From Candidatus Daviesbacteria bacterium (lineage in GTDB: Bacteria > Patescibacteriota > Microgenomatia > Daviesbacterales > UBA10151): a stretch of DNA of 64,000 nucleotides. Position numbers and translations under genes: made by a program. Positions within the stretch are counted from its first letter, which is position 1, and every line of letters begins with the position of its first letter. The stretch covers positions 216,229 through 280,228 of the forward strand of contig JAQTZF010000001.1 of NCBI GenBank assembly GCA_028687915.1, read 5' to 3'. Under the pieces are notes generated by a model, which searched no databases, was not told the DNA's origin, and worked only from the letters and a program-made list of their open reading frames with translations. Below, piece after piece: positions 1-64,000 of the stretch.

Positions 1-820
1 TATTTTCCCAATTTCTGAACAAACCAGAGATGAATATTATCACCAAGGTCAGAGAATGAAATTCCTGATTAAGGAAATCAGAGAAGGCAGACATGGACCA
101 GAAGTTGTTTTGAGCAGATCTGATGTTAATTTAGTTAAAGGCCTATTTGCTTTAGAAGTACCAGAAGTACAAACAGGTTCTGTAGTTATTAAAGATGTAG
201 CCCGTGAAGCTGGTTCCAGAACCAAGATTTCAGCTGTTTCTACCCAAGAAGGTGTTGATCCAGTTGGTTCTTTAGTTGGTCAAAAAGGAGTTCGGGTTCA
301 GGCTGTTATGAATGAGCTTGGAGAAGAACGAATTGATATTATTTCCTATTCAGAAGATCCTGTTAAATATATTGCTTCAGCTTTGTCACCTGCTAAAGAA
401 GTAACAGTCAGAATCGAAGAAAATGAAGGTGAAAAATTAGCTAAAGTAAAAGTTCCAAATACTCAATTATCATTGGCAATTGGAAAAGGTGGTCAAAATG
501 TAAGATTGGCTGCAAGACTCACAGGCTGGAAAATTGATATTGAAGGTCTGGAAGATTTAAGAGAGCAAAGAGAAGCTGAAGTAGAAAAGTTAAAAGCTGA
601 AAAAGCAGCAGAGCCTAGTGAAGAAGAAAAAGCTGAAAATCGTGAAGAGGTAGTTGAGGCTGTGGAAGAAGAAATTGATAAAGCTGTAGAAGAAGAGTCT
701 TTGGATAATGCAACAGAACCAGAACCAACTGCAGAAGAAGCAGCTCCCGCTGCTGCTCAAGCTGAAAACGATATTGAAGAAGCCGATCAGGCTAAGCCTA
801 AAGAAGAAAAATCAGAATAA
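1..820 (+). CDS. nusA: Transcription termination/antitermination factor NusA, 3' portion (KH1-KH2 domains plus acidic tail). The 5' end lies upstream of the window; frame is open from nt 2.
   Basis: Translation aligns with E. coli NusA from the end of S1 through KH1/KH2 (…EVPEVQTGSVVIKDVAREAGSRTKI…GQKGVRVQAVMNELGEERIDII…IGKGGQNVRLAARLTGW). No in-frame stop upstream of the first Met. Ends with an E/A-rich acidic tail. Confidence 0.85.
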   Translation, partial: IFPISEQTRDEYYHQGQRMKFLIKEIREGRHGPEVVLSRSDVNLVKGLFALEVPEVQTGSVVIKDVAREAGSRTKISAVSTQEGVDPVGSLVGQKGVRVQAVMNELGEERIDIISYSEDPVKYIASALSPAKEVTVRIEENEGEKLAKVKVPNTQLSLAIGKGGQNVRLAARLTGWKIDIEGLEDLREQREAEVEKLKAEKAAEPSEEEKAENREEVVEAVEEEIDKAVEEESLDNATEPEPTAEEAAPAAAQAENDIEEADQAKPKEEKSE

Positions 821-864
821 TGAATAAAGTTTAACTTTTAATTCACATTCTTAATCTTCGAAGG

Positions 865-890
865 GCCGCCTCAAATCAGGCGGTTTTTTA
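865..890 (+). terminator. Rho-independent terminator-like hairpin between nusA and infB
   Basis: CCGCCT/AGGCGG 6-bp stem (866-871 / 878-883), loop CAAATC, followed by TTTTTT (884-889). Confidence 0.5.
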
Positions 891-961
891 TAACTACGAA
901 AGTAGTTACAAGACTCTGACAGTGTAAACTGGCAGAGGAATTATTTTTAAAGGAGAAAAAT

Positions 962-2416
962 ATGTCAGAACAATTAAGACCACCAGTAGTAACAATTTTA
1001 GGCCATGTTGATCATGGAAAAACTACCCTGCTCGATTATATCCGCAAAACCAGAGTAGCAGCTGGAGAACACGGTGGAATTACCCAGGCTATTGGTGCTT
1101 ATCAGGTGGAAGCTGAAGGGAAACTAATTACTTTTATTGATACCCCAGGGCATGCTGCTTTTGAAAAAATGAGATCCAGAGGAGCGGAAGCTGCTGATAT
1201 TTCAGTGCTTGTGGTGGCAGCAGATGATGGAATAATGCCACAAACAATAGAAGCTATTAAACATATCCAAAAAGCACTTACCCCTATGATTGTGGCTGTT
1301 AATAAGGTTGATTTATCAGGACTTGATATTAAAGCCACTGTAGAAAAGATTAAAAGACAACTTTCTGATCAAAAAGTATTGGTGGAAGAATATGGGGGAG
1401 ATGTACCAATTGTACAAATTTCTGCCAAAACAGGGGCAGGTGTGCCTGAACTTTTGGAAACCATTAATTTAGTAGCAGAAATGAATGAATTTAAGAGTGA
1501 TCCAGAAAAACCAGCCACTGGTGTAATTCTGGAAGCTAATTTGGATAAATCCAAAGGGTCTGTAGCTACAGTATTAGTTAGAAACGGATCTTTAAAGAAA
1601 GGTGATGTAATAAAAGCCGGAAATTCCAGTGGAAAAGTTAGGGGAATGTTTAATTTTGCAGGAAAACCTTTAGATGTAGCCCTACCTTCTACTCCGGTTG
1701 AAGTTTTAGGCTTTGAAACAGTGCCAGCAGTAGGTTCACGGGTTAATGAGGCAGAGGAAGAAAAAGAAGAAGCTAAACGTAAGTTTTCCAGCCTTGTTGA
1801 TAAATTAAAAAATAACCAGGAAGAATTATTAACTGTGGTAATTAAAGCTGATAAACAAGGATCAGTAGAAGCTGTCAGAGATATTTTGGAAAAATTAAAT
1901 CTAGAAAAAGAACATTTGAGAATTATTTCAGCTGGAACAGGTGATATTACAGATTCAGATGTGGAAATGGCCCAGGGAGCTAAGGGGATTGTAATTGGAT
2001 TTAATGTGAAAGTAGTACCAACTGCACAAAGAATAGCTGATCAGGAAAGAATCTTAATCAGACTTTATAACATTATTTATGAATTAGCAGATGAGATGGA
2101 AGATGTGGTAGAAACAATGTTAAAGCCAGGAGTGGTGGAAGAAGTTTTTGGCAGGGCTCAAATTATTGCAGAATTTCCTTATGGAAAGGATGAAAAAATT
2201 GCAGGATGTAAAGTGGTTGAAGGAGTAATTTCCAAGGGTCCAAAAATCAGGATTGTTAGAAAAGATGAAGTTGTTTATGAGGGTAAATTAAAATCAATTA
2301 AAAAGGTTAAAGATGAAGTACCAAAAGTAGAAAAAGGAACAGAATGTGGCATGATGTTTGATCCCATCTTTGATTTTCAAATTGGAGACATTATCGAATC
2401 TTTCAGAGTTTACTGA
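962..2416 (+). CDS. infB: Translation initiation factor IF-2, short form (484 aa; GTPase plus domains II/C1/C2 only, no N-terminal region)
   Basis: [13 protein letters not shown]-loop, DTPGH, NKVD motifs. Follows nusA as in the canonical operon. AGGAG Shine-Dalgarno at 949-955. Confidence 0.9.
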   Translation: MSEQLRPPVVTILGHVDHGKTTLLDYIRKTRVAAGEHGGITQAIGAYQVEAEGKLITFIDTPGHAAFEKMRSRGAEAADISVLVVAADDGIMPQTIEAIKHIQKALTPMIVAVNKVDLSGLDIKATVEKIKRQLSDQKVLVEEYGGDVPIVQISAKTGAGVPELLETINLVAEMNEFKSDPEKPATGVILEANLDKSKGSVATVLVRNGSLKKGDVIKAGNSSGKVRGMFNFAGKPLDVALPSTPVEVLGFETVPAVGSRVNEAEEEKEEAKRKFSSLVDKLKNNQEELLTVVIKADKQGSVEAVRDILEKLNLEKEHLRIISAGTGDITDSDVEMAQGAKGIVIGFNVKVVPTAQRIADQERILIRLYNIIYELADEMEDVVETMLKPGVVEEVFGRAQIIAEFPYGKDEKIAGCKVVEGVISKGPKIRIVRKDEVVYEGKLKSIKKVKDEVPKVEKGTECGMMFDPIFDFQIGDIIESFRVY

Positions 2417-2451
2417 ACTTCTAATTCAAAACAAGTAATAAATTTTACTAT

Positions 2452-2709
2452 TTAAGAAAAGCTCTTTACAATATAAACAGCTATTTTGTAACAGGCAGAT
2501 GAGAAATCTGGATTGTTTCCATAGAACATTCTGGCTCTTCTATGAGCAATCATTGCTTCTTTTGTTTTGCCTTGAGCTTCAAATTTATTTGCAAGCCCGC
2601 AATATATTGTTTGTAAAGACCAAGCAGTTGCTTCGGCTGGTGTTAAATCTGCCAAATTTCCATTTGACCGCAGTCCTTCACTGATCTCCATTACTCGTTC
2701 CTTAATCAT
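2452..2709 (-). CDS. Hypothetical small protein (85 aa)
   Basis: Only sizeable ORF in the 375-nt infB-to-NUDIX spacer. No recognisable motifs. Confidence 0.25.
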   Translation of the reverse strand: MIKERVMEISEGLRSNGNLADLTPAEATAWSLQTIYCGLANKFEAQGKTKEAMIAHRRARMFYGNNPDFSSACYKIAVYIVKSFS

Positions 2710-2791
2710 AAGTGACTCGATAGTAAAATATTTATTTCAAAAAGTAAAGAAGGTGCCAGTGTTTTAATTGGTATGTTAGACTAAGTGGGAA

Positions 2792-3265
2792 ATGGGTAAA
2801 TTAAGACAAGCAACTTCATGCTTTTTAATTAAAGATAATAAAGTGCTTTTGGCTATGAAAAAAAGGGGATTTGGGGTTGGGAAATGGAATGGTCCTGGTG
2901 GAAAACCAAATTCTGGTGAGAGTATAGAAGAAACTGCTGTTAGGGAAACCCTGGAAGAGATAGGTGTAACTATTAAGTCTTTTGATAGAGTAGCTACTTT
3001 AGACTTTTTCTTTCCTGCTGATTTAGCAAAAAAGGACTGGAATCAGCAGGTTTGTGTTTATTTGGTAACTGATTGGGAAGGGGAACCAGTAGAAACAGAG
3101 GAGATGAAGCCAGCCTGGTTTAAGTATGAGGAAATTCCTTATAAAGATATGTGGGTAGATGATATTTACTGGCTGCCTCAGGTTTTACAGGGCAAAAAAC
3201 TTAAAGGAACTTTTTCTTTTACTCCTGATGAATCCTTGCAGGATTTTGAAGTAATTGAAATCTAA
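2792..3265 (+). CDS. NUDIX (MutT-like) hydrolase
   Basis: Nudix box GGKPNSGESIEETAVRETLEEIGV (G-x5-E-x7-REUxEExGU). Confidence 0.8.
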   Translation: MGKLRQATSCFLIKDNKVLLAMKKRGFGVGKWNGPGGKPNSGESIEETAVRETLEEIGVTIKSFDRVATLDFFFPADLAKKDWNQQVCVYLVTDWEGEPVETEEMKPAWFKYEEIPYKDMWVDDIYWLPQVLQGKKLKGTFSFTPDESLQDFEVIEI

Positions 3266-3286
3266 AAACTATCCTATAGTTGCTTT

Positions 3287-3856
3287 TTGCCTTGTTTTGT
3301 TCTAAAATATATTACTATGCCAGTTGATATATTAGCTGAAAATCCTATTCTGGAAAAGCAATTGGAAAGCGCTACTCCTCAACGTTTAATGACCCTATAT
3401 AAAAAGTGGTTTAAAGATAATTACCCTGGGCAGGAAATTGACTACAAAATAATAAAAGATTCATTAGATGGTACAATCTCCAAATTTAGATTAAATCCAT
3501 TAGCTGAAAAACACTATTCTGGTTTACGCTATTATCCTGAAATAAGAATTGCTGAAACAGATTTTGGGGCTACAAGGCTTACTGATCTTAGAGGAAAACT
3601 TATGGATAAATTAATAGCTTATCCTGAGCAGGCAATACCTTTTAGCGCGTTATTCAGATGCTGGGAAGGTGATTACAGCGGGGCGTTTAATCTCTTAAAA
3701 GTACATATGTTTTACATGAGAGAAGATTTACGCATTCTCTATGAAAAAGGGGGAGTAGATTTATCTCCTTATCCTATTCCGGTTTCCGTTATGACAGTAG
3801 GATATAAATTATCGAGTGAGTATGATTGGAAAACATTAGATCGACTATCTAGATAA
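3287..3856 (+). CDS. Hypothetical protein (189 aa). True start may be the internal Met at 3317.
   Basis: Intact ORF, same strand and tightly spaced with the NUDIX gene (21 nt). No motif recognised. Confidence 0.5.
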   Translation: MPCFVLKYITMPVDILAENPILEKQLESATPQRLMTLYKKWFKDNYPGQEIDYKIIKDSLDGTISKFRLNPLAEKHYSGLRYYPEIRIAETDFGATRLTDLRGKLMDKLIAYPEQAIPFSALFRCWEGDYSGAFNLLKVHMFYMREDLRILYEKGGVDLSPYPIPVSVMTVGYKLSSEYDWKTLDRLSR

Positions 3857-3904
3857 TTTATTGAACTTGATTATTATGGGTCATTTTGATAAAATCTGCA
3901 GTAC

Positions 3905-4987
3905 ATGAAATACGATACTCAAGTTTCCCAAATCCAACCGGCTATAACTGGAGCACAAAACATTTTAATTGCTATTCCTACTGAAGTTACAATTGACCGT
4001 TTAGCTTCTGGGTTAGCTCTGTATTTATCTTTAAAAACTGCTGGGAAAAATGTATCAATTGTGACAGATGGAGTTTTAACAGTTGGGTTTACTCATCTTT
4101 TTGGAATAGGAAATGTTAAAAATACTTTGCCTCAAAACTCGAGTGGTGATTACACAATTACTTTAGGTAATGTTGTTGCCCCTGATGGGCATATTCCAGC
4201 TTTGCAAAACCTGGATTGGGCACCTGCAGGTAACACTAAATCAGATTTAAAGCTAACCTTTCATGTTAATCCGGGACAAAAATTTGAACCCACTTTTGTA
4301 ACACCTGCACATGAAGGTGGAAACTTTGACCTAATTATTACAATCGGTGCAAATACCTGGTTATCACTTGGCTCTATTTATGCCAACAGTTCCCAAATGT
4401 TTACTAATACTACAATTTTAAATATTGATAACCAGTCAGAAAATACAAATTATGGACAAATAAATTTGGTTGATGGAGAGGCTTCTTTATCTGAGATCAT
4501 TGGTTTATTATTACCAGCCTTAAATTTACCATATGAGGCAGATACTGCCAGTAATATAATTGCAGGGCTTTATGATAAAACTCAAGGTTTGCAAACAGCA
4601 GGAGCTGATACTTATGAGGTTATGGCTCAAGCTTTAAGAGTTGGTGGACAAAAGCCATCCAATAGTTCAAATACTGCTCCAATGTCTGAGCCAGCTGCTC
4701 AGGCAGCTTCTACTACTGGTATGCCTGCATGGGTAGATGCTCCAGCACCGATTCAATCAGAGACATCTACTATCTCAAGTTCATCACAAGGTTTAAATAT
4801 TAGTCCTTTTCTAAATCCACAGAACTTTTCTGTTGATACTACTGCTGCTTCTACACCTCAACCAGAAATACAGCCTCAACCACAACAATCTGCAGAAGAA
4901 GTACCAATGGGTGAGCAAGCACAAACAACTAGTCCGGAAGCTGATTGGCTAACACCAAAGATTTTCAAAAGCAGCAAAATCGGTTAA
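3905..4987 (+). CDS. DHH-family (NrnA/RecJ-like) phosphoesterase-fold protein with substituted catalytic residues, plus an S/T/P/Q-rich low-complexity C-terminal tail
   Basis: Collinear with NrnA: ILIAIPTEVTIDRLASGLALYLSL compares with IILHRHVRPDPDAYGS…. The DHH motif is replaced by NIDNQSE (compare KIDHHPNED), so motifs I-III lack their Asp/His residues. No DHHA1/GGGH domain. Last ~120 aa are low complexity. Confidence 0.6.
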   Translation: MKYDTQVSQIQPAITGAQNILIAIPTEVTIDRLASGLALYLSLKTAGKNVSIVTDGVLTVGFTHLFGIGNVKNTLPQNSSGDYTITLGNVVAPDGHIPALQNLDWAPAGNTKSDLKLTFHVNPGQKFEPTFVTPAHEGGNFDLIITIGANTWLSLGSIYANSSQMFTNTTILNIDNQSENTNYGQINLVDGEASLSEIIGLLLPALNLPYEADTASNIIAGLYDKTQGLQTAGADTYEVMAQALRVGGQKPSNSSNTAPMSEPAAQAASTTGMPAWVDAPAPIQSETSTISSSSQGLNISPFLNPQNFSVDTTAASTPQPEIQPQPQQSAEEVPMGEQAQTTSPEADWLTPKIFKSSKIG

Positions 4988-5004
4988 AATAACTTTAACC
5001 TATA

Positions 5005-5592
5005 ATGAAGTCAAAAGAGATTCCTTCAACTATTCAAGCTCAAGCAGACCGTTTTAAAACACTTTTAACAGCAGTTAATGAAGGGGAAAAGCTCTATATT
5101 GTGGCTGGTTTAGCTAACAGGCCTTTTTATGAACAAGTTGAGGGAGCTATCAGGCATACATATGAGGAAAAAGGGGTGCAAGCCAATATTATTGCAGGAC
5201 CCATTCTATCAGTTGATGAACATGGAGATTCTCCATTATTAAGACTTGCCCGTGGTGATAACCCTTCGGCAATATTATATGCTTCAAGCTTTCGTTCACG
5301 AGAACATTATAGAATAATTGGTAATCAGACAATTCAGGTTGAAAACCGCCATATGCCTTTACAAGAAGATAGAAGAATGATGGAATACAATGATGCATAC
5401 TCCATGGCGATTTATATTAATTATTTTAAAGCCGCTGTTAGCCTTTTTTGTAAAAGATGGTCAAGGGATTATCAGGATCTTTTTATCAGAATTGGGGATA
5501 ATGATATTAAAGAAATACTTTCAGATTTTGATTATGATTTTAAAACAACTAGGGAAATTCGGAATCACCTAGGTCAGGCTTTACTTGATTAA
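5005..5592 (+). CDS. Hypothetical protein (195 aa)
   Basis: Intact ORF 17 nt downstream of the DHH-like gene. No motif recognised. Confidence 0.5.
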   Translation: MKSKEIPSTIQAQADRFKTLLTAVNEGEKLYIVAGLANRPFYEQVEGAIRHTYEEKGVQANIIAGPILSVDEHGDSPLLRLARGDNPSAILYASSFRSREHYRIIGNQTIQVENRHMPLQEDRRMMEYNDAYSMAIYINYFKAAVSLFCKRWSRDYQDLFIRIGDNDIKEILSDFDYDFKTTREIRNHLGQALLD

Positions 5593-5697
5593 AGAAACCA
5601 ATCTATGCCCTTGTAAAGTTTTATAAATTTTGTTAAACTTCGTTAGTACTTAAGGTTTACTTCAGGCACCGAGGTTTACCTTTAGAAAGATAAAAAG

Positions 5698-5967
5698 ATG
5701 CCTTTAGATATAAAATCAAAACAACAAATTATTGAAGAGTTTGCTACCCACAAGGGAGATACTGGTTCTCCAGAAGTTCAAGCAGCATTACTAACCGAAC
5801 AAGTCAAAAATCTTACTGCTCATTTAAAAGAACATCCACATGATATCCATTCCAGAAGAGGATTATTATCCATGGTTAACCGTAGAAGGAGACTCTTACA
5901 ATACTTACTGAAAAAAGATAATGAAAGATACCAAGTCCTAATTGGAAAATTAGGTTTGAGTAAATGA
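5698..5967 (+). CDS. rpsO: 30S ribosomal protein S15
   Basis: 89 aa; …[14 protein letters not shown]…[29 protein letters not shown]… matches S15. Directly upstream of pnp. Confidence 0.92.
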
Positions 5968-6084
5968 GTAAAATAGTGTATAATAGCTTTAGGTGTTCGG
6001 ATTTGAGATTGCAAAGAGAGAATTAGATAATCTAGTTTACTCTTCTACAGTTTCCAATCCACATCTAAAATTAGAAAATTTAAT

Positions 6085-8280
6085 ATGAAACAACAAAAGA
6101 CTATAACCAGGGAACTGGATTTAAATGGCCGTAAACTCACTTTAGAGACTGGCTACCTAGCTCAAGCTGCAGATGCTGCAGTGCTTGCAACATGGGGAGA
6201 AACAGTAATACTCGCTACAGTAGCTGCTAAACCTCTTGCTTCTGATCCTGGATATTTCCCTTTATCAGTTGAATATGTTGAAAAATATTATGCAGGAGGC
6301 AGAATTACCGCTCAAAAGTTTATAAAGCGAGAAACCAGACCACCAGAAGACGCTATCCTTGCAGGTCGTGCAATTGATCGGGCTATTCGTCCTTTATTCC
6401 CACATGATTTTCCTTATGAAGTACAACTTATTGTAAATGTCTTATCCTTTGATGGAGAAAATGATCCTGTTACTTTAGGTTTTATAGCAGCAGCAGCAGC
6501 AGTTTCTTTATCTTCAGTACCTTTTGCAGGACCAATGGGAACTGTTAGAGTAGGGTTAAAAGATGGGGAATTTGTAGTAAACCCAACTTTATCTGAATAT
6601 GATTCTCTTGATTTAAATCTATTAGTAGCAGCCACTAAAGAAAAAGTTGCCATGATTGAAACAGTGGCAGATGAAGTAGAGGATGAATTGGTATTTGATG
6701 GTATTAAAAAAGCTCACACTGAGGCACAAAAAATTGTTAATTTAATTGAAGATTTTGCTAAAGAAGCTGGTAAGACAAAAGTTGTATTTTCCTCTTTAAA
6801 TGAATCTGTAGAAGAAGCAGTAATGAAAGAGGTTAAAACTGAAGTTAAGGCCAAGATTCAGGCTGCCTTATCTGATCCAATAAACCCATGGCATGAGGCT
6901 ACAGGCGATATTATTAAACAAGAATTAGCACTTAAATATGCTGATACATTATCTTCAACTATTTTGCGGGGTATTTTTGATAAAGTTGCTAAGGAATTGA
7001 TGAATGATTTGATCTTAAATCAAGGTAAAAGAGTTGATGGCAGAGCTATGACTGATATTCGTCCAATTGATATTAAAGTTGGACTACTTCCAAGAGCACA
7101 CGGTTCAGCAGTTTTCCAACGTGGTTCTACTCAAGTTTTATCAATTGCAACTGTAGGACCACTTTCTTTATCTCAAACCCTAGAAGGTATGATGGGAGAA
7201 TCAACCAAGAAATTTATGCATCATTACAATATGGGAATTAATCCTTTCTCAGTGGGAGATGTTAAAAGAATTGGTGCTCCAAACAGAAGAGATATTGGTC
7301 ATGGAGCTTTAGTTGAAAAATCATTAGTTAATGTTATTCCTTCTAATGAAGATTTCCCTTATGCAGTCAGAGTAGTATCAGAAGTTTTAGCAGCTAATGC
7401 TTCTACTTCCCAAGCAGCTCTTTGTGCTTCCACTTTGGCTCTTATGAATGCTGGTGTTAAGATTAAAAATCCTGTGGCTGGTATTGCCTTAGGTTTATTA
7501 TCCAATGAAGAAAAATTCCAGGTAATTACTGATATGCAGGCTGTAGAAGACTTTTATGGTCAGATGGATTTTAAAGTTGCCGGAACTGTTAAGGGTGTAA
7601 CAGCAATCCAAATGGATACTAAACTACATGGTTTATCTTTTGAAATTATTGAAGAAGCTTTGAAGCAAGGTAAAGCTGCCAGACTCGTTATCATAGAAGA
7701 AATTAATAAAGCTATTCCAGAGGTTGGACCAATGTCCAAATATGCACCAAAGATTGAGATTACTCACATTAAACCAGAAAGTATTGGAGCTTTAATTGGA
7801 CCAGGTGGTAAAAATATTAATGCTATTATTGCCAGAACTGGTGCTCAAATTGATATTGAAGATGATGGAATGGTGATGGTTTCTTCAACAGATGATGAAG
7901 CAATTAGAAAAGCAATTTCTGAAATTGATGGAATGTTTAAAGAAGTTGCTGTTGGTGAAGTTTATGAAGGTAAAGTAGTAAAACTAGCTACTTTTGGAGC
8001 ATTTGTTGAAATCTTACCTGGTCGCGACGGATTGGTTCATGTTTCTCAAATGGCACCAGAACGAGTGGAAAATCCAGCAGATATTGTTTCTGAAGGTCAA
8101 ACAGTTAAGGTCAGAGTAACTGATGTTGATCCATCTGGTAAAATTGGTTTATCAATGTTATTCGGAGAACAAATAAAGCCAGATAGTGAACGAAGACCAA
8201 GTGGCGGTGGAAATAGACGTGATTTTGGTGGTCAGAGACGTGAGTTTGGTAATAATTCTTCTGATAGACGTCGAAGATAA
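6085..8280 (+). CDS. pnp: Polynucleotide phosphorylase (PNPase) with a C-terminal RGG-rich tail
   Basis: Two RNase PH-like domains, KH (IGALIGPGGKNINAI) and S1 (GEVYEGKVVKLATFGAFVEI) domains. rpsO-pnp synteny. Confidence 0.95.
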   Translation: MKQQKTITRELDLNGRKLTLETGYLAQAADAAVLATWGETVILATVAAKPLASDPGYFPLSVEYVEKYYAGGRITAQKFIKRETRPPEDAILAGRAIDRAIRPLFPHDFPYEVQLIVNVLSFDGENDPVTLGFIAAAAAVSLSSVPFAGPMGTVRVGLKDGEFVVNPTLSEYDSLDLNLLVAATKEKVAMIETVADEVEDELVFDGIKKAHTEAQKIVNLIEDFAKEAGKTKVVFSSLNESVEEAVMKEVKTEVKAKIQAALSDPINPWHEATGDIIKQELALKYADTLSSTILRGIFDKVAKELMNDLILNQGKRVDGRAMTDIRPIDIKVGLLPRAHGSAVFQRGSTQVLSIATVGPLSLSQTLEGMMGESTKKFMHHYNMGINPFSVGDVKRIGAPNRRDIGHGALVEKSLVNVIPSNEDFPYAVRVVSEVLAANASTSQAALCASTLALMNAGVKIKNPVAGIALGLLSNEEKFQVITDMQAVEDFYGQMDFKVAGTVKGVTAIQMDTKLHGLSFEIIEEALKQGKAARLVIIEEINKAIPEVGPMSKYAPKIEITHIKPESIGALIGPGGKNINAIIARTGAQIDIEDDGMVMVSSTDDEAIRKAISEIDGMFKEVAVGEVYEGKVVKLATFGAFVEILPGRDGLVHVSQMAPERVENPADIVSEGQTVKVRVTDVDPSGKIGLSMLFGEQIKPDSERRPSGGGNRRDFGGQRREFGNNSSDRRRR

Positions 8281-8288
8281 AAATTTTT

Positions 8289-8987
8289 ATGTTGAAGGGG
8301 TTTTTCTCCAAAGAAAAAATTATACTTGGAACCTTAATCTTGGTTCTTTTAAGTCTTATCTCTTTTATATTTTTTCGTTTTCAGTTAACAGAAAATGGTT
8401 TGGTATCAGCCAAAGGGTTGTATGCCGGTATGCAGAGGAGTTTAAGTCCGTCGCAGGCATATATCACTCTGGATAAAGATAATCTAAAAATTGTATTTAA
8501 AATTACTAACGCTGATAAACAAGTATTTGCAGAATTTTTAAAAAGTGTTGGAATTAAAAATTTTGAGGAACAGGAAATAAACATTAAATTTGCTGATCAG
8601 AACGGAGAAGAGTTGAATAAAATATTGCGTAAAAATAATTTAATTTCAGATGAAACCACAAAAGTTAGTTTAAATTTAAAGATTTTGACTAAAGAAATAG
8701 ACTTTGATAATAAAAAAGTATTTGGACCATTTGATTCTGTAGCAGAAAATTTATTGGAAAATCCAAGTGATGCAGGCAGTATTAGAACTGAAGCCTTAGG
8801 GGGATCTGGCTATTTGGTGGAAATTGATAATCCGGAAAAAGTTTTAACAGAAGGAACTTTATCTGGTAAATTAAAATTATCAGAAAACTTAGTAGATTCT
8901 GGATGGTGGCAAGTTGTGACTAAATTAGCTAAAATTAATTTGAAGATACAAGATGGTGTGCTTACAGGTGCATTTATCTTAAAATAA
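8289..8987 (+). CDS. Hypothetical protein with an N-terminal transmembrane anchor
   Basis: Hydrophobic segment ILGTLILVLLSLISFIFF near the N-terminus. No known motif. Confidence 0.5.
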   Translation: MLKGFFSKEKIILGTLILVLLSLISFIFFRFQLTENGLVSAKGLYAGMQRSLSPSQAYITLDKDNLKIVFKITNADKQVFAEFLKSVGIKNFEEQEINIKFADQNGEELNKILRKNNLISDETTKVSLNLKILTKEIDFDNKKVFGPFDSVAENLLENPSDAGSIRTEALGGSGYLVEIDNPEKVLTEGTLSGKLKLSENLVDSGWWQVVTKLAKINLKIQDGVLTGAFILK

Positions 8988-8989
8988 TT

Positions 8990-10033
8990 ATGGATCAAAC
9001 TGCCCAACCAAACGATAATTTCTCCAAACTAAGACAGAAAATTAAAGACAATAATTTACCAGCAAATTTAGTTGAAAAACTAAATGATGAGCTGGACCGT
9101 CTGCAAAAAATGGTAGCAGCAACAGGTTATAAGTTTGAGTTTGATAAAGTGTTTGAGTATATAAATTTTGTGGCCTCATTACCTTTTAATAATTCCAGCC
9201 AGGATATTTTGGATTTAAAACGAACAGAAGCAATGTTAAATGAAAATCATTATGGCTTGAATATAGTCAAAGAAAGAATTTTAGAATATATGTCAATTTT
9301 AATATTAAATGCCAATAAAGGAGAAAAACTTCGTTCTCCTATATTATCTTTTGTAGGGTTAGTTGGATCAGGTAAAACATCAATTGCTTATTCTATAGCA
9401 GAAAGCATGGGACGAAAAATTATCAGAATTCCTTTTGGAGGACTAAGTTCTGTGACAGATTTAAGAGGTCAATCAAGAGTTAACGCGGATGCGGAACCAG
9501 GGTTATTAATGAAATCAATTATGAGAGAAGGTGTAAATAATCCTGTAATATTATTGGATGAAATAGACCGAGTAGCCACAGAATCACGAGCAGATTTAAT
9601 GGGGGTTTTGGTGGAGCTTTTGGATCCTAATCAAAACTTTGCCTTTATTGATAAATATGTGGATTTTCCATTTGATTTATCAAAAGCTTTATTTATAGCC
9701 ACAGCCAATAATACAGGTAATATTGCTACAGCAGTACTTGACAGAATGGAAATGATTGAGATGCCAGGCTATTCTGACGAAGAAAAAATTGTTATTGCTA
9801 AGAAATACTTAATGCCAAAGATTATAAAATCAGCAGGATTACCAGACAATACAATAATAATTGATGAAGCGTTATGGCCCCAGATTGTTAGGCCTTTAGG
9901 GTTTGACGCCGGAATCAGGTCATTGCAACGTAATATCGAGACTATTGTTCGTAAAGTTGCTAAACAAGTAGTAGAGGGTAATGCGGGCCCCTATAGCTTA
10001 ACAGCGGAAAATGTAGGAAAATATATAGGTTAA
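8990..10033 (+). CDS. Lon-like AAA+ ATPase module (helical linker plus AAA+ domain) with no LON N-terminal domain and no S16 peptidase domain
   Basis: Collinear with E. coli Lon residues ~250-585: HYGL..VKERILEY, Walker A GLVGSGKTS (Lon GPPGVGKTS), Walker B VILLDEIDRV, sensor-1 ATANN, and …GIRSLQRNIETIVRKVAKQ compares with AGVRGLEREISKLCRKAVKQ. ORF ends at the point where the Lon protease domain would begin. The stop overlaps the rnj start. Confidence 0.7.
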   Translation: MDQTAQPNDNFSKLRQKIKDNNLPANLVEKLNDELDRLQKMVAATGYKFEFDKVFEYINFVASLPFNNSSQDILDLKRTEAMLNENHYGLNIVKERILEYMSILILNANKGEKLRSPILSFVGLVGSGKTSIAYSIAESMGRKIIRIPFGGLSSVTDLRGQSRVNADAEPGLLMKSIMREGVNNPVILLDEIDRVATESRADLMGVLVELLDPNQNFAFIDKYVDFPFDLSKALFIATANNTGNIATAVLDRMEMIEMPGYSDEEKIVIAKKYLMPKIIKSAGLPDNTIIIDEALWPQIVRPLGFDAGIRSLQRNIETIVRKVAKQVVEGNAGPYSLTAENVGKYIG

Positions 10034-11736
10034 TGAAATCATTTTTACCAAATTTTAAATCTAATCAAGGACAAGTAATCCAACATCAGGGACTTAGAAT
10101 CATCCCCTTAGGTGGGGTTGGTGACGTGACCAAAAATATGTATATCTATGAGTATGGCCGTGACATTATCATCATTGATTGTGGTGTTGGTTTTCCGGAC
10201 GAAGCTATGTTGGGAGTAGATTTGGTTATTCCGGATATTTCCTATTTAAAGGATAAAGTTGACCGAATTAAGGCAATTATTATTACTCATCCACATGATG
10301 ACCATATTGGAGGATTAGTATATATCTGGCCAGAACTAAAGTGTCCAATTTATGCGACCAAGTTAGCAGTTGGTTTTATTAAAAATAAATTTAATGAAGC
10401 TAAATTACCAAAAGATCCAATTCATATAATTGATCCGGAAAACAAATTAAACTTGGGAGCTTTTGGAATATCATTTTATCGGGTCTCACATTCTGTGCCA
10501 GATTCAGTGGGAATTGTCATTGATACTCCTGGTTCAAGAGTCATTCACCAATCAGATTTTAAATTAGACTGGACTCCAATTATTGGTAAACCAACGGAAA
10601 TTGCAAAAATTGCCAGGTTTAGTGAAGATGGCATTGATTTATTGCTTATTGATGCATTGGGATCAGAAAAGAAAGGCTACAATGAGCCAGAGATAAATAT
10701 TTTACCAACATTCAAAAAGATTGAAGAGGAAACTGAGGGGAAAATATTATTAACCACAGCAAGTTCCAATATCAGTCGTATTCAGATGGCAATTAATGTA
10801 GCAAGTGATGCAGGACGAAAAGTAGCTTTGGTGGGTCGTTCTATGGAAAGTAATTTTCAAGTTGCCAGAGACCTTGGTTATTTACATATTCCACCAGGCA
10901 TAATTATTGCTCAGGAAGAGGTTAAAAGGTTTCCTGATAATAAATTATTATTAATCATTGCAGGTTCTCAGGGTCAACCAGGTTCAGCTTTGTCCAGGGT
11001 TGCTAATAATGATCATAAACATGTATTTCTTAAAAAAGATGATACAGTTATCTTTTCTGCCGATCCAATTCCCTCAACAGAAACTGCTCAACATGCCTTG
11101 ATTGATAAATTAGCCAAAATGGGAGTAGATGTCAGGTATAAAGAAATGGAAGATGCTTTGCATGTTTCTGGACATGAAACAGCAGAAGAAATTAAGATGA
11201 TGATCAATATAATCAGGCCAAAAGCTTTGGTTCCAATTGGGGCAACTTATCGGGGAATGATAGCTTTTTCTAAATTGGCAAAAGATTTGGGCTATACTGA
11301 AAAACAAATTCTTTTAGCTGAGGATGGGCAAATTATTAACCTTGTTTCAGGTGTCTCTCGTCTTGAGGGTAGAATTGATGTTCGAAATATTTATGTTGAT
11401 GGATTAGGGATAGGAGATGTGGGAAATGTTATATTAAGGGACAGAAAAGTGATGTCTGAGGAGGGAATAGTATTGGTAATTGTTCCTGTGGATAGTCATA
11501 CTAGCCAATTAGTAGGAGAGCCTGATATAGTAACTCGTGGGTTTGTTTTTGAAAGAGAAGCAGAAGAAATGCTGTCAAAAGCACGAAGTGTAGTCAGATC
11601 ATGTTTGGCAGATCATCCTAATGCTATTTTAGATTGGAGATTTACCAGAAGCCATATTGAAGAAAATTTGGATAAATTCTTCTTTGAGGAGTTGCATCGC
11701 AGACCCATGATTCTACCATTAATTGTAGAAGTCTAA
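10033..11736 (+). CDS. rnj: Ribonuclease J (beta-CASP metallo-beta-lactamase RNase)
   Basis: HPHDDHIGG (HxHxDH) motif, beta-CASP architecture, 567 aa. Confidence 0.85.
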   Translation: MKSFLPNFKSNQGQVIQHQGLRIIPLGGVGDVTKNMYIYEYGRDIIIIDCGVGFPDEAMLGVDLVIPDISYLKDKVDRIKAIIITHPHDDHIGGLVYIWPELKCPIYATKLAVGFIKNKFNEAKLPKDPIHIIDPENKLNLGAFGISFYRVSHSVPDSVGIVIDTPGSRVIHQSDFKLDWTPIIGKPTEIAKIARFSEDGIDLLLIDALGSEKKGYNEPEINILPTFKKIEEETEGKILLTTASSNISRIQMAINVASDAGRKVALVGRSMESNFQVARDLGYLHIPPGIIIAQEEVKRFPDNKLLLIIAGSQGQPGSALSRVANNDHKHVFLKKDDTVIFSADPIPSTETAQHALIDKLAKMGVDVRYKEMEDALHVSGHETAEEIKMMINIIRPKALVPIGATYRGMIAFSKLAKDLGYTEKQILLAEDGQIINLVSGVSRLEGRIDVRNIYVDGLGIGDVGNVILRDRKVMSEEGIVLVIVPVDSHTSQLVGEPDIVTRGFVFEREAEEMLSKARSVVRSCLADHPNAILDWRFTRSHIEENLDKFFFEELHRRPMILPLIVEV

Positions 11737-11779
11737 TAATCCTATAGTATATTAGGATATGTTATAATAAGGAGGTAAT

Positions 11780-13900
11780 ATGTCTAGACGTCGTTCAATG
11801 TATTCTTTGCCAAAACTAAAACTAAAACCAAAAACGATTATTACTATTGGAACAGTTATTGCATTCATTTTTGCAATTATTTCCGGAGTGTCTTTATTTA
11901 CTGAAACTGCAAAACTATTATTTTGGAGAGAGTTTTTATACGGAAACTTAGGTTGGACATCTTATTTTTCACCATTTATCTTTTTAATTTCTGGATTGGT
12001 TCTACAACGATTTAAGTGGCAATATGCCCAGCCAAATGTCTTGTTAGGCCTTATTACAATTATTATTTCACTATCTGCTTTAACTGCTTCTTTTTTCTCT
12101 GATGGTGCAGGTGATTTGGGTAATTTAATTTGGAATGAGTTGGCTGGAATATTAACAGGGTTTGGTGCAGCAGGAGTATTACTTGGAATTTTAATAGTGG
12201 GATTAATAGTATTTTTTAATACTTCTGCTTCTCAGGTTTTAGAAATAGTGACTGCAATTTATAAGTTTATTCAGGGAAATATTTTTAGTCCCATATTTGG
12301 CAGATTTTTTGGACCAAGTTTAGCTGAGCCAAGGAAAATATCAATTAAAGTATCTGGTATGCAAGAGACACCAAAAGTTGCTGTTGCGCCACAAAAAGAA
12401 ACAGCTATTATGGCAGATGAACTTGTTCAGAACGTGGCTGGTCAAACTAAAATCTGGAAATATCCACCAATTAGTTTACTCTCTGATAAAGTGGGAGCGC
12501 CAGCAGACCGGGGCGATGTAAAGAAAAATGCTTCAACAATTGAAAAAACTTTGGATGCTTTTGGGGTATTGGCTGAGGTAGCAGAAGTTAATGGTGGCCC
12601 ATCAGTTACTCAGTATGCTTTAAAAATATCTTCGGGCACAAAAATTGCCAAGATTACCAACTTACAACATGATTTGGCCATGGCTTTGGCAGCCAGAACC
12701 GGAACTGTCCGGGTTGAAGCTCCAATTCCAGGAAAATCATTGGTGGGAATTGAAGTACCAAATAAAACATTAGAAGTTGTAGGTTTAAAAACTATTTTAG
12801 CCTCAGATGATATGCAAAAACAAAAAAGCAAATTGGCAATAGCTTTGGGAAGAGATACCTCTTCTAAAGAAATAATTGTTGATTTAGCTAAAATGCCTCA
12901 CTGTCTAGTTGCTGGTACTACTGGTTCTGGAAAATCCATCATGTTAAATGCACTTATTGCGTCCTTGCTTTATCGAAACTCTCCGGAGGAATTAAAACTT
13001 ATTTTAGTTGATCCAAAAAGGGTAGAGATGTCTAACTACAATGGCATTCCTCATTTATTAACTCCGGTTATCAATGAACCAGAAAAGATTTTATCGGCTT
13101 TAAAATGGACTATGGCAGAGATGGATAGACGTTATAAAACATTTCAAGCAGTGGGAGTTAGAAATATACAAGGCTACAATGAGATGTCAGGTTTTCAGGC
13201 ACTTCCATATATTGTAGTGGTAATTGATGAGTTGGCAGACTTAATGCTTTTTGCTCCGGTTGAGGTGGAAGATGCTATTACCCGTTTAGCACAATTATCC
13301 CGAGCCACAGGTATTCATTTAGTAATTGCCACACAGCGTCCATCTGTTGATGTTATAACTGGTTTAATTAAAGCTAATATTCCTTGTCGGGTTGCTTTTA
13401 CAGTTTCCTCCATGGTTGATTCACGGGTTATTCTTGATTCTCCAGGAGCAGAAAAATTACTGGGGCGTGGAGACATGTTGTTTTTACCGCCTGATGCTTC
13501 CAAGCCAATGCGTATTCAGGGAGTTTTTGTGTCTGATGCTGAACTAAACAGTTTAATTGACTTTTTGAAATCCACTGGTGTGGCTCCACAATATACTACT
13601 GAAATTACAGAAATGCCTATTGGTAGGGTTGGTGGTAAATCAGGAGGTAGTTCAGGTGGTGCTGATGATCGGGACGAGCTCTTTGATGAAGCTATTAAAA
13701 CAGTTTGCCAATATGACCGGGCTTCAGCATCGTTATTACAGCGAAGGCTTAGAGTAGGCTATGCCAGAGCTGCCAGAATGATTGATGAGCTGGAAGCAGC
13801 AGGAATTGTAGGGGCTGGAGAAGGTTCAAAACCTCGAGACGTGTTAGTCAGAAATGCAGATGAATACTTTGCTCAAAAGAATAACCCTACTGAAAGTTAA
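11780..13900 (+). CDS. ftsK: DNA translocase FtsK/SpoIIIE
   Basis: N-terminal transmembrane helices, GTTGSGKS Walker A, VVIDELADLM Walker B, C-terminal winged-helix gamma domain (…LLQRRLRVGYARAARMIDELE…). Strong Shine-Dalgarno AAGGAGG at 11768-11774. Confidence 0.9.
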   Translation: MSRRRSMYSLPKLKLKPKTIITIGTVIAFIFAIISGVSLFTETAKLLFWREFLYGNLGWTSYFSPFIFLISGLVLQRFKWQYAQPNVLLGLITIIISLSALTASFFSDGAGDLGNLIWNELAGILTGFGAAGVLLGILIVGLIVFFNTSASQVLEIVTAIYKFIQGNIFSPIFGRFFGPSLAEPRKISIKVSGMQETPKVAVAPQKETAIMADELVQNVAGQTKIWKYPPISLLSDKVGAPADRGDVKKNASTIEKTLDAFGVLAEVAEVNGGPSVTQYALKISSGTKIAKITNLQHDLAMALAARTGTVRVEAPIPGKSLVGIEVPNKTLEVVGLKTILASDDMQKQKSKLAIALGRDTSSKEIIVDLAKMPHCLVAGTTGSGKSIMLNALIASLLYRNSPEELKLILVDPKRVEMSNYNGIPHLLTPVINEPEKILSALKWTMAEMDRRYKTFQAVGVRNIQGYNEMSGFQALPYIVVVIDELADLMLFAPVEVEDAITRLAQLSRATGIHLVIATQRPSVDVITGLIKANIPCRVAFTVSSMVDSRVILDSPGAEKLLGRGDMLFLPPDASKPMRIQGVFVSDAELNSLIDFLKSTGVAPQYTTEITEMPIGRVGGKSGGSSGGADDRDELFDEAIKTVCQYDRASASLLQRRLRVGYARAARMIDELEAAGIVGAGEGSKPRDVLVRNADEYFAQKNNPTES

Positions 13901-14634
13901 GTTGTAGGTTGGGATGAGGTAAGAAAGTCTGAGGCTTTGGGAGAATTTTCCATTGAATCATTATTTATTTCTTCTTTTGAATCCTCAAAATCTGCTAAAT
14001 CTTCTGTTTGATAATTAGTATTTTCTTCAGGTTTTGATTCACTCATAGTTTCCTGAATTGGTTCTTCTTCTGTTTTGGTGTTTGAACTTAAATTACCCAG
14101 TAATTCATCAATTGGACTCATAACAGCAGCAAAACGCTTGGCTTCTTCTTTCTTTTTTATTCTTTCGATTGATGCATCAGAAGCTTCTTTAAAATCTTCA
14201 AATTGTGGCTCTGTAAGGTGAGTATAGGCTAAGATAACTTTATTAACACAACTCTGTCCTTGAGTTTCAATTTGTTTAATATTATTAAAAAGCATGATAT
14301 AAAAGTCTTGCCCGGTATCTGGTTGCTTGCTATGATTAATTTCTACTTCATAATCTCCTAAATCCATGCGGTAGTGATCTTCTATGGAAGCAACTTCAAA
14401 TTTATTTAAATCAGTATGGCTAACAGGCAATTTATCCTGATTTATTAAATCTATTAATTGATTTAAGTATTTTTCTGATTTTTCTCCATCTCCTGCAGGA
14501 GGAGGTGGCTCTTGTGGCATTTCCTGAGGCTGTTGTATGGGTTCCTCTGGCAGATCTATAGTATTTGAATTAGTAGTTGGTGCAGTATCGTCGAGCATTC
14601 CTCTTATATTAGAGAAGGTTGGAACACCAGTCAA
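13897..14634 (-). CDS. Hypothetical acidic protein (245 aa, D/E/P/Q/T-rich termini)
   Basis: Intact ORF convergent with ftsK, overlapping it by 4 nt. No transmembrane segment, no motif recognised. Confidence 0.45.
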   Translation of the reverse strand: MTGVPTFSNIRGMLDDTAPTTNSNTIDLPEEPIQQPQEMPQEPPPPAGDGEKSEKYLNQLIDLINQDKLPVSHTDLNKFEVASIEDHYRMDLGDYEVEINHSKQPDTGQDFYIMLFNNIKQIETQGQSCVNKVILAYTHLTEPQFEDFKEASDASIERIKKKEEAKRFAAVMSPIDELLGNLSSNTKTEEEPIQETMSESKPEENTNYQTEDLADFEDSKEEINNDSMENSPKASDFLTSSQPTT

Positions 14635-14725
14635 TAAGTCGTTTTTAGATAGAAATCTAACTTAATATCTCATTTTACCTTGAATGTTTACCAGATAGGT
14701 AGGATAATAGGGATTATTCAATTAT

Positions 14726-15364
14726 ATGAGAACTGTTGGGCAAATATTAAAAGAAGCCAGGGAACAAAAAGTTTATACCCTGGAACAAGTAGAAAAAGCT
14801 ATTAAGATTAGAAAAGAGCTTTTAGTAGCTTTGGAATCAGATAATTATAAAAAATTACCACCTCCTACTTTTGTGCGTGGTTTTATTAAAAATTATGCTT
14901 CTTTTTTGGGGTTGGATGCTGGTAAATTATTGGCAATCTTTAGAAGGGAATTTGCAGAGGATAGGCATAAGCCTTATGTGATGGATGCTTTTTCTAATCC
15001 AGTGGAAACTCCCAGATTTAAACTTACACCTAATCAGCTAATTGGGGGTGTGGTGGTATTAATTGTGCTTTCTTTTTTTGTTTACCTGTGGGTGCAGTAT
15101 CGTGGGTTAGTTGGTGCTCCACAACTTGTTATTACTTCACCTCAGGATCAAATGACAGTAAGTGATCCAAATTTAGAAGTGATTGGAAAAACAGATACTG
15201 AGGTTAAGGTGTTAGTTAATAGTCAGGAGATTCAGGTTGATAGTGAAGGTAATTTTAAAGAACAAATCACTCTTCCTTCTCAGGTAAATAAAATTACCAT
15301 TGATGCAATTTCCAAATTTGGCCAAAAAACAGAAATAGAAAGAACTGTTTACCTTAAAAGGTAG
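14726..15364 (+). CDS. rodZ: RodZ-like cytoskeletal protein (N-terminal HTH, single transmembrane segment, C-terminal domain)
   Basis: N-terminus …TLEQVEKAIKIRKELLVALESDNY…FVRGFIKNYASFLGLD matches the RodZ/XRE-HTH family, followed by the transmembrane segment GGVVVLIVLSFFVYLW. Confidence 0.6.
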   Translation: MRTVGQILKEAREQKVYTLEQVEKAIKIRKELLVALESDNYKKLPPPTFVRGFIKNYASFLGLDAGKLLAIFRREFAEDRHKPYVMDAFSNPVETPRFKLTPNQLIGGVVVLIVLSFFVYLWVQYRGLVGAPQLVITSPQDQMTVSDPNLEVIGKTDTEVKVLVNSQEIQVDSEGNFKEQITLPSQVNKITIDAISKFGQKTEIERTVYLKR

Positions 15365-15415
15365 TAAGAGGCAAGCTTTACTTATTTAAAAAGATAATGT
15401 GAGATACTGAATAAG

Positions 15416-16015
15416 ATGAATCAAAAAGGTTTTGCCCTAATTTTGATAATTTTAGGTGTTGCTCTGATTTTAGGCATAGCAGGTGGGGTTTACTATTTAG
15501 GACAAGTATCTGTAAAATTACCAACCTTTCAAACTTCTGTTTCTTCTACTAAGACCCCTGCAAAAACTACCAGTAATTCTACACCCCTTGTTGATGGAGC
15601 TGCTAATTGGAAAACATATCAAAATTCAAAACTAGGAATAGAATTCATGTATCCTTCAGACTATACAATACAACAGATGAGTGATATTAGTGTTGATTTG
15701 TTAGTCCCCTATAGGCCGAAAGGTCAAATAATGGATGTACATATTAAGTTTTTAAGGAAAATAGTTTTTCCAAAAGAAGATATGAAGAAATGTGGTGAAA
15801 AAGAAGACATTGTTTATGATCTTAGATCAACAAATTGTTATAAAGATATTATGATAGGTGGAGTTGCAGGGATAAAATATGCCCAGGGATGGGATAATAT
15901 AATAATTACAGAAAAACCAGAACTTCAAATAATAATAGATGGTGCAATTATTTATAGATTTTCCTATGGAGAAACAATAGATAAAATTCTTTCTACTTTT
16001 AAATTCACAAATTAA
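15416..16015 (+). CDS. Secreted/anchored paralog-family protein (pilin-like leader MNQKGFALILIILGV…, core …NWKTYQNSKLGIEFMYP…, C-terminal …ILSTFKFTN)
   Basis: Shares the N-terminal leader, central motif and C-terminal motif with the paralogs at 31.7-38.2 kb. Confidence 0.6.
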   Translation: MNQKGFALILIILGVALILGIAGGVYYLGQVSVKLPTFQTSVSSTKTPAKTTSNSTPLVDGAANWKTYQNSKLGIEFMYPSDYTIQQMSDISVDLLVPYRPKGQIMDVHIKFLRKIVFPKEDMKKCGEKEDIVYDLRSTNCYKDIMIGGVAGIKYAQGWDNIIITEKPELQIIIDGAIIYRFSYGETIDKILSTFKFTN

Positions 16016-16026
16016 AAATTTTATTT

Positions 16027-17844
16027 TTATCCTAAAACAGCGTAGATTCTTCTGATGCCAGCTGAAGCTGATTCTTCTTTAATTATTTTAAACTTTCCTA
16101 ACTCTCCAGTTTGTTTAACATGGGGTCCACCACAAATTTCCCGACTGAAAGGAGGTTCTGAGCGACCGGAGGGAGTCGAAGGATCACTTATTGTATAAAC
16201 AGCTACAGAATCTCCATACTTATCTATAAAAAATCCTAAAGCACCAGATTCTAAGGCAATTTGCTTATCCATAATTTCTGAAGTTACTGTTAAATTATCT
16301 TCTATTGCTTTATTAACTAGATTTTCAATCTCTTTGATTTGTTCTTCTGTCAGCTTTTCTTTGTGGGAAAAATCAAATCTTAATCTATCTGCAGTAATAT
16401 TACTGCCTTTTTGCTGAACACCCTCTCCTAATACTTTTCGGAGTGCAGCATTAAGTAAATGAGTAGCTGTATGATATTTTGTAGCAATTTCTGTTTGCTC
16501 TGTTAAACCTCCTTTAAACATCCCAGCAGAAGCTGTTCTGGATAACTCCTTATGAGCATTAAATTCTTTTTCAAATTCAGCGTGATCAACATTTTGTCCT
16601 TTTAATTTAAACAGCTCTTCTGTAATCTCTAATGGAAAACCATAGGTTTGATATAAATCAAAAGCTTTTTTGCCATCTATTTTTTCAATCTTATTAATTT
16701 CTTTTAAACCAGCATCCAAAGTTTTGGCAAAACGATTTAACTCATCCGCCACTACTGCAAAAACAGATTTGGAATCTTCTTCTGTATTGATGTTATAGTT
16801 GCCCTCATAAATAGTCAAAATAGTTTCTACTATTTCCATAATAGATTCTGCATTCCAGATTTTGCCAGAAAGCTGATGCATTTTTACCATTGAACGGCGG
16901 AGGAGCCTTCTTAAAACATAACCCTGCATCTTATTGGCAGGTAATACTCCATCAAGAATTAAAAAAGTTGAGGCTTTAAAATGATCAGCAATAATACGAA
17001 ATTCTTTTAAATTTTCCTCATATTTTTTATTTGTAATTTTCTCTATTTTTTTAATAATTGGTAAAAATAATTCTGTTTGATAATCATCATCAACTCCATT
17101 GGTTAATGCTAAGGCTCTTTCCATTCCCATCCCAGTATCAACATTTTGCTGGGATAATTTTTCAAATTTTCCTTCGGCAGTTTTGTTGTATTGCATAAAC
17201 ACATCATTCCAGATTTCTACCCATTGTTTATTTTCTGGATCAAATGTTTTTGGAGCAGTATCAGTGCCTGTCCAAATAAACATTTCAGAATCAGGTCCAC
17301 AAGGCCCCACGTTTCCAACTGGTCCCCACCAGTTATCTTTTTTGGGAAGTTTAGTAATCCTATCCTTATCAATTCCCAAGCTTAACCAGATATCATATGA
17401 TTCATTATCAAAAGGGGCATCTGTATCACCCTCGAAGACAGAAACACCTAACTTTTCTTTTGGTAAATTTAAATACTCAGGGGAAGTTAAAAATTCAAAG
17501 CTCCATTTTAGGGCGTCGGTTTTAAAGTAATCTCCAAGGCTCCAATTTCCCAGCATTTCAAAAAAAGTATGATGGCAAATATCACCCACCTCATCAATAT
17601 CATCTGTTCTTAAACATTTTTGAATATCTGTTAATCTTTTACCTTCAGGGTGTTTTTCACCTAATAAATAGGGGACTAAAGGATGCATTCCTGCTGTAGT
17701 AAAAAGTACTGATGGGTCATTTTCAGGCACTAAAGGAGCTGAAGGGATAACTTTGTGTCCCTCGCTTGCAAAAAAATCCAAATATTTTTGTCTTAACTCT
17801 GAAGCCTTCATGTAGGAATTATAACTTATATTTATTCCAAACAT
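16027..17844 (-). CDS. alaS: Alanine--tRNA ligase, truncated form (catalytic, tRNA-recognition and editing domains; no C-terminal C-Ala domain). True start may be the Met at 17811.
   Basis: …FTTAGMHPLVPYLLG…HHTFFEMLGNWSLGDYFK… class-II motifs. Editing-domain HTATHLLNAAL … CGGPHV. 605 aa versus the usual ~870 aa. Confidence 0.85.
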   Translation of the reverse strand: MFGINISYNSYMKASELRQKYLDFFASEGHKVIPSAPLVPENDPSVLFTTAGMHPLVPYLLGEKHPEGKRLTDIQKCLRTDDIDEVGDICHHTFFEMLGNWSLGDYFKTDALKWSFEFLTSPEYLNLPKEKLGVSVFEGDTDAPFDNESYDIWLSLGIDKDRITKLPKKDNWWGPVGNVGPCGPDSEMFIWTGTDTAPKTFDPENKQWVEIWNDVFMQYNKTAEGKFEKLSQQNVDTGMGMERALALTNGVDDDYQTELFLPIIKKIEKITNKKYEENLKEFRIIADHFKASTFLILDGVLPANKMQGYVLRRLLRRSMVKMHQLSGKIWNAESIMEIVETILTIYEGNYNINTEEDSKSVFAVVADELNRFAKTLDAGLKEINKIEKIDGKKAFDLYQTYGFPLEITEELFKLKGQNVDHAEFEKEFNAHKELSRTASAGMFKGGLTEQTEIATKYHTATHLLNAALRKVLGEGVQQKGSNITADRLRFDFSHKEKLTEEQIKEIENLVNKAIEDNLTVTSEIMDKQIALESGALGFFIDKYGDSVAVYTISDPSTPSGRSEPPFSREICGGPHVKQTGELGKFKIIKEESASAGIRRIYAVLG

Positions 17845-17886
17845 AAGTTTAAGATATTTTTACTTTAAGGAAAGTGAAATAAGCTA

Positions 17887-18624
17887 TTATGAAACCATTT
17901 TAGAAAGAAGAAGCAGATTTTGCCAAACTTCCGAAATCTTTTCTTGAGATATGGTAGGTGGGAGATTAACTTTGATTATTGATTGGCCATTACATTCGGA
18001 AAATGGAGCGTTCCAACAGGAGTAAATTAGATTAAGCAATCTTTGGGTATGATTAGAGATGGACGGAGTAATCTTTTTCATCTCCTGAAATATAATTTGT
18101 CTTGCGTTGGAAGGGAGTAAAACAACTACTGCTATGGCAAGAGGTAAACTGTCACGATTAAAGTTGTTTAGATCTTCGCCTGTTACAAAATCTCTGGCAA
18201 TATCAGGGTCAGCAGCAGAATTAATTATTTTGGCAGCTGTGGTAGGGGGAATAATTTCTAAAAAATCTGTCATACACCGTTCAGCGGAAAATTTATAGGG
18301 ATATAATCTCTGCCCAGAACTTTCTTCAATTTGTTCTCCGAGTATTGAGGTAGCAACTAAAATGCCGGTTAGCCCATGCTGCTCTTTTGAGTTTTTTCCT
18401 TTAGGGAGCTGTAAAACTTCATCTTCCCAGACTCTTTGTTTGTGAAGAATGCTATTAGCCCAAGCGATTGGATAAAATGGTTCTAATGGTTTTTTAAAGT
18501 ATCTGCCTAGCATTTTTGAAAGAAGGGCATTTTTGCATTCTTGAGATGGGATTTGTTTAACAAGGGAAACTTCTCCATAACTGCCTTCTTTTATTACTTC
18601 ATAACTATTGTGTGCATTTTCCAT
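17887..18624 (-). CDS. Hypothetical protein (245 aa)
   Basis: Intact ORF. No motif recognised. Confidence 0.45.
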   Translation of the reverse strand: MENAHNSYEVIKEGSYGEVSLVKQIPSQECKNALLSKMLGRYFKKPLEPFYPIAWANSILHKQRVWEDEVLQLPKGKNSKEQHGLTGILVATSILGEQIEESSGQRLYPYKFSAERCMTDFLEIIPPTTAAKIINSAADPDIARDFVTGEDLNNFNRDSLPLAIAVVVLLPSNARQIIFQEMKKITPSISNHTQRLLNLIYSCWNAPFSECNGQSIIKVNLPPTISQEKISEVWQNLLLLSKMVS

Positions 18625-18662
18625 TACAATAAAAGGATTATAGGGCTGGTCAAGGAAGTAGT

Positions 18663-18941
18663 CTACCGGGTAGATTGTGCTTCAAGTGCTGCTTCGCCGA
18701 TCTCTTCCATCTTAGCTAAGCGGGTATAGTAATCCGGAATTTCATTTAAATGAGCTAAGGCAATTTTAGCAGTTAGGATTGGGTCATCATTAGTCACATT
18801 AGTTGAGGGAGAAACAGTACCATGTTCAAGCTCCACATCCAGCCCCATCCTAAATTGTTCAATATCCCATCTACTCCAATCAACACTTAGTTGTTCTCCA
18901 ATTTGTTTAGCTTCTTCAGTAGTAAAACTAGTTTTTGCCAT
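18663..18941 (-). CDS. Small conserved hypothetical protein (92 aa) with motif …LDVELEHGT…NVTNDDPILTAKIALAHLNEIPDYYTRLAKME
   Basis: Motif resembles a small uncharacterised family that recurs in bacteria and phages. The DUF assignment is from memory and not verified. Confidence 0.4.
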   Translation of the reverse strand: MAKTSFTTEEAKQIGEQLSVDWSRWDIEQFRMGLDVELEHGTVSPSTNVTNDDPILTAKIALAHLNEIPDYYTRLAKMEEIGEAALEAQSTR

Positions 18942-19034
18942 CTCGATAAAAAGTATAACATATAGACTTGGCTAATTTTTTTAGAAGTGTTAAACTAATT
19001 ACATGCGCCTGCCTTAGCGGTAGGCAGTTTCTAT

Positions 19035-21311
19035 ATGAGTTTTTTAGATAAATTAACTGCCAAACTTCCATTTAATAAACCATCCGAACAAACAGAGTAT
19101 TTCTTTGCTGTAAGTATTGGTTCCTCTGAAGTTACTTCAACAGTCTGGGGTTTATATGGTAAACAAATTGATATCTTAGGTCAAAAAACCCTGAGCTATT
19201 CTGGTACAGAAGATTTAATTGAAAAAACTCATCAAGCCTTAGATGATTCTTTAGGTGCTCTTGATTTAGAACCTGAAAAAGTTCTTTTTGGCGTGCCAGA
19301 ATCATGGAGTATGGATGATAATTTAAAAGAACCCTACCTAAAACTTTTAAGTAAGATGCTTAAAGAATATGATCTTTCCCCAATGGCTTATGTAACTACT
19401 ACCAACTCTTTATCCTTTTTACTACAAAAACAAGAAGGAGCTCCTCCTACTGCAATCCTACTAGGTTTAGGTGAGTTTGTGGAAATAACTTTGGTAAAAG
19501 GTGGAAAAATTTTGGGTACTAAATCTAGTAAACGAACAGATATTTTATTTGAAGATATTGAAAGGGTATTACAACAATTTACAGAGGTGGAGGTTTTACC
19601 TTCCAAGATATTACTTTACTCCACTAAGGCAGGACAAAATCTATCCCGATTACACGGTGACTTAATGTCTTTTCCGTGGATGGCCAAGTTATCTTTTCTT
19701 CATTTTCCTAAAATTGAAATATTGGCAGATGATATTTTATATCAGTCAGTTATTTTTGCAGGAGCATCTGAACTTTATCCTGAAATAGATTTAAAACATA
19801 ATTTCTCTCTTTATCAGCCAGTTACACCTTCTTTTGAAGAAAGATCATCTCATGTGAGAGGATTTCATGCCATGAATCAGGAAGTTGATAAAGTAGAAGA
19901 TTTAGGATTTGTTAAGGGTGATATTAGACAAAAACTAGAAGAGCAAGAGGATATAATTAGTGCTACACCACGAAAATTAAAAAAATTCCTATCTAGAGAA
20001 ATTGATAATTTGGAGGATAATTTAGGAACTGATAATTTAATTTTTCCTAATGAAGTTTCAAGGGTTAATAAATCTGTAACAGGTATATTTAATCCTATTA
20101 CAGCTAAATTATCGTCATTATTTACAAAAATGAATATTCCTAAAAACTTATCATTTAAAAATTCGATATTTGGAAAATTATTAATTGCAGCTATTATTAT
20201 TGGAGTTATTGTAGGTTTATATGTTTTTCTTTCTAAAGCTACTGTTAATATTTTGGTTGAACCAAAGCTTCTAACTAAAGAAACTCAGGTAGTTGCAGAT
20301 CCAAAAGTAAAACAGATTGATGAGGCAAATAAAATTATTCCTGGAACAATTGTAGAAACTTCCCAAACTGGCACAGACAAAGGAGTAGCTACTGGTTCAA
20401 AACAAATTGGTGATCCTGCCAAAGGAAAAGTAGTAATCCGTAATAAAACTGATGCTGCAATTAATGTGGCCAAGGGCACAACTTTAACTTCTGGCTCAGG
20501 TTTAAAATTTACTTTGGATCAAAGTGTGTCTATTGCATCTCAATCTTCTACTTTAACTCCTGATGGTCAAACCACTACCTGGGGGAAATCAGAACCTGTA
20601 GGGGTAACAGCTGTAGCTATTGGTCCAGAAAGTAACTTAACAGGAGGAACAGAGATGAATGTGGGAAATTATTCTAAAGATCAATTAATTTCCAGTGTTG
20701 ATTCAGCTTTATCTGGTGGTACATCTAAAACAGTTACTGTGGTAACTGCTGATGATCAAAAAACTTTACAGGCCAGGTTAACAGATACCTTACGCCAAAA
20801 GGCTGTTGCTGATTTACAGTCCCAATCTAAAAATGGACAAAAAGTAATCACTGATGCTTTAGCAGTAGTTGATGGAAAATATAGTTTTAGTAAACAAGCC
20901 AATGATGCTGCATCAGACTTTACCTTAAATGCTACCATTCGTTTCCGTGGTACTTCTTATCTTGATGCAGATTTACGTACAATTGTCTCAAAACTAGTGG
21001 TAACTGATATTCCATCAAATTATCAGATGAGTTTACAGGATGCTCAAACTCAGGCAGAAGTAGCAAAAATAGAAAAAGATGGAAGGTTAGTTTTTAATGC
21101 TAAATTTATTGCTAAATTATTGCCAAACTTAAGTTTGGATGAAATAAGAAATCAAATTAAAGGAAAAAGTACGGGAGACGCTGAGAATAAATTAAAAGGA
21201 ATGGAAAATGTAATAGGCTCAGAAATTATATTATCACCTGCTTTGCCTGGACCTTTAGGCAGATTACCACTCTTAGATAAAAATATTACTATCACTATTT
21301 CTCCTAAATGA
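19035..21311 (+). CDS. Actin-fold (ASKHA; PilM/FtsA-like) ATPase domain fused to a single transmembrane helix and a large Ser/Thr/Gly-rich extracytoplasmic domain (758 aa)
   Basis: N-terminal YFFAVSIGSSEVTSTVWGL (phosphate-1-like) and later AILLGLGEFVEITLVKGGKIL (DIGGGTT-like), typical of FtsA/PilM. Transmembrane segment LLIAAIIIGVIVGLYVFL near residue 385. Downstream domain is rich in T/S/G/V. Confidence 0.5.
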   Translation: MSFLDKLTAKLPFNKPSEQTEYFFAVSIGSSEVTSTVWGLYGKQIDILGQKTLSYSGTEDLIEKTHQALDDSLGALDLEPEKVLFGVPESWSMDDNLKEPYLKLLSKMLKEYDLSPMAYVTTTNSLSFLLQKQEGAPPTAILLGLGEFVEITLVKGGKILGTKSSKRTDILFEDIERVLQQFTEVEVLPSKILLYSTKAGQNLSRLHGDLMSFPWMAKLSFLHFPKIEILADDILYQSVIFAGASELYPEIDLKHNFSLYQPVTPSFEERSSHVRGFHAMNQEVDKVEDLGFVKGDIRQKLEEQEDIISATPRKLKKFLSREIDNLEDNLGTDNLIFPNEVSRVNKSVTGIFNPITAKLSSLFTKMNIPKNLSFKNSIFGKLLIAAIIIGVIVGLYVFLSKATVNILVEPKLLTKETQVVADPKVKQIDEANKIIPGTIVETSQTGTDKGVATGSKQIGDPAKGKVVIRNKTDAAINVAKGTTLTSGSGLKFTLDQSVSIASQSSTLTPDGQTTTWGKSEPVGVTAVAIGPESNLTGGTEMNVGNYSKDQLISSVDSALSGGTSKTVTVVTADDQKTLQARLTDTLRQKAVADLQSQSKNGQKVITDALAVVDGKYSFSKQANDAASDFTLNATIRFRGTSYLDADLRTIVSKLVVTDIPSNYQMSLQDAQTQAEVAKIEKDGRLVFNAKFIAKLLPNLSLDEIRNQIKGKSTGDAENKLKGMENVIGSEIILSPALPGPLGRLPLLDKNITITISPK

Positions 21312-21383
21312 TATAAACTAATTTAACTCGTCCACTAGCGGCGGACTCGTTAAATATTTTGAACCCAAAATTATGATTAAAAG

Positions 21384-21413
21384 TTGTGTAAATTAGCGCA
21401 TTTTGGGTATAAT
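21384..21413 (+). promoter_or_regulatory. Sigma70-like promoter for ruvX-mltG (TTGTGT-N18-TATAAT)
   Basis: TTGTGT at 21384-21389 and TATAAT at 21408-21413, immediately upstream of the ruvX ATG at 21420. The ORF-track start at 21384 is a TTG inside this promoter. Confidence 0.4.
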
Positions 21414-21419
21414 CATCAG

Positions 21420-21800
21420 ATGAGATATTTAGGTGTTGATTGGGGTCTTAAAAAAATTGGTATTGCTGTTTCAGAAGGAGAGTTAGCTACTCCTTTAAAA
21501 ACTCTGAATGTTAAAAGTTTAGATGATGCTATAGCTCAAGTGGTGGAATGTGTGGAGGATGAGATTGCTGATTTGATTATTTTAGGTCAGCCTGAAGGAG
21601 AAATGGGGGAGATTGTTAAAAAAGTGGCTAAGAGGCTTAAAGGCGAAGGCTTTGATGTAAAATTGACTGATGAGACATTATCTACCCAAGATGCAAAGAG
21701 TCTTTTGATTGAAATGGGATTAGGAAAAAAAGACCGCAAAGAGGATAATGCTACCGCTGCTGCCATAATCTTACAAAGATATCTGGATGAGAAACATTAA
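21420..21800 (+). CDS. ruvX: Putative pre-16S rRNA nuclease / Holliday-junction resolvase-like YqgF (RuvX)
   Basis: MRYLGVDWGLKKIGIAVSEGELATPL… is the typical YqgF N-terminus. Confidence 0.8.
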   Translation: MRYLGVDWGLKKIGIAVSEGELATPLKTLNVKSLDDAIAQVVECVEDEIADLIILGQPEGEMGEIVKKVAKRLKGEGFDVKLTDETLSTQDAKSLLIEMGLGKKDRKEDNATAAAIILQRYLDEKH

Positions 21801-22563
21801 TTTTCGATTCATTGCTTTAGTTGTTTTTCTATTTTGTGTTTTTTTAACATTTAAAGGCTATAAAGCATATAAAGCTTCTTTAATAACTCCAACTCCTACA
21901 CCAACTGTTGAAACTCAAAAGAAAGTTACCTTGCTTGAGGGTTGGAGAGTAGAAGAGATGGCTGAGAAATTAAATAAAGAATTGGGTATTAAGAATGAAG
22001 ATTTCTTGAAAATTGCCAAAGAAGGTTATATGTTTCCTGATACATATTTTTTTGATCAGGATGCATCTGCTTCTGCTGTTGCCAGTAAACTGAGAGCTAC
22101 TTTTGATTTAAAGTACGACGCTGATTTACAAACAAAAATAAAGAATGCAGGACTTACTCCCAGCGAAGGTGTTATTCTAGCTTCAATTGTAGAAAGAGAA
22201 GCAAGGTCTAGTGAAGCAAGAAGAATGGTTGCATCAATTTTACTTAAAAGATTAAGAATAGATATGGGCTTAAATGTGGATGCCAGTATTCAATATGCCT
22301 TAGGTTATCAAACACAGGAAAAATCATGGTGGAAAAGACATTTAACTAAGAATGATTTAAAAGTTAACTCACCATATAACAGTTATATTCATGCAGGTTT
22401 ACCCCCAACTCCAATCTGTAATCCATCATTATCATCTCTTGAAGCAGTGGCAAATGCCGATTTAAAAACTCCTTATCTTTACTACTCCCATGATCTAGAA
22501 GGAGTTCCACATTATGCCAAAACTCTGGAAGAGCATAATCAAAACGTAGCTAATTACTTATAA
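21787..22563 (+). CDS. mltG: Endolytic murein transglycosylase MltG (YceG-like)
   Basis: N-terminal transmembrane segment, YceG-like fold motifs (…GLPPTPICNPSLSSLEAV…). Frequently follows ruvX. Confidence 0.8.
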   Translation: MRNINFRFIALVVFLFCVFLTFKGYKAYKASLITPTPTPTVETQKKVTLLEGWRVEEMAEKLNKELGIKNEDFLKIAKEGYMFPDTYFFDQDASASAVASKLRATFDLKYDADLQTKIKNAGLTPSEGVILASIVEREARSSEARRMVASILLKRLRIDMGLNVDASIQYALGYQTQEKSWWKRHLTKNDLKVNSPYNSYIHAGLPPTPICNPSLSSLEAVANADLKTPYLYYSHDLEGVPHYAKTLEEHNQNVANYL

Positions 22564-22564
22564 G

Positions 22565-22762
22565 TTATTTTTTAATTATTCTAGGATAAAGATAAATTAA
22601 AACCCCAACTGCAATTAAACCAATTCCCCATTTAATAGGGTGAAGCCCAAATAATAGATTGGCAAGTAATGCTCCTATACCTATACCAACAATTAAATTT
22701 GCTATACAACAAGTGGAAGTTTTATCGCAACACATAATATTTTTTGTAGCTTTTTTAGCCAT
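22565..22762 (-). CDS. Hypothetical small membrane protein (65 aa, Cys-rich N-terminus)
   Basis: Hydrophobic ORF convergent with mltG. Weak support. Confidence 0.25.
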   Translation of the reverse strand: MAKKATKNIMCCDKTSTCCIANLIVGIGIGALLANLLFGLHPIKWGIGLIAVGVLIYLYPRIIKK

Positions 22763-22842
22763 ATATTTTCACCCCCTCGATTTAAGTATTAAGTATTATG
22801 TACTAAGTATCAAGGGTCAAAAATGTACACTAAACCTCACTG

Positions 22843-22871
22843 TTGACAGAGAGGAGAGTTTGTGGTTAAAT
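22843..22871 (+). promoter_or_regulatory. Sigma70-like promoter for rpoB (TTGACA-N17-TTAAAT with a TG extended -10)
   Basis: TTGACA at 22843-22848, 17-nt spacer ending in TGG, TTAAAT at 22866-22871. About 105 nt upstream of the rpoB ATG. Confidence 0.45.
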
Positions 22872-22898
22872 TACCCTCAGCCAAAGAGTTTTTAAGAG

Positions 22899-22926
22899 GC
22901 ATACTTGCTATGTATGCTTCTTTTTC
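22899..22926 (+). terminator. Hairpin plus U-tract in the rpoB 5' leader (candidate attenuator)
   Basis: GCATAC/GTATGC stem (22899-22904 / 22912-22917), loop TTGCTAT, then TTCTTTTTCG. Confidence 0.35.
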
Positions 22927-22975
22927 GTTGTAGTCCCATTAAAGGAACTATAGGTCTTAAGGAAACCATCTACTG

Positions 22976-25900
22976 ATGCCAAAACAAGTTGATAAACAAG
23001 TAAATAAAAGCTCCCGTACATACTGGGGCAGCCGAAAGAATTTCAACCAACAGTTTGATTTAACGTACCTCCAAAAAGAATCCTATGCTTGGTTTATGGA
23101 ACAAGGTATTGGTGAGATCTTACATTCAGTTAATCCAGTCCTCGATTTTACCGGTAAAAATTGGAAACTTACCTTTGAAGAATATACTTTAGGTAAACCA
23201 CGATACACCCCTGATGAAGCAAATCTGAAGGGGGTTTCTTTTGATGCACCTCTTCGTGTTAAAGTAACCTTGATTAATTTACAAACTAACGAAGAATACA
23301 AACAAGAGGTTTTCTTGGGAGATATTCCTCAAATGACAGATAAAGGAACCTTTATTGTCAATGGAATAGAAAGAGCAGTTGTTAACCAAATCGTCCGTTC
23401 ACCGGGCGTTTTCTTTTCTTCTTCACAAGATCCAATTACCGGAAAGATTTTATATTCAGCAGAACTTAGACCAGCTCACGGATCCTGGTTAGAATTTTCA
23501 ATCTCCAGATCAGATGTTTTGACAGTAAAAATAGACAGACGTAGAAAATTTGCAGCTTCTACTTTCCTTAGAGCAATTGGTTATTCTGAAGATGATCAAA
23601 TCAGAGAACTTTTTGCTGATATTGAGTTACCAGAAGATCGTAATTTTATTGCCTCAACTTTAGGAAAAGATACTACAACAAATACAGATGAAGCCTTGCT
23701 TGAAATCTATCGAAAAATGCGTCCTGGTGATCCAGTTGTTTTGGATAATGCTAAAGCATTACTTTCTGGAATGTTCTTTAACAGCAGACGTTATGATTTA
23801 ACCAGAGTTGGTCGATTTAAGATCAATAAAAAGTTAAAACTTGATATTCCAAACACTCCGGAAAATTGGATTTTGAAGAATGAAGATATTATTGCTACTA
23901 TTCGTTATTTAATTAATTTACAAATGGGACAGGGTAAAGTTGATGATATTGATCATTTGGCTAACCGACGTGTCAGACGTGTGGGAGAGCTTGTTGCTCA
24001 GAATGCTTTTTGGGTAGGACTTTTACGACTTGAGCGAGTGATTAAAGAAAGAATGAGTTTGCTTTCTGCTGAAATGGAAATTAATCCAGGATCTTTGGTT
24101 AATGCCAGACCTATTATTGCAGCAGTAAATGAATTTTTCCGTTCTTCCCAACTTTCTCAGATTTTAGACCAAACTAATCCTTTATCTGAAGTTGATCATT
24201 TAAGAAGATTAACTGTTACAGGACAAGGTGGTATAACCCGCGAAAGAGCTTCTTTCTCTATTCGTGATATTAACCATTCCCAATACGGAAGAATTGATCC
24301 GATCAGATCTCCGGAAGGACCTAATATTGGTTTAGTTACATATTTAGCCCTTTATTCAAGAATTAATGAATATGGATTTTTAGAAACTCCTTATAAAAAA
24401 GTAGTCTTAGAAAAAGGCAAACCCAGAGTTACAGATGAAGTGGTTTACTTGTCAGCTGAAGATGAAGAGGAATTCTATATTACTGAAGCAACTGCTAAAT
24501 TAGATGAACAAGGATTTATTACTTCAGAACGTGTGCCAGTTAGACATAACGGTAGCTTTTTTGAAACTGAAGCTAATGTAATTAATTATATTGATGTTTC
24601 ACCTCAACAAATTGTGGGTATTTCTGCGTCCCTTATTCCGTTCTTAGCTCATGATGATGCTAACCGAGCCTTGATGGGTTCACACATGCAGAATCAGGCA
24701 GTCCCATTATTACTTCCAACAGCTCCTGTTGTAGGAACTGGTATGGAGGTTGTAGTTGCAGATAATATGTCCCGGGTACAAAGAGCCCCATATGATGGAA
24801 CTATTACTTATGTTGATGGAGAAAAATTAACCATCACAGGTAAGCATGAATCTAACACTTATTTAATTAAAAAGTTTGTTAATACACCAGAAAATACCTG
24901 TTATTCACAAAGACCTGCAGTTTCAATCGGTCAAAAAGTACAAGAAGGTGACTTATTATTAGAAGGAACAGCAACTGATGGTGGAGAATTATCATTGGGA
25001 AGAAACCTATTAATTGCCTACATGAACTATGAAGGTTTAGGTTATGAGGATGCTATTGTTATTTCTGAAAAATTGGTTAAACAAGATGCACTTTCTTCAA
25101 TTTATATTGAAGAATATATTACAGATGTTGTAGAAACAAAGCTTGGGCCAGATGAATTAACACGAGATATTCCAAATGTTGCTGAAGAAAATTTAGCTAA
25201 TCTTGATGAAACCGGTATTGTTCAAATTGGAGCTAAAGTTGGACCAAATGATATTTTAGTAGGAAAAGTACAGCCAAAAGGTGAAACAGAATTAACTGCA
25301 GAAGAAAGATTATTACGAGCAATCTTTGGAGAAAAAGCTAAAGAAGTTCGAGATACTTCACTTCGAATGCCTCATGGTGAACGTGGAACTGTTATTGGAG
25401 TTCAGATTTTATCCCGAGAAAACGGTGATGAACTAGACGCTGGAACTCTGCAAAAGATTAAAGTAAAAATTGCTCAACTCCGAAAAGTTACTGTTGGAGA
25501 TAAGTTAGCTGGTCGTCACGGAAATAAAGGTGTTATTTCCAGAATAGTTCCAGAAGTTGACATGCCTCATCTTCCTGATGGTACCCCAGTTGATATTATT
25601 ATTTCTCCAGTGACCATCCTTTCCCGTATGAACTTGGGACAATTATTGGAAGCTCACCTAGGTTTAGCTGCTACCAGATTAGGTATAAAAGTAGCTGCTC
25701 CAGTTTTTGAAAAGATTCCAGAATCAATTATTTTAGACATGCTTGAAAAAGCAGGCATTCCTGAAACAGGTAAAATGAAGCTAATTGATGGTCGAACCGG
25801 TGAATACTTTGATCAGGATGTAGTGGTTGGAATGGCATATTTCCTTAAACTTATTCACATGGTTGAAGATAAACAACATGCTCGTTCAACTGGTCCATAT

Positions 25901-26455
25901 TCTATGGTTACACAACAACCTTTGGGTGGTAAAGCTCAAATGGGAGGACAAAGACTTGGAGAAATGGAAGTTTGGGCACTTGAAGCTTATGGTGCAGCAC
26001 ATATTTTACAGGAAATGTTAACTATTAAATCTGATGATGTAGTAGGCAGAACCAGAGCTTACCAAGCAATTATTCAGGGAGAAGATATTCCACAAGCTTT
26101 GATTCCTGAATCATTTAAAGTGCTTGTTAAAGAATTACAGTCATTGGGTATTAATGTAGAAACAGTTAATCCAAAATTAGGTGTATTAGAGTTGGATGTA
26201 GAAGTTAAACCAGAAGAAGCAGTCAGAACAGCTGAAATGCAGGAAGCAATGGGTGCAGAACCTTTGGGTGAATTATCAGAATTACTTACAGAAGATTCTC
26301 CTATGGAAGTAATCGATGCGGTTGACTTAAAAGAAGAAGTAGGCGAAAATGTACCATCAGGATCAGAAATGTTGGCTGAACTCGTTGCGCCTACAGAAGA
26401 AGAACCTGAAGAAGCAGAATTGAAAGAAGTAGAGGAAGAGGAGGAAAAAGAATAA
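22976..26455 (+). CDS. rpoB: DNA-directed RNA polymerase subunit beta
   Basis: 1159 aa with conserved beta motifs (…GDKLAGRHGNKGVIS…, …NLGQLLEAHLG…). Confidence 0.97.
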   Translation: MPKQVDKQVNKSSRTYWGSRKNFNQQFDLTYLQKESYAWFMEQGIGEILHSVNPVLDFTGKNWKLTFEEYTLGKPRYTPDEANLKGVSFDAPLRVKVTLINLQTNEEYKQEVFLGDIPQMTDKGTFIVNGIERAVVNQIVRSPGVFFSSSQDPITGKILYSAELRPAHGSWLEFSISRSDVLTVKIDRRRKFAASTFLRAIGYSEDDQIRELFADIELPEDRNFIASTLGKDTTTNTDEALLEIYRKMRPGDPVVLDNAKALLSGMFFNSRRYDLTRVGRFKINKKLKLDIPNTPENWILKNEDIIATIRYLINLQMGQGKVDDIDHLANRRVRRVGELVAQNAFWVGLLRLERVIKERMSLLSAEMEINPGSLVNARPIIAAVNEFFRSSQLSQILDQTNPLSEVDHLRRLTVTGQGGITRERASFSIRDINHSQYGRIDPIRSPEGPNIGLVTYLALYSRINEYGFLETPYKKVVLEKGKPRVTDEVVYLSAEDEEEFYITEATAKLDEQGFITSERVPVRHNGSFFETEANVINYIDVSPQQIVGISASLIPFLAHDDANRALMGSHMQNQAVPLLLPTAPVVGTGMEVVVADNMSRVQRAPYDGTITYVDGEKLTITGKHESNTYLIKKFVNTPENTCYSQRPAVSIGQKVQEGDLLLEGTATDGGELSLGRNLLIAYMNYEGLGYEDAIVISEKLVKQDALSSIYIEEYITDVVETKLGPDELTRDIPNVAEENLANLDETGIVQIGAKVGPNDILVGKVQPKGETELTAEERLLRAIFGEKAKEVRDTSLRMPHGERGTVIGVQILSRENGDELDAGTLQKIKVKIAQLRKVTVGDKLAGRHGNKGVISRIVPEVDMPHLPDGTPVDIIISPVTILSRMNLGQLLEAHLGLAATRLGIKVAAPVFEKIPESIILDMLEKAGIPETGKMKLIDGRTGEYFDQDVVVGMAYFLKLIHMVEDKQHARSTGPYSMVTQQPLGGKAQMGGQRLGEMEVWALEAYGAAHILQEMLTIKSDDVVGRTRAYQAIIQGEDIPQALIPESFKVLVKELQSLGINVETVNPKLGVLELDVEVKPEEAVRTAEMQEAMGAEPLGELSELLTEDSPMEVIDAVDLKEEVGENVPSGSEMLAELVAPTEEEPEEAELKEVEEEEEKE

Positions 26456-26456
26456 T

Positions 26457-29400
26457 ATGAACAACGACTTGTTAGATTTTGAAAGTTTAAAAGTAACTAT
26501 TGCCAGCCCGGAACAAATTAAGGCATGGTCTTTTGGGGAAGTCACAAAACCAGAAACTATCAATTACAGAACACTTAAACCTGAAAAAGATGGTTTATTT
26601 GCTGAAAATATCTTTGGTCCAACCAAAGATTATGAATGTTATTGTGGAAAATACAAAAGAATCAGATACAGAGGTGTTATTTGTGATAAATGTGGTGTTG
26701 AAGTTACTCAAAGCAAAGTTAGACGTGAAAGAATGGGTCATATTACCCTCGCTGCAGCTGTTGCTCATAATTGGTTTGTTAAAGGTGCTCCTTCTAAATT
26801 ATCTTTGGTATTAGATCTTTCCTTAAAAAGCTTGGAAGCAGTTATCTATTTTGCTTCATATTTAGTTACAGATATTGATGTTCCTCTTAAAGAGAAATCA
26901 ATGGAAAAATTAGAAAAAGATTTGGAAGCCAAAAAAGCAGAAGCTCAGGATATCTTTGATAAAGCAGTGGTAAATTTGGAATTTGAACTCAAAAAACAAG
27001 TATCTGAACTCAAAAAAGGTAAGGGAGAAGGCACAGAACTCGTAGCAGAAGACATGGGTCTAAAAACAAAACAAGAAATTCAAAAAATGCGTGATAATTT
27101 AGCAGTTGGTTTTGGACAACTGGAGCAAATCTATAAAGCAGTATCAGATTTAGTTAAAAGCATTAATTTCATGAGAGTAATGTCTGAAGATGAATATCTA
27201 AAACTTGATGAATATGGTGTATCTGATTTCCTTACCGTTGGTATGGGAGCAGAAGGATTACTTGAAGTATTAAAGAAAATTGATATGGATAAGTTATCCG
27301 CAGACTTAAAAGAAGAAGTTCGAAAAACTACTGGTCAAAGACATATTAAAGCTACAAAAAGACTTCGTGTTGTTGAAGGCATGAGAGCTGCTGATGTTGC
27401 TCCAGAATATATGGTTATGAGAATATTACCAGTTATTCCACCAGATCTTCGACCTATGGTTCAACTTCCTGGAGGAAGATTTGCTACTTCTGATTTGAAT
27501 GATTTATACAGAAGAGTTATCAACCGAAATAATCGTTTGAAAAGATTAATTGATCTAGGTGCTCCAGAAATTATTTTAAGAAACGAAAAAAGAATGTTAC
27601 AAGAAGCAGTTGATGCTCTTATTGATTCTAACTTAAAGACAACCAGACGTGGAGCAGGAACAGGCCACGTACTCAGATCATTATCTGACATGCTTCGTGG
27701 AAAACAAGGAAGATTTAGACAAAACCTCTTAGGAAAAAGAGTTGATTATTCCGGACGTTCAGTTATTGTTGTTGGTCCACATTTGAAATTAAACCAAGTT
27801 GGTTTACCAAGAGAAATGGCTTTGGAAATGTTCAAACCATTTGTTCTTCGAGAAGTAATTGGTCGTGGACTAGCTGCAAATATTAAAGGAGCTAAAAATA
27901 TTTTGGAACTTCGAACAGCTGAAGTTTGGGATATTTTAGAGGGTGTAGTACAAGGTCACCCAGTTTTGATTAACCGTGCTCCAACTTTACACAGACTTGG
28001 TATTCAGGCTTTTTATCCAGTTCTAATTGATGGTAGTGCTATTCAAATCCATCCTTGTGTTTGTGCTGGATTTAATGCTGATTTTGATGGTGACCAAATG
28101 GCTATTCACGTCCCATTAAGCAAGAGAGCAAGAGATGAAGCAGAAAACTTAATGTTAGCCAGAGAAAATATTTTGAGACCAGCTTCTGGCACTCCTGTAA
28201 CAGCACCAAACCGGGAGATGGGTCTTGGATCTTATTATGCAACTACTGTTGATGACAAGATTGAACCAATTACAGATCGAGTTTTTTCTCCAAATGAAGC
28301 TATTTTAGCTTTTCAAGTTGGAAAAGTAGGACTTCGACAACAGATTTTAGTTCGTTTTGAAGATGGTACTCAACTTGAAACAAGTGTTGGAAGAGTAATG
28401 TTTAATGAATTATTACCTCTAAACCAAAGATTTATTAACAGCGCTGTAGGAGTAAAAGATTTGCAAGATATTACTATGAAAGCTTTTAGTGTCAAAGAAA
28501 CTAGTGAAGAAGTAGCAGTCTTAATTGATAATTTGAAAGATTTTGGTTTCTGGGGTTCAGGTTTATCTGGATTATCTTTAGGAGTGTTTGATAATACTAT
28601 TATTCCAGAAAAAGATAAAATGATTGCAGATGGAGATAAAGAAGTTTCTGAAGTTGATGGAAATTTCAAAAAAGGTTTGATCACTAATGATGAAAAGAGA
28701 GTCTTAACTGAAGAAATTTGGACCAGAATTGGTGATGATATTGCAAAAAAGACACTTGGATCACTTACTCCAGATAATCCTGTAAGTATTATTATGAAAT
28801 CCGGTGGAGCCAGAGCTACACCAGAACAAATCAAACAACTTTCTGGTATGAGAGGTTTTTCCGTCGATCCAACCGGTAAAATTGTTGAACTTCCAACTAA
28901 ATCTAACTATCGCCAAGGTTTGGCTGTGTTTGAATACTTCACATCTTCCCGAGGTGCTAGAAAAGGTGTGGCTGACCGTGCTATCAAGACAGCTGATGCA
29001 GGTTACTTAACCAGAAGATTAGTTGATGTTGCTCATGATGTCATTATCCGAACAGAAGATTGTGGTGATGAACACGGTTTGGTACTTCCGGTATCCAGTG
29101 AAGGATTTTCAGTTGGTGTATCACGATTCTTAGGCAGGCATGTTGCTACTAAGATAGTTGATCCAAAAACTAAAAAAGTTATTGCTGAGGCTGGTGAATA
29201 CTTGGATGAGGATAAAATTAAACAAATTGTTGATGCAAATGTTGCTGAAATTAATGTTTACTCTCCTCTTTCCTGTAAAGCTAAATATGGAGTTTGTGGA
29301 AAATGTTATGGTTGGGACTTCACAACTCGCAAGCCAGTGGCAATTGGTGTACCAGTCGGTGTTGTAGCTGCACAAAGTATTGGAGAACCAGGAACTCAGC

Positions 29401-30155
29401 TTACCATGAGAACATTCCACAGTGGAGGTGTTGCAACAGGTGTTGATATTACCATGGGTCTTCCTCGTGTGGAAGAATTATTTGAGGCAAGAACACCAAA
29501 GAATATTGCACCATTATCTGAAATTGCCGGAAAAGTAACTATCACAGAAACAGACATGGGTATAAAGGTAAGAATCAGAACCAGTGCCAAGCCTGTAGAA
29601 GAAAGAGAATACTTAATTCCAGCTTCAGCAAACTTGTTAGTAGAAGATAACCAATTAATTTCTGCAGGTACACAACTAGCATCTGGTCACTGTGATATTA
29701 AAGAAATTGTCAGAGTAAAAGGTCTAAAAGAAGCTCAAAGATATATTGTTGATGCTGTAAGACAAGTATATTCATCTCAGGGTGTACCTATTAATGAAAA
29801 ACATTTTGAAGTTATTGTTCGAAAAATGTCTGACAAAGTCAGAGTTGAAAGCCAGGGAGATACAGCATTATTACCAGGTGAAGTTATTGACCGACTTAAA
29901 TTTGAAGAGGAAAACCAAAGAGTACTTGCAGAAGGTGGAGATCCATCAACAGCTTCTATCGTAATCTTGGGTATTACCAGAGCATCATTATTAACAGAAA
30001 GCTTCTTATCAGCTGCTTCCTTCCAGGAAACAACTACAGTATTAGCTGATGCAGCTGCACAAGGAAAGAAAGATCGCTTGTTTGGCCTCAAGGAAAACGT
30101 TATAATAGGGCGGTTAATCCCAACCAACCCTGAACGGGCTAGAGTGGAAAGATAA
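26457..30155 (+). CDS. rpoC: DNA-directed RNA polymerase subunit beta'
   Basis: 1232 aa. Zn-binding CxxC…Cxx[10 protein letters not shown] catalytic motif. Directly follows rpoB. Confidence 0.97.
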
Positions 30156-30159
30156 AAGT

Positions 30160-30585
30160 ATGCCTACAATAAACCAGCTAGTAAGACACGGTCGAAAGAC
30201 TACTACCAAAAAGATTAAGGCAACTGCGCTAAGACGTAGCTTTAATTCCAATGAGCGAAAATATAGTACTTCCTTTAATCCTCAAAAAAGAGGTGTGGTT
30301 ACAGTTGTTAAAACTATGACTCCTAAAAAACCAAATTCAGCACTTCGTAAAGTTGCCAGGGTAAGACTTTCTAATAAAACAGAAGTTACTGCTTATATTC
30401 AGGGAGTAGGGCATGATTTAGCAGAACATGGTATAGTACTCGTTCGTGGTGGTAGGGTTAAAGATTTACCAGGTGTAAAATATCACATCATCAGAGGTAA
30501 ACTAGATATGGGTGGCGTACAAAAAAGAATGACAAGCAGATCAAAATATGGAGCTAAAAAACCAGGAGGAGCTAAAGCAGCTTAA
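30160..30585 (+). CDS. rpsL: 30S ribosomal protein S12
   Basis: [13 protein letters not shown]…[17 protein letters not shown]…. Confidence 0.96.
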
Positions 30586-30590
30586 TTAAT

Positions 30591-31067
30591 ATGCCAAGAG
30601 CAGGAAAAGTAGAAAGAAGAGAAATAGAAGCAGATCCAATTTATAATTCTAAGTTGGTTTCCCGATTCACTAATCGGGTAATGGTTGATGGTAAAAAAAC
30701 TATTGCTCAGAAACTTGTCTATCAAGCCTTAGATTTAATTGAAAAGTCAGGTAAAAATCCTTTAACTATTTTTGAAACAGCTATTGCTAATGCAGCTCCA
30801 AAGATGGAAGTCAGACCAAGAAGGGTTGGGGGAGCTTCTTATCAAATCCCACAAGAAGTTAGAGGAGACAGACGTGAAGCTTTGGCTATTAGATGGATTG
30901 TGATGGCAGCCAGATCCCGATCAAATAAAGAATATCATTCCTTTGGTGAAAAACTAGCAGCAGAATTGATTGATGCTGCAGAAGGTAAAGGAATTGCTAT
31001 TAAGAAAAAAGAAGATATGTTAAAAACAGCAGAAGCCAACAGAGCATTTGCCCACTTTAGATTTTAA
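30591..31067 (+). CDS. rpsG: 30S ribosomal protein S7
   Basis: MPRAGKVERREI…YQIPQEVRGDRREALAIRWIV…. Confidence 0.95.
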   Translation: MPRAGKVERREIEADPIYNSKLVSRFTNRVMVDGKKTIAQKLVYQALDLIEKSGKNPLTIFETAIANAAPKMEVRPRRVGGASYQIPQEVRGDRREALAIRWIVMAARSRSNKEYHSFGEKLAAELIDAAEGKGIAIKKKEDMLKTAEANRAFAHFRF

Positions 31068-31078
31068 TTTCTCCTTAT

Positions 31079-31474
31079 ATGTTAGAAGCAAAAATAGTTC
31101 CTGAGAAGTGTATTAGTGTTGGATTAGGAATCTATGACGATAGGCATGTGTTTGAAATGTATGCGAAAAGTAGGCTTACTAGTATAGTAGGACATAAACT
31201 TGGTCCAAACTTAGATCAATTTCAACAGTATACTGCATTGATGGTCAGAGTATTTGAAGGTGAAGTTGTTCCTTATTCAGAAGCACAAGCTTTAGGGCTT
31301 GATCCAAAAATCGCCAGACAAATGGCTATTATCGCTAAAAATAGTTATCGAAAACAAATAGCAACTTTAGAAGCAGTGCTTGATGACTCTCTTTATCCAG
31401 ACAATTCCTCAGAGTTTGCAGATCGGGGTCAAGATTCAGAAAAGTATATTGAATGGCGCCGATATTGTCCTTAA
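31079..31474 (+). CDS. Hypothetical cytoplasmic protein (131 aa), first gene of the island between rpsG and fusA
   Basis: Intact ORF 11 nt after rpsG. No transmembrane segment or motif recognised. Confidence 0.45.
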   Translation: MLEAKIVPEKCISVGLGIYDDRHVFEMYAKSRLTSIVGHKLGPNLDQFQQYTALMVRVFEGEVVPYSEAQALGLDPKIARQMAIIAKNSYRKQIATLEAVLDDSLYPDNSSEFADRGQDSEKYIEWRRYCP

Positions 31475-31490
31475 TGCTATACTGGTTTTA

Positions 31491-31721
31491 GTGAAAAAAA
31501 CTTCTGCCGGATTTGCTCCTATTTATTTAATAATTATCCTTTTTATTCTTGGGGTAATGGGTGGAGCTTATTATTATGGTAAATCATCTGTTTCTAAAAC
31601 TTCAGTTATTGATTTTAATTCTTGTAAGAAAGCGGGTTATCCAATCCGTTTACTAAATTGTCAAGGATGCCCAAAATATTGTGATACACCATGGGGAGCT
31701 AGTTATTCTGAAAAACAATAA
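31491..31721 (+). CDS. Small (76 aa) protein: pilin-like hydrophobic leader plus a four-Cys mini-domain (C-x12-C-x2-C-x3-C). Proposed GTG start.
   Basis: VKKTSAGFAPIYLIIILFILGVMGGAYYYG leader matches the family leader. GTG at 31491 is the first start in frame after the stop of the upstream gene. The ORF-track start (31380) would overlap that gene by 95 nt. Confidence 0.4.
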   Translation: MKKTSAGFAPIYLIIILFILGVMGGAYYYGKSSVSKTSVIDFNSCKKAGYPIRLLNCQGCPKYCDTPWGASYSEKQ

Positions 31722-31722
31722 A

Positions 31723-32769
31723 ATGAATCAAAAAGGCTTTACAGCCCAAATTATTTTAATAATTGTAGGAATAATAATTTTATTAGTTCTAGGTTATACT
31801 TTTTTAGCAAAACCTTATAAAGTTTATGGTGAAAATATAGCCTTTCCTCCTTATAAAATAGGGCAGCTATCTTTTTCTGAAAAAGTAACATATCTGTTTA
31901 GAAAACCGGCAGTTGGGGATAGAGTTATTTTTTCTCCTTTAGGACAATACTCGAGTTATATTGGAATTATTACCAAAGAAGAAAACCAAAATGGAGTAAT
32001 TATTTATACTATCTGTTCCACAGGGAAAGGGTTTCCCTGGACAGTTTCAATAGAAAAAATTTCCGGGAAAATATATTATCCCGTTTTAGATCAAGATGAT
32101 GCTAAAAGAATTGCAGAATCATTCAATTCTTCTCCTACCACTCCTACTCCAACTCCAATAGAAATGCCAATAAGTTTTGAGGAGACAAAAAAGTGGCCAA
32201 CTTATACTAATACAAAATATGGTTTTTCTATTAAATATCCGGAAAATATGCAATTTAAAGATATTACAGAAGAACCTACTATTAGCGGAATGGATTATAA
32301 AACTGGTGAAAATTCATATGTCCCTTTAAAGGAATACTTTAAATATGCTAAACGCGAATTAATAGTTACTTTTGCAGAACAAAGTAAACTTGATGATAAA
32401 ATGACCCCGATTGTACCCAAAAAGATTACAGATTTTTGGATTTCAGGAATTTCATTGCATGTTCAAAAAGGAGATCAGCAAATAATAGAAGAATATAAAG
32501 ATAAAAAATTAGCTGAAAAGGCAGGGGAGCAACCGCCTTCTCCAGGCCGTAAGCTAGAAATTACAAATATAATAATTAATGGTATTAGTGTGACTAAATT
32601 TTCGGAGATTAAGCATTTTTACACTGACGATTTAGTTGGAGCTTCTGAAGCAATTTGGCAAAAAGACGGATTCGTATATTTATTATCTAATGATTACGAT
32701 ATGGGTTACGGAAATAAATATTTTGATGCAATGCTTTCTACTTTTAAATTTAATGAAAGAACTCCTTGA
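31723..32769 (+). CDS. Secreted/anchored paralog-family protein (348 aa)
   Basis: ATG at 31723 gives MNQKGFTAQIILIIVG…. Core …KKWPTYTNTKYGFSIKYPENMQ…, C-terminus …AMLSTFKFNERTP. TPTPTP linker. Confidence 0.6.
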   Translation: MNQKGFTAQIILIIVGIIILLVLGYTFLAKPYKVYGENIAFPPYKIGQLSFSEKVTYLFRKPAVGDRVIFSPLGQYSSYIGIITKEENQNGVIIYTICSTGKGFPWTVSIEKISGKIYYPVLDQDDAKRIAESFNSSPTTPTPTPIEMPISFEETKKWPTYTNTKYGFSIKYPENMQFKDITEEPTISGMDYKTGENSYVPLKEYFKYAKRELIVTFAEQSKLDDKMTPIVPKKITDFWISGISLHVQKGDQQIIEEYKDKKLAEKAGEQPPSPGRKLEITNIIINGISVTKFSEIKHFYTDDLVGASEAIWQKDGFVYLLSNDYDMGYGNKYFDAMLSTFKFNERTP

Positions 32770-32837
32770 TGTTAGTGAGGAGTATGTAAAAGAATAACTG
32801 ATTGACAATATAAAGCAGTTAAATTAATCTTAATTTA

Positions 32838-33398
32838 ATGATGAAGTTTAGTCCTCTTTTAGGAATCATTGCCGCAATAATTCTAATTGTTGTTGTCTCT
32901 ATCGGTTACTACAACTCTTTTGTAACTCAAACAAATGCTATTGAAGGCCAGTGGAAACAAGTTGAAGTTCAATATCAAAGAAGGGTTGATTTGATCCCTA
33001 ATTTAGTAGCTTCAGTAAAAGGAATTCAACAACAGGAACAAAAGATTTTTGGGGATGTTAGTGCTGCCAGGGCAAATTATACTGGTGCAAAATCCCCCGA
33101 AGAAAAAGTTCAGGCAGCTAATCAATTAGAAGGATCTCTTAGTAGGTTGTTGGCAATTTTTGAAAATTACCCTCAAATAAAAAGTGATCAGGCAGTTATA
33201 AAATTAATGGATGAATTAGCAGGAACAGAAAATAGAGTAGCTGTTGAGAGGAGAAGATACAACGAATTTGTTCAAAGTTATAATACTTCTGTTGGTACTT
33301 TGCCTGGTAAGATCTTTGCTTCATTTATGGGATTTACACCTAAAAGTTATTTTCAAGCTGCTTCTGGAAGTGAAAATGCACCAAAAGTAAATTTCTGA
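32838..33398 (+). CDS. lemA: LemA family membrane protein
   Basis: N-terminal transmembrane segment then …YYNSFVTQTNAIEGQWKQVEVQYQRRVDLIPNLV…, typical of LemA. Confidence 0.8.
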   Translation: MMKFSPLLGIIAAIILIVVVSIGYYNSFVTQTNAIEGQWKQVEVQYQRRVDLIPNLVASVKGIQQQEQKIFGDVSAARANYTGAKSPEEKVQAANQLEGSLSRLLAIFENYPQIKSDQAVIKLMDELAGTENRVAVERRRYNEFVQSYNTSVGTLPGKIFASFMGFTPKSYFQAASGSENAPKVNF

Positions 33399-33404
33399 TA
33401 ATGA

Positions 33405-34331
33405 ATGTTAAATCAAATCCGTAATTTTGTATTCCTAACTCTTGTAAGTCTATTCTTATTTATTGCTCCAAAAGTTTATGCAAATCATATTCCTGCTCCA
33501 TCCGGCCATGTTAATGATTTTGCCGGAGTTCTCACTACTGAACAGAAAAACAACCTTGAAAATTCTTTAATATATTATGAGCAGCAAACTACAAATGAAA
33601 TTGCTATTGCTATAGTTAAAAGTTTAAATGGAGATAGTATTGAAAACTTTGCTGTTAAGACTTTTGAAGAATGGAAAATTGGTAAAAAGGGTAAAGATAA
33701 CGGCATATTATTTATTGCAGCAATAGATGATAGAAAAATGAGGATAGAGGTAGGATATGGATTGGAGCCTTCTTTAACTGATAACCAAGCAGGTGAGATT
33801 ATCAGAAATATTATTGCTCCCAAATTTAAACGAGAAGATTATTACGGTGGAATTTCTGATGGAGTATTAGCTATTGAGGATCAATTAAGCAAGAACCCGG
33901 CAGAGGTAGCAAGGGGACAAGCAAAAGTGACTTTTTGGTCTGTTATTAAAGGGCTTTATGGAATTTTTGGCGATCTAGTGGTTTACGCTCTATTGTTTTT
34001 TACGTATTTACCTTTTTCGTATTTTTTTGCTTTTTTAGCTCGGACAGAGGGAATTTGGTTAGGTGGTATTATTGGTGGGGTAATCGGAGGGATTTTGGGT
34101 TGGATTTTTGGAAGTACATTATCTCCAATTATTTTTTCATTTATTGGAGGTGGAAGTTTAGGGTTTTTGTTGGATTATATTGTATCTAATAATTACAAAA
34201 AAAGAAAAGCAGCAGGGCTTAGCACTAGTTGGTGGAGTTCTGGTGGGGGGTTTTCTACTCACAGTGGCGGAGGGTTTGGTGGATTTGGAGGGGGTTCGTC
34301 TGGTGGAGGTGGATCAAGCGGTAGTTGGTAA
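33405..34331 (+). CDS. TPM-domain (YgcG/TLP18.3-like) membrane protein with a Gly-rich C-terminus
   Basis: …VNDFAGVLTTEQKNNLENSLIYYEQQTTNEIAIAIVKSL…ILFIAAIDDRKMRIEVGYGLE… TPM domain, two transmembrane segments, GGGFGGFGGGSSGGGG tail. LemA-TPM is a conserved gene pair. Confidence 0.75.
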   Translation: MLNQIRNFVFLTLVSLFLFIAPKVYANHIPAPSGHVNDFAGVLTTEQKNNLENSLIYYEQQTTNEIAIAIVKSLNGDSIENFAVKTFEEWKIGKKGKDNGILFIAAIDDRKMRIEVGYGLEPSLTDNQAGEIIRNIIAPKFKREDYYGGISDGVLAIEDQLSKNPAEVARGQAKVTFWSVIKGLYGIFGDLVVYALLFFTYLPFSYFFAFLARTEGIWLGGIIGGVIGGILGWIFGSTLSPIIFSFIGGGSLGFLLDYIVSNNYKKRKAAGLSTSWWSSGGGFSTHSGGGFGGFGGGSSGGGGSSGSW

Positions 34332-34373
34332 ATTAACTTGTCTTATTATCCTGTATAACTTATTATTTAATTA

Positions 34374-35492
34374 ATGCCCAATTCACAAAAGGTTAATATC
34401 CTGAGCGAGTATAACGAGTCGAAGGGTTTTGCACCCATTTTAATAGTTATTTTAATCGCTGTAGCAATTGGTGGATATTTAATATATTCTAACTACTTAA
34501 AGAATCAAACAAAAATTAATGTTCCTCAACAAACTTCTAACACTGAATCAACTAATTCTGGAAAAATTGCTAATTGGGAAACTTTAACACGAAACGATAA
34601 TGAATTTTCTTTTCAATATCCTCAAAATTGGAAATTAGTTCCTACGGATACTTCTAAGAATGGCTATAATTTTGAGTTTGTAGATCCTGATAAAATTTAT
34701 ACGCTCGATTTCTATTCACAATCTAATATTAATAAAGATACTGGCAAACCGTATAAAACACTATTGGAATTTGAGGATTTAGTTTCAGATCAACTTAAAA
34801 TTGTAGTTGATGGTCAAGAAGCTATTCAGGTTATGCCTCGAGCAGGCAGTGAGAACGCAAATTTGATTGATGTTTTTTCCAGAGATTCCACACAAATTTA
34901 TACTCTGAAATTAACTACTAATTCCAAACAGGATGACGCAGCAATTAAAAAAGGTCAAGAATTGTTTAAACAAATTCTTTCTACATTTAGAATTAAGCAA
35001 TTGCAACCTGCTTTTGTAATAAGTAAAGAATCCTTGGTTGGAATTTGGCAAAATGATTTTATGTTAGCAGCAGGTTGGGGAGACCGTTATCAATTTTACC
35101 CCTCTGGTAAATATGCTCATATAGCATCTGAAATGAATAATTGTACAAATACAGATTTAGGTGAAGTAGGCACATGGGAACTAAATAGTAATAAATTGTT
35201 GCTAACTGCTAAGCAAAAGATTATTTTAAAAGTTGCAGGAACAGTAGATGATCCTGCATGCGGACAGAAGGTTGTAGGTGGAGAATCAGCACAAGAAGTA
35301 GCAAATCCCAAAGTGGTTGAAATAGATTTGAGTGCACGCAAACCCCAGGCAAACGAACCATCTTATTATCCTTCTTTATTTTTCGGGAAAAAAGTTTATT
35401 GGAAATTTAATGATAAGTTAAAAGATAATCCGCCTTTTAAAGTTCTCCCTTTTTTAAGTGGTTGTGGACCAGATTTGGACCCATGTTTATAA
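34374..35492 (+). CDS. Secreted/anchored paralog-family protein (372 aa, divergent member with an extra Cys-containing C-terminal region)
   Basis: Leader …ESKGFAPILIVILIAVAIGGYLIY, core …IANWETLTRNDNEFSFQYPQNWK…, …FKQILSTFRIKQ motif in mid-protein. Confidence 0.55.
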   Translation: MPNSQKVNILSEYNESKGFAPILIVILIAVAIGGYLIYSNYLKNQTKINVPQQTSNTESTNSGKIANWETLTRNDNEFSFQYPQNWKLVPTDTSKNGYNFEFVDPDKIYTLDFYSQSNINKDTGKPYKTLLEFEDLVSDQLKIVVDGQEAIQVMPRAGSENANLIDVFSRDSTQIYTLKLTTNSKQDDAAIKKGQELFKQILSTFRIKQLQPAFVISKESLVGIWQNDFMLAAGWGDRYQFYPSGKYAHIASEMNNCTNTDLGEVGTWELNSNKLLLTAKQKIILKVAGTVDDPACGQKVVGGESAQEVANPKVVEIDLSARKPQANEPSYYPSLFFGKKVYWKFNDKLKDNPPFKVLPFLSGCGPDLDPCL

Positions 35493-35500
35493 AATAATAT

Positions 35501-36595
35501 ATGAATCAAAAAGGATTTGCTCCAATAATTATAATTCTAGGAATTGTTTTTACAGTTATAGGAATTGGGGGGTATTTCTTATTGTCAAATAAAAACTTTG
35601 TAAAATACTCACCCACAAACGAAATTTCTCCTACTCCTACTGTTGCAATACAATCTTCTTCCGATGTGATCTGTCCAGCTAATGCAGTAGTGACTTTTGG
35701 TTACGATACCACATATTTAACTCCTGCTCCACAAGATCCAAATCAAGTATGCAAGTTTTCTATTACTGTAGATAATGTCTCGGATTTAGTTCAAGAAATA
35801 AATCAAGCTAGCAAATACCCAAACCTGAAGATATTTAACATTCAAGGACCATCTGGAGGAGAAAAAACAGTATTTATGCCACCTGAAATATGGCAATTAA
35901 AAAATTTGCAATCCTTAAACATAGCATATGTAGAATTTAAAAATAGCACACTACCTGCTGAAATTAGTAATGTAAGTAATCTTAAACGTTTATCTGTATA
36001 TGGTTCTAATATTAGTTCTATTCCACCACAAATTAGTCAGCTTACACAGTTAACATACTTAGATTTTGGAGCAAATAATATCACAGTTCTTCCACCAGAA
36101 ATTGGAAGTTTAAAGAATTTAGCAACACTTAACTTATTTCATAACGAATTAAACTCTTTGCCTGATTCGATCGGTAATCTACAAAATTTGAAAAAACTTG
36201 TTTTGTCTAACAACTCTTTTTCTATATTTCCTGAAGTGTTAACGAAACTCAATGGTCTTGAGGAGCTTAATATGAATCAAAATCATTTAGCTTCAGTTTC
36301 TCTTCAGATAGGAAATATGAATCATCTGAAAAAACTTTCATTAAATAATTGGCCTAACCATGCCTCTGCAGCTTGTGGTGGAGCAGTCTGTCAAACAGAT
36401 CTTAAACAAGATATGGAGAATGGAAATAAAATATTAACTTTCCCTGATAGTATTGCTCAAATGTCTTCTTTATTGGAATTGGATTTAAGCAATGTTTCAA
36501 CACCGGTTGAAGTAATAAACCATCTTAAGCAAATACTACCAAAAACTACAATTAAGTTTGATCCTCCTGGATCTTATAGCAACTATCCTAAATAA
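35501..36595 (+). CDS. Paralog-family protein carrying a leucine-rich-repeat (LRR) array (364 aa)
   Basis: Leader MNQKGFAPIIIILGIV…. At least 8 tandem ~23-aa LRRs of LxxLxxLxLxxNxLxxLPxxIgxLxx type (…LKNLQSLNIAYVEF…LPAEISNVSNLKRLSVYGSNISSIPPQISQLTQLTYLDFGANNITVLPPEIGSLKNLATLNLFHNELNSLPDSIGNLQNLKKLVLSNNSFSIFPE…). Confidence 0.7.
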   Translation: MNQKGFAPIIIILGIVFTVIGIGGYFLLSNKNFVKYSPTNEISPTPTVAIQSSSDVICPANAVVTFGYDTTYLTPAPQDPNQVCKFSITVDNVSDLVQEINQASKYPNLKIFNIQGPSGGEKTVFMPPEIWQLKNLQSLNIAYVEFKNSTLPAEISNVSNLKRLSVYGSNISSIPPQISQLTQLTYLDFGANNITVLPPEIGSLKNLATLNLFHNELNSLPDSIGNLQNLKKLVLSNNSFSIFPEVLTKLNGLEELNMNQNHLASVSLQIGNMNHLKKLSLNNWPNHASAACGGAVCQTDLKQDMENGNKILTFPDSIAQMSSLLELDLSNVSTPVEVINHLKQILPKTTIKFDPPGSYSNYPK

Positions 36596-36629
36596 TTTGT
36601 ATGTATAATTTTGTGATAAGATTTAGTTA

Positions 36630-37241
36630 ATGCTAAAGGAAAAAGGCTTTGCACCAATAATTATAATTTTAGGAATTGTTTTATTTTTAGGTATAGTTGG
36701 TGGAGTGTATTATTTTAGTAAAAATTCAAGTAGTGCTATAAAAAATAATCCTGTAAATACCCCAACCCCAACTGCAACTCTAAAGGTAGATGAAACAACT
36801 AATTGGAAAACTTATACAAATACGGAATATGGATATTCAATAAAATATCCAGAAAATATTTCCTTAGAAGAAATGGGTGTGGATGTAAAAGGTAAACTAG
36901 TTAAATGGATTTGGATTGATAAACAAATCCAAATTTCTGTTACTAAAGCGAATTCTTCAGAATGCAAAGTAGATTGTCCGATTATTTCAAAGATAGAATC
37001 TGTTAAAATCGATAACACAGAGGGGAAAAAGCAGAGTGGTTATATTAGTCAAATAGGAGGGCGTATACCTCAGTCTTTCCAACAGGTTATTATCCCACAC
37101 AATGGTAGCTATTTTAATATTTCCCTCTATGAATTAAAAAATGATAGTATAAAGAGCTCTGAAAGAAAGGCGGGTACAATCACAGAAGCGGAAATTAAGC
37201 TTTTTAATCAAATTCTTTCTACCTTTGAATTTACTAAATGA
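36630..37241 (+). CDS. Secreted/anchored paralog-family protein (203 aa)
   Basis: MLKEKGFAPIIIILGIVLFLGIVGGVYYF leader, TPTPT linker, …TTNWKTYTNTEYGYSIKYPENIS…, …FNQILSTFEFTK C-terminus. Confidence 0.6.
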   Translation: MLKEKGFAPIIIILGIVLFLGIVGGVYYFSKNSSSAIKNNPVNTPTPTATLKVDETTNWKTYTNTEYGYSIKYPENISLEEMGVDVKGKLVKWIWIDKQIQISVTKANSSECKVDCPIISKIESVKIDNTEGKKQSGYISQIGGRIPQSFQQVIIPHNGSYFNISLYELKNDSIKSSERKAGTITEAEIKLFNQILSTFEFTK

Positions 37242-38167
37242 ATCAAAAGGGTTTTGTTCCAATAATTATAATTCTAGGAATTGTTTTATTTTTAACGATT
37301 GTTGGTGGTGCTTATTATTTTGGAAGAATGACTATAAAAGGTAAAATCTTAGACTATAACTCGATGCCTTTTGATAATCCTAATTTAGAAATTAAAGGAA
37401 TTAATGGCTCTTTTGGTAAATGTGAAGTTAAAAAGACAGGGAATTTTATTTGTAAAGCCCTATTATTGCCAAATCAAACTTATGGTATTTATTTAAATGA
37501 TGACAAAACTAATGCTTTTGTTCTTCAACATTTTACTGCTGAATTTGCAAAAATAGTTGATATAGGAGAGAGACAAGTACCAAGGACTAGTGAACCACAA
37601 GCCACTAGTATAGATGAAACTGCTGATTGGAAAACTTATACCAATACTAAATATGGTTATTTAATTAAATATCCCGAAAAATTGAAGATAAGAGAAAGAG
37701 GGAGTTTGAGTCCGTCATTGATTGATAGTTTAGATATATGTTTGAAGGAAAGTTGTGGTGACCCAGATATTATATCTGTTAACGTTATAACCAAAGAATT
37801 TGCATTAGGATCACTTAATAATCCTTCGATTAGCAAAGAAGAAATTACCATTAGCAATATTAAAGGTATAAAGAAGGTAGGTGAATATCATTACGGAAAA
37901 GAAATTATTGTTTATTTCCCTGCGCCTAATGGAGCTAGTTATGTAAATATTGGTACGAATAGTCAAAATGCACAAATTTTTGATACTATTCTTTCTACTT
38001 TTAAATTTACAGACACAAATTCAGGAAGTGGGAAATATACTTGTCCAGAAAATGGATATCAAAATTGTATGCCAATTTTAGATGCGGAAGGACAAAAACA
38101 ATGTAGCAAAGAAGCATTAGATTGGAAGCAAACTAATTGTCCCAATTTTTCAGGTGCGGCATATTAA
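37238..38167 (+). CDS. Secreted/anchored paralog-family protein (309 aa, the family domain preceded by a small N-proximal domain)
   Basis: MNQKGFVPIIIILGIVLFLTIVGGAYYFG leader, …TADWKTYTNTKYGYLIKYPEKLK…, …FDTILSTFKFTDTN… motifs. Start overlaps the previous gene by 4 nt. Confidence 0.6.
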   Translation: MNQKGFVPIIIILGIVLFLTIVGGAYYFGRMTIKGKILDYNSMPFDNPNLEIKGINGSFGKCEVKKTGNFICKALLLPNQTYGIYLNDDKTNAFVLQHFTAEFAKIVDIGERQVPRTSEPQATSIDETADWKTYTNTKYGYLIKYPEKLKIRERGSLSPSLIDSLDICLKESCGDPDIISVNVITKEFALGSLNNPSISKEEITISNIKGIKKVGEYHYGKEIIVYFPAPNGASYVNIGTNSQNAQIFDTILSTFKFTDTNSGSGKYTCPENGYQNCMPILDAEGQKQCSKEALDWKQTNCPNFSGAAY

Positions 38168-38184
38168 TTTTCAGATCATATGAG

Positions 38185-38213
38185 TTGACTTTGGGCTGCT
38201 TTTGCCTTAATAT
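38185..38213 (+). promoter_or_regulatory. Candidate sigma70-like promoter (TTGACT-N17-TAATAT) upstream of the mini-GreA/fusA genes
   Basis: TTGACT at 38185-38190, TAATAT at 38208-38213. Confidence 0.3.
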
Positions 38214-38222
38214 AAGCAAGTA

Positions 38223-38246
38223 GGCCTCCTTCAAGAGGCTTTTTCT
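38223..38246 (+). terminator. Rho-independent terminator-like hairpin at the 3' end of the paralog island
   Basis: GGCCTC/GAGGCT stem (38223-38228 / 38235-38240, one G·U pair), loop CTTCAA, then TTTTTC. Confidence 0.45.
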
Positions 38247-38253
38247 TATATAT

Positions 38254-38478
38254 ATGGATGCAAAACTGAAAGCAGAAAAACTGAAAATGTGGCAGGGAAA
38301 ACTCAAAAAACTCCAAGATGAGTTGGAAGCTATCATGGTCAGACGCGGGGAGGCTATTGCTATGGGTGATTTATCAGAAAATGCTGCTTTTTCTATGGCT
38401 GAAGAAGATGCAATTACCTGGAGAGTCAGAATTGAAGAGATTGAAAAGATCATTAAAACCATTGAGGATACTAAATAA
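38254..38478 (+). CDS. GreA/GreB N-terminal coiled-coil domain-only protein (74 aa), a mini-Gre factor with no C-terminal FKBP-like RNAP-binding domain
   Basis: …[39 protein letters not shown]… aligns to E. coli GreA 22-75 (…[33 protein letters not shown]), including the tip acidic D and E. The TAA stop overlaps the fusA ATG (TAATGG). Confidence 0.6.
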
Positions 38479-40619
38479 TGGCTGTTACCACCAAAACCAA
38501 GAGGGATTTCCCTTTGGATCAAATCCGTAATATTGGAATTATTGCCCACATTGATGCGGGAAAAACCACCACAACTGAAAGAATCCTTTTTTATACTGGT
38601 AAAACTTATAAAATCGGAAATATTGATGAAGGAACCACAGTTACTGACTGGATGGAGCAGGAAAGAGAAAGAGGAATAACTATTGTTTCTGCTGCCATTA
38701 CTACTTTTTGGACTCCTAAGACAGGTCCCTATAAAGATCAGGAGACCAGAATTAACATTATTGATACTCCCGGACACGTTGATTTTACAGCTGAAGTGGA
38801 AAGATCCCTTCGTGTACTTGATGGAGGTGTAATCGTTTTGGATTCAGGTTCAGGTGTGCAATCCCAAACAGAAACAGTCTGGAGACAAGCAAATAAATAT
38901 AAAGTTCCGCTTATTGCTTTTGCAAATAAAATGGATGTAGTGGGAGCAGATTTTTTAGCTACTATTCAATCAGCTAGAGATAGATTGGGAGCTAATGCAA
39001 TTGCTTATAACTTACCAATTGGTAGTGAAAATGATTTTAAAGGAGTAATAGATTTATTAACCCAAAAAGCTTTTGTATGGGAAGGTAATGATACCGGAGC
39101 TAATTTTAATGAAATAGATATTCCTGCAGATATGGCTGACGCAGTAAAAGAGCATCGTGAAAAATTAGTTGAAGAAATCTCTGGTACAGATGATGTGCTG
39201 ATGGAAAAATATCTTGGTGGAGAAGAAATCTCTGTTGAAGAACTTAAAAAAGCTTTGCGAAAAGCAGTAATTAATAATGAAATTGTGCCTGTTTTGGCTG
39301 GATCATCTCTTAGAAATAAAGGTGTGCAGCAAATGCTTGATGGTGTTATTGAATATTTACCTTCACCACAAGATGTTAATGAAATTGTGGGAGAAAATCC
39401 TGCTACAAAAGAACAAGAAGTTAGAAACGCTGATCCTTCTGCACCATTATCTGCTTTAGCTTTTAAAGTTCAGGTTGATCCTCACGTTGGAAAGTTAACT
39501 TTTATTCGAATTTATTCCGGAACCCTAAAATCAGGTTCATATCTTTATAATTCCACCAAAGATATTAAAGAAAGAATTGGCCGTCTTATGTTAATGCATT
39601 CTAATGACAGAGAAGAAATTGAAGAAGCATATGCCGGAGAAATTGTGGCTGCAGTTGGTTTAAAAGACACTATTACCGGTAACTCTATTTGTGATGAAAA
39701 CAAACCTATTATTTTGGAATCAATTAATTTCCCAGAACCTGTTATTTCACTTGCCATTGAACCAAAAACCAAATCAGATCAGGAAAAATTAGGTTTAGCT
39801 TTATCAAGGCTTTCAGAAGAAGATCCTACTTTTAGGGTTAAGTCTGATCATGAAACAGGTCAAACCATTATTTCCGGAATGGGAGAGTTACAACTTGAGA
39901 TTTTAGTGGATAGAATGAAGAGGGAATTTAAAGTGGAAGCTAATGTTGGTCAACCACAGGTAGCATATAAAGAAACTATTCAAAAAACAGCCACAGGAGA
40001 AGGAAAATACATCAGACAAACCGGTGGTCGTGGTCAATACGGACATTGTTGGCTTAGAATTGAACCGCTTCCTCGTGGTTCCGGACGTGAATTCGTTTCA
40101 GAAATTGTGGGAGGAGCAATTCCCCGTGAGTTTATTGGTCCAATTGAAAAAGGTGTAATTGAAAAAGAAGACACAGGTATCCTTGCTGGTTATCCTGTAA
40201 CTGATATTAGGGTAGTTGTTTATGATGGATCTTTCCATGATGTTGATTCATCTGAGGTATCCTTTAAAATTGCAGGTTCTTTAGGTTTGTCTGAAGCAGC
40301 ACATCAAGCAGACATGATTTTACTTGAACCAATCATGAAAGTTGAAGTAACAACACCAGAAGAATTCCTCGGTGATATGATTGCAGATTTATCTTCCAAA
40401 AGAGCTCAAATCTTATCAACTGAGATGAGAGGAAATGCCAGAGTAGTATTAGCACTTGTTCCTTTGGCAGAAATGGGTGGTTATGCTACTTCAATTAGAT
40501 CAATGTCTCAGGGAAGAGCTACTTATTACATGGAAGCTGATCATTATGAACCAGTGCCATCAAATGTTACCCAAAAAATTATTGCAGATTCAGGCTTCAC
40601 AGGCCGTATTGAACACTAA
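38478..40619 (+). CDS. fusA: Elongation factor G
   Basis: [23 protein letters not shown], 713 aa. str-operon position. Confidence 0.96.
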
Positions 40620-40642
40620 TATATTTGGTGTATACTTAATTT

Positions 40643-41407
40643 ATGGAATTTCTTTGGTATATTTTAGGCCCGTTATTTTTATTTTTTCTTCTTACCAGTT
40701 TAAGAGTGGTGCAAGAATATGAACGGGGAGTAATCTTCTTTTTAGGGCGATGTACCGGGGTTCGTGGTCCGGGTTTAATTATTTTAATCCCTATTTTAGA
40801 AAGAATGATGAAGACAACACTTAGAACCATTACCATGGATATTCCTTCCCAAAAGATTATTACTAAAGATAATGTTTCAATTGATATTGCTGCTGTTGCT
40901 TATTATCATATTGTTGACCCACAAAAATCAGTGGTGGCAATTGAAGATGTTTATTCGGCTGTAAATCAAATTTCCCAAACTACAGTCAGAAATGTAGTGG
41001 GACAATTTATGTTGGATCAATTATTGGCAAAGACTAGTGAAATTAACACCCAGATTAAAAACGTAATTGATACTCACACTGAACCTTGGGGAGCAAATGT
41101 TACTGCTGTTGAAATTAAGGATATTATTTTACCTGATAATATGCAAAGGGCTATGGCAAAAGAAGCAGAGGCAGAGAGAGAAAGAAGAGCAAAAATTGTG
41201 GCTGCAGAAGGAGAATTTCAGGCTGCACAAAAGCTAGGGGAAGCAGCAGACCTTATAACCAAGCATCCAGTAGCCTTACAACTTAGAACCTTACAAACCA
41301 TGGCAGAAATTGCAACGGAAAAGAACTCTACTATTATTTTCCCAGCTCAGTTTATGGGTACAGTACAAGAAGCGATCAGAACTCTGGCTAAAGATGCTTC
41401 AAAATAA
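40643..41407 (+). CDS. SPFH/band-7 (stomatin/prohibitin-like) membrane protein
   Basis: N-terminal transmembrane segment, …[15 protein letters not shown]…, …[24 protein letters not shown]… are typical of the SPFH family. Inserted between fusA and tuf. Confidence 0.8.
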
Positions 41408-41422
41408 GGTTTAAATAACCTC

Positions 41423-41451
41423 TTGCATTTTTATTATAGCTTTGGTAAACT
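41423..41451 (+). promoter_or_regulatory. Candidate promoter for tuf (TTGCAT-N17-TAAACT)
   Basis: TTGCAT at 41423-41428, TAAACT at 41446-41451. Confidence 0.3.
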
Positions 41452-41502
41452 AATCTCTACCAGCTGGAAAAAGGCTGGATTTTTAAAGGATAAAACAAAA
41501 AA

Positions 41503-42687
41503 ATGGCAGACGCAAAAAAATTTGATAGATCTAAACCACACGTTAACATTGGTACAATGGGCCACGTTGACCATGGAAAAACAACCTTAACTGCAGCTAT
41601 TACTGCTGTCTTAGCTTCTAAAGGTTTAGCACAAGCACGATCAATTGATCAAATTGACGCAGCCCCAGAAGAAAAAGCCCGCGGAATTACAATTAATATT
41701 TCCCATCAGGAATACGAAACAGAAAAAAGACATTACGCCCACATCGACATGCCAGGACACGCTGATTATATTAAAAACATGATCACTGGTGCTGCACAAA
41801 CTGATGGTGCAATCTTAGTAGTTTCTGCTCCAGATGGTCCAATGCCACAAACCAGAGAACATATCTTACTCGCAAGACAAGTTGGAGTTCCAGCAATTGT
41901 TGTTTACATGAACAAAACTGATCAAGTTTCTGATCCAGAATTATTAGACTTAGTTGAAGAAGAAATCAGAGATCTTCTTAAGAAATATGAATATGATGCA
42001 CAATCTCCAATCGTTCGTGGTTCTGCTAAAAAAGCATTAGAAGGCGATGCAACAGCTATTAAATCAATCGAAGACTTAATGGATGCAGTAGATAGCTGGA
42101 TTCCAACCCCAACCAGAGACACAGACAAACCATTCTTAATGGCTGTTGAAGATGTTTTCTCTATTAAAGGAAGAGGAACAGTTGTAACCGGAAGAATTGA
42201 AAGAGGCAGAATTAAAGTTAATGAAGAAATCGAAATCGTTGGAATCAGACCAACCAAGAAAAGTGTTGTAACAGGTATTGAAATGTTCCATAAATTACTT
42301 GATGAAGGTCAAGCAGGTGATAATGCTGGTATTTTACTCCGAGGAATTGAAAAAGATGATGTTGAACGTGGTCAGGTTTTAGCTAAACCAGGTTCAATTA
42401 CACCTCATTCTGAATTTGAAGCAGAAATTTATGTTCTTTCCAAAGAAGAAGGTGGAAGACACACACCATTCTTTAAAGGTTACAGACCACAATTTTATGT
42501 TAGAACCACAGATGTTACTGGTGAAGTTATCTTACCAGAGGGTGTAGAAATGGTTATGCCAGGAGACACCACTAAAATTAATGCAAAACTTATTACACCA
42601 GTTGCAATGGAAGAAGGACTTCGATTTGCTATCCGAGAAGGTGGTAAGACTGTCGGAGCTGGAGTTATTACTAAAATAAATAAATAA
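41503..42687 (+). CDS. tuf: Elongation factor Tu
   Basis: [27 protein letters not shown]. 394 aa. Confidence 0.97.
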
Positions 42688-42716
42688 AAATAAGTAATAA
42701 CTTATAAGCAATAAAG

Positions 42717-42737
42717 AGGGCGAAAAGCCCTTTTTTG
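42717..42737 (+). terminator. Rho-independent terminator after tuf
   Basis: AGGGC-GAAAA-GCCCT hairpin (42717-42731) followed by TTTTTTG. Confidence 0.55.
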
Positions 42738-42792
42738 TTTCTTATAGAAGTTTTGTGTTAAAATAATTGCACTTTGATAGGAAAATTAATTT

Positions 42793-43101
42793 ATGGCTAA
42801 AGGACGTATAAGAGTCAAACTAAAAAGTTATGATCACAGAGTACTCGATTCAACAGTCGAGCAGCTTTTGGATACTGCTTTACGTACTGGTGCTAAAATT
42901 GTTGGTCCTATCCCACTTCCTACTAAAACTTCCAGATTTACAATGCCAAGGTCTCCTTTTACAGATAAGGATTCTCAGGAAGCATTTGAAATCAAAATTC
43001 ACAAAAGATTAATTGAAATTGTTGAACCAACAGATAAAACTATTGATTCACTAATGCATTTAGAACTCCCTGCAGGTGTAGATATCGAAGTAAAAATGTA
43101 A
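42793..43101 (+). CDS. rpsJ: 30S ribosomal protein S10
   Basis: MAKGRIRVKLKSYDHRVLD…VGPIPLPTK…FTMPRSPF…. Confidence 0.95.
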   Translation: MAKGRIRVKLKSYDHRVLDSTVEQLLDTALRTGAKIVGPIPLPTKTSRFTMPRSPFTDKDSQEAFEIKIHKRLIEIVEPTDKTIDSLMHLELPAGVDIEVKM

Positions 43102-43145
43102 CCTTCTTTTGCACTTTGGTGTAAATAGGTTATAAAAGACGTGTT

Positions 43146-43354
43146 ATGAGTAATACTGAACAAGAAATCCTTTAGTAGAAGTTCAAACAATATTACGTGA
43201 TGATTCTGAACATACAGAAGCAAAATATGATAGATTTGATGTTTTTGCTCCTTTTAGAGCCAAGAATCCATTAGAAAGATTAAACGAGTTACAAAAAAAG
43301 CTAGAGAATCAAATAGTTGAAGATGTTTATCCTGATAAAGTAGAAAATTTATAA
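43146..43354 (+). pseudogene. Candidate gene remnant: a 9-codon ATG ORF (MSNTEQEIL*) followed in the -1 frame by a 64-codon open frame lacking a start (…VEVQTILRDDSEHTEAKYDRFDVFAPFRAKNPLERLNELQKKLENQIVEDVYPDKVENL*)
   Basis: The two frames abut at 43173-43177. Combined they would encode ~70 aa. No canonical start in the longer frame. Confidence 0.25.
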
Positions 43355-43383
43355 GTTCTTTTTCTCCATTGTTTTTTAAGGCT
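43347..43383. repeat. Imperfect 37-bp direct repeat, copy A (32/37 identical to copy B at 43847-43883)
   Basis: ATTTATAAGTTCTTTTTCTCCATTGTTTTTTAAGGCT versus ATTTATAGGATCTTTTTCTCCCTTGCTTTTTGAGGCT. Exactly 500 bp apart, same orientation, bracketing the minus-strand ORF 43407-43757. Confidence 0.5.
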
Positions 43384-43406
43384 AATTCGCAATGTTTAAA
43401 CAAACC

Positions 43407-43757
43407 TTAGTGGATGCTTAAGGCAACCATTACTAACAGAAAAAAAGATCCGGAAATTAAAGCCAAAGTTGAAACGACAATAAGTGTTACTCCTAAACCA
43501 TAAGCGTCGTCCATTACTGATAAATCCAAATTATTTGATGTTAATTTAAAAGCAGATTTTAAATTATAAATTCCTATAATAGTAAAAAGTATAAACGGAA
43601 TAATATAACGCAGATCGAAAGAGGGGATTTGATGAGGTGGATTCAGAAAAGAAAACAAAAGAGAAATAATGACGATGAAGGTAATTATTAAGGGAATTAT
43701 TCCTTCAATTATTCCAAAAAGAAAATTTATTATACCGACTGCTTTATACTTATCCAT
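43407..43757 (-). CDS. Hypothetical polytopic membrane protein (116 aa, 3-4 transmembrane segments)
   Basis: Strongly hydrophobic ORF on the opposite strand inside the rpsJ-rplC gap, flanked by the direct repeats. Confidence 0.5.
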   Translation of the reverse strand: MDKYKAVGIINFLFGIIEGIIPLIITFIVIISLLFSFLNPPHQIPSFDLRYIIPFILFTIIGIYNLKSAFKLTSNNLDLSVMDDAYGLGVTLIVVSTLALISGSFFLLVMVALSIH

Positions 43758-43846
43758 AATTTTATTAAAACACTTTCAAAATTACTTTTCTAGACATGAT
43801 AAAGTTTACGCAATATGGTAACTTTTACTAGATGACGCACACTGAG

Positions 43847-43883
43847 ATTTATAGGATCTTTTTCTCCCTTGCTTTTTGAGGCT
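43847..43883. repeat. Imperfect 37-bp direct repeat, copy B
   Basis: See copy A. Confidence 0.5.
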
Positions 43884-43920
43884 GTTTTGTGCTAAAATTA
43901 TTAAGCAAGAAAAATATTTT

Positions 43921-44014
43921 CAGTAGATCGCACGTCGTACTTCATTAAAAGCTACGCCCGATAAATCGGATGTAGAGAAGATAGATACGGTGATTCAATA
44001 TAAGCGATGTACTG
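43921..44014 (+). ncRNA. Candidate structured cis-regulatory leader RNA upstream of rplC
   Basis: Closing helix CAGTAGATCGC (43921-43931) / GCGATGTACTG (44004-44014), 10 of 11 bp. Nested helices CTTC/GAAG (43940-43 / 43977-80), CTAC/GTAG (43952-55 / 43972-75) and hairpin CCGA-TAAA-TCGG (43958-43969). Immediately followed by an intrinsic terminator. Confidence 0.3.
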
Positions 44015-44037
44015 GGTCGGGTTTCGACCCTTTTTTG
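44014..44037 (+). terminator. Intrinsic terminator / attenuator hairpin 14 nt upstream of the rplC start
   Basis: GGGTCG-GGTTT-CGACCC then TTTTTTG. Confidence 0.5.
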
Positions 44038-44050
44038 TGTTTAAAACTAT

Positions 44051-44833
44051 ATGATAGATACATTATTTGGTATAAAAAAGAATATGACAAGTGCATACGA
44101 TGCTCGTGGTAGACGAACAGGTGTTACTGTGCTTCAAATTCAACCAAACGTTGTTACGCAGGTAAAATCGTCTGATGGAAAAGATGGTTATGATGCTGTG
44201 CAACTCGGAACTGGTATAAAGAAATCAATTAAAAAACCTCAAATTGGTCATGCTAAAAAGGCTGGAGTTGACGCTAAAATTCGTTGGTTTAGAGAAGTAA
44301 GAACAACAGCAAATGTTCAGGCAGGAGAAATTATTGAAGTAGGAAAAGTTTTTGCTAAAGGAGATTCAGTTAAAATAACAGGAACTTCTAAGGGAAAAGG
44401 TTTTCAGGGTGGTGTCAGACGTCATGGCTTCCATGGAGGACCAAAAACTCATGGTCAATCAGATAGACACCGCGCTCCTGGTTCTATTGGTTCTGGTACA
44501 ACTCCTGGAAGAGTCTTAAAGGGTAAAAAGATGGCTGGTCACATGGGTAATGACACTGCAACTGCTAAAAATTTAGAAGTAATTGCTGTAGATAAAAAAG
44601 AAAATTTGTTGATTGTTAAAGGTGCTGTTCCAGGATATGTTGGAGCCTTAGTGCAGATTACAAAAACAGGACGAATTAAGGGTTACACTCCACCTCCAGA
44701 AGAGAAACCAGAAGAAGAGGAAGAAGGATCAGAAGACCAGACAGTCACAGAACCAGTAGAGTCAGCAACAGAAAATACAGAAACACCTGCAGAAAATACT
44801 ACTGAAGTTATGGAGGACAAGGAAAATGCCTAA
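44051..44833 (+). CDS. rplC: 50S ribosomal protein L3 (with acidic C-terminal extension)
   Basis: …GIKKNMTSAYDARGRRTGVTVLQ…GKGFQGGVRRHGF…. Confidence 0.93.
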   Translation: MIDTLFGIKKNMTSAYDARGRRTGVTVLQIQPNVVTQVKSSDGKDGYDAVQLGTGIKKSIKKPQIGHAKKAGVDAKIRWFREVRTTANVQAGEIIEVGKVFAKGDSVKITGTSKGKGFQGGVRRHGFHGGPKTHGQSDRHRAPGSIGSGTTPGRVLKGKKMAGHMGNDTATAKNLEVIAVDKKENLLIVKGAVPGYVGALVQITKTGRIKGYTPPPEEKPEEEEEGSEDQTVTEPVESATENTETPAENTTEVMEDKENA

Positions 44834-45584
44834 AGTTGTTAAAGAAAAAAAAGTTACAAAATCAGAAAAAGTTGAAATTGAAAAAGAAGCAACTAAAAAA
44901 GTAGTTGTCAAAAAAGATGATGTAAAATCAGAAGCAGTTAATTTATCTGTTCCGATGTTTGGACTTGATGGTGGTAAAGATGGTACTTTATCATTACCAG
45001 AAGAAATCTTTGGGGTAGAGGTAAATAAAAAATTATTATCACAAGCACTTCGTGTTTATATAAATAATAATACTGGTCATTTTTCAAACACTAAAACTCG
45101 TGGTGAAGTTAAAGGTTCTACCAGAAAAGTAAGAGCACAAAAAGGTACAGGAGGAGCAAGACATGGATCAGTCAGAGCTCCTATTTTTATTGGTGGAGGA
45201 ATTGCACTTGGACCAAAATTCAGAAAAATAGAATTGGAATTGCCTAAAAAGATGAAAAGAGCTGCTTTAATTAGTGCTTTAGCTGCTAAAAACTTAGACC
45301 AGGAAGTTATGGGAATTTCCGGGCTTGATAAAGTAACTGGAAAAACCAAAGAAATGAAAGCATTTTTTGATAAAGTTGCTTTAAAAAATGTTTTGATTGT
45401 AATTTCTGAGAAAAATGAAAAGCTACAAAGAGCTGTTAAAAATTTAGAAAAAGTAAGTTCAACTTTAGCTGATCAGGTAGATATTTTAGAATTAACTAAA
45501 TTTAAAAATATTATGTTTACTAAAACTGCTATAGAAAAATTACAACTTCGAATTAACAAAAAAGAAGTGGAGAGTGCAAAATAA
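44826..45584 (+). CDS. rplD: 50S ribosomal protein L4 (with Lys/Glu-rich N-terminal extension)
   Basis: …NTKTRGEVKGSTRKVRAQKGTGGARHGS…. Confidence 0.9.
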   Translation: MPKVVKEKKVTKSEKVEIEKEATKKVVVKKDDVKSEAVNLSVPMFGLDGGKDGTLSLPEEIFGVEVNKKLLSQALRVYINNNTGHFSNTKTRGEVKGSTRKVRAQKGTGGARHGSVRAPIFIGGGIALGPKFRKIELELPKKMKRAALISALAAKNLDQEVMGISGLDKVTGKTKEMKAFFDKVALKNVLIVISEKNEKLQRAVKNLEKVSSTLADQVDILELTKFKNIMFTKTAIEKLQLRINKKEVESAK

Positions 45585-45982
45585 TGAATATTATCAAAAA
45601 CCCGGTTATTTCTGAAAAGTCATTAGGAGACGCTAAAGATGGTTATTATACATTTGTAGTTGATCGCGCAGCTCGTAAGCAGGAAATTGCCAAGGCAATT
45701 GAACAGAAATTTGATGTGAATGTAATTGATATTAATACTTCAAATTTTAAGGATGAAAAAAAACAACAAAGAAGAGTTAGATCAACTTATACAATTGCAG
45801 GTTATAAAAAAGCTGTAGTGAAACTAAAAACAGGTCAAAAGATTGCTCTTTTTGAAGCAGAAACAGCAGAAGTTGAAACTGCTGAAGAGCCAACAGAAGT
45901 AAAAGAAAAGAAAAGTATACTTAAAGGAACAAAAGTAAAAATCGAAAAAATGGAAGATAAGAAAAAGAAAGAGGATAAATAA
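45584..45982 (+). CDS. rplW: 50S ribosomal protein L23 (with C-terminal charged extension)
   Basis: MNIIKNPVISEKS…YTFVVDRAARKQEIAKAIEQKFDVNV…. Confidence 0.88.
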   Translation: MNIIKNPVISEKSLGDAKDGYYTFVVDRAARKQEIAKAIEQKFDVNVIDINTSNFKDEKKQQRRVRSTYTIAGYKKAVVKLKTGQKIALFEAETAEVETAEEPTEVKEKKSILKGTKVKIEKMEDKKKKEDK

Positions 45983-46017
45983 GCAAAGCTTGAATTTTGC
46001 TTAACAAAATATAACAT

Positions 46018-46839
46018 ATGGCACTAATTAAATATAAAGAAACAACAAAAACAAGAAGGTTTGCTTCCAAAATGGAAAAACCTAAAAATAATAAGAACGT
46101 TATAAAGAAACTAAGATCTATTTTGCAAAAACATAGTGGAAGATCCAATGGTACAGTAACAGTTCGTCATCAAGGTGGAAGACATAAAAGGTATTATCGA
46201 GAGATTGATTTTAAAAGAAATAAATTTGGTATAGAAGGTGTAGTTTCAGCTTTGGAATATGATCCAAACAGAAATGTTGAGATTGCATTAATAAAATATT
46301 CTGATGGTGAATATCGTTATATTTTAGGATTAAAAGGATTAAAAGTAGGTGATAAAGTTCAAGCTGATGAAAAAGTAGAAGTAAAAATTGGTAATGCAAT
46401 GAAATTAAAAAATATTCCAGTTGGAACAGCTATTCACAATGTAGAGCTTACTCCTGGAAAAGGTGGACAAATTGGACGCTCTGCTGGAACATCTTTAACC
46501 TTGCAAGCAAAGCAAGCTCCTTTCGCTCACTTGAAACTTCCTTCAGGAGAGATTAGAATGGTTCCCTTGGAATGTTTGGCAACAATTGGTGTTTTAGGTA
46601 ACGAGGAATATAAAAACATGGAACTTGGTAAGGCAGGCCGAAAAAGACACATGGGTATCAGACCAACTGTTCGTGGTACAGCACAAGATCCAGGATCCCA
46701 TCCACACGGTGGAGGAGAAGGCAGATCAGGTATAGGAAGAAAGAAGCCTATGACTGCTTATGGCAGACCTGCTGTTGGTAAAACAAGGAATAAAAAGAAA
46801 CTTTCAGGTAAAATGATAATTAAAAGGAGAAATAAATAA
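46018..46839 (+). CDS. rplB: 50S ribosomal protein L2
   Basis: …[21 protein letters not shown]…[10 protein letters not shown]…. Confidence 0.95.
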
Positions 46840-47123
46840 TGGGAAGATCACTTAAAAAAGGACCATATATTGATGCAAAATTATTAAAAAAGATTTTGGC
46901 TCAAAAAGAATCTAGCGATAAAACTGGAATTAAAACATGGGCAAGAGCATCACAAATTTCACCTGATTTTGTGGGGCACACATTACTAGTTCATAATGGT
47001 CGAAACTTTATATCAGTTTTCATCTCTGAATCTATGGTGGGACATCGGGTGGGAGAATTTTCTCCAACCAGAACTTTTAGATCACATGGTAAAAAGACAG
47101 AAAAGTCAGCAGCAAAAACTTAA
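46839..47123 (+). CDS. rpsS: 30S ribosomal protein S19
   Basis: [12 protein letters not shown]…[29 protein letters not shown]…. Confidence 0.95.
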
Positions 47124-47126
47124 TAT

Positions 47127-47507
47127 ATGGAAATAACATCAATACAAAAAAATATACATAATTCACCTCGTAAAATAAGGTTAGTGGTAGATATGGTAAG
47201 ACATATGAAGCCTTCTGTAGCTATTTCTCAGCTACAATTTACCAATAAGGCTGCTGCACTTCCTATATCAAAAGCAATAAAAACAGTTTTAGGAAATGCT
47301 AAGGCACAAAACTTAGATATCAACGAAATGATTTTTAAAAGTATTGAAGTAAATGAAGGTGGAAGAATGAAAAGATTTCGCCCAGGTACAAAAGGGAGAG
47401 CAAAACCTTATGTAAAAAGGATGAGTCATTTAAAAATTATTTTAACAAATGAAATTAAACAAGAAAAAATAGTTACAAAAGGAGATAAGTCTAAAGAGAC
47501 TAAATAA
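47127..47507 (+). CDS. rplV: 50S ribosomal protein L22
   Basis: …NSPRKIRLVVDMVR…, position between rpsS and rpsC. Confidence 0.9.
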   Translation: MEITSIQKNIHNSPRKIRLVVDMVRHMKPSVAISQLQFTNKAAALPISKAIKTVLGNAKAQNLDINEMIFKSIEVNEGGRMKRFRPGTKGRAKPYVKRMSHLKIILTNEIKQEKIVTKGDKSKETK

Positions 47508-47510
47508 AAA

Positions 47511-48155
47511 ATGGGAAGAAAAATAAATCCAATTAGCTTTAGAATGGGTAATGTTTGTACTTGGCAATCAAGGTGGTTTGCTGATGACAAAAAGTATAGA
47601 CAATATGTTTTAACAGACATAAAAGTCAGAGATATTTTAATGAAAAAACTTAGACCAGCAGGAATTGTTAAAGTAGAAATAGAAAGAGCCAGCAATAAAC
47701 TTAAAGTAATTATTTTTGTGGCCCGTCCGGGTATATTAATTGGCCGTGGTGGTCAAGGTTTAACAGATCTTAAAAAGTTTTTAATGACTGAACTTTCAAT
47801 TAAAGATGAAAATGCACTTGAGATTACTCCTATGGATGTTCGTTCGCCGGATTTAGCAGCTTATTTAGTTGCTCTAAATGCTTCTGAACAATTAGCTAAA
47901 AGACTACCTGCACAAAGAGTTATGAACCAAACTGTTGATAGAGTGATGCGAGCTGGTGCTAAAGGTGTCAGGATCGTATTAGCAGGAAGAATTGGTGGAG
48001 CAGAGATTGCCCGCCGTGAATGGAAAGCACTTGGTACAATGCCTCTTCATACACTTAGACAAGATATAGATTATGCATCTGTCCCTGCTTTAACTAAGTC
48101 AGGTTATGTTGGAGTAAAAGTTTGGATTAATCGTGGAGAGGCGGTAGAAAATTAA
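47511..48155 (+). CDS. rpsC: 30S ribosomal protein S3
   Basis: MGRKINPISFRMG…KH domain…RIGGAEIARREW…. Confidence 0.95.
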   Translation: MGRKINPISFRMGNVCTWQSRWFADDKKYRQYVLTDIKVRDILMKKLRPAGIVKVEIERASNKLKVIIFVARPGILIGRGGQGLTDLKKFLMTELSIKDENALEITPMDVRSPDLAAYLVALNASEQLAKRLPAQRVMNQTVDRVMRAGAKGVRIVLAGRIGGAEIARREWKALGTMPLHTLRQDIDYASVPALTKSGYVGVKVWINRGEAVEN

Positions 48156-48568
48156 TGGCACTATTAGTTCCTAAAAGAGTAAAGCATCGTAAAACATTCC
48201 GCGGTAAAAGAGGGGGAGTTGCATTGCGAGGAAATGAATTAAATTTTGGAACATACGGCTTAAAAGTTGTTGACCGTGGTTGGATTACTTCGAGACAAAT
48301 CGAAGCAGCCAGACGAGCTGTAACTCATTTTACTTCTCGTGGTGGAAGATTGTGGATTAGAATCTTTCCTGATAAGCCAGTAACTAAACATCCAGCTGAG
48401 GCTAGAATGGGATCTGGTAAAGGAGATGTTATTGGTTATGTAGCAGTTGTTCGACCAGGTAATATCATTTTTGAGATAGGTGCGGTATCATTTGCTACTG
48501 CGCAAGAAGCTTTAAGATTAGCTTCACATAAATTGCCATTAAAAACTAAATTTATTATTAAACAATAA
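48155..48568 (+). CDS. rplP: 50S ribosomal protein L16
   Basis: …[12 protein letters not shown]…RMGSGKGDV…. Confidence 0.95.
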
Positions 48569-48570
48569 AA

Positions 48571-48813
48571 ATGAAAAAAAACGATTTTGCAGAAATTAAA
48601 AAAATGGAAGTTAAGGTTTTATCTAGTAAAGCTTTAAAGATAAAAGAAGAAATTGCTAATTTAGTAATTGATAAGAACATGAATAAAATGCCAAATCTTA
48701 AATCAATAAAGTTTAAGAGAAATGAGTTAGCAAAAATTTTAACAGTTTTGCAACAAAAACAATTAATGGAAAGTTTAGAAAAACAAACAGTAAAAGTATC
48801 GGAGGAAAAATAA
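48571..48813 (+). CDS. rpmC: 50S ribosomal protein L29
   Basis: 80 aa, …LKIKEEIANL…, position between rplP and rpsQ. Confidence 0.8.
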   Translation: MKKNDFAEIKKMEVKVLSSKALKIKEEIANLVIDKNMNKMPNLKSIKFKRNELAKILTVLQQKQLMESLEKQTVKVSEEK

Positions 48814-48814
48814 A

Positions 48815-49276
48815 ATGGCATCTAAAAAAATAAAAAAAGAAGTAAATAAAGAAATGAATAAAGAAGAAGGAAGAAAACCTATGGAAAAACAACAACAAAT
48901 ATTTAAAGGTAGAGTAGTTTCTATAAAAGCACAACAGACTGCAACTGTTTTATTGGAAAGCAGAAAAACTCATCCGTTATATAAAAAGTCTTATGCTCAG
49001 AGTAAAAAATATCTAGTCCATGATGAATTAGAAGTAAAAATGGGAGATATAGTAGAAATAGTTAAATGCAGACCAATATCTAAAAACAAACATTTTAGGA
49101 TTCTTAAAGTTGTAGGACGTGATATTGAAGCAATTGTTACAGAAAAGATTAATGAAGATGTTAAGAAAGCAATTGAAGAAGTGATTCCTGTAGAACAAGA
49201 AGAAGTTGTTGAAGTGGTAGAAGCAGTTGAAGAAATTAAACCAAAAAAAGCTACAAAGACAAAGGAGAGCAAATAA
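48815..49276 (+). CDS. rpsQ: 30S ribosomal protein S17 (153 aa, with N- and C-terminal charged extensions)
   Basis: Core …FKGRVVSIKAQQTATVLLESRKTHPLYKKSY…YLVHDE…GDIVEIVKCRPISKNKHFRI…. Confidence 0.88.
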   Translation: MASKKIKKEVNKEMNKEEGRKPMEKQQQIFKGRVVSIKAQQTATVLLESRKTHPLYKKSYAQSKKYLVHDELEVKMGDIVEIVKCRPISKNKHFRILKVVGRDIEAIVTEKINEDVKKAIEEVIPVEQEEVVEVVEAVEEIKPKKATKTKESK

Positions 49277-49645
49277 ATGTTACAACACAGATCTACAGTA
49301 AAAGTTGCAGATAATAGTGGAGCTAAGATGATCATGGTGATTCAACCTTTGGGCGGTTCTGGTAAAAGAAAAGCTACCCTAGGTGAATTATTAGTGGGTG
49401 TAGTTAAAGGAGCAACTCCTAATGGACAGGTAAAGGATCATGAAATAGTAAGAGCAGTAGTTGTTAGAACCAAGAAAGAAAGAAGAAGAGATGATGGTTC
49501 ATATATTAAATTTGATGAAAACGCTGTAGTGATTGTAGATAAAGACGGAAACTTACGTGCAACCAGGGTTTTTGGTCCTATTGCCAGAGAAATACGTGAT
49601 AAAGGTTTTACTAAGATTGCATCGCTTGCACCAGAGGTGTGGTAA
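49277..49645 (+). CDS. rplN: 50S ribosomal protein L14
   Basis: [17 protein letters not shown]…. Confidence 0.95.
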
Positions 49646-49648
49646 ATT

Positions 49649-49972
49649 ATGAAAATACAAACAGGAGATAGTGTAAAAATATTATTAGGAAAAGACCGGG
49701 GTAAAACTGGAAAGGTTTTACGTGTTTGGACAAAAGAAGATAAGGTGTTGGTTGAAGGAATAAATATGTATAAAAGACATGTTAAAAAAACTGCACAGCA
49801 TGAAGGTGGAATATTAGATATTCCAAAGCAGATTAATATAAGCAACGTAGCTTTTATGTGTCCTGAATGTAAAAAGCCAACCAGGATTGGTATGAAAATT
49901 GAAGCAGATACAAAATATCGATTTTGTAAAAAATGTAAAGAAAAAATAGTAGTTAAAAAGGAGAAAAAATAA
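49649..49972 (+). CDS. rplX: 50S ribosomal protein L24 (with a C4 zinc-ribbon C-terminus)
   Basis: MKIQTGDSVKILLGKDRGKTGKVLRV… KOW motif. CPEC…CKKC. Confidence 0.9.
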   Translation: MKIQTGDSVKILLGKDRGKTGKVLRVWTKEDKVLVEGINMYKRHVKKTAQHEGGILDIPKQINISNVAFMCPECKKPTRIGMKIEADTKYRFCKKCKEKIVVKKEKK

Positions 49973-49975
49973 GCA

Positions 49976-50533
49976 ATGTCTAGATTAAGAGATAAATATA
50001 AAAAAGAAGTACTGCCAAAATTAAAAGAAGAGTATGGAATTAAAAATCAGATGGCTGTGCCAAGCTTAAAAAAGATTGTTATTAATGTTGGTATGGGAGA
50101 CGCAAAAGATAATAAAGAAATAGCTGCAAAAGTAGTGGATAATTTAACTGCTTTAGCTGGTCAAAAACCAGTAACTACTGTTGCAAAGCAATCAATTGCA
50201 GGTTTTAAATTGGGAAAAGGCAATCCAATTGGTGCAATGGTAACTTTACGAGGTGAAAGAATGTATGACTTTTTAGATAAATTAATTAGTATTGTATTAC
50301 CTAAGGTAAGAGATTTTCGGGGAATTTCTAATACATCTTTTGACTCACGAGGTAATTATACTTTGGGTTTACCAGAACAAACTATTTTTCCTGAAATTAC
50401 CTTCCAAAATGAAGCATTAGGGAGTAAAATAAGAGGCTTGGAGATTTCTATTGTTGGGAATGCTAAAACTATGGATCAGGGAAAAAAATTATTAGAACTT
50501 TTAGGCATGCCTTTTAAAAAGGAGATTAAATAA
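49976..50533 (+). CDS. rplE: 50S ribosomal protein L5
   Basis: [16 protein letters not shown]…. Confidence 0.93.
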
Positions 50534-50536
50534 CTT

Positions 50537-50716
50537 ATGGCAAAAACAAGTAATGTCGTTAAAGCAAAAGAGAAGTATCCAGTCAGGTATCATTCCAGAT
50601 GTCAAAGATGTGGAAGATCCAGATTCGTTTATAGAAAATTTGGTTTATGCAGACTTTGTTTTAGGGAACTTGCTAATTTAGGACAATTGCCAGGAGTAAA
50701 GAAATCGAGTTGGTAA
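50537..50716 (+). CDS. rpsZ: 30S ribosomal protein S14 type Z (59 aa, zinc-binding). Absent from the supplied ORF track because it is under 60 aa.
   Basis: [59 protein letters not shown] with CxxC-x12-CxxC. Between rplE and rpsH. Confidence 0.9.
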
Positions 50717-50722
50717 AAATAT

Positions 50723-51097
50723 ATGGATAAAGTTGGAGATTTATTAATTAGAATAAAAAATGGATATATGGCCCGCTTACTTGAGGTGTCTGCACCATAC
50801 TCAAAATTAAGCAGCGCAATATGTAAGTTGTTAAAAGAAGAAGGTTTTATTGAAGATTTCAAAGCTGGAGAACGAGACATTACTATTACCTTAAAATATG
50901 ACGACAGAAAGCCAGTCTTAACTAATGTTAAAAGAATTTCAAAGCCAGGTAAAAGAGTATATAAAGCCAGCAAACTTATTCCACGAGTTTACAATGGTTA
51001 TGGGTTTGCTATTATTTCAACACCAAAAGGTATCTTATCTGATAAACAGGCACGAAAGGAGGGCGTAGGCGGAGAAATCATGGCTTACGTGTGGTAA
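50723..51097 (+). CDS. rpsH: 30S ribosomal protein S8
   Basis: MDKVGDLLIRIKNGYMAR…. Confidence 0.93.
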   Translation: MDKVGDLLIRIKNGYMARLLEVSAPYSKLSSAICKLLKEEGFIEDFKAGERDITITLKYDDRKPVLTNVKRISKPGKRVYKASKLIPRVYNGYGFAIISTPKGILSDKQARKEGVGGEIMAYVW

Positions 51098-51099
51098 AT

Positions 51100-51657
51100 A
51101 TGTCAAGAATAGGTGATGCACCCATTACAATTCCAAATGGCGTAAATATTGAAATAACACCTTCCAAGGTAACTGCTACTGGTCCTTTGGGTGAGCTTAC
51201 TATGGAATATCTACCTAAAGTTAAGGTTGAAGTTGTGGACAATCAGGTTATTGTAAAGCGTAAACACGAAGATAAATTTTCTAAATCTTTACATGGTTTA
51301 ACCAGATCTTTAATAAATAATATGGTTATTGGAGTAGAAAAAGGTTGGGAGAAAAAATTAGAATTAGTTGGAGTAGGATATCGAGCAAACGCAGCAGGAG
51401 AGAAACTTAATTTAGCAGTTGGTTATTCTCATCCAGTAGAAATTACAATGCCAGAAGGAATTAAATTTGCAGTAACTGATAATACTAAAATTACACTCTC
51501 TGGAATTGATAAAATAAAAGTTGGACAAATTGCTGCTAAGATAAGAGACGTTCGACCTCCTGAACCTTATAAGGGTAAGGGAATTAGATACACCGGTGAA
51601 TATATAAGACGAAAAGCTGGAAAAGCTGGAAAGGTTGGAGCAGGAGCAGCTAAATAA
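51100..51657 (+). CDS. rplF: 50S ribosomal protein L6 (start chosen at MSRIG; the ORF track begins 9 nt earlier)
   Basis: MSRIGDAPITIPNGVNIEI…. Confidence 0.92.
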   Translation: MSRIGDAPITIPNGVNIEITPSKVTATGPLGELTMEYLPKVKVEVVDNQVIVKRKHEDKFSKSLHGLTRSLINNMVIGVEKGWEKKLELVGVGYRANAAGEKLNLAVGYSHPVEITMPEGIKFAVTDNTKITLSGIDKIKVGQIAAKIRDVRPPEPYKGKGIRYTGEYIRRKAGKAGKVGAGAAK

Positions 51658-51675
51658 GCACTGCTTTATACAGAT

Positions 51676-52008
51676 ATGAAAGCTCGACAAAGAAGACATT
51701 ATAAAATTAGAAAAAGCGTTATTGGTACCTCTGAGTGCCCAAGATTGAGTGTGTTTCGTTCAAATGCTCATATTTATGCTCAAATCATTGATGATGGTAA
51801 AGGTCAAACATTAGTTGCAGGTTCTGATATTAAATCAGATAAAAAGGTTAAAAAAGCAGACCGAGCATATGAAATTGGTAAAAAATTAGCAGAGGATGCT
51901 TTGAAAAAAGGTATTAAAAAAGTAGTTTTTGATCGTGGTGGATTTTTATATCATGGAAGAGTAGCTAAGGTAGCAGATGGCGCTAGAGAAGGAGGGTTAG
52001 TATTCTAA
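51676..52008 (+). CDS. rplR: 50S ribosomal protein L18
   Basis: …RLSVFRSNAHIYAQIIDD…VFDRGGFLYHGRVAKVADGAREGGL…. Confidence 0.93.
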   Translation: MKARQRRHYKIRKSVIGTSECPRLSVFRSNAHIYAQIIDDGKGQTLVAGSDIKSDKKVKKADRAYEIGKKLAEDALKKGIKKVVFDRGGFLYHGRVAKVADGAREGGLVF

Positions 52009-52502
52009 TGCATCCCGAATATCAACAATCTGAATATTTAGAAAAGGTAGTACAAGTTAACAGAGTTTCTAAGAAGACTAAGGGTGGAGATAAAAGATCT
52101 TTATCTGTTATTGTGGTTGTGGGTGACCGTAAAGGTAAAGTTGGGGTTGGTCTTGGTAAGGCAGCTGATGTACAGTCTGCAGTTAAGAAAGCAACTTCAT
52201 ATGCCAAAAAACATTTGATAACTGTTCCTATGGTTGATGAAAGAACTATACCTCATGAAATAAACATAAAATTAGGAGCAGCAAGAGTAATGTTAAAACC
52301 TGCTAAAGCCGGAACTGGTATTATTGCAGGAGGAGCAGTAAGGGTTGTAGTTGAAGCTGCTGGAATTTCTGATATTGTTTCAAAAATATTGGGCACAAAG
52401 AATCAGGCTTCAAATGTTTATGCAACCTTAGAAGCGCTTTCCAGATTACACCAAGTAAAAGAAAAACATGAGAAAACATCAGAAAAGAAGGCTAAAGAAT
52501 GA
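52008..52502 (+). CDS. rpsE: 30S ribosomal protein S5
   Basis: …VNRVSKKTKGGDKRSLSVIVVVGDRKGKVGVGLGKA…. Confidence 0.95.
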   Translation: MHPEYQQSEYLEKVVQVNRVSKKTKGGDKRSLSVIVVVGDRKGKVGVGLGKAADVQSAVKKATSYAKKHLITVPMVDERTIPHEINIKLGAARVMLKPAKAGTGIIAGGAVRVVVEAAGISDIVSKILGTKNQASNVYATLEALSRLHQVKEKHEKTSEKKAKE

Positions 52503-52939
52503 AATTAAATAATTTACTAAAAGTTAGTGCTAGAAGCAAAAAAATAGTTGGAAGAGGTATTGGTTCTGGTAAAGGAAAACAAGCAGGCAGAGGTACCAAA
52601 GGACAAAAAGCCAGAGGTAAAATTCCTGCTGGATTTATTGGAGGTACTCTTCCTTTATATAAAAAATTACCTTACAATCGTGGTCAACGTAATATGAAAT
52701 CCCGTTCCGTAGCATTGGCTGTTACTTTAACCAGATTAAGTGTTTTTAAAAGTGGAGCAGATATAGATATGCAAGCTTTAATTGATAATAAGATTATAAG
52801 CAGTGTGGATGCTAAAAAAAGAGGAGCTAAAATTGTAGGTATAGGTGAAGTTCCTACCAAGCTAACAATTAAAGTGCCTATTAGTGCAGGTGCTGCCAAG
52901 ATAATAGAGACTGCTGGAGGAACGGTGGTCCGTGGATAA
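52499..52939 (+). CDS. rplO: 50S ribosomal protein L15 (directly overlaps rpsE; no L30 gene between them)
   Basis: [39 protein letters not shown]…. Confidence 0.93.
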
Positions 52940-54218
52940 TATCCTGGCCCCAATAATAAATTCCTTCAAAATTCCTGAGTTACGTCGAAAAATAATTATT
53001 ACCACAGTTATAGTTATTGTTTATAGGATTGCCTCACATATTCCTATTAGTGGAGTAAATTTACAAGCCCTGCAATCTCTTTTTAATAGTAATCAAATGT
53101 TGGGTCTTTTGGATATTTTTTCAGGTGGTGCTTTAGTTAACTTCTCTCTATTATCATTAGGATTAAATCCATATATTAATGCTTCAATTATTCTTCAGTT
53201 ATTAACTATGGTTATTCCATCGCTTGAGGCTTTATCAAAAGAAGGTGAATATGGAAGACAAAAGATTAATCAATATACTAGATATTTAACAATACCATTG
53301 GCTTTAGTACAAGCGATTGGAATGTTTACTTTATTAAAGAATCAGGGAATTGTTGTAGATTCTTCTGCTATTTCAATATTTGCAATTATTATTACTATGT
53401 CAGCTGGGACTATTTTGGCTATGTGGTTGGGAGAATTGATAACAGAGTATGGTATAGGAAATGGGATTTCTCTCTTAATTTTTGTTGGTATTGTATCCCG
53501 TGCGCCAATTGCATTTTTTCAGACAATATCTGTTGTTGATCAACAACAGATATTGAATTTATTAATTTTTGGAGCGTTGGCAATTGCTGTTACTGCAGGA
53601 ATAGTTTTTATAAATGAAGGCAGAAGACAAATTATGATTCAATATGCCAGGCGTTTTGTTGGTGGAAGAGAAGTGGGTGGATCTTTTACCTATTTGCCAC
53701 TTCGGGTAAATCAGGCCGGTGTTATTCCAATTATCTTTGCAGTTTCTTTAGTTCTTGTTCCAAGTTTTGGGGGTCAATATTTATCACAAGCAAATAACTT
53801 ACAATTGCAAAGTATTGGTAGATGGTTAGCTATAAACTTTAATGCTCAATCAATTGCTTATAATATAACCTATTTTCTGTTAGTAATTGGTTTTACTTAT
53901 TTTTATACAGCAGTAATTTTTAATCCAGTTAAGATAGCAGAAGATATTAAAAAATCAGGTGCTTTCATTGCTGGAATCAGGCCGGGAACTGCCACCGCTG
54001 CTTATTTAAATTATATTTTAGTAAGAATTACTTTGGCTGGAGCAGTATTCTTAGGAGCAGTTGCTATCTTACCTTCATTAGTTTCACAAGCAACAGGTTT
54101 ACAAACTTTGGCGGTAGGAGGGACTGGTATTTTAATTGTTGTATCAGTAGTACTGGATACAGCAAAACAATTTGAAAGTAAGTTAGTTGAACGAAATTAT
54201 CAGGGGTTCTTAAAATAA
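52932..54218 (+). CDS. secY: Preprotein translocase subunit SecY
   Basis: 10 transmembrane segments, 428 aa, position after rplO. Confidence 0.93.
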
Positions 54219-54220
54219 TT

Positions 54221-54775
54221 ATGAACGATTTTCCTTATAAAAAAATTATGATGGTTGGACCACAAGGTAGTGGTAAAACAACACAGGCAAAAATTTTGGC
54301 TGAAAAGCTGGGATATAAATATTTGGGAACAGGAGAAATGTTTCGTGAAATTATTCAGAAAAAAGAACCAGGATTTGAACAGTTGGTTGAGCTATTCGAA
54401 AAAGGCCAGTTGGTTGATGACCAAACAACCTGTGAATTAGTAAAAAGTACTTTAAATAAACCAGAGTATCAAGATGGAGTAGTAATTGATGGTTATCCAA
54501 GAACTGTAGCCCAAAAAAATATTTTTGATCCTGGTTTTGATATTATTCTTTATATTAAAGTGGCAGACGAGATTGCAATTCAAAGATTGTCCTCTAGAGG
54601 AAGAGCTGATGATACACCTGAAGCAATTGAAAAAAGATTAGACATATATCACCATGAAACAGGACCTCTTTTAGATATTTTTTTGAATGAAGGAAAATTG
54701 TGGGTAGTTGATGGTGAACAATCTGTTGAAGCAGTTACAAAACAAATTTTTAAACGCTTAGGTATTAACTTCTAA
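54221..54775 (+). CDS. adk: Adenylate kinase
   Basis: MMVGPQGSGKTTQAKILAEK P-loop, …GYPRTVAQ…. Confidence 0.92.
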   Translation: MNDFPYKKIMMVGPQGSGKTTQAKILAEKLGYKYLGTGEMFREIIQKKEPGFEQLVELFEKGQLVDDQTTCELVKSTLNKPEYQDGVVIDGYPRTVAQKNIFDPGFDIILYIKVADEIAIQRLSSRGRADDTPEAIEKRLDIYHHETGPLLDIFLNEGKLWVVDGEQSVEAVTKQIFKRLGINF

Positions 54776-54776
54776 T

Positions 54777-55562
54777 ATGGGAAAAAAGAGTAAATCAAAA
54801 ACAGGTGGAGTTTCTCTAAGATCCCCAGAGGAAATTGCTAACTTAAAAATCAGCGGTAAGATTACCGCCCTTGCTTTAAAAAAAGCAATTGAAGAAGCGC
54901 GTGTTGGAATGAGTCTAATTGAATTAGATAAAATTGCAGAAGAAGAGATCTTAAAATTAGGAGGGCAATCATCTTTCAAAACTGTACCAGGTTATTTTTG
55001 GACCACTTGTCTAACAATTAATGATGAAGTAGTTCATGGAACACCACGCGACATAAAATTAAATGATGGTGATGTTTTGAATATTGATTTAGGTGCAATA
55101 TATAAAGGTTGGCATACTGATGCTGCCTGGACTATAGTTGTTGGTAAAAGTTCTCCTGATAAGGATAAGTTTTTAAAAATTGGTGAACAAACTCTTTGGA
55201 ATGCAATTGAACAAGCAAAGGTAGGGAATCAAATTGGGGATATTTCTGCAACCATTGCCCAGGGTGTAGAAACAGGTGGGTATAGTGTGGTCAGGAGTTT
55301 ATCTGGTCATGGCGTTGGAAGAAAGCCACATGAAGAACCAACTATTCCTGGTTTTGGAAAGTTTAAAACAGGAATGGTTTTAAAATCAGGGATGAGTTTA
55401 GCTATAGAAGTAATCTATCTTCAGGGTAAAGATGGCCTTTATCAAAAGGAAGATAACTGGACTTTAGCCTCAATGGATGGATCTTTGGGTGGTTTATTTG
55501 AGATGAGCGTTATCATACAAAACCAAAAAGCTGATGTTCTAACTGATTGGAGGAACGTATAG
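54777..55562 (+). CDS. map: Methionine aminopeptidase type I
   Basis: …VVHGTPRD…DLGAIYKGWHTDAAWT…SGHGVGR…. Confidence 0.92.
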   Translation: MGKKSKSKTGGVSLRSPEEIANLKISGKITALALKKAIEEARVGMSLIELDKIAEEEILKLGGQSSFKTVPGYFWTTCLTINDEVVHGTPRDIKLNDGDVLNIDLGAIYKGWHTDAAWTIVVGKSSPDKDKFLKIGEQTLWNAIEQAKVGNQIGDISATIAQGVETGGYSVVRSLSGHGVGRKPHEEPTIPGFGKFKTGMVLKSGMSLAIEVIYLQGKDGLYQKEDNWTLASMDGSLGGLFEMSVIIQNQKADVLTDWRNV

Positions 55563-55631
55563 TATTGAGTTGAAGTTTCTTCAACTCATAGTCTTGTAAT
55601 TTGAGGCTATTTTTGTTAAAATTATAAATCG

Positions 55632-55874
55632 ATGGATCAAGAGACGATTGAGGTTGAAGGAAAGATAACAGAGGTTCTGCCAAATACCTTATTTAGGGTG
55701 GAGATTGATCGGGCGCCTGATTTGCCAGAGATAGTAGGAAGGGTTATTTTAGCCCATATCTCAGGTAAAATGAGGCTACATTATATAAAACTCTTAACAG
55801 GGGATAGGGTTAGAATGGAAATGAGTCCAAAATATGATCTGACGAAAGCCAGAATCACATTTAGATTAAAGTAA
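55632..55874 (+). CDS. infA: Translation initiation factor IF-1
   Basis: …[20 protein letters not shown]…[10 protein letters not shown]…[18 protein letters not shown]…. Confidence 0.93.
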
Positions 55875-55878
55875 AAAC

Positions 55879-55995
55879 ATGAAAGTACAAGCAAGTATAA
55901 AAAAAAGATGTAAATTTTGTGAAGTTGTTAAACGTGAAGGCGTTTTGTTTGTGATCTGTTCCCGTGACCCACGTCATAAGCAACGTCAAGGATAA
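55879..55995 (+). CDS. rpmJ: 50S ribosomal protein L36 (38 aa). Absent from the ORF track because it is under 60 aa.
   Basis: [38 protein letters not shown]. Confidence 0.9.
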
Positions 55996-55998
55996 TTT

Positions 55999-56376
55999 AT
56001 GAGAATAGCTGGAGTAAACTTACCTGATAATAAAAGATTAGACATAGGACTTACCTACCTTTATGGTATAGGTCGATCAAACGTCTCACAAGTCATTAAA
56101 GAAACAGGAATTGATGAAACTAAAAGAATTAAAGATTTAACAGAAGAAGAGGTAGGAAAATTACAAAAAGCTTTAGATAAAATAAAAATAGAGGGAGATT
56201 TAAGACAAGAAGAAAACCAAAATATTAAAAGACTGGAAGAAATTGGAACTTACAGAGGAATTAGACACAGAAAAGGTTTGCCATCCAGAGGTCAAAGGAC
56301 AAGATCAAATGCCAGAACAAAAAGAGGTAAAAGAAAAACAGTCGGTACAACTAAAAAAGAAGAGGGTAAAAAATAA
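55999..56376 (+). CDS. rpsM: 30S ribosomal protein S13
   Basis: MRIAGVNLPDNKRLDIGLTYLYGIGRS…. Confidence 0.95.
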   Translation: MRIAGVNLPDNKRLDIGLTYLYGIGRSNVSQVIKETGIDETKRIKDLTEEEVGKLQKALDKIKIEGDLRQEENQNIKRLEEIGTYRGIRHRKGLPSRGQRTRSNARTKRGKRKTVGTTKKEEGKK

Positions 56377-56408
56377 TAAGTAAAGCATAAAATTTTAAAA
56401 ACAAAAAT

Positions 56409-56816
56409 ATGAAACAACAAATTAAAAAATCAAAAACACCAGTCAAAAGCAAAAAAGCAGTTGTAAAAGAAGTAACCTCAGGTAGGGTTTATGTGACTGC
56501 TACTTTTAATAATACTTTAATTACTGTAACTGATAATAAAGGAGATACTATTGCCTGGAGTTCTGCTGGAGCTTCTGGTTTTAAAGGAGCTAGAAAATCT
56601 ACCCCATTTGCTGCTATTACTGCTGTTGAAAAAGTTGCAGCTAAAGCAAAATCAATGGGTATGACTTCAGCTGAAGTTTATATTAAAGGACCTGGCTCTG
56701 GAAGAGATGCAGCTATTCGTGCCCTCAAGTCTGCAGGACTTAATATTACAATGATCGCTGATGTAACTCCTGTTCCACACAACGGAACAAGAGCAAAGAA
56801 AAAGAGGAGAGTATAA
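56409..56816 (+). CDS. rpsK: 30S ribosomal protein S11
   Basis: …[18 protein letters not shown]…[10 protein letters not shown]…. Confidence 0.95.
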
Positions 56817-56817
56817 A

Positions 56818-57420
56818 ATGGCAAGATATACAGGACCAAAAAGAAGATTAAGCAGACGAGAAGGTGTAGCACTTTTTGCTAAAGACACTGCTTTTATTGA
56901 AAGAAAAGGAATTATAATTCCAGGATTTCATGGTACAAGACGTGCACGCAAGCAATCAGAGTATGGTATTCAACTTCGTGAAAAACAAAAAGCAAAAAGA
57001 ATGTATGGATTATTAGAAAAACAATTTGCAAATTATTTTACTAAAGCCAGCAGGTCTAAAGGCAATACAGGAGAAAAGTTACTTTCTTTACTTGAAACAA
57101 GGCTAGATAACGTAATTTATCGTCTAGGATTTTCTACTTCCCGTGCTGGTGCCAGACAAACTGTTTCCCATGGACATGTCATGGTAGATAACAAAAAAGT
57201 TAACATTCCATCGTTTCAAGTGAAGTTAGGATCAACTGTTGCTATTTTAGGAAAAATGTCGGATAATACTCAAGTTCGTAAGAGTTTATCTTCGAATGAC
57301 ACCTTGCCGGAGTGGCTTGAAAGAAAAGCTACAGTTGGCAAGGTTTTACGATTGCCTAAACGCGACGAAATGGAACAAGGAATAAACGAACAATTAATAG
57401 TAGAATATTATAGTAGATAA
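56818..57420 (+). CDS. rpsD: 30S ribosomal protein S4
   Basis: MARYTGPKRRLSRREG…. Confidence 0.95.
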   Translation: MARYTGPKRRLSRREGVALFAKDTAFIERKGIIIPGFHGTRRARKQSEYGIQLREKQKAKRMYGLLEKQFANYFTKASRSKGNTGEKLLSLLETRLDNVIYRLGFSTSRAGARQTVSHGHVMVDNKKVNIPSFQVKLGSTVAILGKMSDNTQVRKSLSSNDTLPEWLERKATVGKVLRLPKRDEMEQGINEQLIVEYYSR

Positions 57421-57421
57421 C

Positions 57422-58333
57422 ATGTTAAATTTTAAAATTAAAACAATTGAAGAAAGTAAAACAAATGGCATCTTTGAGATGGAGCCGTTAGAGCGTGGTT
57501 TTGGACATACTGTTGCAAACTGCTTAAGACGTGTTCTTTTATCAGCCTTACCAGGATCTGCAATTTCAACTGTAAAGATTGATGGAGTTTCCCATCAGTT
57601 CTCAACAGTTACCGGAGTTTCAGAAGATGTTATTCAAATTATCTTAAACTTAAAACAAGTTAGAATTAAAATGTTTTCTGATGCACCTATTAAACTCACC
57701 TTAAAAGCATCTGGTAAAAAAGAAGTTACTGCTAAGGATATTGAAGTATTAGGTGGAGGAGAAATAGTCAATCCTGATTTACACATTGCTTCATTAACTA
57801 CACCTTCAGCTAAATTAAATATTGAGATGACAGCTGAAAAGGGTGTTGGATATATTGGAGCAGACGAAAAGAAAACTCAGGAAATTGGTGTAATGCCAAT
57901 TGATTCAATATTTACTCCAGTAGTATCTGTTACTTATAGAGTAGAACCAACCAGGGTTGGACGAAGTTCTAACTTTGATAAATTAATTTTAGATATTAAA
58001 ACTGATGGAACAATTGCTCCATTAGAAGCCTTAAATCAATCAGCTGCAGTTTTAAGTACATATTTCAAACAAATTTTTGCACCAACCTTTGATGGTGAAG
58101 AAATAACAGCAGAACCAGCTGTTTCTGAGGATGCCTTAAAAATGAGTGTTGAAGAACTTGACTTACCAGTTCGTATTACAAATGCATTAAAAGCTGTTGA
58201 AATAAATACAGTTGGAGAATTAATTACTACTCCAAGAGCTACTTTATTAAAAGCTAAAAACCTTGGTGTGCAATCTTTAACGTTAATTTCTGAAAAGTTA
58301 ACAGAAAGGGGTTTAACCTTAAGTGAGGCATAA
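57422..58333 (+). CDS. rpoA: DNA-directed RNA polymerase subunit alpha (compact, 303 aa)
   Basis: N-terminal domain …FEMEPLERGFGHTVANCLRRVLLS… and C-terminal HhH domain …LDLPVRITNALKA…. Confidence 0.93.
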   Translation: MLNFKIKTIEESKTNGIFEMEPLERGFGHTVANCLRRVLLSALPGSAISTVKIDGVSHQFSTVTGVSEDVIQIILNLKQVRIKMFSDAPIKLTLKASGKKEVTAKDIEVLGGGEIVNPDLHIASLTTPSAKLNIEMTAEKGVGYIGADEKKTQEIGVMPIDSIFTPVVSVTYRVEPTRVGRSSNFDKLILDIKTDGTIAPLEALNQSAAVLSTYFKQIFAPTFDGEEITAEPAVSEDALKMSVEELDLPVRITNALKAVEINTVGELITTPRATLLKAKNLGVQSLTLISEKLTERGLTLSEA

Positions 58334-58784
58334 TGTTTATGGTAAACACCTTGGTAGAGATAAAAATCAACGAACCGCTCTTTTTAGAGGATTAATCCGC
58401 TCGCTTGTTTTGGAAGGTTCAATAGTCACTACAGAGGCTAAAGTTAAAGCAATCAAAGGTTTAGTAGATAAACTTTTTACCAAAGCAAAAAAAGGTGATC
58501 AAGCCTCACAAAACGTAATCACTAAAACTATTCCTCAAAAAGAAGTTGCTAAAAAGATCATGGAACTTTCTAAAACTATGAAGACTAGAAATTCAGGTTT
58601 TTGTGAAACAGTTAGATTAGGTGAAAGACAAGGGGATGGAGCAATGTTGATGAAGATGAGTATAATTTCTGAGAAATCAGTAAAACCAGAAAAGTCAGAA
58701 GATGAAGAAGTTAAAGTAGAAGAACCTGAGAAAAAAGAAAAAGCAGTAAAAGCAAAAGCTGTAAAGAAAGTGAATAAAAAATAA
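58323..58784 (+). CDS. rplQ: 50S ribosomal protein L17 (with Lys/Glu-rich C-terminal extension)
   Basis: MRHNVYGKHLGRDKNQRTALFRGL…. Confidence 0.9.
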   Translation: MRHNVYGKHLGRDKNQRTALFRGLIRSLVLEGSIVTTEAKVKAIKGLVDKLFTKAKKGDQASQNVITKTIPQKEVAKKIMELSKTMKTRNSGFCETVRLGERQGDGAMLMKMSIISEKSVKPEKSEDEEVKVEEPEKKEKAVKAKAVKKVNKK

Positions 58785-59224
58785 TGTCAACAAACGCATT
58801 AAAAGCATCTGATATAAAAAGAGACTGGCATCTTATTGATGCTAAAGGAAAAATTTTAGGTAGACTAGCTACAGAAATTGCTACTATTTTAATGGGTAAA
58901 AATAAGCCAAATTATGTACCATATCTTGATAGTGGTGACTATGTTGTTGTAACAAATGCCAAGTTAGTTAAAGTAACAGGCCAAAAAGAAACTCAAAAAG
59001 TTTATACAAGACATTCAGGTTATCCAGGAGGTTTAAGGCAGGAAACATTAGCTAAACTTCGTGCCAGAAAACCAGAAGAAATAATTAAGCATGCAGTCAA
59101 AGGAATGATTCCTAAAACTAAATTAGGTGCAGACATGATTGCAAAATTACATATATATGCTTCTGTTACTCATCCATATGCCAAGAACTTTACAAAAATA
59201 GAGGAGAGCGAAAATGCCAAATAA
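58784..59224 (+). CDS. rplM: 50S ribosomal protein L13
   Basis: …DWHLIDAKGKILGRLATEIA…. Confidence 0.93.
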   Translation: MSTNALKASDIKRDWHLIDAKGKILGRLATEIATILMGKNKPNYVPYLDSGDYVVVTNAKLVKVTGQKETQKVYTRHSGYPGGLRQETLAKLRARKPEEIIKHAVKGMIPKTKLGADMIAKLHIYASVTHPYAKNFTKIEESENAK

Positions 59225-59612
59225 AGTACCAGTTCAAACCACAGGTAGAAGAAGAGAAGCTGTAGCCAGGGTTAGAGTAATGGAAGGAAACAGCCAAATT
59301 ATTGTTAATGGTAAGTCAATCAATGAGCGATTTGGTGGACTTATTATGCAAAGAGCATATCAAAGACCATTTGAAGTGACTAAGTCTATCGGTAAGTATA
59401 CTGCAACTTGTAAAGTAGTAGGCGGTGGACAAATGGGACAATTAGATGCAATAGTTCATGGAATAGCCAGATCTTTAGCTAAAATCTCACCAGAATTTAA
59501 AGACGCTGTTAAAGATGCAGGTCTTTTAACCAGAGATCCAAGAGCCCGTGAAAGAAGAAAGATTGGTTTAGCTCATGGAGCCAGAGCCAAGAAACAGTCT
59601 CCAAAGCGATAA
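59214..59612 (+). CDS. rpsI: 30S ribosomal protein S9
   Basis: …GRRREAVARVRV…GGGQMGQ…ARERRKIGL…RAKKQSPKR. Confidence 0.95.
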   Translation: MPNKVPVQTTGRRREAVARVRVMEGNSQIIVNGKSINERFGGLIMQRAYQRPFEVTKSIGKYTATCKVVGGGQMGQLDAIVHGIARSLAKISPEFKDAVKDAGLLTRDPRARERRKIGLAHGARAKKQSPKR

Positions 59613-59697
59613 AACACCCAGTATTAAATAACCAAGATGGTTATTGTATGAAAATTCACAGATATTTTTAGATTGTTGTTCTAAAATAAGGCTAGAT

Positions 59698-60099
59698 ATG
59701 GGTGGAGAAAGAATAAAACCATTAATTCTGGCGGTTAATAAAGATCCAGACATATTAACCCTAATTACCATGGTACTTGAGGAAAATTATAGAATCATTG
59801 AAGCTAGAAGTGGGCTGGAAGGTTTAGATTTTGCTCAGCGTTGCCCTTTGGTTAAAACAATTATTGTAGATGTTTATGAGTCAGAATTAGGTGGATTAAA
59901 TATAATAGACATTCTGGGGGTTTTACCAGAGTCTAAGAAAATACCTCTTCTCCTTATGGGTGCTGATAAAAAATTTCTTGATATATGGGAACAAAGACCA
60001 CGAACAGATACCAGAATGATAGAGTGTCTAGATATGCCTTTTAACCTGCAGGATTTGAATAATAAACTTGATAGTCTGATAAATCCAAAACTTATCTAA
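59698..60099 (+). CDS. Divergent receiver (REC)-like single-domain protein with degenerate active-site residues. ATG start at 59698 is preferred over the track's TTG at 59644.
   Basis: CheY-like fold signature …KPLILAVNKDPDIL…IIVDVYESELGG…IPLLLMGAD…ECLDMPF, but the DD pair is NKD, the conserved Thr is absent and the conserved Lys is Asp. Confidence 0.5.
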   Translation: MGGERIKPLILAVNKDPDILTLITMVLEENYRIIEARSGLEGLDFAQRCPLVKTIIVDVYESELGGLNIIDILGVLPESKKIPLLLMGADKKFLDIWEQRPRTDTRMIECLDMPFNLQDLNNKLDSLINPKLI

Positions 60100-60142
60100 T
60101 TAATCCTGCTTTTAATAAACATATAGCTTTATAGAAGCTTAG

Positions 60143-60595
60143 ATGGTAATATACATCCCAATTATGAAAGAAATACAAAAAAGAAGAGAAGAAACACAAA
60201 ATAGGCCTGTTCTTTTATTAATTGATGATAGCCCAGATTTTAGATCCTTGTGTAAGGAAATTTTTAACTTTAATAATTATGATGTTATTACAGCAGCAGA
60301 TGGTTTTGATGGAATTGAGTATGCAGTAAGGTGTCAAAAAATTAGAGGGATTTTATTGGATATAATGATGCCTGGTCTTAGTGGCTGGGAGGTAGCAAAT
60401 ATCTTAGCTGATATTTCAGAAACCAAGCACATTCCAATACTTTTAATTACAGGTGTGCGTACTAATAATTTAGCAGAACGGATTACAACAGAACATAGGA
60501 ATGTAGATTATTTACATAAGCCGTTTGGAGTAGAAGATTTGCTTTCTAAAGTAGATAATCTTATAAACCTACCATCTCCAAAATCCACTCAATAA
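60143..60595 (+). CDS. Standalone response-regulator receiver domain protein (CheY-like)
   Basis: VLLLIDDSPDF…ILLDIMMPGLSGWEV…IPILLITGV…YLHKPF: all canonical REC residues present, no output domain. Confidence 0.75.
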   Translation: MVIYIPIMKEIQKRREETQNRPVLLLIDDSPDFRSLCKEIFNFNNYDVITAADGFDGIEYAVRCQKIRGILLDIMMPGLSGWEVANILADISETKHIPILLITGVRTNNLAERITTEHRNVDYLHKPFGVEDLLSKVDNLINLPSPKSTQ

Positions 60596-60636
60596 TTAGT
60601 TGCTGACTAAACAAGATTTATGATATTGTTAAGTTA

Positions 60637-60900
60637 ATGAGTAAAGGTAATGTTATTACTGGTATGATATTTTTAGTACTGGGTGTAGTAGTCACTTATG
60701 TGGCTAGTTTAATTGAAATTTTAATAAGTGGAAAAGTATTATCTGGTGCTTCGGGGTTTCCATTTAGGTATGGTTATTCATCCTTTTTTGGAGGAATTTT
60801 TATTGCAGATTCAGCAAGCTCTGTACTTAACCCTTATTTTAAAGGAGTACCTAATCATTTAGTACAAGGTATAATTAAAAACTTTTCTTCAAATAAATAG
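60637..60900 (+). CDS. Hypothetical small membrane protein (87 aa)
   Basis: Hydrophobic N-terminus GMIFLVLGVVVTYVASLIEILI. No motif. Confidence 0.3.
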   Translation: MSKGNVITGMIFLVLGVVVTYVASLIEILISGKVLSGASGFPFRYGYSSFFGGIFIADSASSVLNPYFKGVPNHLVQGIIKNFSSNK

Positions 60901-61434
60901 TTAAGTTTTAATAGAATCTATTTTTTTAATAATTAAATTAATAAATTCTATCTTTCTTTTATAGTATTCTCTGACGCTTATACCATTACCATTTTCTTTA
61001 AGCTTTCTATATTCATCTAATTTTTTTGAGTTAACTCTTAAATAATTTTCAAATTTAATACCATTAATCCAGCCATTATGTTTTTTGTTTATTAAGAAAA
61101 TATCTATATGTTTTCCATCTTCCTCAGTTACAAATCTTACTCTCTCAAGTGGATATAAACTTCTGGGTTGTCCAAAGATATTACTTAAAGGTTTAATTAA
61201 GGAGTTAAATTTAGCAGGGGAGATGGGAATATAAATATCAATTTCATTCTGACCTGATATCCCTAAACTAGTTGCTCCTCGATGCTCGACAGGAATATCT
61301 TTTCCTAATATGTCTTGAATTTTTTGTTTAATTTTTTGATATTTTTGTTCTGCAGTTGGATCAAAAGGAACAATTGTTATTGTATCTTTATTGGAAAGAT
61401 GTGCAATCCATTTTTTCTGATCTTGAGTAAGCAT
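60901..61434 (-). CDS. GrpB-family (nucleotidyltransferase-fold, UPF0157) protein
   Basis: …VEHRGATSLGISGQNEIDIYIPI… matches the GrpB signature (VEHIGSTSVPGL..KPIIDI). Confidence 0.65.
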   Translation of the reverse strand: MLTQDQKKWIAHLSNKDTITIVPFDPTAEQKYQKIKQKIQDILGKDIPVEHRGATSLGISGQNEIDIYIPISPAKFNSLIKPLSNIFGQPRSLYPLERVRFVTEEDGKHIDIFLINKKHNGWINGIKFENYLRVNSKKLDEYRKLKENGNGISVREYYKRKIEFINLIIKKIDSIKT

Positions 61435-61437
61435 AAG

Positions 61438-62424
61438 TTAAAACCATTTTGAATAAAGTTCAATATTCTTGTCAAGATTATTAATGATAGCCAACACCTT
61501 GGAAACCTCTATAATTGCTACCTTTTGCTCATCTTCTGGGAATCTGTTTTCTTGAATTGAACGGCGCATATTGTATGCAAGCCACTCTAACCAATTACCA
61601 GCAATTGCTTCTAAAACTATTTTTGGATCTTCGGTAAAATTTCCACCTGTAGATTTATATCCTTTTAAGAAGTTTTCTACCATTGATTTATCAATTTTTT
61701 CCTCATGTAAACCACTCCAATCCAGTGCTGTTCCGATAAGATCAACACCAGAATTAATTGGTCCTGCTGATTCCCAATCAATAACTATTAGAGATCCGTC
61801 TTCTCGCCATAATATATTTTTCTTATCCATATCTTTATGACTAATTATCCGGCGTTGATTTAAATCTCTCATAATATCTGGATGTGATGTTGCTAAGTCA
61901 ACTAGTTTATCTTTCATATCGTCGCTGATTTTTGACCAGACTAGATGATTCTTTTCAGCTTGGGTAATTAATCCACTCCAGTTAATAGACGAGGTTTCTT
62001 CGTAAGCTGGTACTTCTTTAGTTTCGTCAGTTAGTTTTAAAGAATGAATTTTTCCTAGTATTTCTCCAACTCGAAAAATTTGATTAGGGGTTGGTTCACC
62101 GACCAATATCTTTCCTTCAACCCAAGGAAAGACCATAAAAGTTCCCTGTTCGTTTTCAAAAAGCGGGCTGTTGTTTACCACTAATGCTGGTACAGATGGA
62201 ATTCCTCTGTCTTTCATTATTTGAGCAACTTTTTCTGAATCTAAATAATCTTGTCGTGCTTTTGGACGTGAAATAACTTCCGGGTTTAATTGTTTGATTG
62301 CAAAAATACCAGAACCAGCCTGTACTTTCCACATTTTATGCATCAGACCGCCAGTAACTTGTGTTACCTCTGGTTTTACCTTACCTAAATCAAAATATTG
62401 GCTGATTTCTGTAATAGATTCCAT
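61438..62424 (-). CDS. Phosphotransferase-family kinase (aminoglycoside/choline/anomeric-sugar kinase-like fold)
   Basis: Catalytic loop ISHKDMDKKNILW (HxDxxxxN) and IDWESAG (IDFEY-like metal-binding), …FAIKQ… Lys region. Confidence 0.7.
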   Translation of the reverse strand: MESITEISQYFDLGKVKPEVTQVTGGLMHKMWKVQAGSGIFAIKQLNPEVISRPKARQDYLDSEKVAQIMKDRGIPSVPALVVNNSPLFENEQGTFMVFPWVEGKILVGEPTPNQIFRVGEILGKIHSLKLTDETKEVPAYEETSSINWSGLITQAEKNHLVWSKISDDMKDKLVDLATSHPDIMRDLNQRRIISHKDMDKKNILWREDGSLIVIDWESAGPINSGVDLIGTALDWSGLHEEKIDKSMVENFLKGYKSTGGNFTEDPKIVLEAIAGNWLEWLAYNMRRSIQENRFPEDEQKVAIIEVSKVLAIINNLDKNIELYSKWF

Positions 62425-62461
62425 TTGTAGAGTATATCAGAGAAGGCATTTTAAGAAAAAC

Positions 62462-63877
62462 TTAATTTAAAGCTGCAACATTAACACCTGTGCTAAAATC
62501 TGCTTCTTTGAATTTATGTAAAATTTCATTAATTTGCTTTTTTAAATTATCATATTGAGCTTGGGTTTTTCCTTCAAATTTTACTGTAATATAAGGACCA
62601 TTTTGTGAAGCCCTGATAATCAACATCTCTTCCCTAGTATCCATTCTGACTCCATCAATTTCAACATAATCAGCTTTCGGATATAATTTTTTGATTTCAT
62701 CTCCTATTTTTTTACTAACAAAATCAAATTTTATATTATCCGGACAGCCTATTTTTATTTCTGGGCTGGAGAAATAATGGGGTAGTTCTGAAACAACTTG
62801 TTTTAAGGATTTATTAACGCGTGTTAGATAAGCTAGTAATCTAAGTGAGGCGATTGCACCATCATCATGTCCGTAGAAATTATCAACGAAATATATATGT
62901 CCGGAAAGTTCTCCTCCAAAAGGAGCTTGTTCTTCTGCAACTTTGGCCTTAATAAAAGAATGACCTGTTTTCCAAATAATCGGTAATCCGCCTGCTTCTG
63001 TCACCACATCGCTGACTTGTTTTGAACAAAGTGTGTTAAAAATAATTTTGGCTCCAGGTAAAAAATCTAAAATATCTTTGGCAAAAATAGAAACTAAAAC
63101 ATCATTCCAGATAGTAGCACCATCCTCATCAACCACACCTAATCTATCACCATCAGCGTCATAGCAAAATCCTAAATCTGCTTTTTCTTTTACAACTCTT
63201 TCACCAAGTCTGGCAAGAACTTCTTTTTCAGTAGGATCCGGAGTTCCCACTGGAAAATTACCATCCGGTTTGGTATTTTGCTCAATAACTTTACAACCAG
63301 CTTTACGTAAAATATCAGGAAGATAGACTCCTGTTGTAGCAGCACAGGAATCCACAACGACTTTAAATTTCCTAATTTTATCTATCCTTCGGAAAAGATC
63401 TTCAATATAATCTTTCTTAATATTTTTAGAAATATGCTTTCCTTCTACTCCTCTTGATACAAATTTTCCTGACTGCACTAATTTACGAAACTCTTGAATG
63501 TCATCCGTTAACATAGTTTCAGAGTAACCTGTTCCAAATTTAAAACCATTATATTCTTTGGGATTGTGTGAAGCAGTGACCATTACCATGCCTCTGGTTC
63601 TAAAATAATACTGGGCAAAATAACAAATCTGGGAAAGAGTCATGCCAATATTAAAAACTGTTATACCTGATTCTGTTAAGCCTTTAATTAAAGCTTTGGT
63701 GTAGGAAGGGCTGGATAATCTACAATCGTAACCAACTACACAGTCATATATTCTTCTTTGTAGTAACCATGTGGCATAACCTTTACCGAGTGCTTCAACT
63801 CTTTCCTCATCTAAGTCTTCATCAACAACGCCTCTTAAGTCATAACCTCGGAAAATGTGGTCTGGTATTGCTTTCAT
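62462..63877 (-). CDS. Phosphohexomutase (phosphoglucomutase/phosphomannomutase family)
   Basis: Active-site TASHNP, metal-binding DADGDR, sugar-binding GGELSGH motifs. 471 aa. Confidence 0.9.
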   Translation of the reverse strand: MKAIPDHIFRGYDLRGVVDEDLDEERVEALGKGYATWLLQRRIYDCVVGYDCRLSSPSYTKALIKGLTESGITVFNIGMTLSQICYFAQYYFRTRGMVMVTASHNPKEYNGFKFGTGYSETMLTDDIQEFRKLVQSGKFVSRGVEGKHISKNIKKDYIEDLFRRIDKIRKFKVVVDSCAATTGVYLPDILRKAGCKVIEQNTKPDGNFPVGTPDPTEKEVLARLGERVVKEKADLGFCYDADGDRLGVVDEDGATIWNDVLVSIFAKDILDFLPGAKIIFNTLCSKQVSDVVTEAGGLPIIWKTGHSFIKAKVAEEQAPFGGELSGHIYFVDNFYGHDDGAIASLRLLAYLTRVNKSLKQVVSELPHYFSSPEIKIGCPDNIKFDFVSKKIGDEIKKLYPKADYVEIDGVRMDTREEMLIIRASQNGPYITVKFEGKTQAQYDNLKKQINEILHKFKEADFSTGVNVAALN

Positions 63878-63888
63878 GCTCGTATTGA

Positions 63889-64000
63889 TTATTCTATCAT
63901 GTCTGCCAAGGTCTTTGGAAGATTGTTAGTTGAGTATATACCCTGGCGTAAGATTTCTATTCCTTCTTCACTAATTTTTATTAAAGTTGAAGGGTTTGAT
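63889..64000 (-). CDS. 3' end of an unidentified gene running off the window (…EGIEILRQGIYSTNNLPKTLADMIE*)
   Basis: Open minus-strand frame to the window edge, ending at a TAA 11 nt upstream of the phosphohexomutase start. Confidence 0.3.
   Translation of the reverse strand, partial: SNPSTLIKISEEGIEILRQGIYSTNNLPKTLADMIE

What the first reader, a model, noticed from the sequence alone, without database searches (positions are those of the whole stretch)
3905..4987. Catalytically dead DHH-family (NrnA-like) protein with a disordered tail
Sequence order and spacing follow nanoRNase NrnA, but every catalytic motif is substituted: DHH becomes DNQ and the motif I/II Asp/His residues are lost. The DHHA1 substrate-binding domain is replaced by a ~120-aa S/T/P/Q-rich tail. 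This is a pseudo-enzyme retained in an operon with a NUDIX hydrolase, and may be a scaffold or nucleotide-binding regulator.
Basis: partly seen in the sequence, partly recalled or inferred. Interest (0 to 1): 0.5.

Follow-up and report, generated by a model that had tools for sequence, protein, structure and literature searches.

The report
Dead nanoRNase with conserved tail peptide
This gene encodes a relative of the small-RNA-degrading enzyme NrnA that has lost its catalytic residues and its second domain, and instead carries a floppy tail ending in a 17-residue peptide conserved across a whole group of ultra-small bacteria, so it probably acts as a tethering adaptor rather than an enzyme.

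Summary

- **C-terminal peptide.** The last 17 residues (PEADWLTPKIFKSSKIG) are the most conserved part of the protein. W, P and K are about 100% conserved in 244 homologues, and the peptide sits at a fixed distance from the stop codon.
- **Large family.** It has over 1,700 clusters at 50% identity. All named members are Microgenomates (CPR bacteria), and every aligned member has lost catalytic residues.
- **Conserved gene order.** The order is nusA-infB-X-rpsO-pnp-LonAAA-rnj-ftsK, with X starting a median of 11 nt after infB. The NUDIX neighbour is a local insertion, seen in one other locus of 131.

Best reading: a pseudo-enzyme derived from the infB-linked NrnA' clade. Its fold is a structural module, and its tail presents a short linear motif to a conserved partner in translation or RNA decay.

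The partner is unknown. A fused-chain AlphaFold test with IF2 was negative, and PNPase was not tested. This is a new variant of a known kind and moderately interesting.

The parts
3905..4987 (+). Whole ORF, 360 aa plus stop: DHH-like pseudo-enzyme with a disordered tail and a C-terminal peptide
   Evidence: ORF list. It is 100% identical to a hypothetical protein of a Candidatus Daviesbacteria MAG.
3905..4654 (+). DHH-fold domain, residues 1-250
3977..3997 (+). Degenerate motif I, residues 25-31 (PTEVTID). His becomes P25, the first Asp becomes T29, and the second Asp (D31) is kept.
   Evidence: Alignments to 4ls9 and TM1595. Column counts: P in 100/139, D31 in 137/139.
4133..4303 (+). Insertion of about 55 aa of beta structure, residues 77-133, absent from solved NrnA structures
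   Evidence: The profile-to-PDB match splits into two stretches around it. Four strands are modelled at pLDDT 84-94. It is as conserved as the rest of the domain.
4328..4348 (+). Degenerate motif II, residues 142-148 (DLIITIG). The catalytic Asp becomes G148.
   Evidence: Aligned to D80 of TM1595. G in 119/139. The TM1595 D80N D154N double mutant is deposited as inactive (titles).
4427..4435 (+). Degenerate motif III, D175-N176-Q177 in place of DHH
   Evidence: Column counts: the first His column shows no His among its listed residues; the second His column has His in 19/139.
4565..4582 (+). Degenerate motif IV, residues 221-226 (GLYDKT). The catalytic Asp becomes K225 here and Ala in most of the family.
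   Evidence: Aligned to D154 of TM1595. A in 84/139.
4655..4933 (+). Disordered low-complexity linker, residues 251-343. It has two islands conserved only within Daviesbacteria: residues 296-309 (GLNISPFLNPQNFS) and 329-337 (SAEEVPMGE).
   Evidence: pLDDT 50-66 and no secondary structure. Composition. Mean column conservation 0.20 against about 0.5 in the domain. Islands seen in A2.
4934..4984 (+). C-terminal short linear motif, residues 344-360 (PEADWLTPKIFKSSKIG)
   Evidence: Present at the C-terminus of 216/260 retrieved homologues. Logo from 244 sequences: D 94%, W 100%, L 92%, P 100%, K 99%, I/V 100%, F/Y 100%; 81% end exactly 12 residues after the W. It is the most conserved segment, 0.66. 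It occurs once per locus.
962..2416 (+). infB (minimal IF2, 484 aa), the conserved upstream neighbour of the family
   Evidence: ORF. Synteny in 131 loci. Gap from the infB stop to the homologue's start has a median of 11 nt, n=109.
5698..8280 (+). rpsO and pnp, the conserved downstream neighbours

Best explanation
The gene encodes a non-catalytic descendant of the infB-linked NrnA' nanoRNase clade. It has three parts:
- **Folded domain.** A DHH domain that has lost the His and Asp residues needed for two-metal phosphoester hydrolysis, and all of the substrate-binding DHHA1 domain. It probably serves only as a structural module, possibly a dimerising one.
- **Linker.** About 90 aa that are disordered and poor in charged residues.
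- **C-terminal peptide.** P-x-[PA]-D-W-L-x-P-K-[IV]-[FY]-K-G-x4-COOH.

The protein most likely works as a tethered adaptor. The flexible tail presents the peptide to a pocket on a highly conserved partner. This links the DHH module, or a second copy of the tail if the protein dimerises, to that partner.

**Shown here:** the fold, the loss of catalytic residues, the absence of DHHA1, the disorder of the tail, the extreme conservation and terminal position of the peptide, and the fixed gene order.

**Inferred:** the lack of enzyme activity, dimerisation, and that the peptide is a protein-docking motif.

**Not identified:** the partner. My ranking is:
- PNPase or another RNA-decay component of the same gene cluster, about 0.25.
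- The ribosome or small subunit, about 0.2.
- IF2, about 0.15 after a negative model.
- Something else, the remainder.
For: **Fold and homology:**

**Loss of catalysis is ancient and universal in the family.**
- 0/139 members keep more than 5 of 8 catalytic positions, and 94/139 keep two.
- The positions matching D80 and D154 of TM1595 are Gly and Lys/Ala. The D80N D154N double mutant of TM1595 is deposited as inactive.

**No DHHA1:** there is no Pfam hit, and the model has no structure after residue 250.

**The family is under selection.**
- 1,783 representatives at E<=1e-3 and 571 at E<=1e-10.
- One copy per locus in 131 loci.

**The peptide is the most conserved segment.**
- Conservation is 0.66, against 0.45-0.51 in the domain and 0.20 in the linker.
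- The W-P-K core is near-invariant and the distance to the stop is fixed.
- The linker meanwhile varies from about 50 to 337 aa. This is the signature of a short linear motif on an entropic tether.
- In the native model the peptide is not docked onto its own domain (pLDDT 61-66), so a partner in trans is likely.

**Ancestry.**
- The best matches are TM1595 and the mycobacterial NrnA', whose clade is defined by infB/rbfA/nusA neighbours (PMC4081065).
- An intact DHH+DHHA1 relative, P0116, also abuts infB.

**Precedents for terminal peptides on disordered tails.**
- RNase E recruits PNPase through C-terminal peptides: GWW in Caulobacter (PMC3376730) and residues 1005-1061 in E. coli (PMC2723993, PMC12489471).
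- The dimeric archaeal stalk protein aP1 recruits aEF2, aEF1A and aIF5B (PMC5887453).
Against: - There is no experimental data on any member, and no paper describing the family turned up.
- The partner is unknown. The only candidate I could model, IF2 fused to the tail, left the peptide at pLDDT 26-34.
- D31, D175, D213 and N217 remain invariant or nearly so. Some metal or ligand binding at the old active site is therefore not excluded.
- In NrnA' about half of the dimer interface comes from the linker and the first DHHA1 helix (PMC4081065). These are missing here, so dimerisation is uncertain.
- Tight spacing after infB may simply reflect a compact genome. Other gene pairs in this window are equally tight.
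Confidence: 0.65

Rival explanations
1. PNPase tether. The C-terminal peptide docks on PNPase, which is encoded two genes downstream. This would make the protein an organiser or regulator of an RNA-decay assembly, a role inherited from an ancestral pairing of a nanoRNase with the enzyme that produces nanoRNA.
For: - pnp lies two genes downstream in about 95% of loci long enough to show it.
- Three independent lineages recruit PNPase with peptides at the extreme C-terminus of a disordered region.
- The extended PNPase-binding region of E. coli RNase E contains SDWQRPTF, loosely like PDWLxPKI.
- All 76 PNPase orthologues here carry an unusual Arg/Gly-rich tail.
Against: - It was not tested.
- The resemblance to SDWQRPTF is short, and the tryptophan is not reported as a contact in the paper.
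- Six loci keep infB next to the gene but have no rpsO-pnp downstream.
- The motif profile matches no PDB chain.
Confidence: 0.25
2. IF2 or ribosome accessory. The tail recruits or is recruited by IF2 or the small subunit. It would act like a stalk-type tether, or would supply in trans the N-terminal appendage that this minimal IF2 lacks.
For: - The gene starts a median of 11 nt after the infB stop: 66/109 loci within 25 nt, 17 overlapping.
- The adjacency survives where rpsO-pnp has moved away.
- IF2 here is a 484-aa minimal form, whereas the lineage with an intact NrnA-like enzyme has a full-length IF2.
- aIF5B binds the C-terminal peptide of a dimeric, flexible stalk protein.
- rbfA and truB are absent from the cluster.
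Against: - The fused-chain AlphaFold model of IF2 plus tail gave well-folded IF2 (pLDDT 80-90) but left the peptide at 26-34 with no structure.
- Tight spacing is common throughout this genome.
- The adjacency to infB is inherited from NrnA' and need not mean binding.
Confidence: 0.3
3. FtsZ-tail mimic or membrane anchor. The peptide resembles the FtsZ C-terminal peptide (linker, then D-[IV]-P-x-[FIY]-[LMY]-[RK], then a few variable residues). It would bind FtsA or SepF, or insert into the membrane as a short amphipathic segment.
For: - The architecture is the same as FtsZ: globular domain, variable disordered linker, a conserved peptide of about 10 aa, and a short variable end.
- P-K-I-[FY]-K resembles the P-x-Phi-Phi-[RK] of FtsZ tails. 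This comparison rests on my own knowledge of E. coli, B. subtilis and T. maritima FtsZ.
- ftsK lies in the same cluster.
Against: - No FtsZ or FtsA sequence from these genomes was available for comparison.
- Near-100% conservation of W, P and K is far higher than is usual for membrane-targeting helices.
- No functional link between division and an NrnA relative is known.
Confidence: 0.1
4. Still an enzyme or ligand sensor. The remaining D31, D175 and nearby Asn residues bind one metal or a nucleotide. The protein would hydrolyse or sense a small molecule, as the first reader suggested ('nucleotide-binding regulator').
For: D31 (137/139), D175 (120/139), N173, N187, D213 and N217 (139/139) are conserved.
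Against: - The first His of the DHH motif is absent in the aligned members, and the motif II and IV Asp residues are gone in most.
- The DHHA1 domain, which holds the substrate in NrnA-type enzymes, is missing.
- N173, N180, G184 and N187 are also conserved in active enzymes, so they look like fold elements (alignment).
Confidence: 0.1
5. C-terminal degron. The terminal peptide plus the long unstructured tail make the protein a substrate or adaptor of an AAA+ unfoldase, for example the protease-less Lon-like ATPase conserved in the same cluster.
For: - The peptide sits at a fixed distance from the C-terminus (81%).
- The long disordered region would suit initiation of unfolding.
- The Lon-like AAA gene is conserved three genes downstream.
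Against: Purely circumstantial. Degrons are rarely this conserved over such divergence, and it was not tested.
Confidence: 0.07

Closest known systems
NrnA' clade of nanoRNases (M. tuberculosis Rv2837c/CnpB, M. smegmatis MSMEG_2630)
   Different: No DHHA1 domain and no GGGH. Six of eight catalytic positions are replaced. There is an extra beta insertion of about 55 aa, and a 110-aa disordered tail with a conserved terminal peptide. rbfA is absent from the operon.
T. maritima TM1595 (pApA phosphodiesterase, DHH/DHHA1)
   Different: TM1595 is an active two-domain enzyme, and its D80N D154N variant is inactive. The window protein has Gly and Lys at those two positions and lacks the second domain.
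Cdc45 and archaeal RecJ-Cdc45 (non-catalytic DHH-fold scaffolds of the replicative helicase)
   Same: A DHH-superfamily protein that gave up catalysis and serves as a structural or adaptor subunit.
RNase E C-terminal scaffold with PNPase-binding peptides (E. coli 1005-1061; Caulobacter GWW; cyanobacterial Arg-rich nonapeptide)
   Same: A long disordered region punctuated by short conserved motifs, with the partner-binding one at the extreme C-terminus, in an RNA-metabolism context.
   Different: It is attached to an active endonuclease. The sequences are unrelated and the linker is rich in Arg and Glu. Binding to PNPase is shown for RNase E and not for this protein.
Archaeal ribosomal stalk protein aP1
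   Same: A small folded (dimeric) domain, a flexible acidic hinge, and a conserved hydrophobic C-terminal peptide that recruits translational GTPases, including the IF2 homologue aIF5B.
   Different: No homology. aP1 is a ribosomal protein anchored on P0. A fused-chain model with IF2 gave no docking here.
FtsZ C-terminal linker and C-terminal peptide
   Same: The same layout of variable disordered linker, a conserved peptide of about 10 aa and a short variable end, with a shared P-x-Phi-Phi-[KR] core.
   Different: Different folded domain and gene context. The invariant D-W-L ahead of the Pro is not an FtsZ feature. The comparison rests on my recollection of FtsZ tails and was not tested.

Membership tests
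DHH superfamily (Pfam PF01368 fold) | Significant sequence-profile match to the DHH domain | tested here: met
   The target alone misses Pfam. However, the family profile hits solved DHH enzymes at 3.8e-22 to 1e-8, and members P0113 and P0105 score 50.2 and 44.6 bits against a cut-off of 28.1.
DHH superfamily (Pfam PF01368 fold) | DHH-domain three-dimensional fold | tested here: met
DHH superfamily (Pfam PF01368 fold) | Motifs I-IV (DxD, D, DHH, D) that bind two metal ions | tested here: not met
   The target reads P..T.D / G / DNQ / K. In the family, 0/139 keep more than 5 of 8 positions.
NrnA / NrnA' nanoRNase | Two-domain DHH + DHHA1 architecture with a GGGH substrate-binding motif | tested here: not met
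   No DHHA1 hit. Residues 251-360 are disordered. There is no GGGH in the sequence. The related protein P0116 has both domains.
NrnA / NrnA' nanoRNase | Gene neighbourhood with infB and nusA (defines NrnA' in PMC4081065) | tested here: met
   The order nusA-infB-gene is seen in essentially all of 131 loci. Literature definition.
NrnA / NrnA' nanoRNase | Hydrolysis of 2-5 nt RNA, pAp or dinucleotides | not testable with these tools
   Needs enzyme assays. The sequence predicts no activity.
Pseudo-enzyme (non-catalytic homologue kept by selection) | Homologous to an enzyme family, catalytic residues lost, and conserved across many species | tested here: met
   homology; loss; 1,783 representatives; 124 confirmed loci fetched in two collection scans; one copy per locus.
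Short linear motif on a disordered tether (as in RNase E CTD, FtsZ tail, stalk proteins) | Disordered region of variable length and sequence | tested here: met
   pLDDT 50-66 with no secondary structure. 50% S/T/P/Q. Column conservation 0.20. Linker length about 50-337 aa.
Short linear motif on a disordered tether (as in RNase E CTD, FtsZ tail, stalk proteins) | Short island of strong conservation inside or at the end of the disordered region | tested here: met
   W 100%, P 100%, K 99%, D 94%, L 92% in 244 sequences. It is the most conserved segment of the protein.
Short linear motif on a disordered tether (as in RNase E CTD, FtsZ tail, stalk proteins) | The motif binds a defined partner | tested here: inconclusive
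   Only IF2 was modelled (fused chain; motif pLDDT 26-34), which is negative but weak. Other partners were not tested. There is no PDB counterpart of the motif.

The most novel reading that the evidence does not exclude
The protein is the organising hub of an RNA-processing assembly peculiar to Microgenomates. In this reading a dead nanoRNase has been re-used as a (dimeric) scaffold. Its disordered tails capture PNPase, and perhaps RNase J or the Lon-like ATPase encoded beside it, through the DWLxPKI[FY]KG peptide. [quoted passage not shown]
Probability: 0.15. Interest if true: 0.75.

Novelty: new variant of a known kind. Interest (0 to 1): 0.55.

Why it matters
CPR bacteria make up a large share of bacterial diversity, yet most of their conserved proteins have no known role. 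This family appears in every locus of the conserved nusA-infB-rpsO-pnp cluster that I fetched, all from Microgenomates where named. Its most conserved feature is a 17-residue terminal peptide rather than an active site.

That gives a concrete handle: one peptide, three near-invariant residues, and a short list of candidate partners. With it one can ask how translation initiation and RNA turnover are organised in cells with minimal genomes.

It is also a clean bacterial example of a nuclease turned into a non-catalytic adaptor, comparable in kind to Cdc45 in eukaryotes.

If the partner turns out to be PNPase or the ribosome, it would be a fourth independent way of tethering RNA-decay or translation factors through a terminal peptide.

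Tried and rejected
**Searches that found nothing**
- Direct Pfam, NCBIfam and PHROG scans of the target gave no hit.
- The tail peptide alone and a motif profile (A7) found nothing in PDB sequences at E<=10.
- Full-text searches for a dead DHH protein in CPR, or for an NrnA-degradosome interaction, returned nothing relevant.
- A second look-up of cluster names gave no taxonomy.

**The motif elsewhere**
- I looked for the same motif in other proteins of the window and of 51 related loci. It occurs only at the C-terminus of this family.

- The search for related loci with the broad alignment A1 failed because no stretch was conserved enough. I re-ran it with A2 and A3.
- The afdb50 fold library was unavailable.

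**Partner modelling**
- A mixed alignment placed the tail rows in the middle of IF2 and was discarded (A4).
- The accepted job used IF2 plus the tail with 120 IF2 homologues as the alignment. It showed no docking. This used the last prediction job, so PNPase could not be modelled.

**Ideas I could not test or dropped**
- The FtsZ-mimic idea could not be tested. There is no FtsZ in the window or the loci.
- The weak resemblance of the motif to the bL9 N-terminal 'NFLxPKG' segment is too short to mean anything, and that segment is part of a folded core. I dropped it. It was a thought only, with no tool test.
- 'Relic pseudogene' is rejected, because the family is large, single-copy, syntenic and conserved.

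**Negative results with caveats**
This is a low-sensitivity negative.
- The promoter and terminator scan was uninformative: promoter-like sites were at background and there were no terminators.
Full report
**What is at the coordinates**

The window comes from a Candidatus Daviesbacteria genome (CPR, Microgenomates). The 360-aa product of ORF 3905-4987 is identical to a hypothetical protein of such a MAG. Locally the genes run as follows:
- nusA, 56-820
- infB, 962-2416
- a small minus-strand ORF
- a NUDIX gene, 2792-3265
- an unknown 189-aa ORF
- the target
- an unknown 195-aa ORF
- rpsO
- pnp
- a 232-aa ORF
- a Lon-like AAA gene
- rnj
- ftsK

**The fold is DHH of the NrnA type**

Curated libraries do not recognise the protein. 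A single-sequence search of PDB sequences gives only weak hits to NrnA-type proteins (E=0.004-0.009).

The family is large. A full HMMER scan found 1,783 cluster representatives at E<=1e-3, and a word-indexed search found 163 proteins. A profile of 139 members (A1) matches these solved structures:

| Structure | E-value |
|---|---|
| TM1595 | 3.8e-22 |
| Rv2837c / mycobacterial NrnA | 1.5e-19 |
| S. aureus NrnA | 1.7e-16 |
| B. subtilis NrnA | 4e-9 |
| GdpP | 3e-8 |

The profile match breaks into two stretches. Between them lies a four-stranded insertion of about 55 aa (residues 77-133) that solved NrnA proteins lack. It is as conserved as the rest of the domain.

**The catalytic apparatus is gone, family-wide**

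Aligned to TM1595 and M. smegmatis NrnA, with family column counts:

| Motif | Canonical residue | Window protein | Family (of 139) |
|---|---|---|---|
| I | His | P25 | P in 100 |
| I | first Asp | T29 | S/T/N in most |
| I | second Asp | D31 (kept) | D in 137 |
| II | Asp | G148 | G in 119 |
| III | Asp | D175 (kept) | D in 120 |
| III | first His | N176 | no His listed |
| III | second His | Q177 | His in 19 |
| IV | Asp | K225 | A in 84 |

No member keeps more than five of the eight positions, and 94 keep only the two Asp residues. The TM1595 D80N D154N variant is deposited as inactive, and the window protein has Gly and Lys at those two positions.

There is no DHHA1 domain and no GGGH motif. 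Loss of nanoRNase-type catalysis is therefore a strong inference.

**The tail**

Residues 251-360 are 50% S/T/P/Q and 18% hydrophobic. They are modelled without secondary structure at pLDDT 50-66.

The tail is not featureless. Of 260 retrieved homologues, 216 end in W-[LIVM]-x-P-[KR]-[LIVM]-[FYW] a few residues before the stop. Most of the others are fragments. The logo from 244 sequences is:

| Position relative to W | Residues |
|---|---|
| -4 | P 73% |
| -2 | P or A |
| -1 | D 94% |
| 0 | W 100% |
| +1 | L 92% |
| +2 | T, K or V |
| +3 | P 100% |
| +4 | K 99% |
| +5 | I or V |
| +6 | F or Y |
| +7 | K 84% |
| +8 | G 82% |

In 81% of sequences the protein ends exactly 12 residues after the W.

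By region, mean conservation is:

| Region | Residues | Mean conservation |
|---|---|---|
| Domain, before the insertion | 1-76 | 0.49 |
| Beta insertion | 77-133 | 0.45 |
| Domain, after the insertion | 134-250 | 0.51 |
| Linker | 251-343 | 0.20 |
| C-terminal peptide | 344-360 | 0.66 |

Linker length varies from about 50 to 337 aa, and some long linkers carry repeats. Within Daviesbacteria there are two further small islands, G.DLS..F..P and PS.EE.P.GE.

The peptide occurs once per locus and in no neighbouring gene. Neither the peptide nor its profile matches any PDB chain.

**Genomic context**

Two collection scans fetched 124 confirmed loci, and seven more came from exact look-ups. tblastn with the window's proteins shows the order nusA-infB-gene-rpsO-pnp-LonAAA-rnj-ftsK wherever the contig is long enough.
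- The gene starts a median of 11 nt after the infB stop. In 66 of 109 loci the gap is 25 nt or less, and in 17 the genes overlap.
- rpsO follows after a median of 107 nt.
- The NUDIX gene is shared only with the 82%-identical relative L008.
- The two flanking unknown ORFs are unique to the window.
- Six loci keep nusA-infB-gene but have other genes downstream.
- No rbfA or truB homologue is detectable in the cluster. This is a low-sensitivity test.

Named members belong to Daviesbacteria, Levybacteria, Chisholmbacteria and Beckwithbacteria. UniRef calls them 'DDH domain-containing protein'. I found no paper describing them.

**Ancestry**

Srivastav et al. (PMC4081065) split nanoRNases into two clades. 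They named the one with infB, rbfA and nusA neighbours NrnA', and showed co-transcription with infB and rbfA in M. smegmatis. The window protein's best matches are in that group. An intact DHH+DHHA1 relative that also has the beta insertion (P0116) lies directly upstream of a full-length infB. The simplest history is an NrnA'-type enzyme that lost DHHA1 and catalysis and gained a tail.

**How it most likely works**

The protein combines a folded domain without an active site, a variable disordered spacer, and a near-invariant terminal peptide that does not dock on its own domain in the model. This is the pattern of a tethered short linear motif.

Known examples include:
- RNase E, whose extreme C-terminus recruits PNPase in three different ways (PMC2723993, PMC3376730, PMC12489471).
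- The archaeal stalk protein aP1, a dimer whose C-terminal peptide recruits aEF2, aEF1A and aIF5B (PMC5887453).
- The FtsZ tail (from my own knowledge).

I therefore read the protein as a non-catalytic adaptor. Whether it dimerises is open. In MSMEG_2630 the interface uses the last DHH helix, which is present here, together with the linker and first DHHA1 helix, which are absent.

**The partner is unresolved**

I tested IF2, the gene's most constant neighbour. The test used a fused chain of IF2 (1-484) plus the tail (251-360), with 120 IF2 homologues as the alignment. IF2 folded at pLDDT 80-90, but the whole tail, peptide included, stayed at 26-34 with no structure.

This lowers the IF2 idea but does not kill it. 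The tail had no alignment, a monomer network was used, and only pLDDT could be read.

In passing, all 76 PNPase orthologues in these loci carry an Arg/Gly-rich C-terminal tail.

**Verdict**

This is a new variant of a known kind: a pseudo-enzyme derived from NrnA', equipped with a linear-motif tether, and found in every fetched locus of the conserved cluster in Microgenomates. Interest is moderate, and would be higher if the partner proves to be PNPase or the ribosome.

Noticed in passing
window 6085-8280 (pnp), last ~45 codons; same in 76 related loci: PNPase ends in an Arg/Gly-rich basic disordered tail (...RRPSGGGNRRDFGGQRREFGNNSSDRRRR). Every PNPase orthologue in the related loci has such a tail, often ending FDR.RRR[FY] or GRGGFNR. 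This is an RGG-like RNA-binding or condensate-type feature, and I know of no such tail on E. coli PNPase.
   Followed up: partly
window 8990-10033: A 347-aa Lon-like AAA+ module (Pfam AAA + Lon_lid) with no protease domain and no Lon N-domain. It is conserved between pnp and rnj in nearly all related loci.
   Followed up: partly
window 3287-3856 and 5005-5592: Two ORFs (189 and 195 aa) flank the target. They have no significant Pfam, NCBIfam or PHROG match (nothing below E=0.05) and no tblastn match in any of 131 related loci, so they are insertions private to this genome. The 189-aa ORF has a faint Trans_reg_C hit (E=0.05).
   Followed up: partly
window 2792-3265: A MutT-like NUDIX hydrolase (Pfam 1.3e-19) is inserted between infB and the target. 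It is shared only with the closest relative, L008, so it is not a conserved partner.
   Followed up: yes
window 962-2416; L005 1522-2694: IF2 in this lineage is a minimal 484-aa form that starts at the G domain. In L005 an intact DHH+DHHA1 NrnA-like gene (P0116) lies directly upstream of a full-length IF2 with an N-terminal IF2_N-like region.
   Followed up: partly
window 1-14000 and 131 related loci: No rbfA or truB homologue is detectable in the nusA-infB-rpsO-pnp cluster, where most bacteria have them.
   Followed up: partly
L007 8001-9113 (P0112); P0114: There are other CPR DHH-family proteins with degenerate motifs ('DDQ', 'DHK') that keep a DHHA1-length C-terminal region and lack the tail peptide. 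P0112 (L007) lies in an unrelated context, near polA, tsaE and ruvB; the context of P0114 was not looked up. Loss of DHH catalysis seems to have happened more than once in CPR.
   Followed up: no
P0079, P0086, P0093, P0099 (homologues of 550-600 aa): Long-tailed family members carry several copies of an 'AVSDQPSA[NT]PAPQ'-like unit in the linker. The terminal peptide is unchanged.
   Followed up: no
L009, L012, L014, L020 and other loci: Many public record titles call these contigs 'uncultured Gammaproteobacteria'. Their gene order and protein similarity are those of Microgenomates, so the bins are probably mislabelled.
   Followed up: no
window 56-820 (nusA), C-terminal ~80 codons: NusA ends in a strongly acidic, Glu-rich low-complexity tail. 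Several proteins of this cluster therefore carry charged disordered tails: NusA acidic, PNPase basic, and the target neutral to acidic.
   Followed up: no

Follow-up and report, generated by a model that had tools for sequence, protein, structure and literature searches.

Lon is the textbook example of a polypeptide that combines an ATPase with a peptidase, and it has long been debated whether its ATPase also has a protease-independent, chaperone-like function. The 64,000-nucleotide stretch of a Candidatus Daviesbacteria contig analysed here (the window) contains an ORF of 347 codons, starting with ATG, which the original prediction, made from the letters alone, described as a Lon protease reduced to its AAA+ module. 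Is this ORF, which we call lonAAA, the remains of a broken gene, one piece of a Lon split across loci, or an ATPase that has acquired a function of its own?

The Lon origin of the protein is not in doubt. The NCBIfam model TIGR00763 ('lon') matches it with E=4.8e-99 and 332.9 bits over positions 251-568 of 795, a score that lies below the curated equivalog cutoff of 608 bits because the match is restricted to the middle third of the model. No other AAA+ family comes near: the best non-Lon NCBIfam match is RFC (E=2.8e-06), and ClpA scores E=7.6e-06. Pfam finds AAA (1.3e-14) and Lon_lid (1.3e-09; residues 280-331) and nothing else notable; there is no Pfam match to Lon_C (PF05362) or to the LON N domain (PF02190). 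In a phmmer comparison with the PDB, residues 11-347 are collinear with Lon 246-579 of 793 (7fd4, 4ypl, 3m6a and LONP1; E~1e-71), identity to the LonA structures being 35-42%, and the engineered E. coli Lon fragment 6n2i aligns over an equal extent. The AlphaFold2 monomer model (pLDDT 89.2, pTM 0.83) consists of a three-helix bundle, residues 7-62, an α/β domain and a lid, and its top Foldseek matches are all Lon structures (LONP1, MtaLon and 6n2i), with TMq of 0.82-0.90 and a TMt of 0.89 for 6n2i. The bundle is the C-terminal part of the LonA HI(CC) domain (NTD-3H), and it begins where the E. coli Lon fragment 235-584 begins (PDB 6N2I, PMC6722904). The long HI(CC) helix of LonA is absent, lonAAA starting at Lon position ~246. 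The protein is the AAA+ module of Lon only, equivalent to LonA ~246-580, and it ends where the S16 peptidase would begin. The collinearity with Lon from the helical linker through the AAA+ domain, and the absence of both an N-terminal domain and a peptidase, had been read correctly from the sequence; Pfam and custom HMMs alike are negative for the two missing domains. The features of the locus are collected in Table 1.

Table 1. The lonAAA gene, its motifs and its immediate neighbours (coordinates are positions in the window; residue numbers refer to the lonAAA protein)
Feature	Coordinates	Strand	Basis or remark
pnp (polynucleotide phosphorylase)	6085..8280	+	Pfam domains; upstream, in the same tightly packed cluster
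232-aa ORF, one N-terminal TM helix	8289..8987	+	stop 2 nt before the lonAAA ATG
lonAAA	8990..10033	+	stand-alone AAA+ ATPase of Lon type, made up of three-helix bundle, α/β domain and lid and lacking both the N domain and the S16 peptidase
N-terminal three-helix bundle, residues 7-62	9008..9175	+	AF2 helices 7-20, 25-45, 49-62; aligns to Lon ~246-305
Walker A GLVGSGKTS, residues 123-131	9356..9382	+	G123, G126, G128, K129, T130 invariant in 120/120
Pore-loop-1 region RGQSRVNADAEPG, residues 159-171	9464..9502	+	pairwise alignments to 3m6a and 8k3y; column counts
Walker B LLDEID, residues 188-193 (LLDEIDR 188-194)	9551..9568	+	D190, E191 invariant in 120/120 and 65/65
Pore-loop-2 region ATESRADLMG, residues 196-205	9575..9604	+	Lon aromatic (D-[FMWY]-R-G-D-P) aligns ungapped to Ser199
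Sensor-1 TANN, residues 238-241 (ATANN 237-241)	9701..9712	+	N240 invariant
Arg finger R252 in VLDRME	9743..9745	+	invariant in 120/120 and 65/65
Sensor-2 R310 in DAGIRSLQR, lid domain	9917..9919	+	invariant
rnj (RNase J)	10033..11736	+	full length, NF047419 positions 3-548 of 549
ftsK, next gene of the conserved cluster	11780..13900	+	domain matches; conserved order

The missing domains were looked for in the vicinity. Since the full-length rnj begins inside the lonAAA stop codon (TAA, 10031-10033, whose last A is the single nucleotide shared with the rnj ATG), there is no room for a peptidase domain, and the original observation that the protein stops at the S16 boundary with rnj immediately following is exact. 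HMMs built from 60 canonical Lons revealed no remnant of Lon_C or LON-N in any of the six frames of the 64-kb window (best E>0.1), which speaks against a frameshifted continuation of the protease within rnj or upstream. The same kind of six-frame search was negative in the flanks of 43 orthologues, 590 kb in all. In the window, three Lon_C queries and one LON-N query gave no tblastn match in any frame, and no Lon_C-like ORF lies within ±8 kb of any of the 43 orthologues. The 42 non-Patescibacteria loci of the genome scan that gave these orthologues all have AAA together with Lon_C, and LON-N is detectable in most of them. The 232-aa ORF upstream was considered as a detached LON N domain and rejected: a TM helix lies at its N-terminus, it matches nothing in Pfam, NCBIfam or PADLOC, and only the closest relatives have it, most orthologous loci being without it.

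The short form is shared by a large family. At least 120 protein clusters are related to lonAAA, with lengths of 311-359 aa, mostly 338-359 (a few of 311-335 aa look partial); the best 120 are 60-88% identical to it and come mostly from Candidatus Daviesbacteria, which belongs to the Microgenomates group of the Patescibacteria group, and from Microgenomates. When each GTDB species was scanned with a single genome, 43 Patescibacteria loci with an orthologue were obtained, not counting a further locus cut by a contig end (L036). They are labelled Shapiro-, Ames-, Levy- and Roizmanbacteria or 'Patescibacteria group', two contigs being labelled Saccharibacteria; several binchicken co-assembly records among them are titled 'Gammaproteobacteria', but they share the gene order and we take these titles as placeholders. 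Whether orthologues in related genomes are full-length could thus be answered: in 43/43 loci the ORF ends shortly after the lid, 0-20 residues beyond the end of the query, and none has Lon_C or LON-N. An exhaustive search of representatives added further short members at 38-56% identity, Dojkabacteria included, with no Lon_C or LON-N in any of these either. The family is found in Microgenomates lineages, Dojkabacteria and some Saccharibacteria-labelled contigs. The N-terminal extensions of its longer members are not folded substrate-binding domains, being Q/P-rich, of low complexity and without Pfam match. Conservation is strong in the lid and in the three-helix bundle. In many members some residues of the AAA-to-protease linker survive, with a conserved aromatic tail (…LPxW/Y) at the C-terminus that is absent from the Daviesbacteria proteins.

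In a neighbour-joining tree of 223 Lon AAA+ modules, which carries no bootstrap or other support values, the 65 stand-alone sequences form one clade. Measured against an 87%-identical orthologue, dN/dS is 0.04 for lonAAA, compared with 0.085 for pnp and 0.049 for rnj, rough values with dS near saturation; lonAAA is under purifying selection like that on pnp and rnj. The alignments and the tree support the view that this is an old, monophyletic family maintained by purifying selection across Patescibacteria, and they lend support to the neofunctionalisation that had been suggested. That a recent deletion, or a mistake in sequencing or assembly, shortened the lon gene has nothing but the short length in its favour, and it is on this evidence so improbable that it hardly needs to be considered: the identical protein is present in an independent Logan assembly, the 120 clusters are of equal length, the 43 loci, which come from many studies, share a common C-terminal end, the low dN/dS is not that of a decaying pseudogene, and no remnant of the lost domains persists in any frame. 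We conclude that lonAAA is a repurposed motor and not a broken gene.

What has been kept, and what has been changed, in this motor? The Walker A, Walker B and sensor-1 motifs (GLVGSGKTS, LLDEIDR and ATANN), predicted to be intact, are all present, and their key residues are invariant in the family. The Walker A lysine, the Walker B Asp-Glu pair, N240, R252 and R310 are unchanged in the best 120 close members and in 65 diverse ones. The Walker A motif has a family signature, G-L-x-G-x-G-K-T, which differs from the GPPGVGKT of Lon: 57/65 family members have L at position 124, where 75 of 82 canonical Lons have P. An invariant Arg finger acting in trans implies an active site formed between subunits and hence an oligomer, and on the strength of these motifs we infer that lonAAA would hydrolyse ATP and form a ring.

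The pore loops have fared differently. Pore-loop 1 of canonical Lon reads R-R-T-Y-[VI]-G-A-[ML]-P-G, with Y in 80/82 sequences and V, I, L or M at the next position in 81/82; the Tyr-Val/Ile pair is 98% conserved there. In lonAAA the Tyr-Val/Ile pair is replaced by Asn165-Ala166, followed by an acidic D-A-E-P-G, and the family as a whole conforms to S-[RK]-x-x-x-[DE]-A-E-P-G. The position of the tyrosine is occupied by F in 14/65 members and by H, R, S, N, E or other residues, all non-aromatic, in the remainder (K, N or R in the close relatives of lonAAA), and the position after it by P or A. The Gly that follows in Lon has become D or E in 57/65 and the Met/Leu has become E in 58/65, while A168, E169, P170 and G171, after the tip of the loop, are nearly invariant. 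The aromatic residue of pore-loop 2 is gone too: the spacing from DEID to LDPxQN is 17 residues in both lonAAA and Lon, and family members carry A, S, G or T at position 199. The loss of the Tyr-Val/Ile pair does not figure in the original prediction. As judged from these alignments, the ATP sites are untouched and the substrate-gripping channel is redesigned. Loss of the pore-loop aromatics makes the role of a canonical, generic unfoldase doubtful, and such a role appears less likely than that of a non-proteolytic remodeller or chaperone with a redesigned channel. Of the two activities originally proposed, unfoldase or chaperone, the chaperone-like one is what we would retain. The members with Phe at the tyrosine site may mean that threading has been retained in part of the family.

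The gene lies in a housekeeping neighbourhood. The local order is nusA-infB-NUDIX-…-rpsO-pnp-(232-aa TM ORF)-lonAAA-rnj-ftsK-…-RodZ-like HTH_25-…-alaS, and because the genes from pnp to rnj abut or overlap without a terminator between them (the only terminator-like site from pnp to ftsK is one weak match inside lonAAA), lonAAA is probably co-transcribed with pnp and rnj. In about 28 of the 43 loci pnp precedes lonAAA directly or with a single ORF between them, and it is in the flanks of 3 more; rnj is downstream in about 27/43. This linkage is kept even where the identity of pnp and rnj is down to 36-47%, and in one other locus (L087) the lonAAA stop overlaps the rnj start as it does in the window. 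Often rnj is preceded by an inserted ORF that resembles family-4 UDG. This ORF of about 200 aa (cluster c9, 16 loci) is the sole recurrent extra neighbour of lonAAA; we considered it as a hidden peptidase and rejected it, its GEAPG…HPAAALR motifs being those, by eye, of a family-4 uracil-DNA glycosylase.

In most loci the synteny points to genes of RNA turnover and cell division rather than to chaperones. About 10 loci have kept lonAAA without the link to pnp, and some of these also without the link to rnj (L019, L025, L030, L037, L039 and L084). Three of them, from one lineage (L019, L025 and L030), have lonAAA divergent from groES-groEL, an adjacency which gives a modest hint of a role in proteostasis. 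A heat-shock operator shared with groESL was rejected, as no CIRCE operator was found at these three divergent groESL genes within 4 mismatches. The order pnp…rnj…ftsK…rodZ is ancestral in Firmicutes and Actinobacteria, which are not known to carry lonAAA; in B. subtilis the order is rpsO-pnpA…rnjB-tepA-spoIIIE…ymfM. Since this order is also the ancestral one in Firmicutes, synteny is weak evidence of function.

The reading that we prefer, and to which we would give about an even chance, is that lonAAA is a stand-alone Lon ATPase, catalytically competent to judge from its motifs, which forms rings and acts as a non-proteolytic remodeller or chaperone of selected clients. A LonA ancestor would have lost, long ago, both its N-terminal substrate-binding domain and its S16 peptidase. 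The subunits would assemble into Lon-like hexamers, and ATP hydrolysis would drive the remodelling, holding or release of clients without degradation, in the manner of a chaperone. Because the aromatic or hydrophobic grip is gone from both pore loops, and a conserved acidic motif, D/E-A-E-P-G, has appeared in pore-loop 1, contact with the substrate is probably selective, perhaps electrostatic toward basic segments, and would not amount to generic threading of polypeptides.

Three other readings assume, as we do, that the gene is functional. One is that lonAAA acts in RNA decay, together with PNPase and RNase J or upon them, perhaps by assembling or remodelling a minimal degradosome or by binding the Arg-rich tail of PNPase. 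This would account for the place that lonAAA keeps between pnp and rnj, also where these genes have diverged much, and for the overlap of its stop with the rnj start. The PNPases encoded at lonAAA loci do have RGG-like basic tails (net charge +3 to +12), for which an acidic pore would be a fitting partner. But the synteny may be no more than inherited ancestral order without functional linkage, the gene has been kept where the link to pnp, and in some cases to rnj, was lost, and there is no RNA-binding domain among the Pfam matches to lonAAA; we regard this reading as unlikely. A narrower form of it is less probable still, in fact quite improbable: that disordered basic segments, among them the RGG-like tail of the PNPase encoded next to it, are bound in an acidic channel free of aromatics, and that lonAAA uses ATP to assemble or remodel a minimal PNPase/RNase J machine for RNA decay. 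The acidic channel on which this idea depends is deduced from positions in the sequence; the role, if true, would be one known for no other Lon relative.

The second reading is that Lon has been split, lonAAA docking on an S16 peptidase encoded elsewhere, or on another self-compartmentalised peptidase, to form an ATP-dependent protease. That an ATPase and its peptidase can work from separate genes is clear from ClpX/ClpP and HslU/HslV, the ATPase sites of lonAAA are intact, and the linker residues with the …LPxW/Y tail in many members could be a docking element. The Daviesbacteria proteins do not have this tail, however, no Lon_C-like ORF was found in the window or within ±8 kb of the orthologues, the recurrent neighbour is a glycosylase and no peptidase, and the pore loops no longer have the aromatics that processive translocation into a chamber requires. 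We know of no two-piece Lon, and none was found in our literature searches. We consider a split Lon distinctly unlikely, and we would put in the same low range the third reading, a nucleotide switch in which the ATP cycle controls an interaction, as in an adaptor or assembly factor, while the central pore is not used. Such a regulator would be in keeping with the disappearance of both pore-loop aromatics from lonAAA and most of the family and with the strong conservation of lid and bundle, but the near invariance of A168, E169, P170 and G171 suggests that the loop is still in use, and an Arg finger that acts in trans and never varies points to an oligomeric ring.

Neither NCBIfam nor Pfam has a dedicated family for a protease-less Lon ATPase, and full-text literature searches found neither a protease-less Lon nor any work on Lon in CPR/Patescibacteria, so that the family is apparently undescribed so far. 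The existing labels do not help: 'AAA family ATPase', used by NCBI, conceals the Lon origin, and 'ATP-dependent Lon protease', under which JGI lists several members, is misleading as proteolysis is impossible; the clusters carry one or the other name. A natural lineage that has dispensed with peptidase and N domain and rewired its pore loops, while every residue of the ATP site is kept under selection of housekeeping level throughout a large radiation of bacteria, offers a ready system to ask what the Lon motor does alone, and it bears on proteostasis in the ultra-small genomes of Patescibacteria.

How, finally, does lonAAA compare with known systems? With LonA (MEROPS S16; B. subtilis 3M6A, M. 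taiwanensis 4YPL/7FD4, human LONP1) it shares the bundle, the AAA+ α/β domain and the Lon lid, and the functional residues of Walker A and B, sensor-1, the Arg finger and sensor-2 are identical, whereas the LON N domain, the long coiled-coil helix and the Ser-Lys peptidase of S16 are missing, and the Tyr-Val/Ile of pore-loop 1 and the aromatic of pore-loop 2 are replaced. The protein clearly descends from the AAA+ module of LonA, yet it falls outside LonA on three counts: it lacks the N domain and the S16 domain, and it scores below the curated cutoff. A counterpart of almost exactly its extent was made in the laboratory: E. coli Lon 235-584 is a stable fragment obtained by limited proteolysis, whose crystals show an open hexamer with helical packing (PMC6722904). 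Residues 7-347 of lonAAA align to residues 8-340 of the 6N2I chain (TMt as given above), and the stability and packing of that fragment show that this module is able to persist, and to associate with itself, when the rest of Lon is absent. The fragment, however, derives from a protease with canonical pore loops, whereas lonAAA is a natural product of selection in which these loops are altered. The nearest sisters of the stand-alone family in the neighbour-joining tree are the modules of tandem-AAA+ Lons (P0121-P0135 and others), which have two or three Lon AAA+ modules followed by Lon_C and are 35-43% identical to lonAAA; they retain S16 and mostly a Tyr, Trp or Phe in the pore loop, and one of them sits among mobile-element genes. 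They do not constitute a Rosetta-stone fusion, since lonAAA is equally distant from all their modules and has no specific link to the first.

Among AAA+ motors without a fused peptidase, ClpX, HslU and ClpB/Hsp104 belong to the same broad group as Lon and provide possible functional analogies for remodelling or hand-off by lonAAA. They keep aromatic pore loops, however, ClpX and HslU have peptidase-docking elements, and their sequence similarity to lonAAA is negligible compared with that of Lon. A Lon-like ATPase of a defence system (BrxL etc.) was also considered and rejected, as PADLOC gave only a weak, generic, partial AAA match to lonAAA (DolB, 1.2e-08) and no BrxL match, and the context is the housekeeping cluster nusA-infB-rpsO-pnp-rnj-ftsK. 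Of the other Lon classes, the membrane-bound archaeal LonB has a TM insertion in its AAA+ module together with S16, and LonC combines a degenerate ATPase with S16. LonAAA is neither of these: it has no insertion or TM segment in the AAA+ module (AF2), its ATPase motifs are intact and it has no S16 domain. Meiothermus taiwanensis LonC is reported to keep the S16 protease beside a degenerate, inactive AAA-like module (PMC3391209). LonC and lonAAA are thus mirror images, each having given up one of the two Lon activities, LonC the ATPase and lonAAA the protease.

The 232-aa ORF that precedes lonAAA, the gene for the stand-alone Lon-type ATPase, has no match in Pfam, NCBIfam or PADLOC. It was found only in the closest relatives, in locus L087 and in part in L004, and its dN/dS is about 0.22. 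The upstream gene encodes a PNPase whose C-terminus is an Arg/Gly-rich (RGG-like) tail, probably disordered (…SERRPSGGGNRRDFGGQRREFGNNSSDRRRR in the window), and the same kind of tail is seen in the pnp of 27 related loci; over the Patescibacteria loci, the net charge of the last 45 PNPase residues goes from +3 to +12.

Downstream of lonAAA, an ORF resembling family-4 uracil-DNA glycosylases (UDG; 190–227 aa, motifs GEAPG…HPAAALR) is inserted before rnj in 16 Patescibacteria loci; there is none in the window. In L037, from which pnp and rnj are missing, this ORF still adjoins lonAAA. The Patescibacteria-type order pnp-lonAAA-(UDG)-rnj-ftsK was also observed in a locus titled Candidatus Methanoperedens sp. 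(L028) and in many titled ‘uncultured Gammaproteobacteria’. Because they combine this gene order with a lonAAA of 47–57% identity, these titles look like the result of mis-binning or like placeholder labels.

In a single, Roizmanbacteria-like lineage (L019, L025 and L030), groES-groEL are divergently adjacent to lonAAA. A TTGTCAAG motif close to the start of lonAAA is common to the intergenic regions of the three loci, in which no heat-shock operator CIRCE was found within 4 mismatches. A convergent PF04308 RNaseH-like gene follows lonAAA in L019 and L025.

Elsewhere in the window, the conserved ORF of neighbour cluster c6 has no Pfam match, and its C-terminal half is of low complexity; in other bacteria, rbfA and truB usually occupy its place.

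Coordinates of the features, in the window or in related loci (L-numbers)
Feature	Location	Strand	Remark
232-aa ORF	window 8289-8987	+	between pnp and lonAAA; one N-terminal transmembrane helix
PNPase tail	window 8140-8280		within pnp (6085-8280)
Cluster c6 ORF, ~280-450 aa	window 3905-4987	+	between infB and rpsO; 24 loci
758-aa ORF	window 19035-21311	+	no Pfam match at E<=1e-5
Further sizeable ORF	window 17887-18624	-	no Pfam match at E<=1e-5
Further sizeable ORF	window 31681-32769		no Pfam match at E<=1e-5
Further sizeable ORF	window 37238-38167		no Pfam match at E<=1e-5
UDG-like ORF	L008:9095-9664; L012:9082-9735; L014:9525-10142		also 13 other loci
lonAAA/groES-groEL	L019:5733-7811; L025:5906-7903; L030:5866-7862		divergent
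Tandem-AAA+ Lon	L086:6001-8670

To our knowledge, multi-ring Lon proteases have not been described. Proteins in which two or three Lon-type AAA+ modules follow each other in tandem were encountered in the representative library (P0121-P0135, P0140 and others) and in L086. They are 889–1379 aa long, have a Lon_lid on each AAA+ module and a single, C-terminal S16 Lon_C domain, and are devoid of the LON N domain; one of them, P0130, is surrounded by resolvase, transposase and ParA genes. It is these tandem-AAA+ proteins that gave the best scores in the library with lonAAA as query.

What the first reader, a model, noticed from the sequence alone, without database searches (positions are those of the whole stretch)
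31079..38167. 7.1-kb island between rpsG and fusA holding a tandem family of leader-bearing secreted proteins plus LemA-TPM
The rpoB-rpoC-rpsL-rpsG-fusA-tuf order is among the most conserved in bacteria, yet here rpsG and fusA are separated by nine genes. Six of them (31491, 31723, 34374, 35501, 36630, 37238) open with an almost identical hydrophobic leader (MNQKGFAPIIIILGIVLFL.IVGG.YYF), identical even at the DNA level (ccaataattataattctaggaattgtttt). This resembles a class-III (prepilin-like) signal but lacks Glu+5. Four members also share a core motif (NWKTYTNT.YG[YF]SIKYPEN) and a C-terminal motif (F..ILSTFKF). The regions between the shared motifs are unrelated and differ in length, and include one LRR array and one Cys-rich mini-domain. 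A seventh copy sits at 15416-16015. A LemA/TPM membrane pair is embedded. This looks like a recently expanding family of surface or secreted proteins, which may be relevant to an episymbiotic lifestyle. It is transcriptionally inserted in the ribosomal superoperon and is bounded by a terminator at 38223-38246.
Basis: partly seen in the sequence, partly recalled or inferred. Interest (0 to 1): 0.85.

Follow-up and report, generated by a model that had tools for sequence, protein, structure and literature searches.

The report
Surface-protein gene cluster inside str operon
In a Candidatus Daviesbacteria (CPR) genome, nine extra genes sit between the ribosomal gene rpsG and fusA, mostly membrane-tethered surface proteins that share a pilin-like leader lacking the usual glutamate; the cluster is real and differs sharply between close relatives, but it belongs to a very large uncharacterised family and is not unique.

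Summary
Nine same-strand ORFs (31079-38167) separate rpsG from a 74-aa GreA-N-like gene and fusA. Six of them, plus one at 15416, start with M-x-Q-K-G-F-A-P-(I/L)n.

The shared core is a PsbP/Mog1-fold domain (Pfam PF18933; AF2 model plus Foldseek). It has a conserved first hairpin and last helix and an unalignable middle. One member carries LRRs instead. A LemA-TPM pair and an orphan ORF are embedded.

The genome is a Candidatus Daviesbacteria MAG. Two relatives with 95% and 87% identical rpsG hold only 3 or 2 different leader genes at the same site. More distant relatives hold nothing or unrelated genes.

The family is large: 41,699 50%-identity clusters at E<=1e-3. Tandem arrays also occur elsewhere in Microgenomates. 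The paralogs here are only 25-40% identical, so this is fast turnover of an old family, not a recent expansion.

The leader meets the class III (prepilin) criteria except Glu5 (0 of 51). The N_methyl model does not detect it. It is followed by a short helix and a disordered Pro/Thr linker, so these are not pilins. I favour cleavage after Gly with the protein left tethered to the membrane; this step is unproven.

The rpsG-fusA gap is occupied in about half of the CPR loci examined.

The parts
15416..16015 (+). g0: seventh family member outside the cluster (leader MNQKGFALILII + PsbP-like domain, 199 aa)
   Evidence: PsbP_2 E 2.7e-4, below cut-off; family profile E 4e-55
30591..31067 (+). rpsG (ribosomal protein S7), left flank
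   Evidence: (PF00177)
31079..31474 (+). g1: 131-aa orphan ORF with no leader and no TM, starting 11 nt after rpsG (PHQ59_01320)
   Evidence: no family hit; only itself among 5.8e9 clusters
31491..31721 (+). g2: 76-aa leader (MKKTSAGFAPIY...) plus a 4-Cys mini-domain
   Evidence: leader match E 1.5e-6
31723..32769 (+). g3: leader + about 110 aa weakly similar to signal peptidase I (GENIAFP where the catalytic Ser motif would be) + PT linker + PsbP-like domain
   Evidence: PF10502 E 1.2e-4, 22.5 bits against a cut-off of 22.9; E 2e-47; AF2 single-sequence model unusable
32838..33398 (+). LemA family membrane protein
   Evidence: PF04011 E 8.7e-56
33405..34331 (+). TPM-domain protein with a hydrophobic N-terminus that reads like a Sec signal, a C-terminal TM region and a Gly-rich tail
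   Evidence: PF04536 E 7e-43; sequence
34374..35492 (+). g6: long leader (…NESKGFAPILIV) + PsbP_2 domain + about 165-aa C-terminal domain of unknown type
   Evidence: (PF18933 E 1.9e-8, 35 bits, above the cut-off of 27)
35501..36595 (+). g7: leader + leucine-rich-repeat domain; no PsbP-like motifs
   Evidence: (LRR_14 E 4.7e-25; LRR_8 E 1.2e-16)
36630..37241 (+). g8: minimal member (leader, PT linker, PsbP-like domain; PHQ59_01355)
   Evidence: AF2 pLDDT 77; Foldseek: PsbP/CyanoP E about 2e-5
37238..38167 (+). g9: leader + about 90-aa N-terminal beta-rich segment + PsbP-like domain + 4-Cys tail (PHQ59_01360)
   Evidence: tail 85-92% identical in P0003 and P0137
38185..38213 (+). sigma-70-like promoter match TTGACT-17 nt-TAATAT, conserved upstream of the greA-N-like gene in five genomes
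38222..38241 (+). G+C-rich hairpin followed by a T-run (terminator-like); right boundary of the cluster
   Evidence: 7 pairs, 1 compensatory
38254..38478 (+). 74-aa GreA/GreB N-terminal-domain-only protein, conserved directly upstream of fusA in this lineage
   Evidence: (PF03449 E 3.2e-8)
38478..40619 (+). fusA (EF-G), right flank

Best explanation
This is a lineage-specific, rapidly changing cluster of genes for surface-exposed proteins that are tethered to the membrane by their N-terminus. It has lodged inside the str operon of a Candidatus Daviesbacteria (Microgenomates) genome.

Proposed mechanism:
1. The nine genes are read through from rpsL-rpsG. There is no + strand terminator-like site inside the cluster. 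Transcription ends or is attenuated at the hairpin at 38222-38241. A conserved TTGACT-17-TAATAT element serves greA-N/fusA/tuf. This step is inferred.
2. The shared leader (short basic peptide ending in Gly, then about 20 hydrophobic residues) inserts with the N-terminus inside. It is a class III-type (prepilin-like) signal that has lost Glu5. I consider it most likely that prepilin peptidase cuts after the Gly. Glu5 is dispensable for cleavage but needed for homopolymer assembly. Without Glu5 and without a pilin head, the protein stays tethered by its helix instead of entering a filament. This step is inferred and untested.
3. A disordered Pro/Thr linker carries the cargo away from the membrane. 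The linker and fold are shown by the model.
4. The cargo is a binding module: a PsbP/Mog1-fold domain in five members, LRR in one and a Cys-rich knot in one. The PsbP-like domain keeps its framing hairpin and helix while its middle is unalignable, so each copy probably binds a different ligand. The ligands are unknown.
5. The LemA-TPM pair is an ordinary membrane module carried along.
For: Anatomy.

Fold: the AF2 model of g8 has a helix at 8-31, a low-confidence linker at 32-59 and a beta sandwich plus C-terminal helix. The top Foldseek PDB hits are PsbP and CyanoP (E about 2e-5, probability 1.0), followed by extracytoplasmic Tsi3, BT_1490, Apa, LpqN and DcrB.

Turnover:
- Flanking proteins are 93-96% identical to L002, but the best matches for cluster genes are 37-66%.
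- L002 has 3 genes in the gap and L003 has 2, and they are different genes.
- The L002 228-aa protein is a mosaic of a g6-like leader, a g8-like linker and N-motif (66% over 86 aa) and a g9 tail (85%).

Leader:
- Among 78 family representatives with a short N-terminus, 51 have [KRHQ]-G-hydrophobic and about 10 more have Gly at the boundary.
- The consensus is Q(-3) K(-2) G(-1) F(+1) A P I.
- None of 51 has an acidic residue at +5.
- The motif is kept even when it lies 17-22 residues from the start codon (g6, P0003, P0004).
- The same leader carries LRR, PKD and Cys-rich cargo.
- The TPM protein in the same cluster has a hydrophobic N-terminus without the K-G motif that reads like an ordinary Sec signal, so the leader looks like a separate class (reading of the sequence, not a prediction tool).

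Literature:
- Gly-1 is critical and Glu5 is dispensable for processing but required for homopolymer assembly; processed pilins remain membrane proteins; Sulfolobus sugar-binding proteins carry class III signals (PMC4471445).
- PilD is widespread in CPR (PMC6744442).

Same slot elsewhere: canonical N_methyl proteins occupy the rpsG-fusA gap in Kaiserbacteria and Paceibacterota, one of them with a lectin-type domain.

Transcription: the only + strand terminator-like site between 31079 and 38254 is the one at 38222, and that element is conserved.
Against: - No cleavage evidence exists.
- Pfam N_methyl and the NCBIfam scan (which I expected to hold a prepilin N-terminal model) do not match these leaders at E<=0.1. 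N_methyl does match the Parcubacteria proteins in the same slot at 32 bits.
- A leader profile finds no significant pilin in PDB sequences.
- No pilD or T4P gene is in the window, and the rest of the genome could not be read.
- About 46% of the top family representatives use a long Pro/Gln-rich cytoplasmic tail plus a plain TM helix instead. The domain therefore works with an ordinary uncleaved anchor.
- Pro at +3 is not typical of bacterial prepilins.
- Promoter and terminator counts in the region are not above shuffled expectation.
- No ligand or function is known for PF18933.
Confidence: 0.5

Rival explanations
1. Same cluster and same surface display, but the leader is simply an uncleaved N-in signal-anchor (type II membrane topology). 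On this view the K-G-F-A-P conservation reflects common descent and insertion or packing constraints, not a peptidase site.
For: - Nearly half of the family representatives carry a plain TM helix after a long cytoplasmic tail with no K-G motif.
- N_methyl and the NCBIfam scan are silent.
- The leader profile has no significant match to pilins.
- Glu5 is absent in every case.
- The helix is short and followed by a linker, unlike pilins.
Against: - A Q-K-G-F consensus identical to the type IVa prepilin cleavage site is kept across clusters whose domains are otherwise unalignable. It is also kept when preceded by 12-20 extra residues.
- A positive-inside anchor needs only the Lys, not the Gly-Phe.
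Confidence: 0.35
2. The proteins are genuine type IV filament components: minor or tip pilins, or bindosome-like subunits. The T4P machinery extracts them from the membrane and displays their cargo domains on or beside pili.
For: - The leader is class III-like.
- Glu5-less subunits can be co-assembled with wild-type pilin, and the archaeal bindosome offers a precedent (PMC4471445).
- Saccharibacteria PilX1 and PilX2 carry cargo domains and non-canonical signals (PMC12206443).
- Canonical N_methyl proteins, one with a lectin-type domain, sit in the same rpsG-fusA slot in Parcubacteria.
Against: - There is no alpha1-C helix or pilin head. A 24-residue helix is followed by about 28 disordered Pro/Thr-rich residues.
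- No T4P genes were seen next to the family in the window or in the three other contexts annotated with Pfam.
- Half of the family uses non-pilin anchors.
Confidence: 0.08
3. The array is a set of membrane-anchored immunity or decoy proteins, analogous to the PsbP-fold Tsi3. They would neutralise cell-wall-degrading effectors of hosts or competitors and diversify in an arms race.
For: - Tsi3 is among the Foldseek hits (E 8e-5).
- The genes occur in tandem arrays with a hypervariable middle.
- Toxin-antitoxin genes are interspersed in the Woesebacteria array.
Against: - The Tsi3 match is weaker than the PsbP matches (query TM-score 0.38).
- No effector genes are adjacent.
- LRR and PKD cargo on the same leader suggests general binding or adhesion.
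- There is no experimental hint.
Confidence: 0.04
4. The 7.1 kb is a horizontally acquired mobile island, or an assembly chimera.
For: - G+C is slightly lower (0.30-0.34) than in the flanks (0.36-0.39).
- The content is absent from the closest genomes.
- g1 is an orphan.
Against: - There is no integrase or transposase, no flanking direct or inverted repeats and no tRNA.
- The same family occupies the same junction in L002, L082 and L003.
- An identical arrangement is found on a separately listed assembly contig.
- The family is native to Microgenomates.
Confidence: 0.03

Closest known systems
Class III (prepilin-type) signal peptides of type IV pilins, e.g. P. aeruginosa PilA MKAQKG|FTLIE (sequence quoted from my own knowledge; definition from PMC4471445)
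   Same: Short hydrophilic leader ending in K-G, a hydrophobic +1 residue (Phe) and about 20 hydrophobic residues. The Q-K-G-F consensus is the same as the type IVa cleavage site.
   Different: Positions +2 to +5 are A-P-I-(I/L) instead of T-L-I-E, and Glu5 is never present. The N_methyl model does not detect the leader. The helix does not continue into a pilin head and is followed by a disordered Pro/Thr linker. The cargo is a non-pilin domain.
Sulfolobus bindosome sugar-binding proteins and archaeal pilins that lack Glu5 (PMC4471445)
   Same: Non-filament binding proteins that use a class III signal. Glu5 is often absent.
   Different: Those are archaeal, with a dedicated Bas assembly system. 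No comparable machinery was seen near these genes. Processing here is untested.
Pfam PF18933 (PsbP_2) and the PsbP/Mog1 fold: PsbP, CyanoP, and extracytoplasmic bacterial members such as M. tuberculosis LpqN, Apa and MTC28, Salmonella DcrB, and Tsi3
   Same: Same fold. g6 passes the Pfam cut-off. The Pfam profile matches g6 from residue 23, that is from within the N-terminal TM helix. Location is extracytoplasmic.
   Different: Four of the five members here fall below the Pfam cut-off. They share family-specific framing motifs (NWKTYTNT..G.S.KYP and F.QILSTFKF) around a hypervariable middle, and they have add-on domains. They have no link to photosynthesis and no lipobox.
Modular pilins with cargo domains in CPR (Saccharibacteria PilX1 and PilX2, PMC12206443) and the N_methyl + Laminin_G_3 protein between rpsG and fusA in Kaiserbacteria locus L022
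   Same: An N-terminal hydrophobic helix carries a binding domain. A non-canonical signal is noted for PilX1 and PilX2. The L022 gene occupies the same rpsG-fusA slot.
   Different: Those lie in or with T4P loci, or carry a canonical N_methyl motif with Glu5. The Daviesbacteria genes do neither.
Variable surface-protein gene arrays (general kind)
   Same: Tandem paralogs with conserved export and framing segments, a divergent middle, mosaic recombinants and presence/absence differences between close strains.
   Different: No dedicated switching or diversification machinery was found: no invertase, no DGR reverse transcriptase and no long template repeats. The paralogs are anciently diverged.

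Membership tests
Class III (prepilin-type) signal peptide / type IV pilin | Hydrophilic leader peptide ending in Gly(-1) | tested here: met
   All 7 window members have G before the hydrophobic run (K-G in 6, A-G in g2). 51 of 78 short-N-terminus family representatives have [KRHQ]G+hydrophobic, and about 10 more have a boundary Gly.
Class III (prepilin-type) signal peptide / type IV pilin | About 21 predominantly hydrophobic residues after the cleavage site | tested here: met
   FAPIIIILGIVLFLGIVGGVYYF in g8. The AF2 helix spans 8-31.
Class III (prepilin-type) signal peptide / type IV pilin | Glu at +5 (almost invariant in bacteria) | tested here: not met
   0 of 7 in the window. 0 of 51 representatives have an acidic residue at +5; the position is L, I or V.
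Class III (prepilin-type) signal peptide / type IV pilin | Match to the curated N-terminal methylation-site model (Pfam PF07963) or to an NCBIfam prepilin N-terminal model | tested here: not met
   No hit at E<=0.1 in the Pfam or NCBIfam scans. Positive control: PF07963 scores 32 bits on the L022 and L062 proteins.
Class III (prepilin-type) signal peptide / type IV pilin | About 50-residue alpha1 helix whose C-terminal half packs on a globular pilin head ('lollipop') | tested here: not met
   The AF2 model has a 24-residue helix, then about 28 low-confidence Pro/Thr-rich residues, then a PsbP-like sandwich.
Class III (prepilin-type) signal peptide / type IV pilin | Cleavage (and N-methylation) by a dedicated prepilin peptidase | not testable with these tools
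   Needs biochemistry or a SignalP-6-type predictor. There is no pilD in the window. PilD is reported as widespread in CPR (PMC6744442).
PsbP_2 (PF18933) / PsbP-Mog1 fold | Score above the Pfam gathering cut-off (27 bits) | tested here: inconclusive
   g6 scores 35.0 bits and passes. g0 scores 21.4, g3 16.0 and g8 14.1, and g9 has no hit, so these fall below the cut-off. All five are joined by the family profile at E 2e-47 to 4e-69, but they are themselves rows of that profile.
PsbP_2 (PF18933) / PsbP-Mog1 fold | Antiparallel beta-sheet sandwich with flanking helix, matching solved PsbP structures | tested here: met
   g8 model pLDDT 77. Foldseek PDB hits 1v2b, 2xb3 and 2lnj at E 1.7-2.6e-5, probability 1.0, target TM-score 0.57-0.64.
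LemA-TPM membrane pair | Adjacent genes matching PF04011 and PF04536 | tested here: met
   E 8.7e-56 and 7e-43, 6 nt apart.
Leucine-rich-repeat protein | Multiple LRR units above cut-off | tested here: met
   g7: LRR_14 88.5 bits (cut-off 40) and LRR_8 60.7 bits.
Mobile genomic island | Integrase or transposase, flanking repeats, tRNA or att site | tested here: not met
   None found.
str operon (rpsL-rpsG-fusA-tuf) | rpsG immediately followed by fusA | tested here: not met
   7.4 kb lies between them here. The gap is -17 to 141 nt in the non-CPR loci and at least about 0.5 kb in roughly half of the CPR loci that hold both genes.

The most novel reading that the evidence does not exclude
The Q-K-G|F-A-P leader is a true, previously unrecognised bacterial class III sorting signal that works without Glu5. 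On this reading it is cut by PilD and used across Microgenomates, in a family of 41,699 50%-identity clusters, to hand diverse binding domains (PsbP-like, LRR, PKD, Cys knots) to the type IV filament machinery. The proteins would then be displayed as a bindosome-like surface layer or as exchangeable pilus-tip adhesins, and hypervariable arrays such as this one would set partner or host specificity.
Probability: 0.12. Interest if true: 0.8.

Novelty: new variant of a known kind. Interest (0 to 1): 0.5.

Why it matters
CPR bacteria are thought to live attached to other cells, yet almost nothing is known about their surface proteins beyond type IV pili. This locus gives a compact, well-delimited example of an abundant Microgenomates surface-protein family. 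It has three features of interest.

- A conserved N-terminal motif that looks like a prepilin cleavage site without Glu5. If it is processed, it would be a bacterial counterpart of archaeal class III signals on non-pilin proteins. Signal-peptide predictors and the N_methyl model would be missing a whole class of substrates.
- A 'conserved frame, hypervariable middle' PsbP-fold binding domain.
- Replacement of the whole gene set between genomes whose ribosomal proteins are 95% identical. This marks the genes as candidates for partner recognition or for an arms race.

The locus also shows that the rpsG-fusA junction is not a fixed point in CPR genomes. In several lineages it is used as a slot for pilin-type or surface-protein genes.

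Tried and rejected
1. Leader-only homology search. A 40-aa version then found no candidates and cost one search.
2. Leader profile (A5) against PDB sequences. No significant hit. Three of nine weak hits were pilins at E 3-5, so the test is inconclusive.
3. AlphaFold of g3 without an alignment. pLDDT was 36, so the model is unusable and no fold search was run. The signal-peptidase-like N-terminus of g3 therefore rests only on a sub-threshold Pfam/NCBIfam match. phmmer against PDB gave nothing.
4. The afdb50 fold library was not available.
5. g1 had no Pfam, NCBIfam, PHROGs or PDB match and no homologue, so it remains an orphan.
6. Mobile-element reading. No repeats, integrase or tRNA were found, so it was rejected.
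7. Diversity-generating retroelement or cassette switching. No reverse transcriptase and no long template/variable repeat pair were found among the cluster ORFs, so it was rejected.
8. Regex search for the GxGD motif of prepilin peptidases in about 2 Mb of fetched loci found nothing. This is uninformative, because the loci are small samples of each genome.
9. Rfam had no family for the conserved promoter/hairpin element.
10. 'Recent expansion' was rejected on the paralog identities and the family size.
11. Literature searches for PsbP-like proteins in Patescibacteria and for pili in Daviesbacteria gave nothing relevant.

Full report
**1. What is in the sequence**

The ORF list shows rpoC, rpsL (30160-30585) and rpsG (30591-31067), followed by nine + strand ORFs:
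- g1, 31079-31474
- g2, 31491-31721 (GTG start; the mechanical ORF begins at 31380)
- g3, 31723-32769
- LemA, 32838-33398
- TPM, 33405-34331
- g6, 34374-35492
- g7, 35501-36595
- g8, 36630-37241
- g9, 37238-38167

After these come an 86-nt spacer, a 74-aa ORF (38254-38478) and fusA (38478-40619). Gaps within the cluster range from -4 to 68 nt.

A six-frame scan finds the K-G-F-(A/V/T)-(P/A/L) plus hydrophobic-run motif only at the starts of g0 (15416), g3, g6, g7, g8 and g9. g2 carries A-G-F-A-P.

The quoted 29-mer occurs three times: exact in g7 and g9, and with one mismatch in g8. It occurred 0 times in 100 shuffles. It is therefore not in all six genes. Over the first 90 nt the leaders are 44-71% identical.

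A profile of the family detects exactly these seven ORFs in the 64-kb window. The DNA identity covers three genes. The LRR protein shares only the leader.

**2. Where it comes from, and whether the arrangement is real**

g8 and g1 are identical to proteins PHQ59_01355 and PHQ59_01320 of a 'Candidatus Daviesbacteria bacterium' MAG on a 1,096,538-bp contig. The identical 9-kb arrangement is also on a Logan assembly contig of run SRR22315507.

**3. Domains**

- Pfam gives LemA (E 9e-56), TPM (7e-43), LRR families for g7 (LRR_14 5e-25) and PsbP_2/PF18933 for g6 (35 bits, cut-off 27).
- Sub-threshold PsbP_2 signals appear for g0, g3 and g8.
- An alignment of window members and database hits (A1) shows one architecture: leader; Pro/Thr-rich linker; N-W-K-T-Y-T-N-T-x-Y-G-[YF]-S-[IF]-K-Y-P; a middle of variable length that cannot be aligned; F-x-Q-I-L-S-T-F-K-F; and optional C-terminal additions.
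- AlphaFold2 on g8 with this alignment gives pLDDT 77. It shows a helix at 8-31, a low-confidence linker at 32-59, a nine-strand sandwich and a C-terminal helix.
- Foldseek against PDB puts PsbP and CyanoP first (E about 2e-5, probability 1.0). They are followed by extracytoplasmic proteins of the same fold: Tsi3, BT_1490, Apa, LpqN, DcrB and MTC28. The shared 'core' is therefore a PsbP/Mog1-fold domain.
- g3 carries in addition about 110 residues with a weak signal-peptidase-I match (22.5 bits against a cut-off of 22.9). By eye, GENIAFP sits where I recall the catalytic Ser motif G-x-S-M-x-P. A single-sequence model of g3 failed.
- g1 has no relative anywhere.

**4. Related genomes**

Scanning one genome per species with RpsG returned 80 loci.

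In the closest one (L002, Microgenomates MAG JBAZXP010000001.1), RpoC, RpsL, RpsG, the GreA-N-like protein, EF-G and EF-Tu are 93-96% identical to the window. The rpsG to greA-N gap there is only 1.8 kb and holds three genes:
- a 99-aa leader + Cys-rich protein;
- a leader + PsbP-like gene split into two ORFs;
- a 228-aa protein.

The 228-aa protein is a mosaic. It has a g6-type extended leader, a g8-type linker and N-motif (66% over 86 aa) and the g9 Cys-rich tail (85% over 48 aa), while its middle is unalignable.

L003 (RpsG 87%) has two other leader genes. Neither L002 nor L003 has LemA, TPM, LRR, g1, g3 or g6 at this site.

More distant Daviesbacteria differ again:
- L005 has rpsG-greA-N-fusA contiguous.
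- L006 has a small ORF in the gap.
- L007 has a short-chain dehydrogenase and a histidine phosphatase.
- L011, titled only 'Patescibacteria group bacterium', has 5 kb of unrelated genes.

The site is therefore a hotspot whose content is replaced much faster than the flanks diverge.

**5. How unusual a split rpsG-fusA is**

Among the fetched loci, the non-CPR bacteria that retain fusA after rpsG have gaps of -17 to 141 nt. About half of the CPR loci that hold both genes have 0.5-5 kb between them.

In two Parcubacteria, the gap holds a canonical prepilin-type protein: L022 (Kaiserbacteria) and L062 (Paceibacterota). Pfam N_methyl scores 32 bits on both, and the L022 protein also has a Laminin_G_3 lectin-type domain. 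The slot is repeatedly used for pilin-type or surface-protein genes.

**6. Size and age of the family**

- A profile search of 1.84 billion cluster representatives gives 41,699 hits at E<=1e-3, 20,729 at E<=1e-10 and 851 at E<=1e-30. Many hits have 2-6 tandem domains.
At least 361 of the first 600 pattern matches encoded relatives.
- Other genomic contexts are unrelated to ribosomal operons and to T4P genes.
- A Woesebacteria contig has at least 8 family genes in tandem, interspersed with toxin-antitoxin pairs, and includes a leader + PKD protein.
- The window paralogs are 25-40% identical outside the leader.

This is an old, very large family with local turnover, not a recent burst.

**7. The leader**

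I classified the N-termini of the 154 best family representatives.
- 78 have a hydrophobic segment within 14 residues of the start. Of these, 51 have [KRHQ]-G-hydrophobic and about 10 more have Gly at the boundary.
- The consensus is Q(-3) K(-2) G(-1) F(+1) A(+2) P(+3) I(+4) [LIV](+5).
- None of 51 has an acidic residue at +5.
- The motif persists when it is preceded by 12-20 extra residues (g6, P0003, P0004, P0021).
- 72 representatives instead have a 15-60-residue Pro/Gln-rich N-terminal tail and a plain TM helix, and 65 of these lack K-G.

By the published definition (PMC4471445), a class III signal has a hydrophilic leader ending in Gly, about 21 hydrophobic residues and, in bacteria, Glu5. 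Gly-1 is critical for cleavage. Glu5 is dispensable for cleavage but needed for homopolymer assembly. Processed pilins remain membrane proteins until they are extracted.

The leader here meets the first two criteria and fails the third. The N_methyl model does not recognise it (positive control). A leader profile finds no significant pilin among PDB sequences.

The model shows no pilin head, so these are not pilins. Whether PilD cuts them could not be tested. No pilD or T4P gene is in the window and the rest of the genome was out of reach. PilD is reported as widespread in CPR (PMC6744442).

**8. The right boundary**

Between g9 and the greA-N-like gene lie TTGACT-17 nt-TAATAT (38185-38213) and a G+C-rich hairpin with a T-run (38222-38241). 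Both are conserved upstream of the greA-N-like gene in L002, L003, L006 and L007, although the upstream genes differ. The stem shows one compensatory change. L005, where the genes abut, lacks them.

There is no other + strand terminator-like site inside the cluster. I infer read-through from rpsG, termination or attenuation at the hairpin, and a separate promoter for greA-N-fusA-tuf. Site counts in the region do not exceed shuffled expectation, so this inference rests on position and conservation only. Rfam has no matching family.

**9. Interpretation**

- Shown: the anatomy, the fold, the family size, the conservation of the leader and the turnover between close genomes.
- Inferred: extracytoplasmic display. 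The grounds are the N-terminal hydrophobic helix with a basic residue on its N side, the Pro/Thr linker, the Cys-rich add-ons and the extracytoplasmic structural relatives.
- Inferred and uncertain: cleavage after Gly by prepilin peptidase, with the protein left tethered. I favour this at about even odds.
- Main rival: an uncleaved signal-anchor.
- Less likely: filament-associated display, an immunity-type role, or a mobile island.

**10. Verdict**

This is a real feature of moderate interest. It is a new variant of known kinds: a class III-like signal without Glu5 on non-pilin cargo, attached to PF18933-type PsbP-fold proteins. It sits in a slot that CPR genomes often fill. Its claims of recency and of exceptional synteny breakage are not supported.

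Noticed in passing
window 38254-38478: A 74-aa protein consisting only of the GreA/GreB N-terminal coiled-coil (PF03449 E 3e-8). By eye it keeps a GDLSENAAF stretch like the acidic-tip motif I recall from GreA. There is no C-terminal domain. It lies directly upstream of fusA (start overlapping or within about 10-150 nt) and is conserved there in L002, L003, L005, L006 and L007 (56-93% identity). It looks like a mini-Gre factor fixed inside the str operon of this lineage.
   Followed up: partly
window 38185-38241; L002 about 12223-12279; L003, L006, L007 upstream of the greA-N-like gene: A conserved non-coding module: TTGACT-17 nt-TAATAT followed within about 8 nt by a G+C-rich hairpin and a T-run. 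The stem sequence differs between genomes but pairing is kept. There is no Rfam family. It could be an overlapping terminator/promoter or a 5' leader/attenuator for greA-N-fusA-tuf.
   Followed up: partly
window 40643-41407: An SPFH/Band-7 (stomatin-like) membrane protein gene lies between fusA and tuf. In L002 (96% identical EF-G and EF-Tu) fusA and tuf are only 95 nt apart, so this is a second strain-specific insertion in the same operon.
   Followed up: partly
L022 10278-11126; L062 551-1198: In a Kaiserbacteria and a Paceibacterota genome the rpsG-fusA gap holds a canonical prepilin-type protein (N_methyl 32 bits). The L022 protein also has a Laminin_G_3 lectin-type domain. The gap is at least about 0.5 kb in about half of the CPR loci examined and 141 nt or less in the non-CPR loci.
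   Followed up: partly
window 31079-31474: g1 is a 131-aa ORF starting 11 nt after rpsG. It has no TM segment, no family match and no homologue other than itself in 5.8 billion clusters. Whether it is a real gene is open.
   Followed up: partly
window 31723-32150 (g3 residues 28-145): A sub-threshold match to signal peptidase I (PF10502, 22.5 bits against a cut-off of 22.9; TIGR02227 E 1.3e-3). By eye, Asn sits where I recall the catalytic Ser (GENIAFP against G-x-S-M-x-P). This may be a pseudo-peptidase domain fused to a PsbP-like domain.
   Followed up: partly
window 38021-38164 (g9 residues 262-309); L002 12059-12202; P0137, P0109: A 4-Cys tail (KYTCPENGYQNCMPILDAEGQKQCSKEALDWKQTNCPNFSGAAY) is 74-92% identical among proteins whose PsbP-like middles cannot be aligned. 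This indicates module shuffling. A different Cys-rich tail (CGGFAG...C...YPDA.GKC) ends one gene each in L002 and L003.
   Followed up: partly
L002 10857-11518 (also L082): A leader + PsbP-like gene is split into two overlapping ORFs (121 and 113 aa) in the closest relative. This is probably a frameshifted pseudogene and is consistent with ongoing gene decay at this locus.
   Followed up: no
L142 8770-18276 (= L164/L165, Woesebacteria GW2011_GWB1_38_8): At least 8 family genes lie in tandem between two penicillin-binding-protein genes, interspersed with HicAB, MazE-PIN and Fic-type toxin-antitoxin modules. One leader-bearing gene carries a PKD domain.
   Followed up: partly
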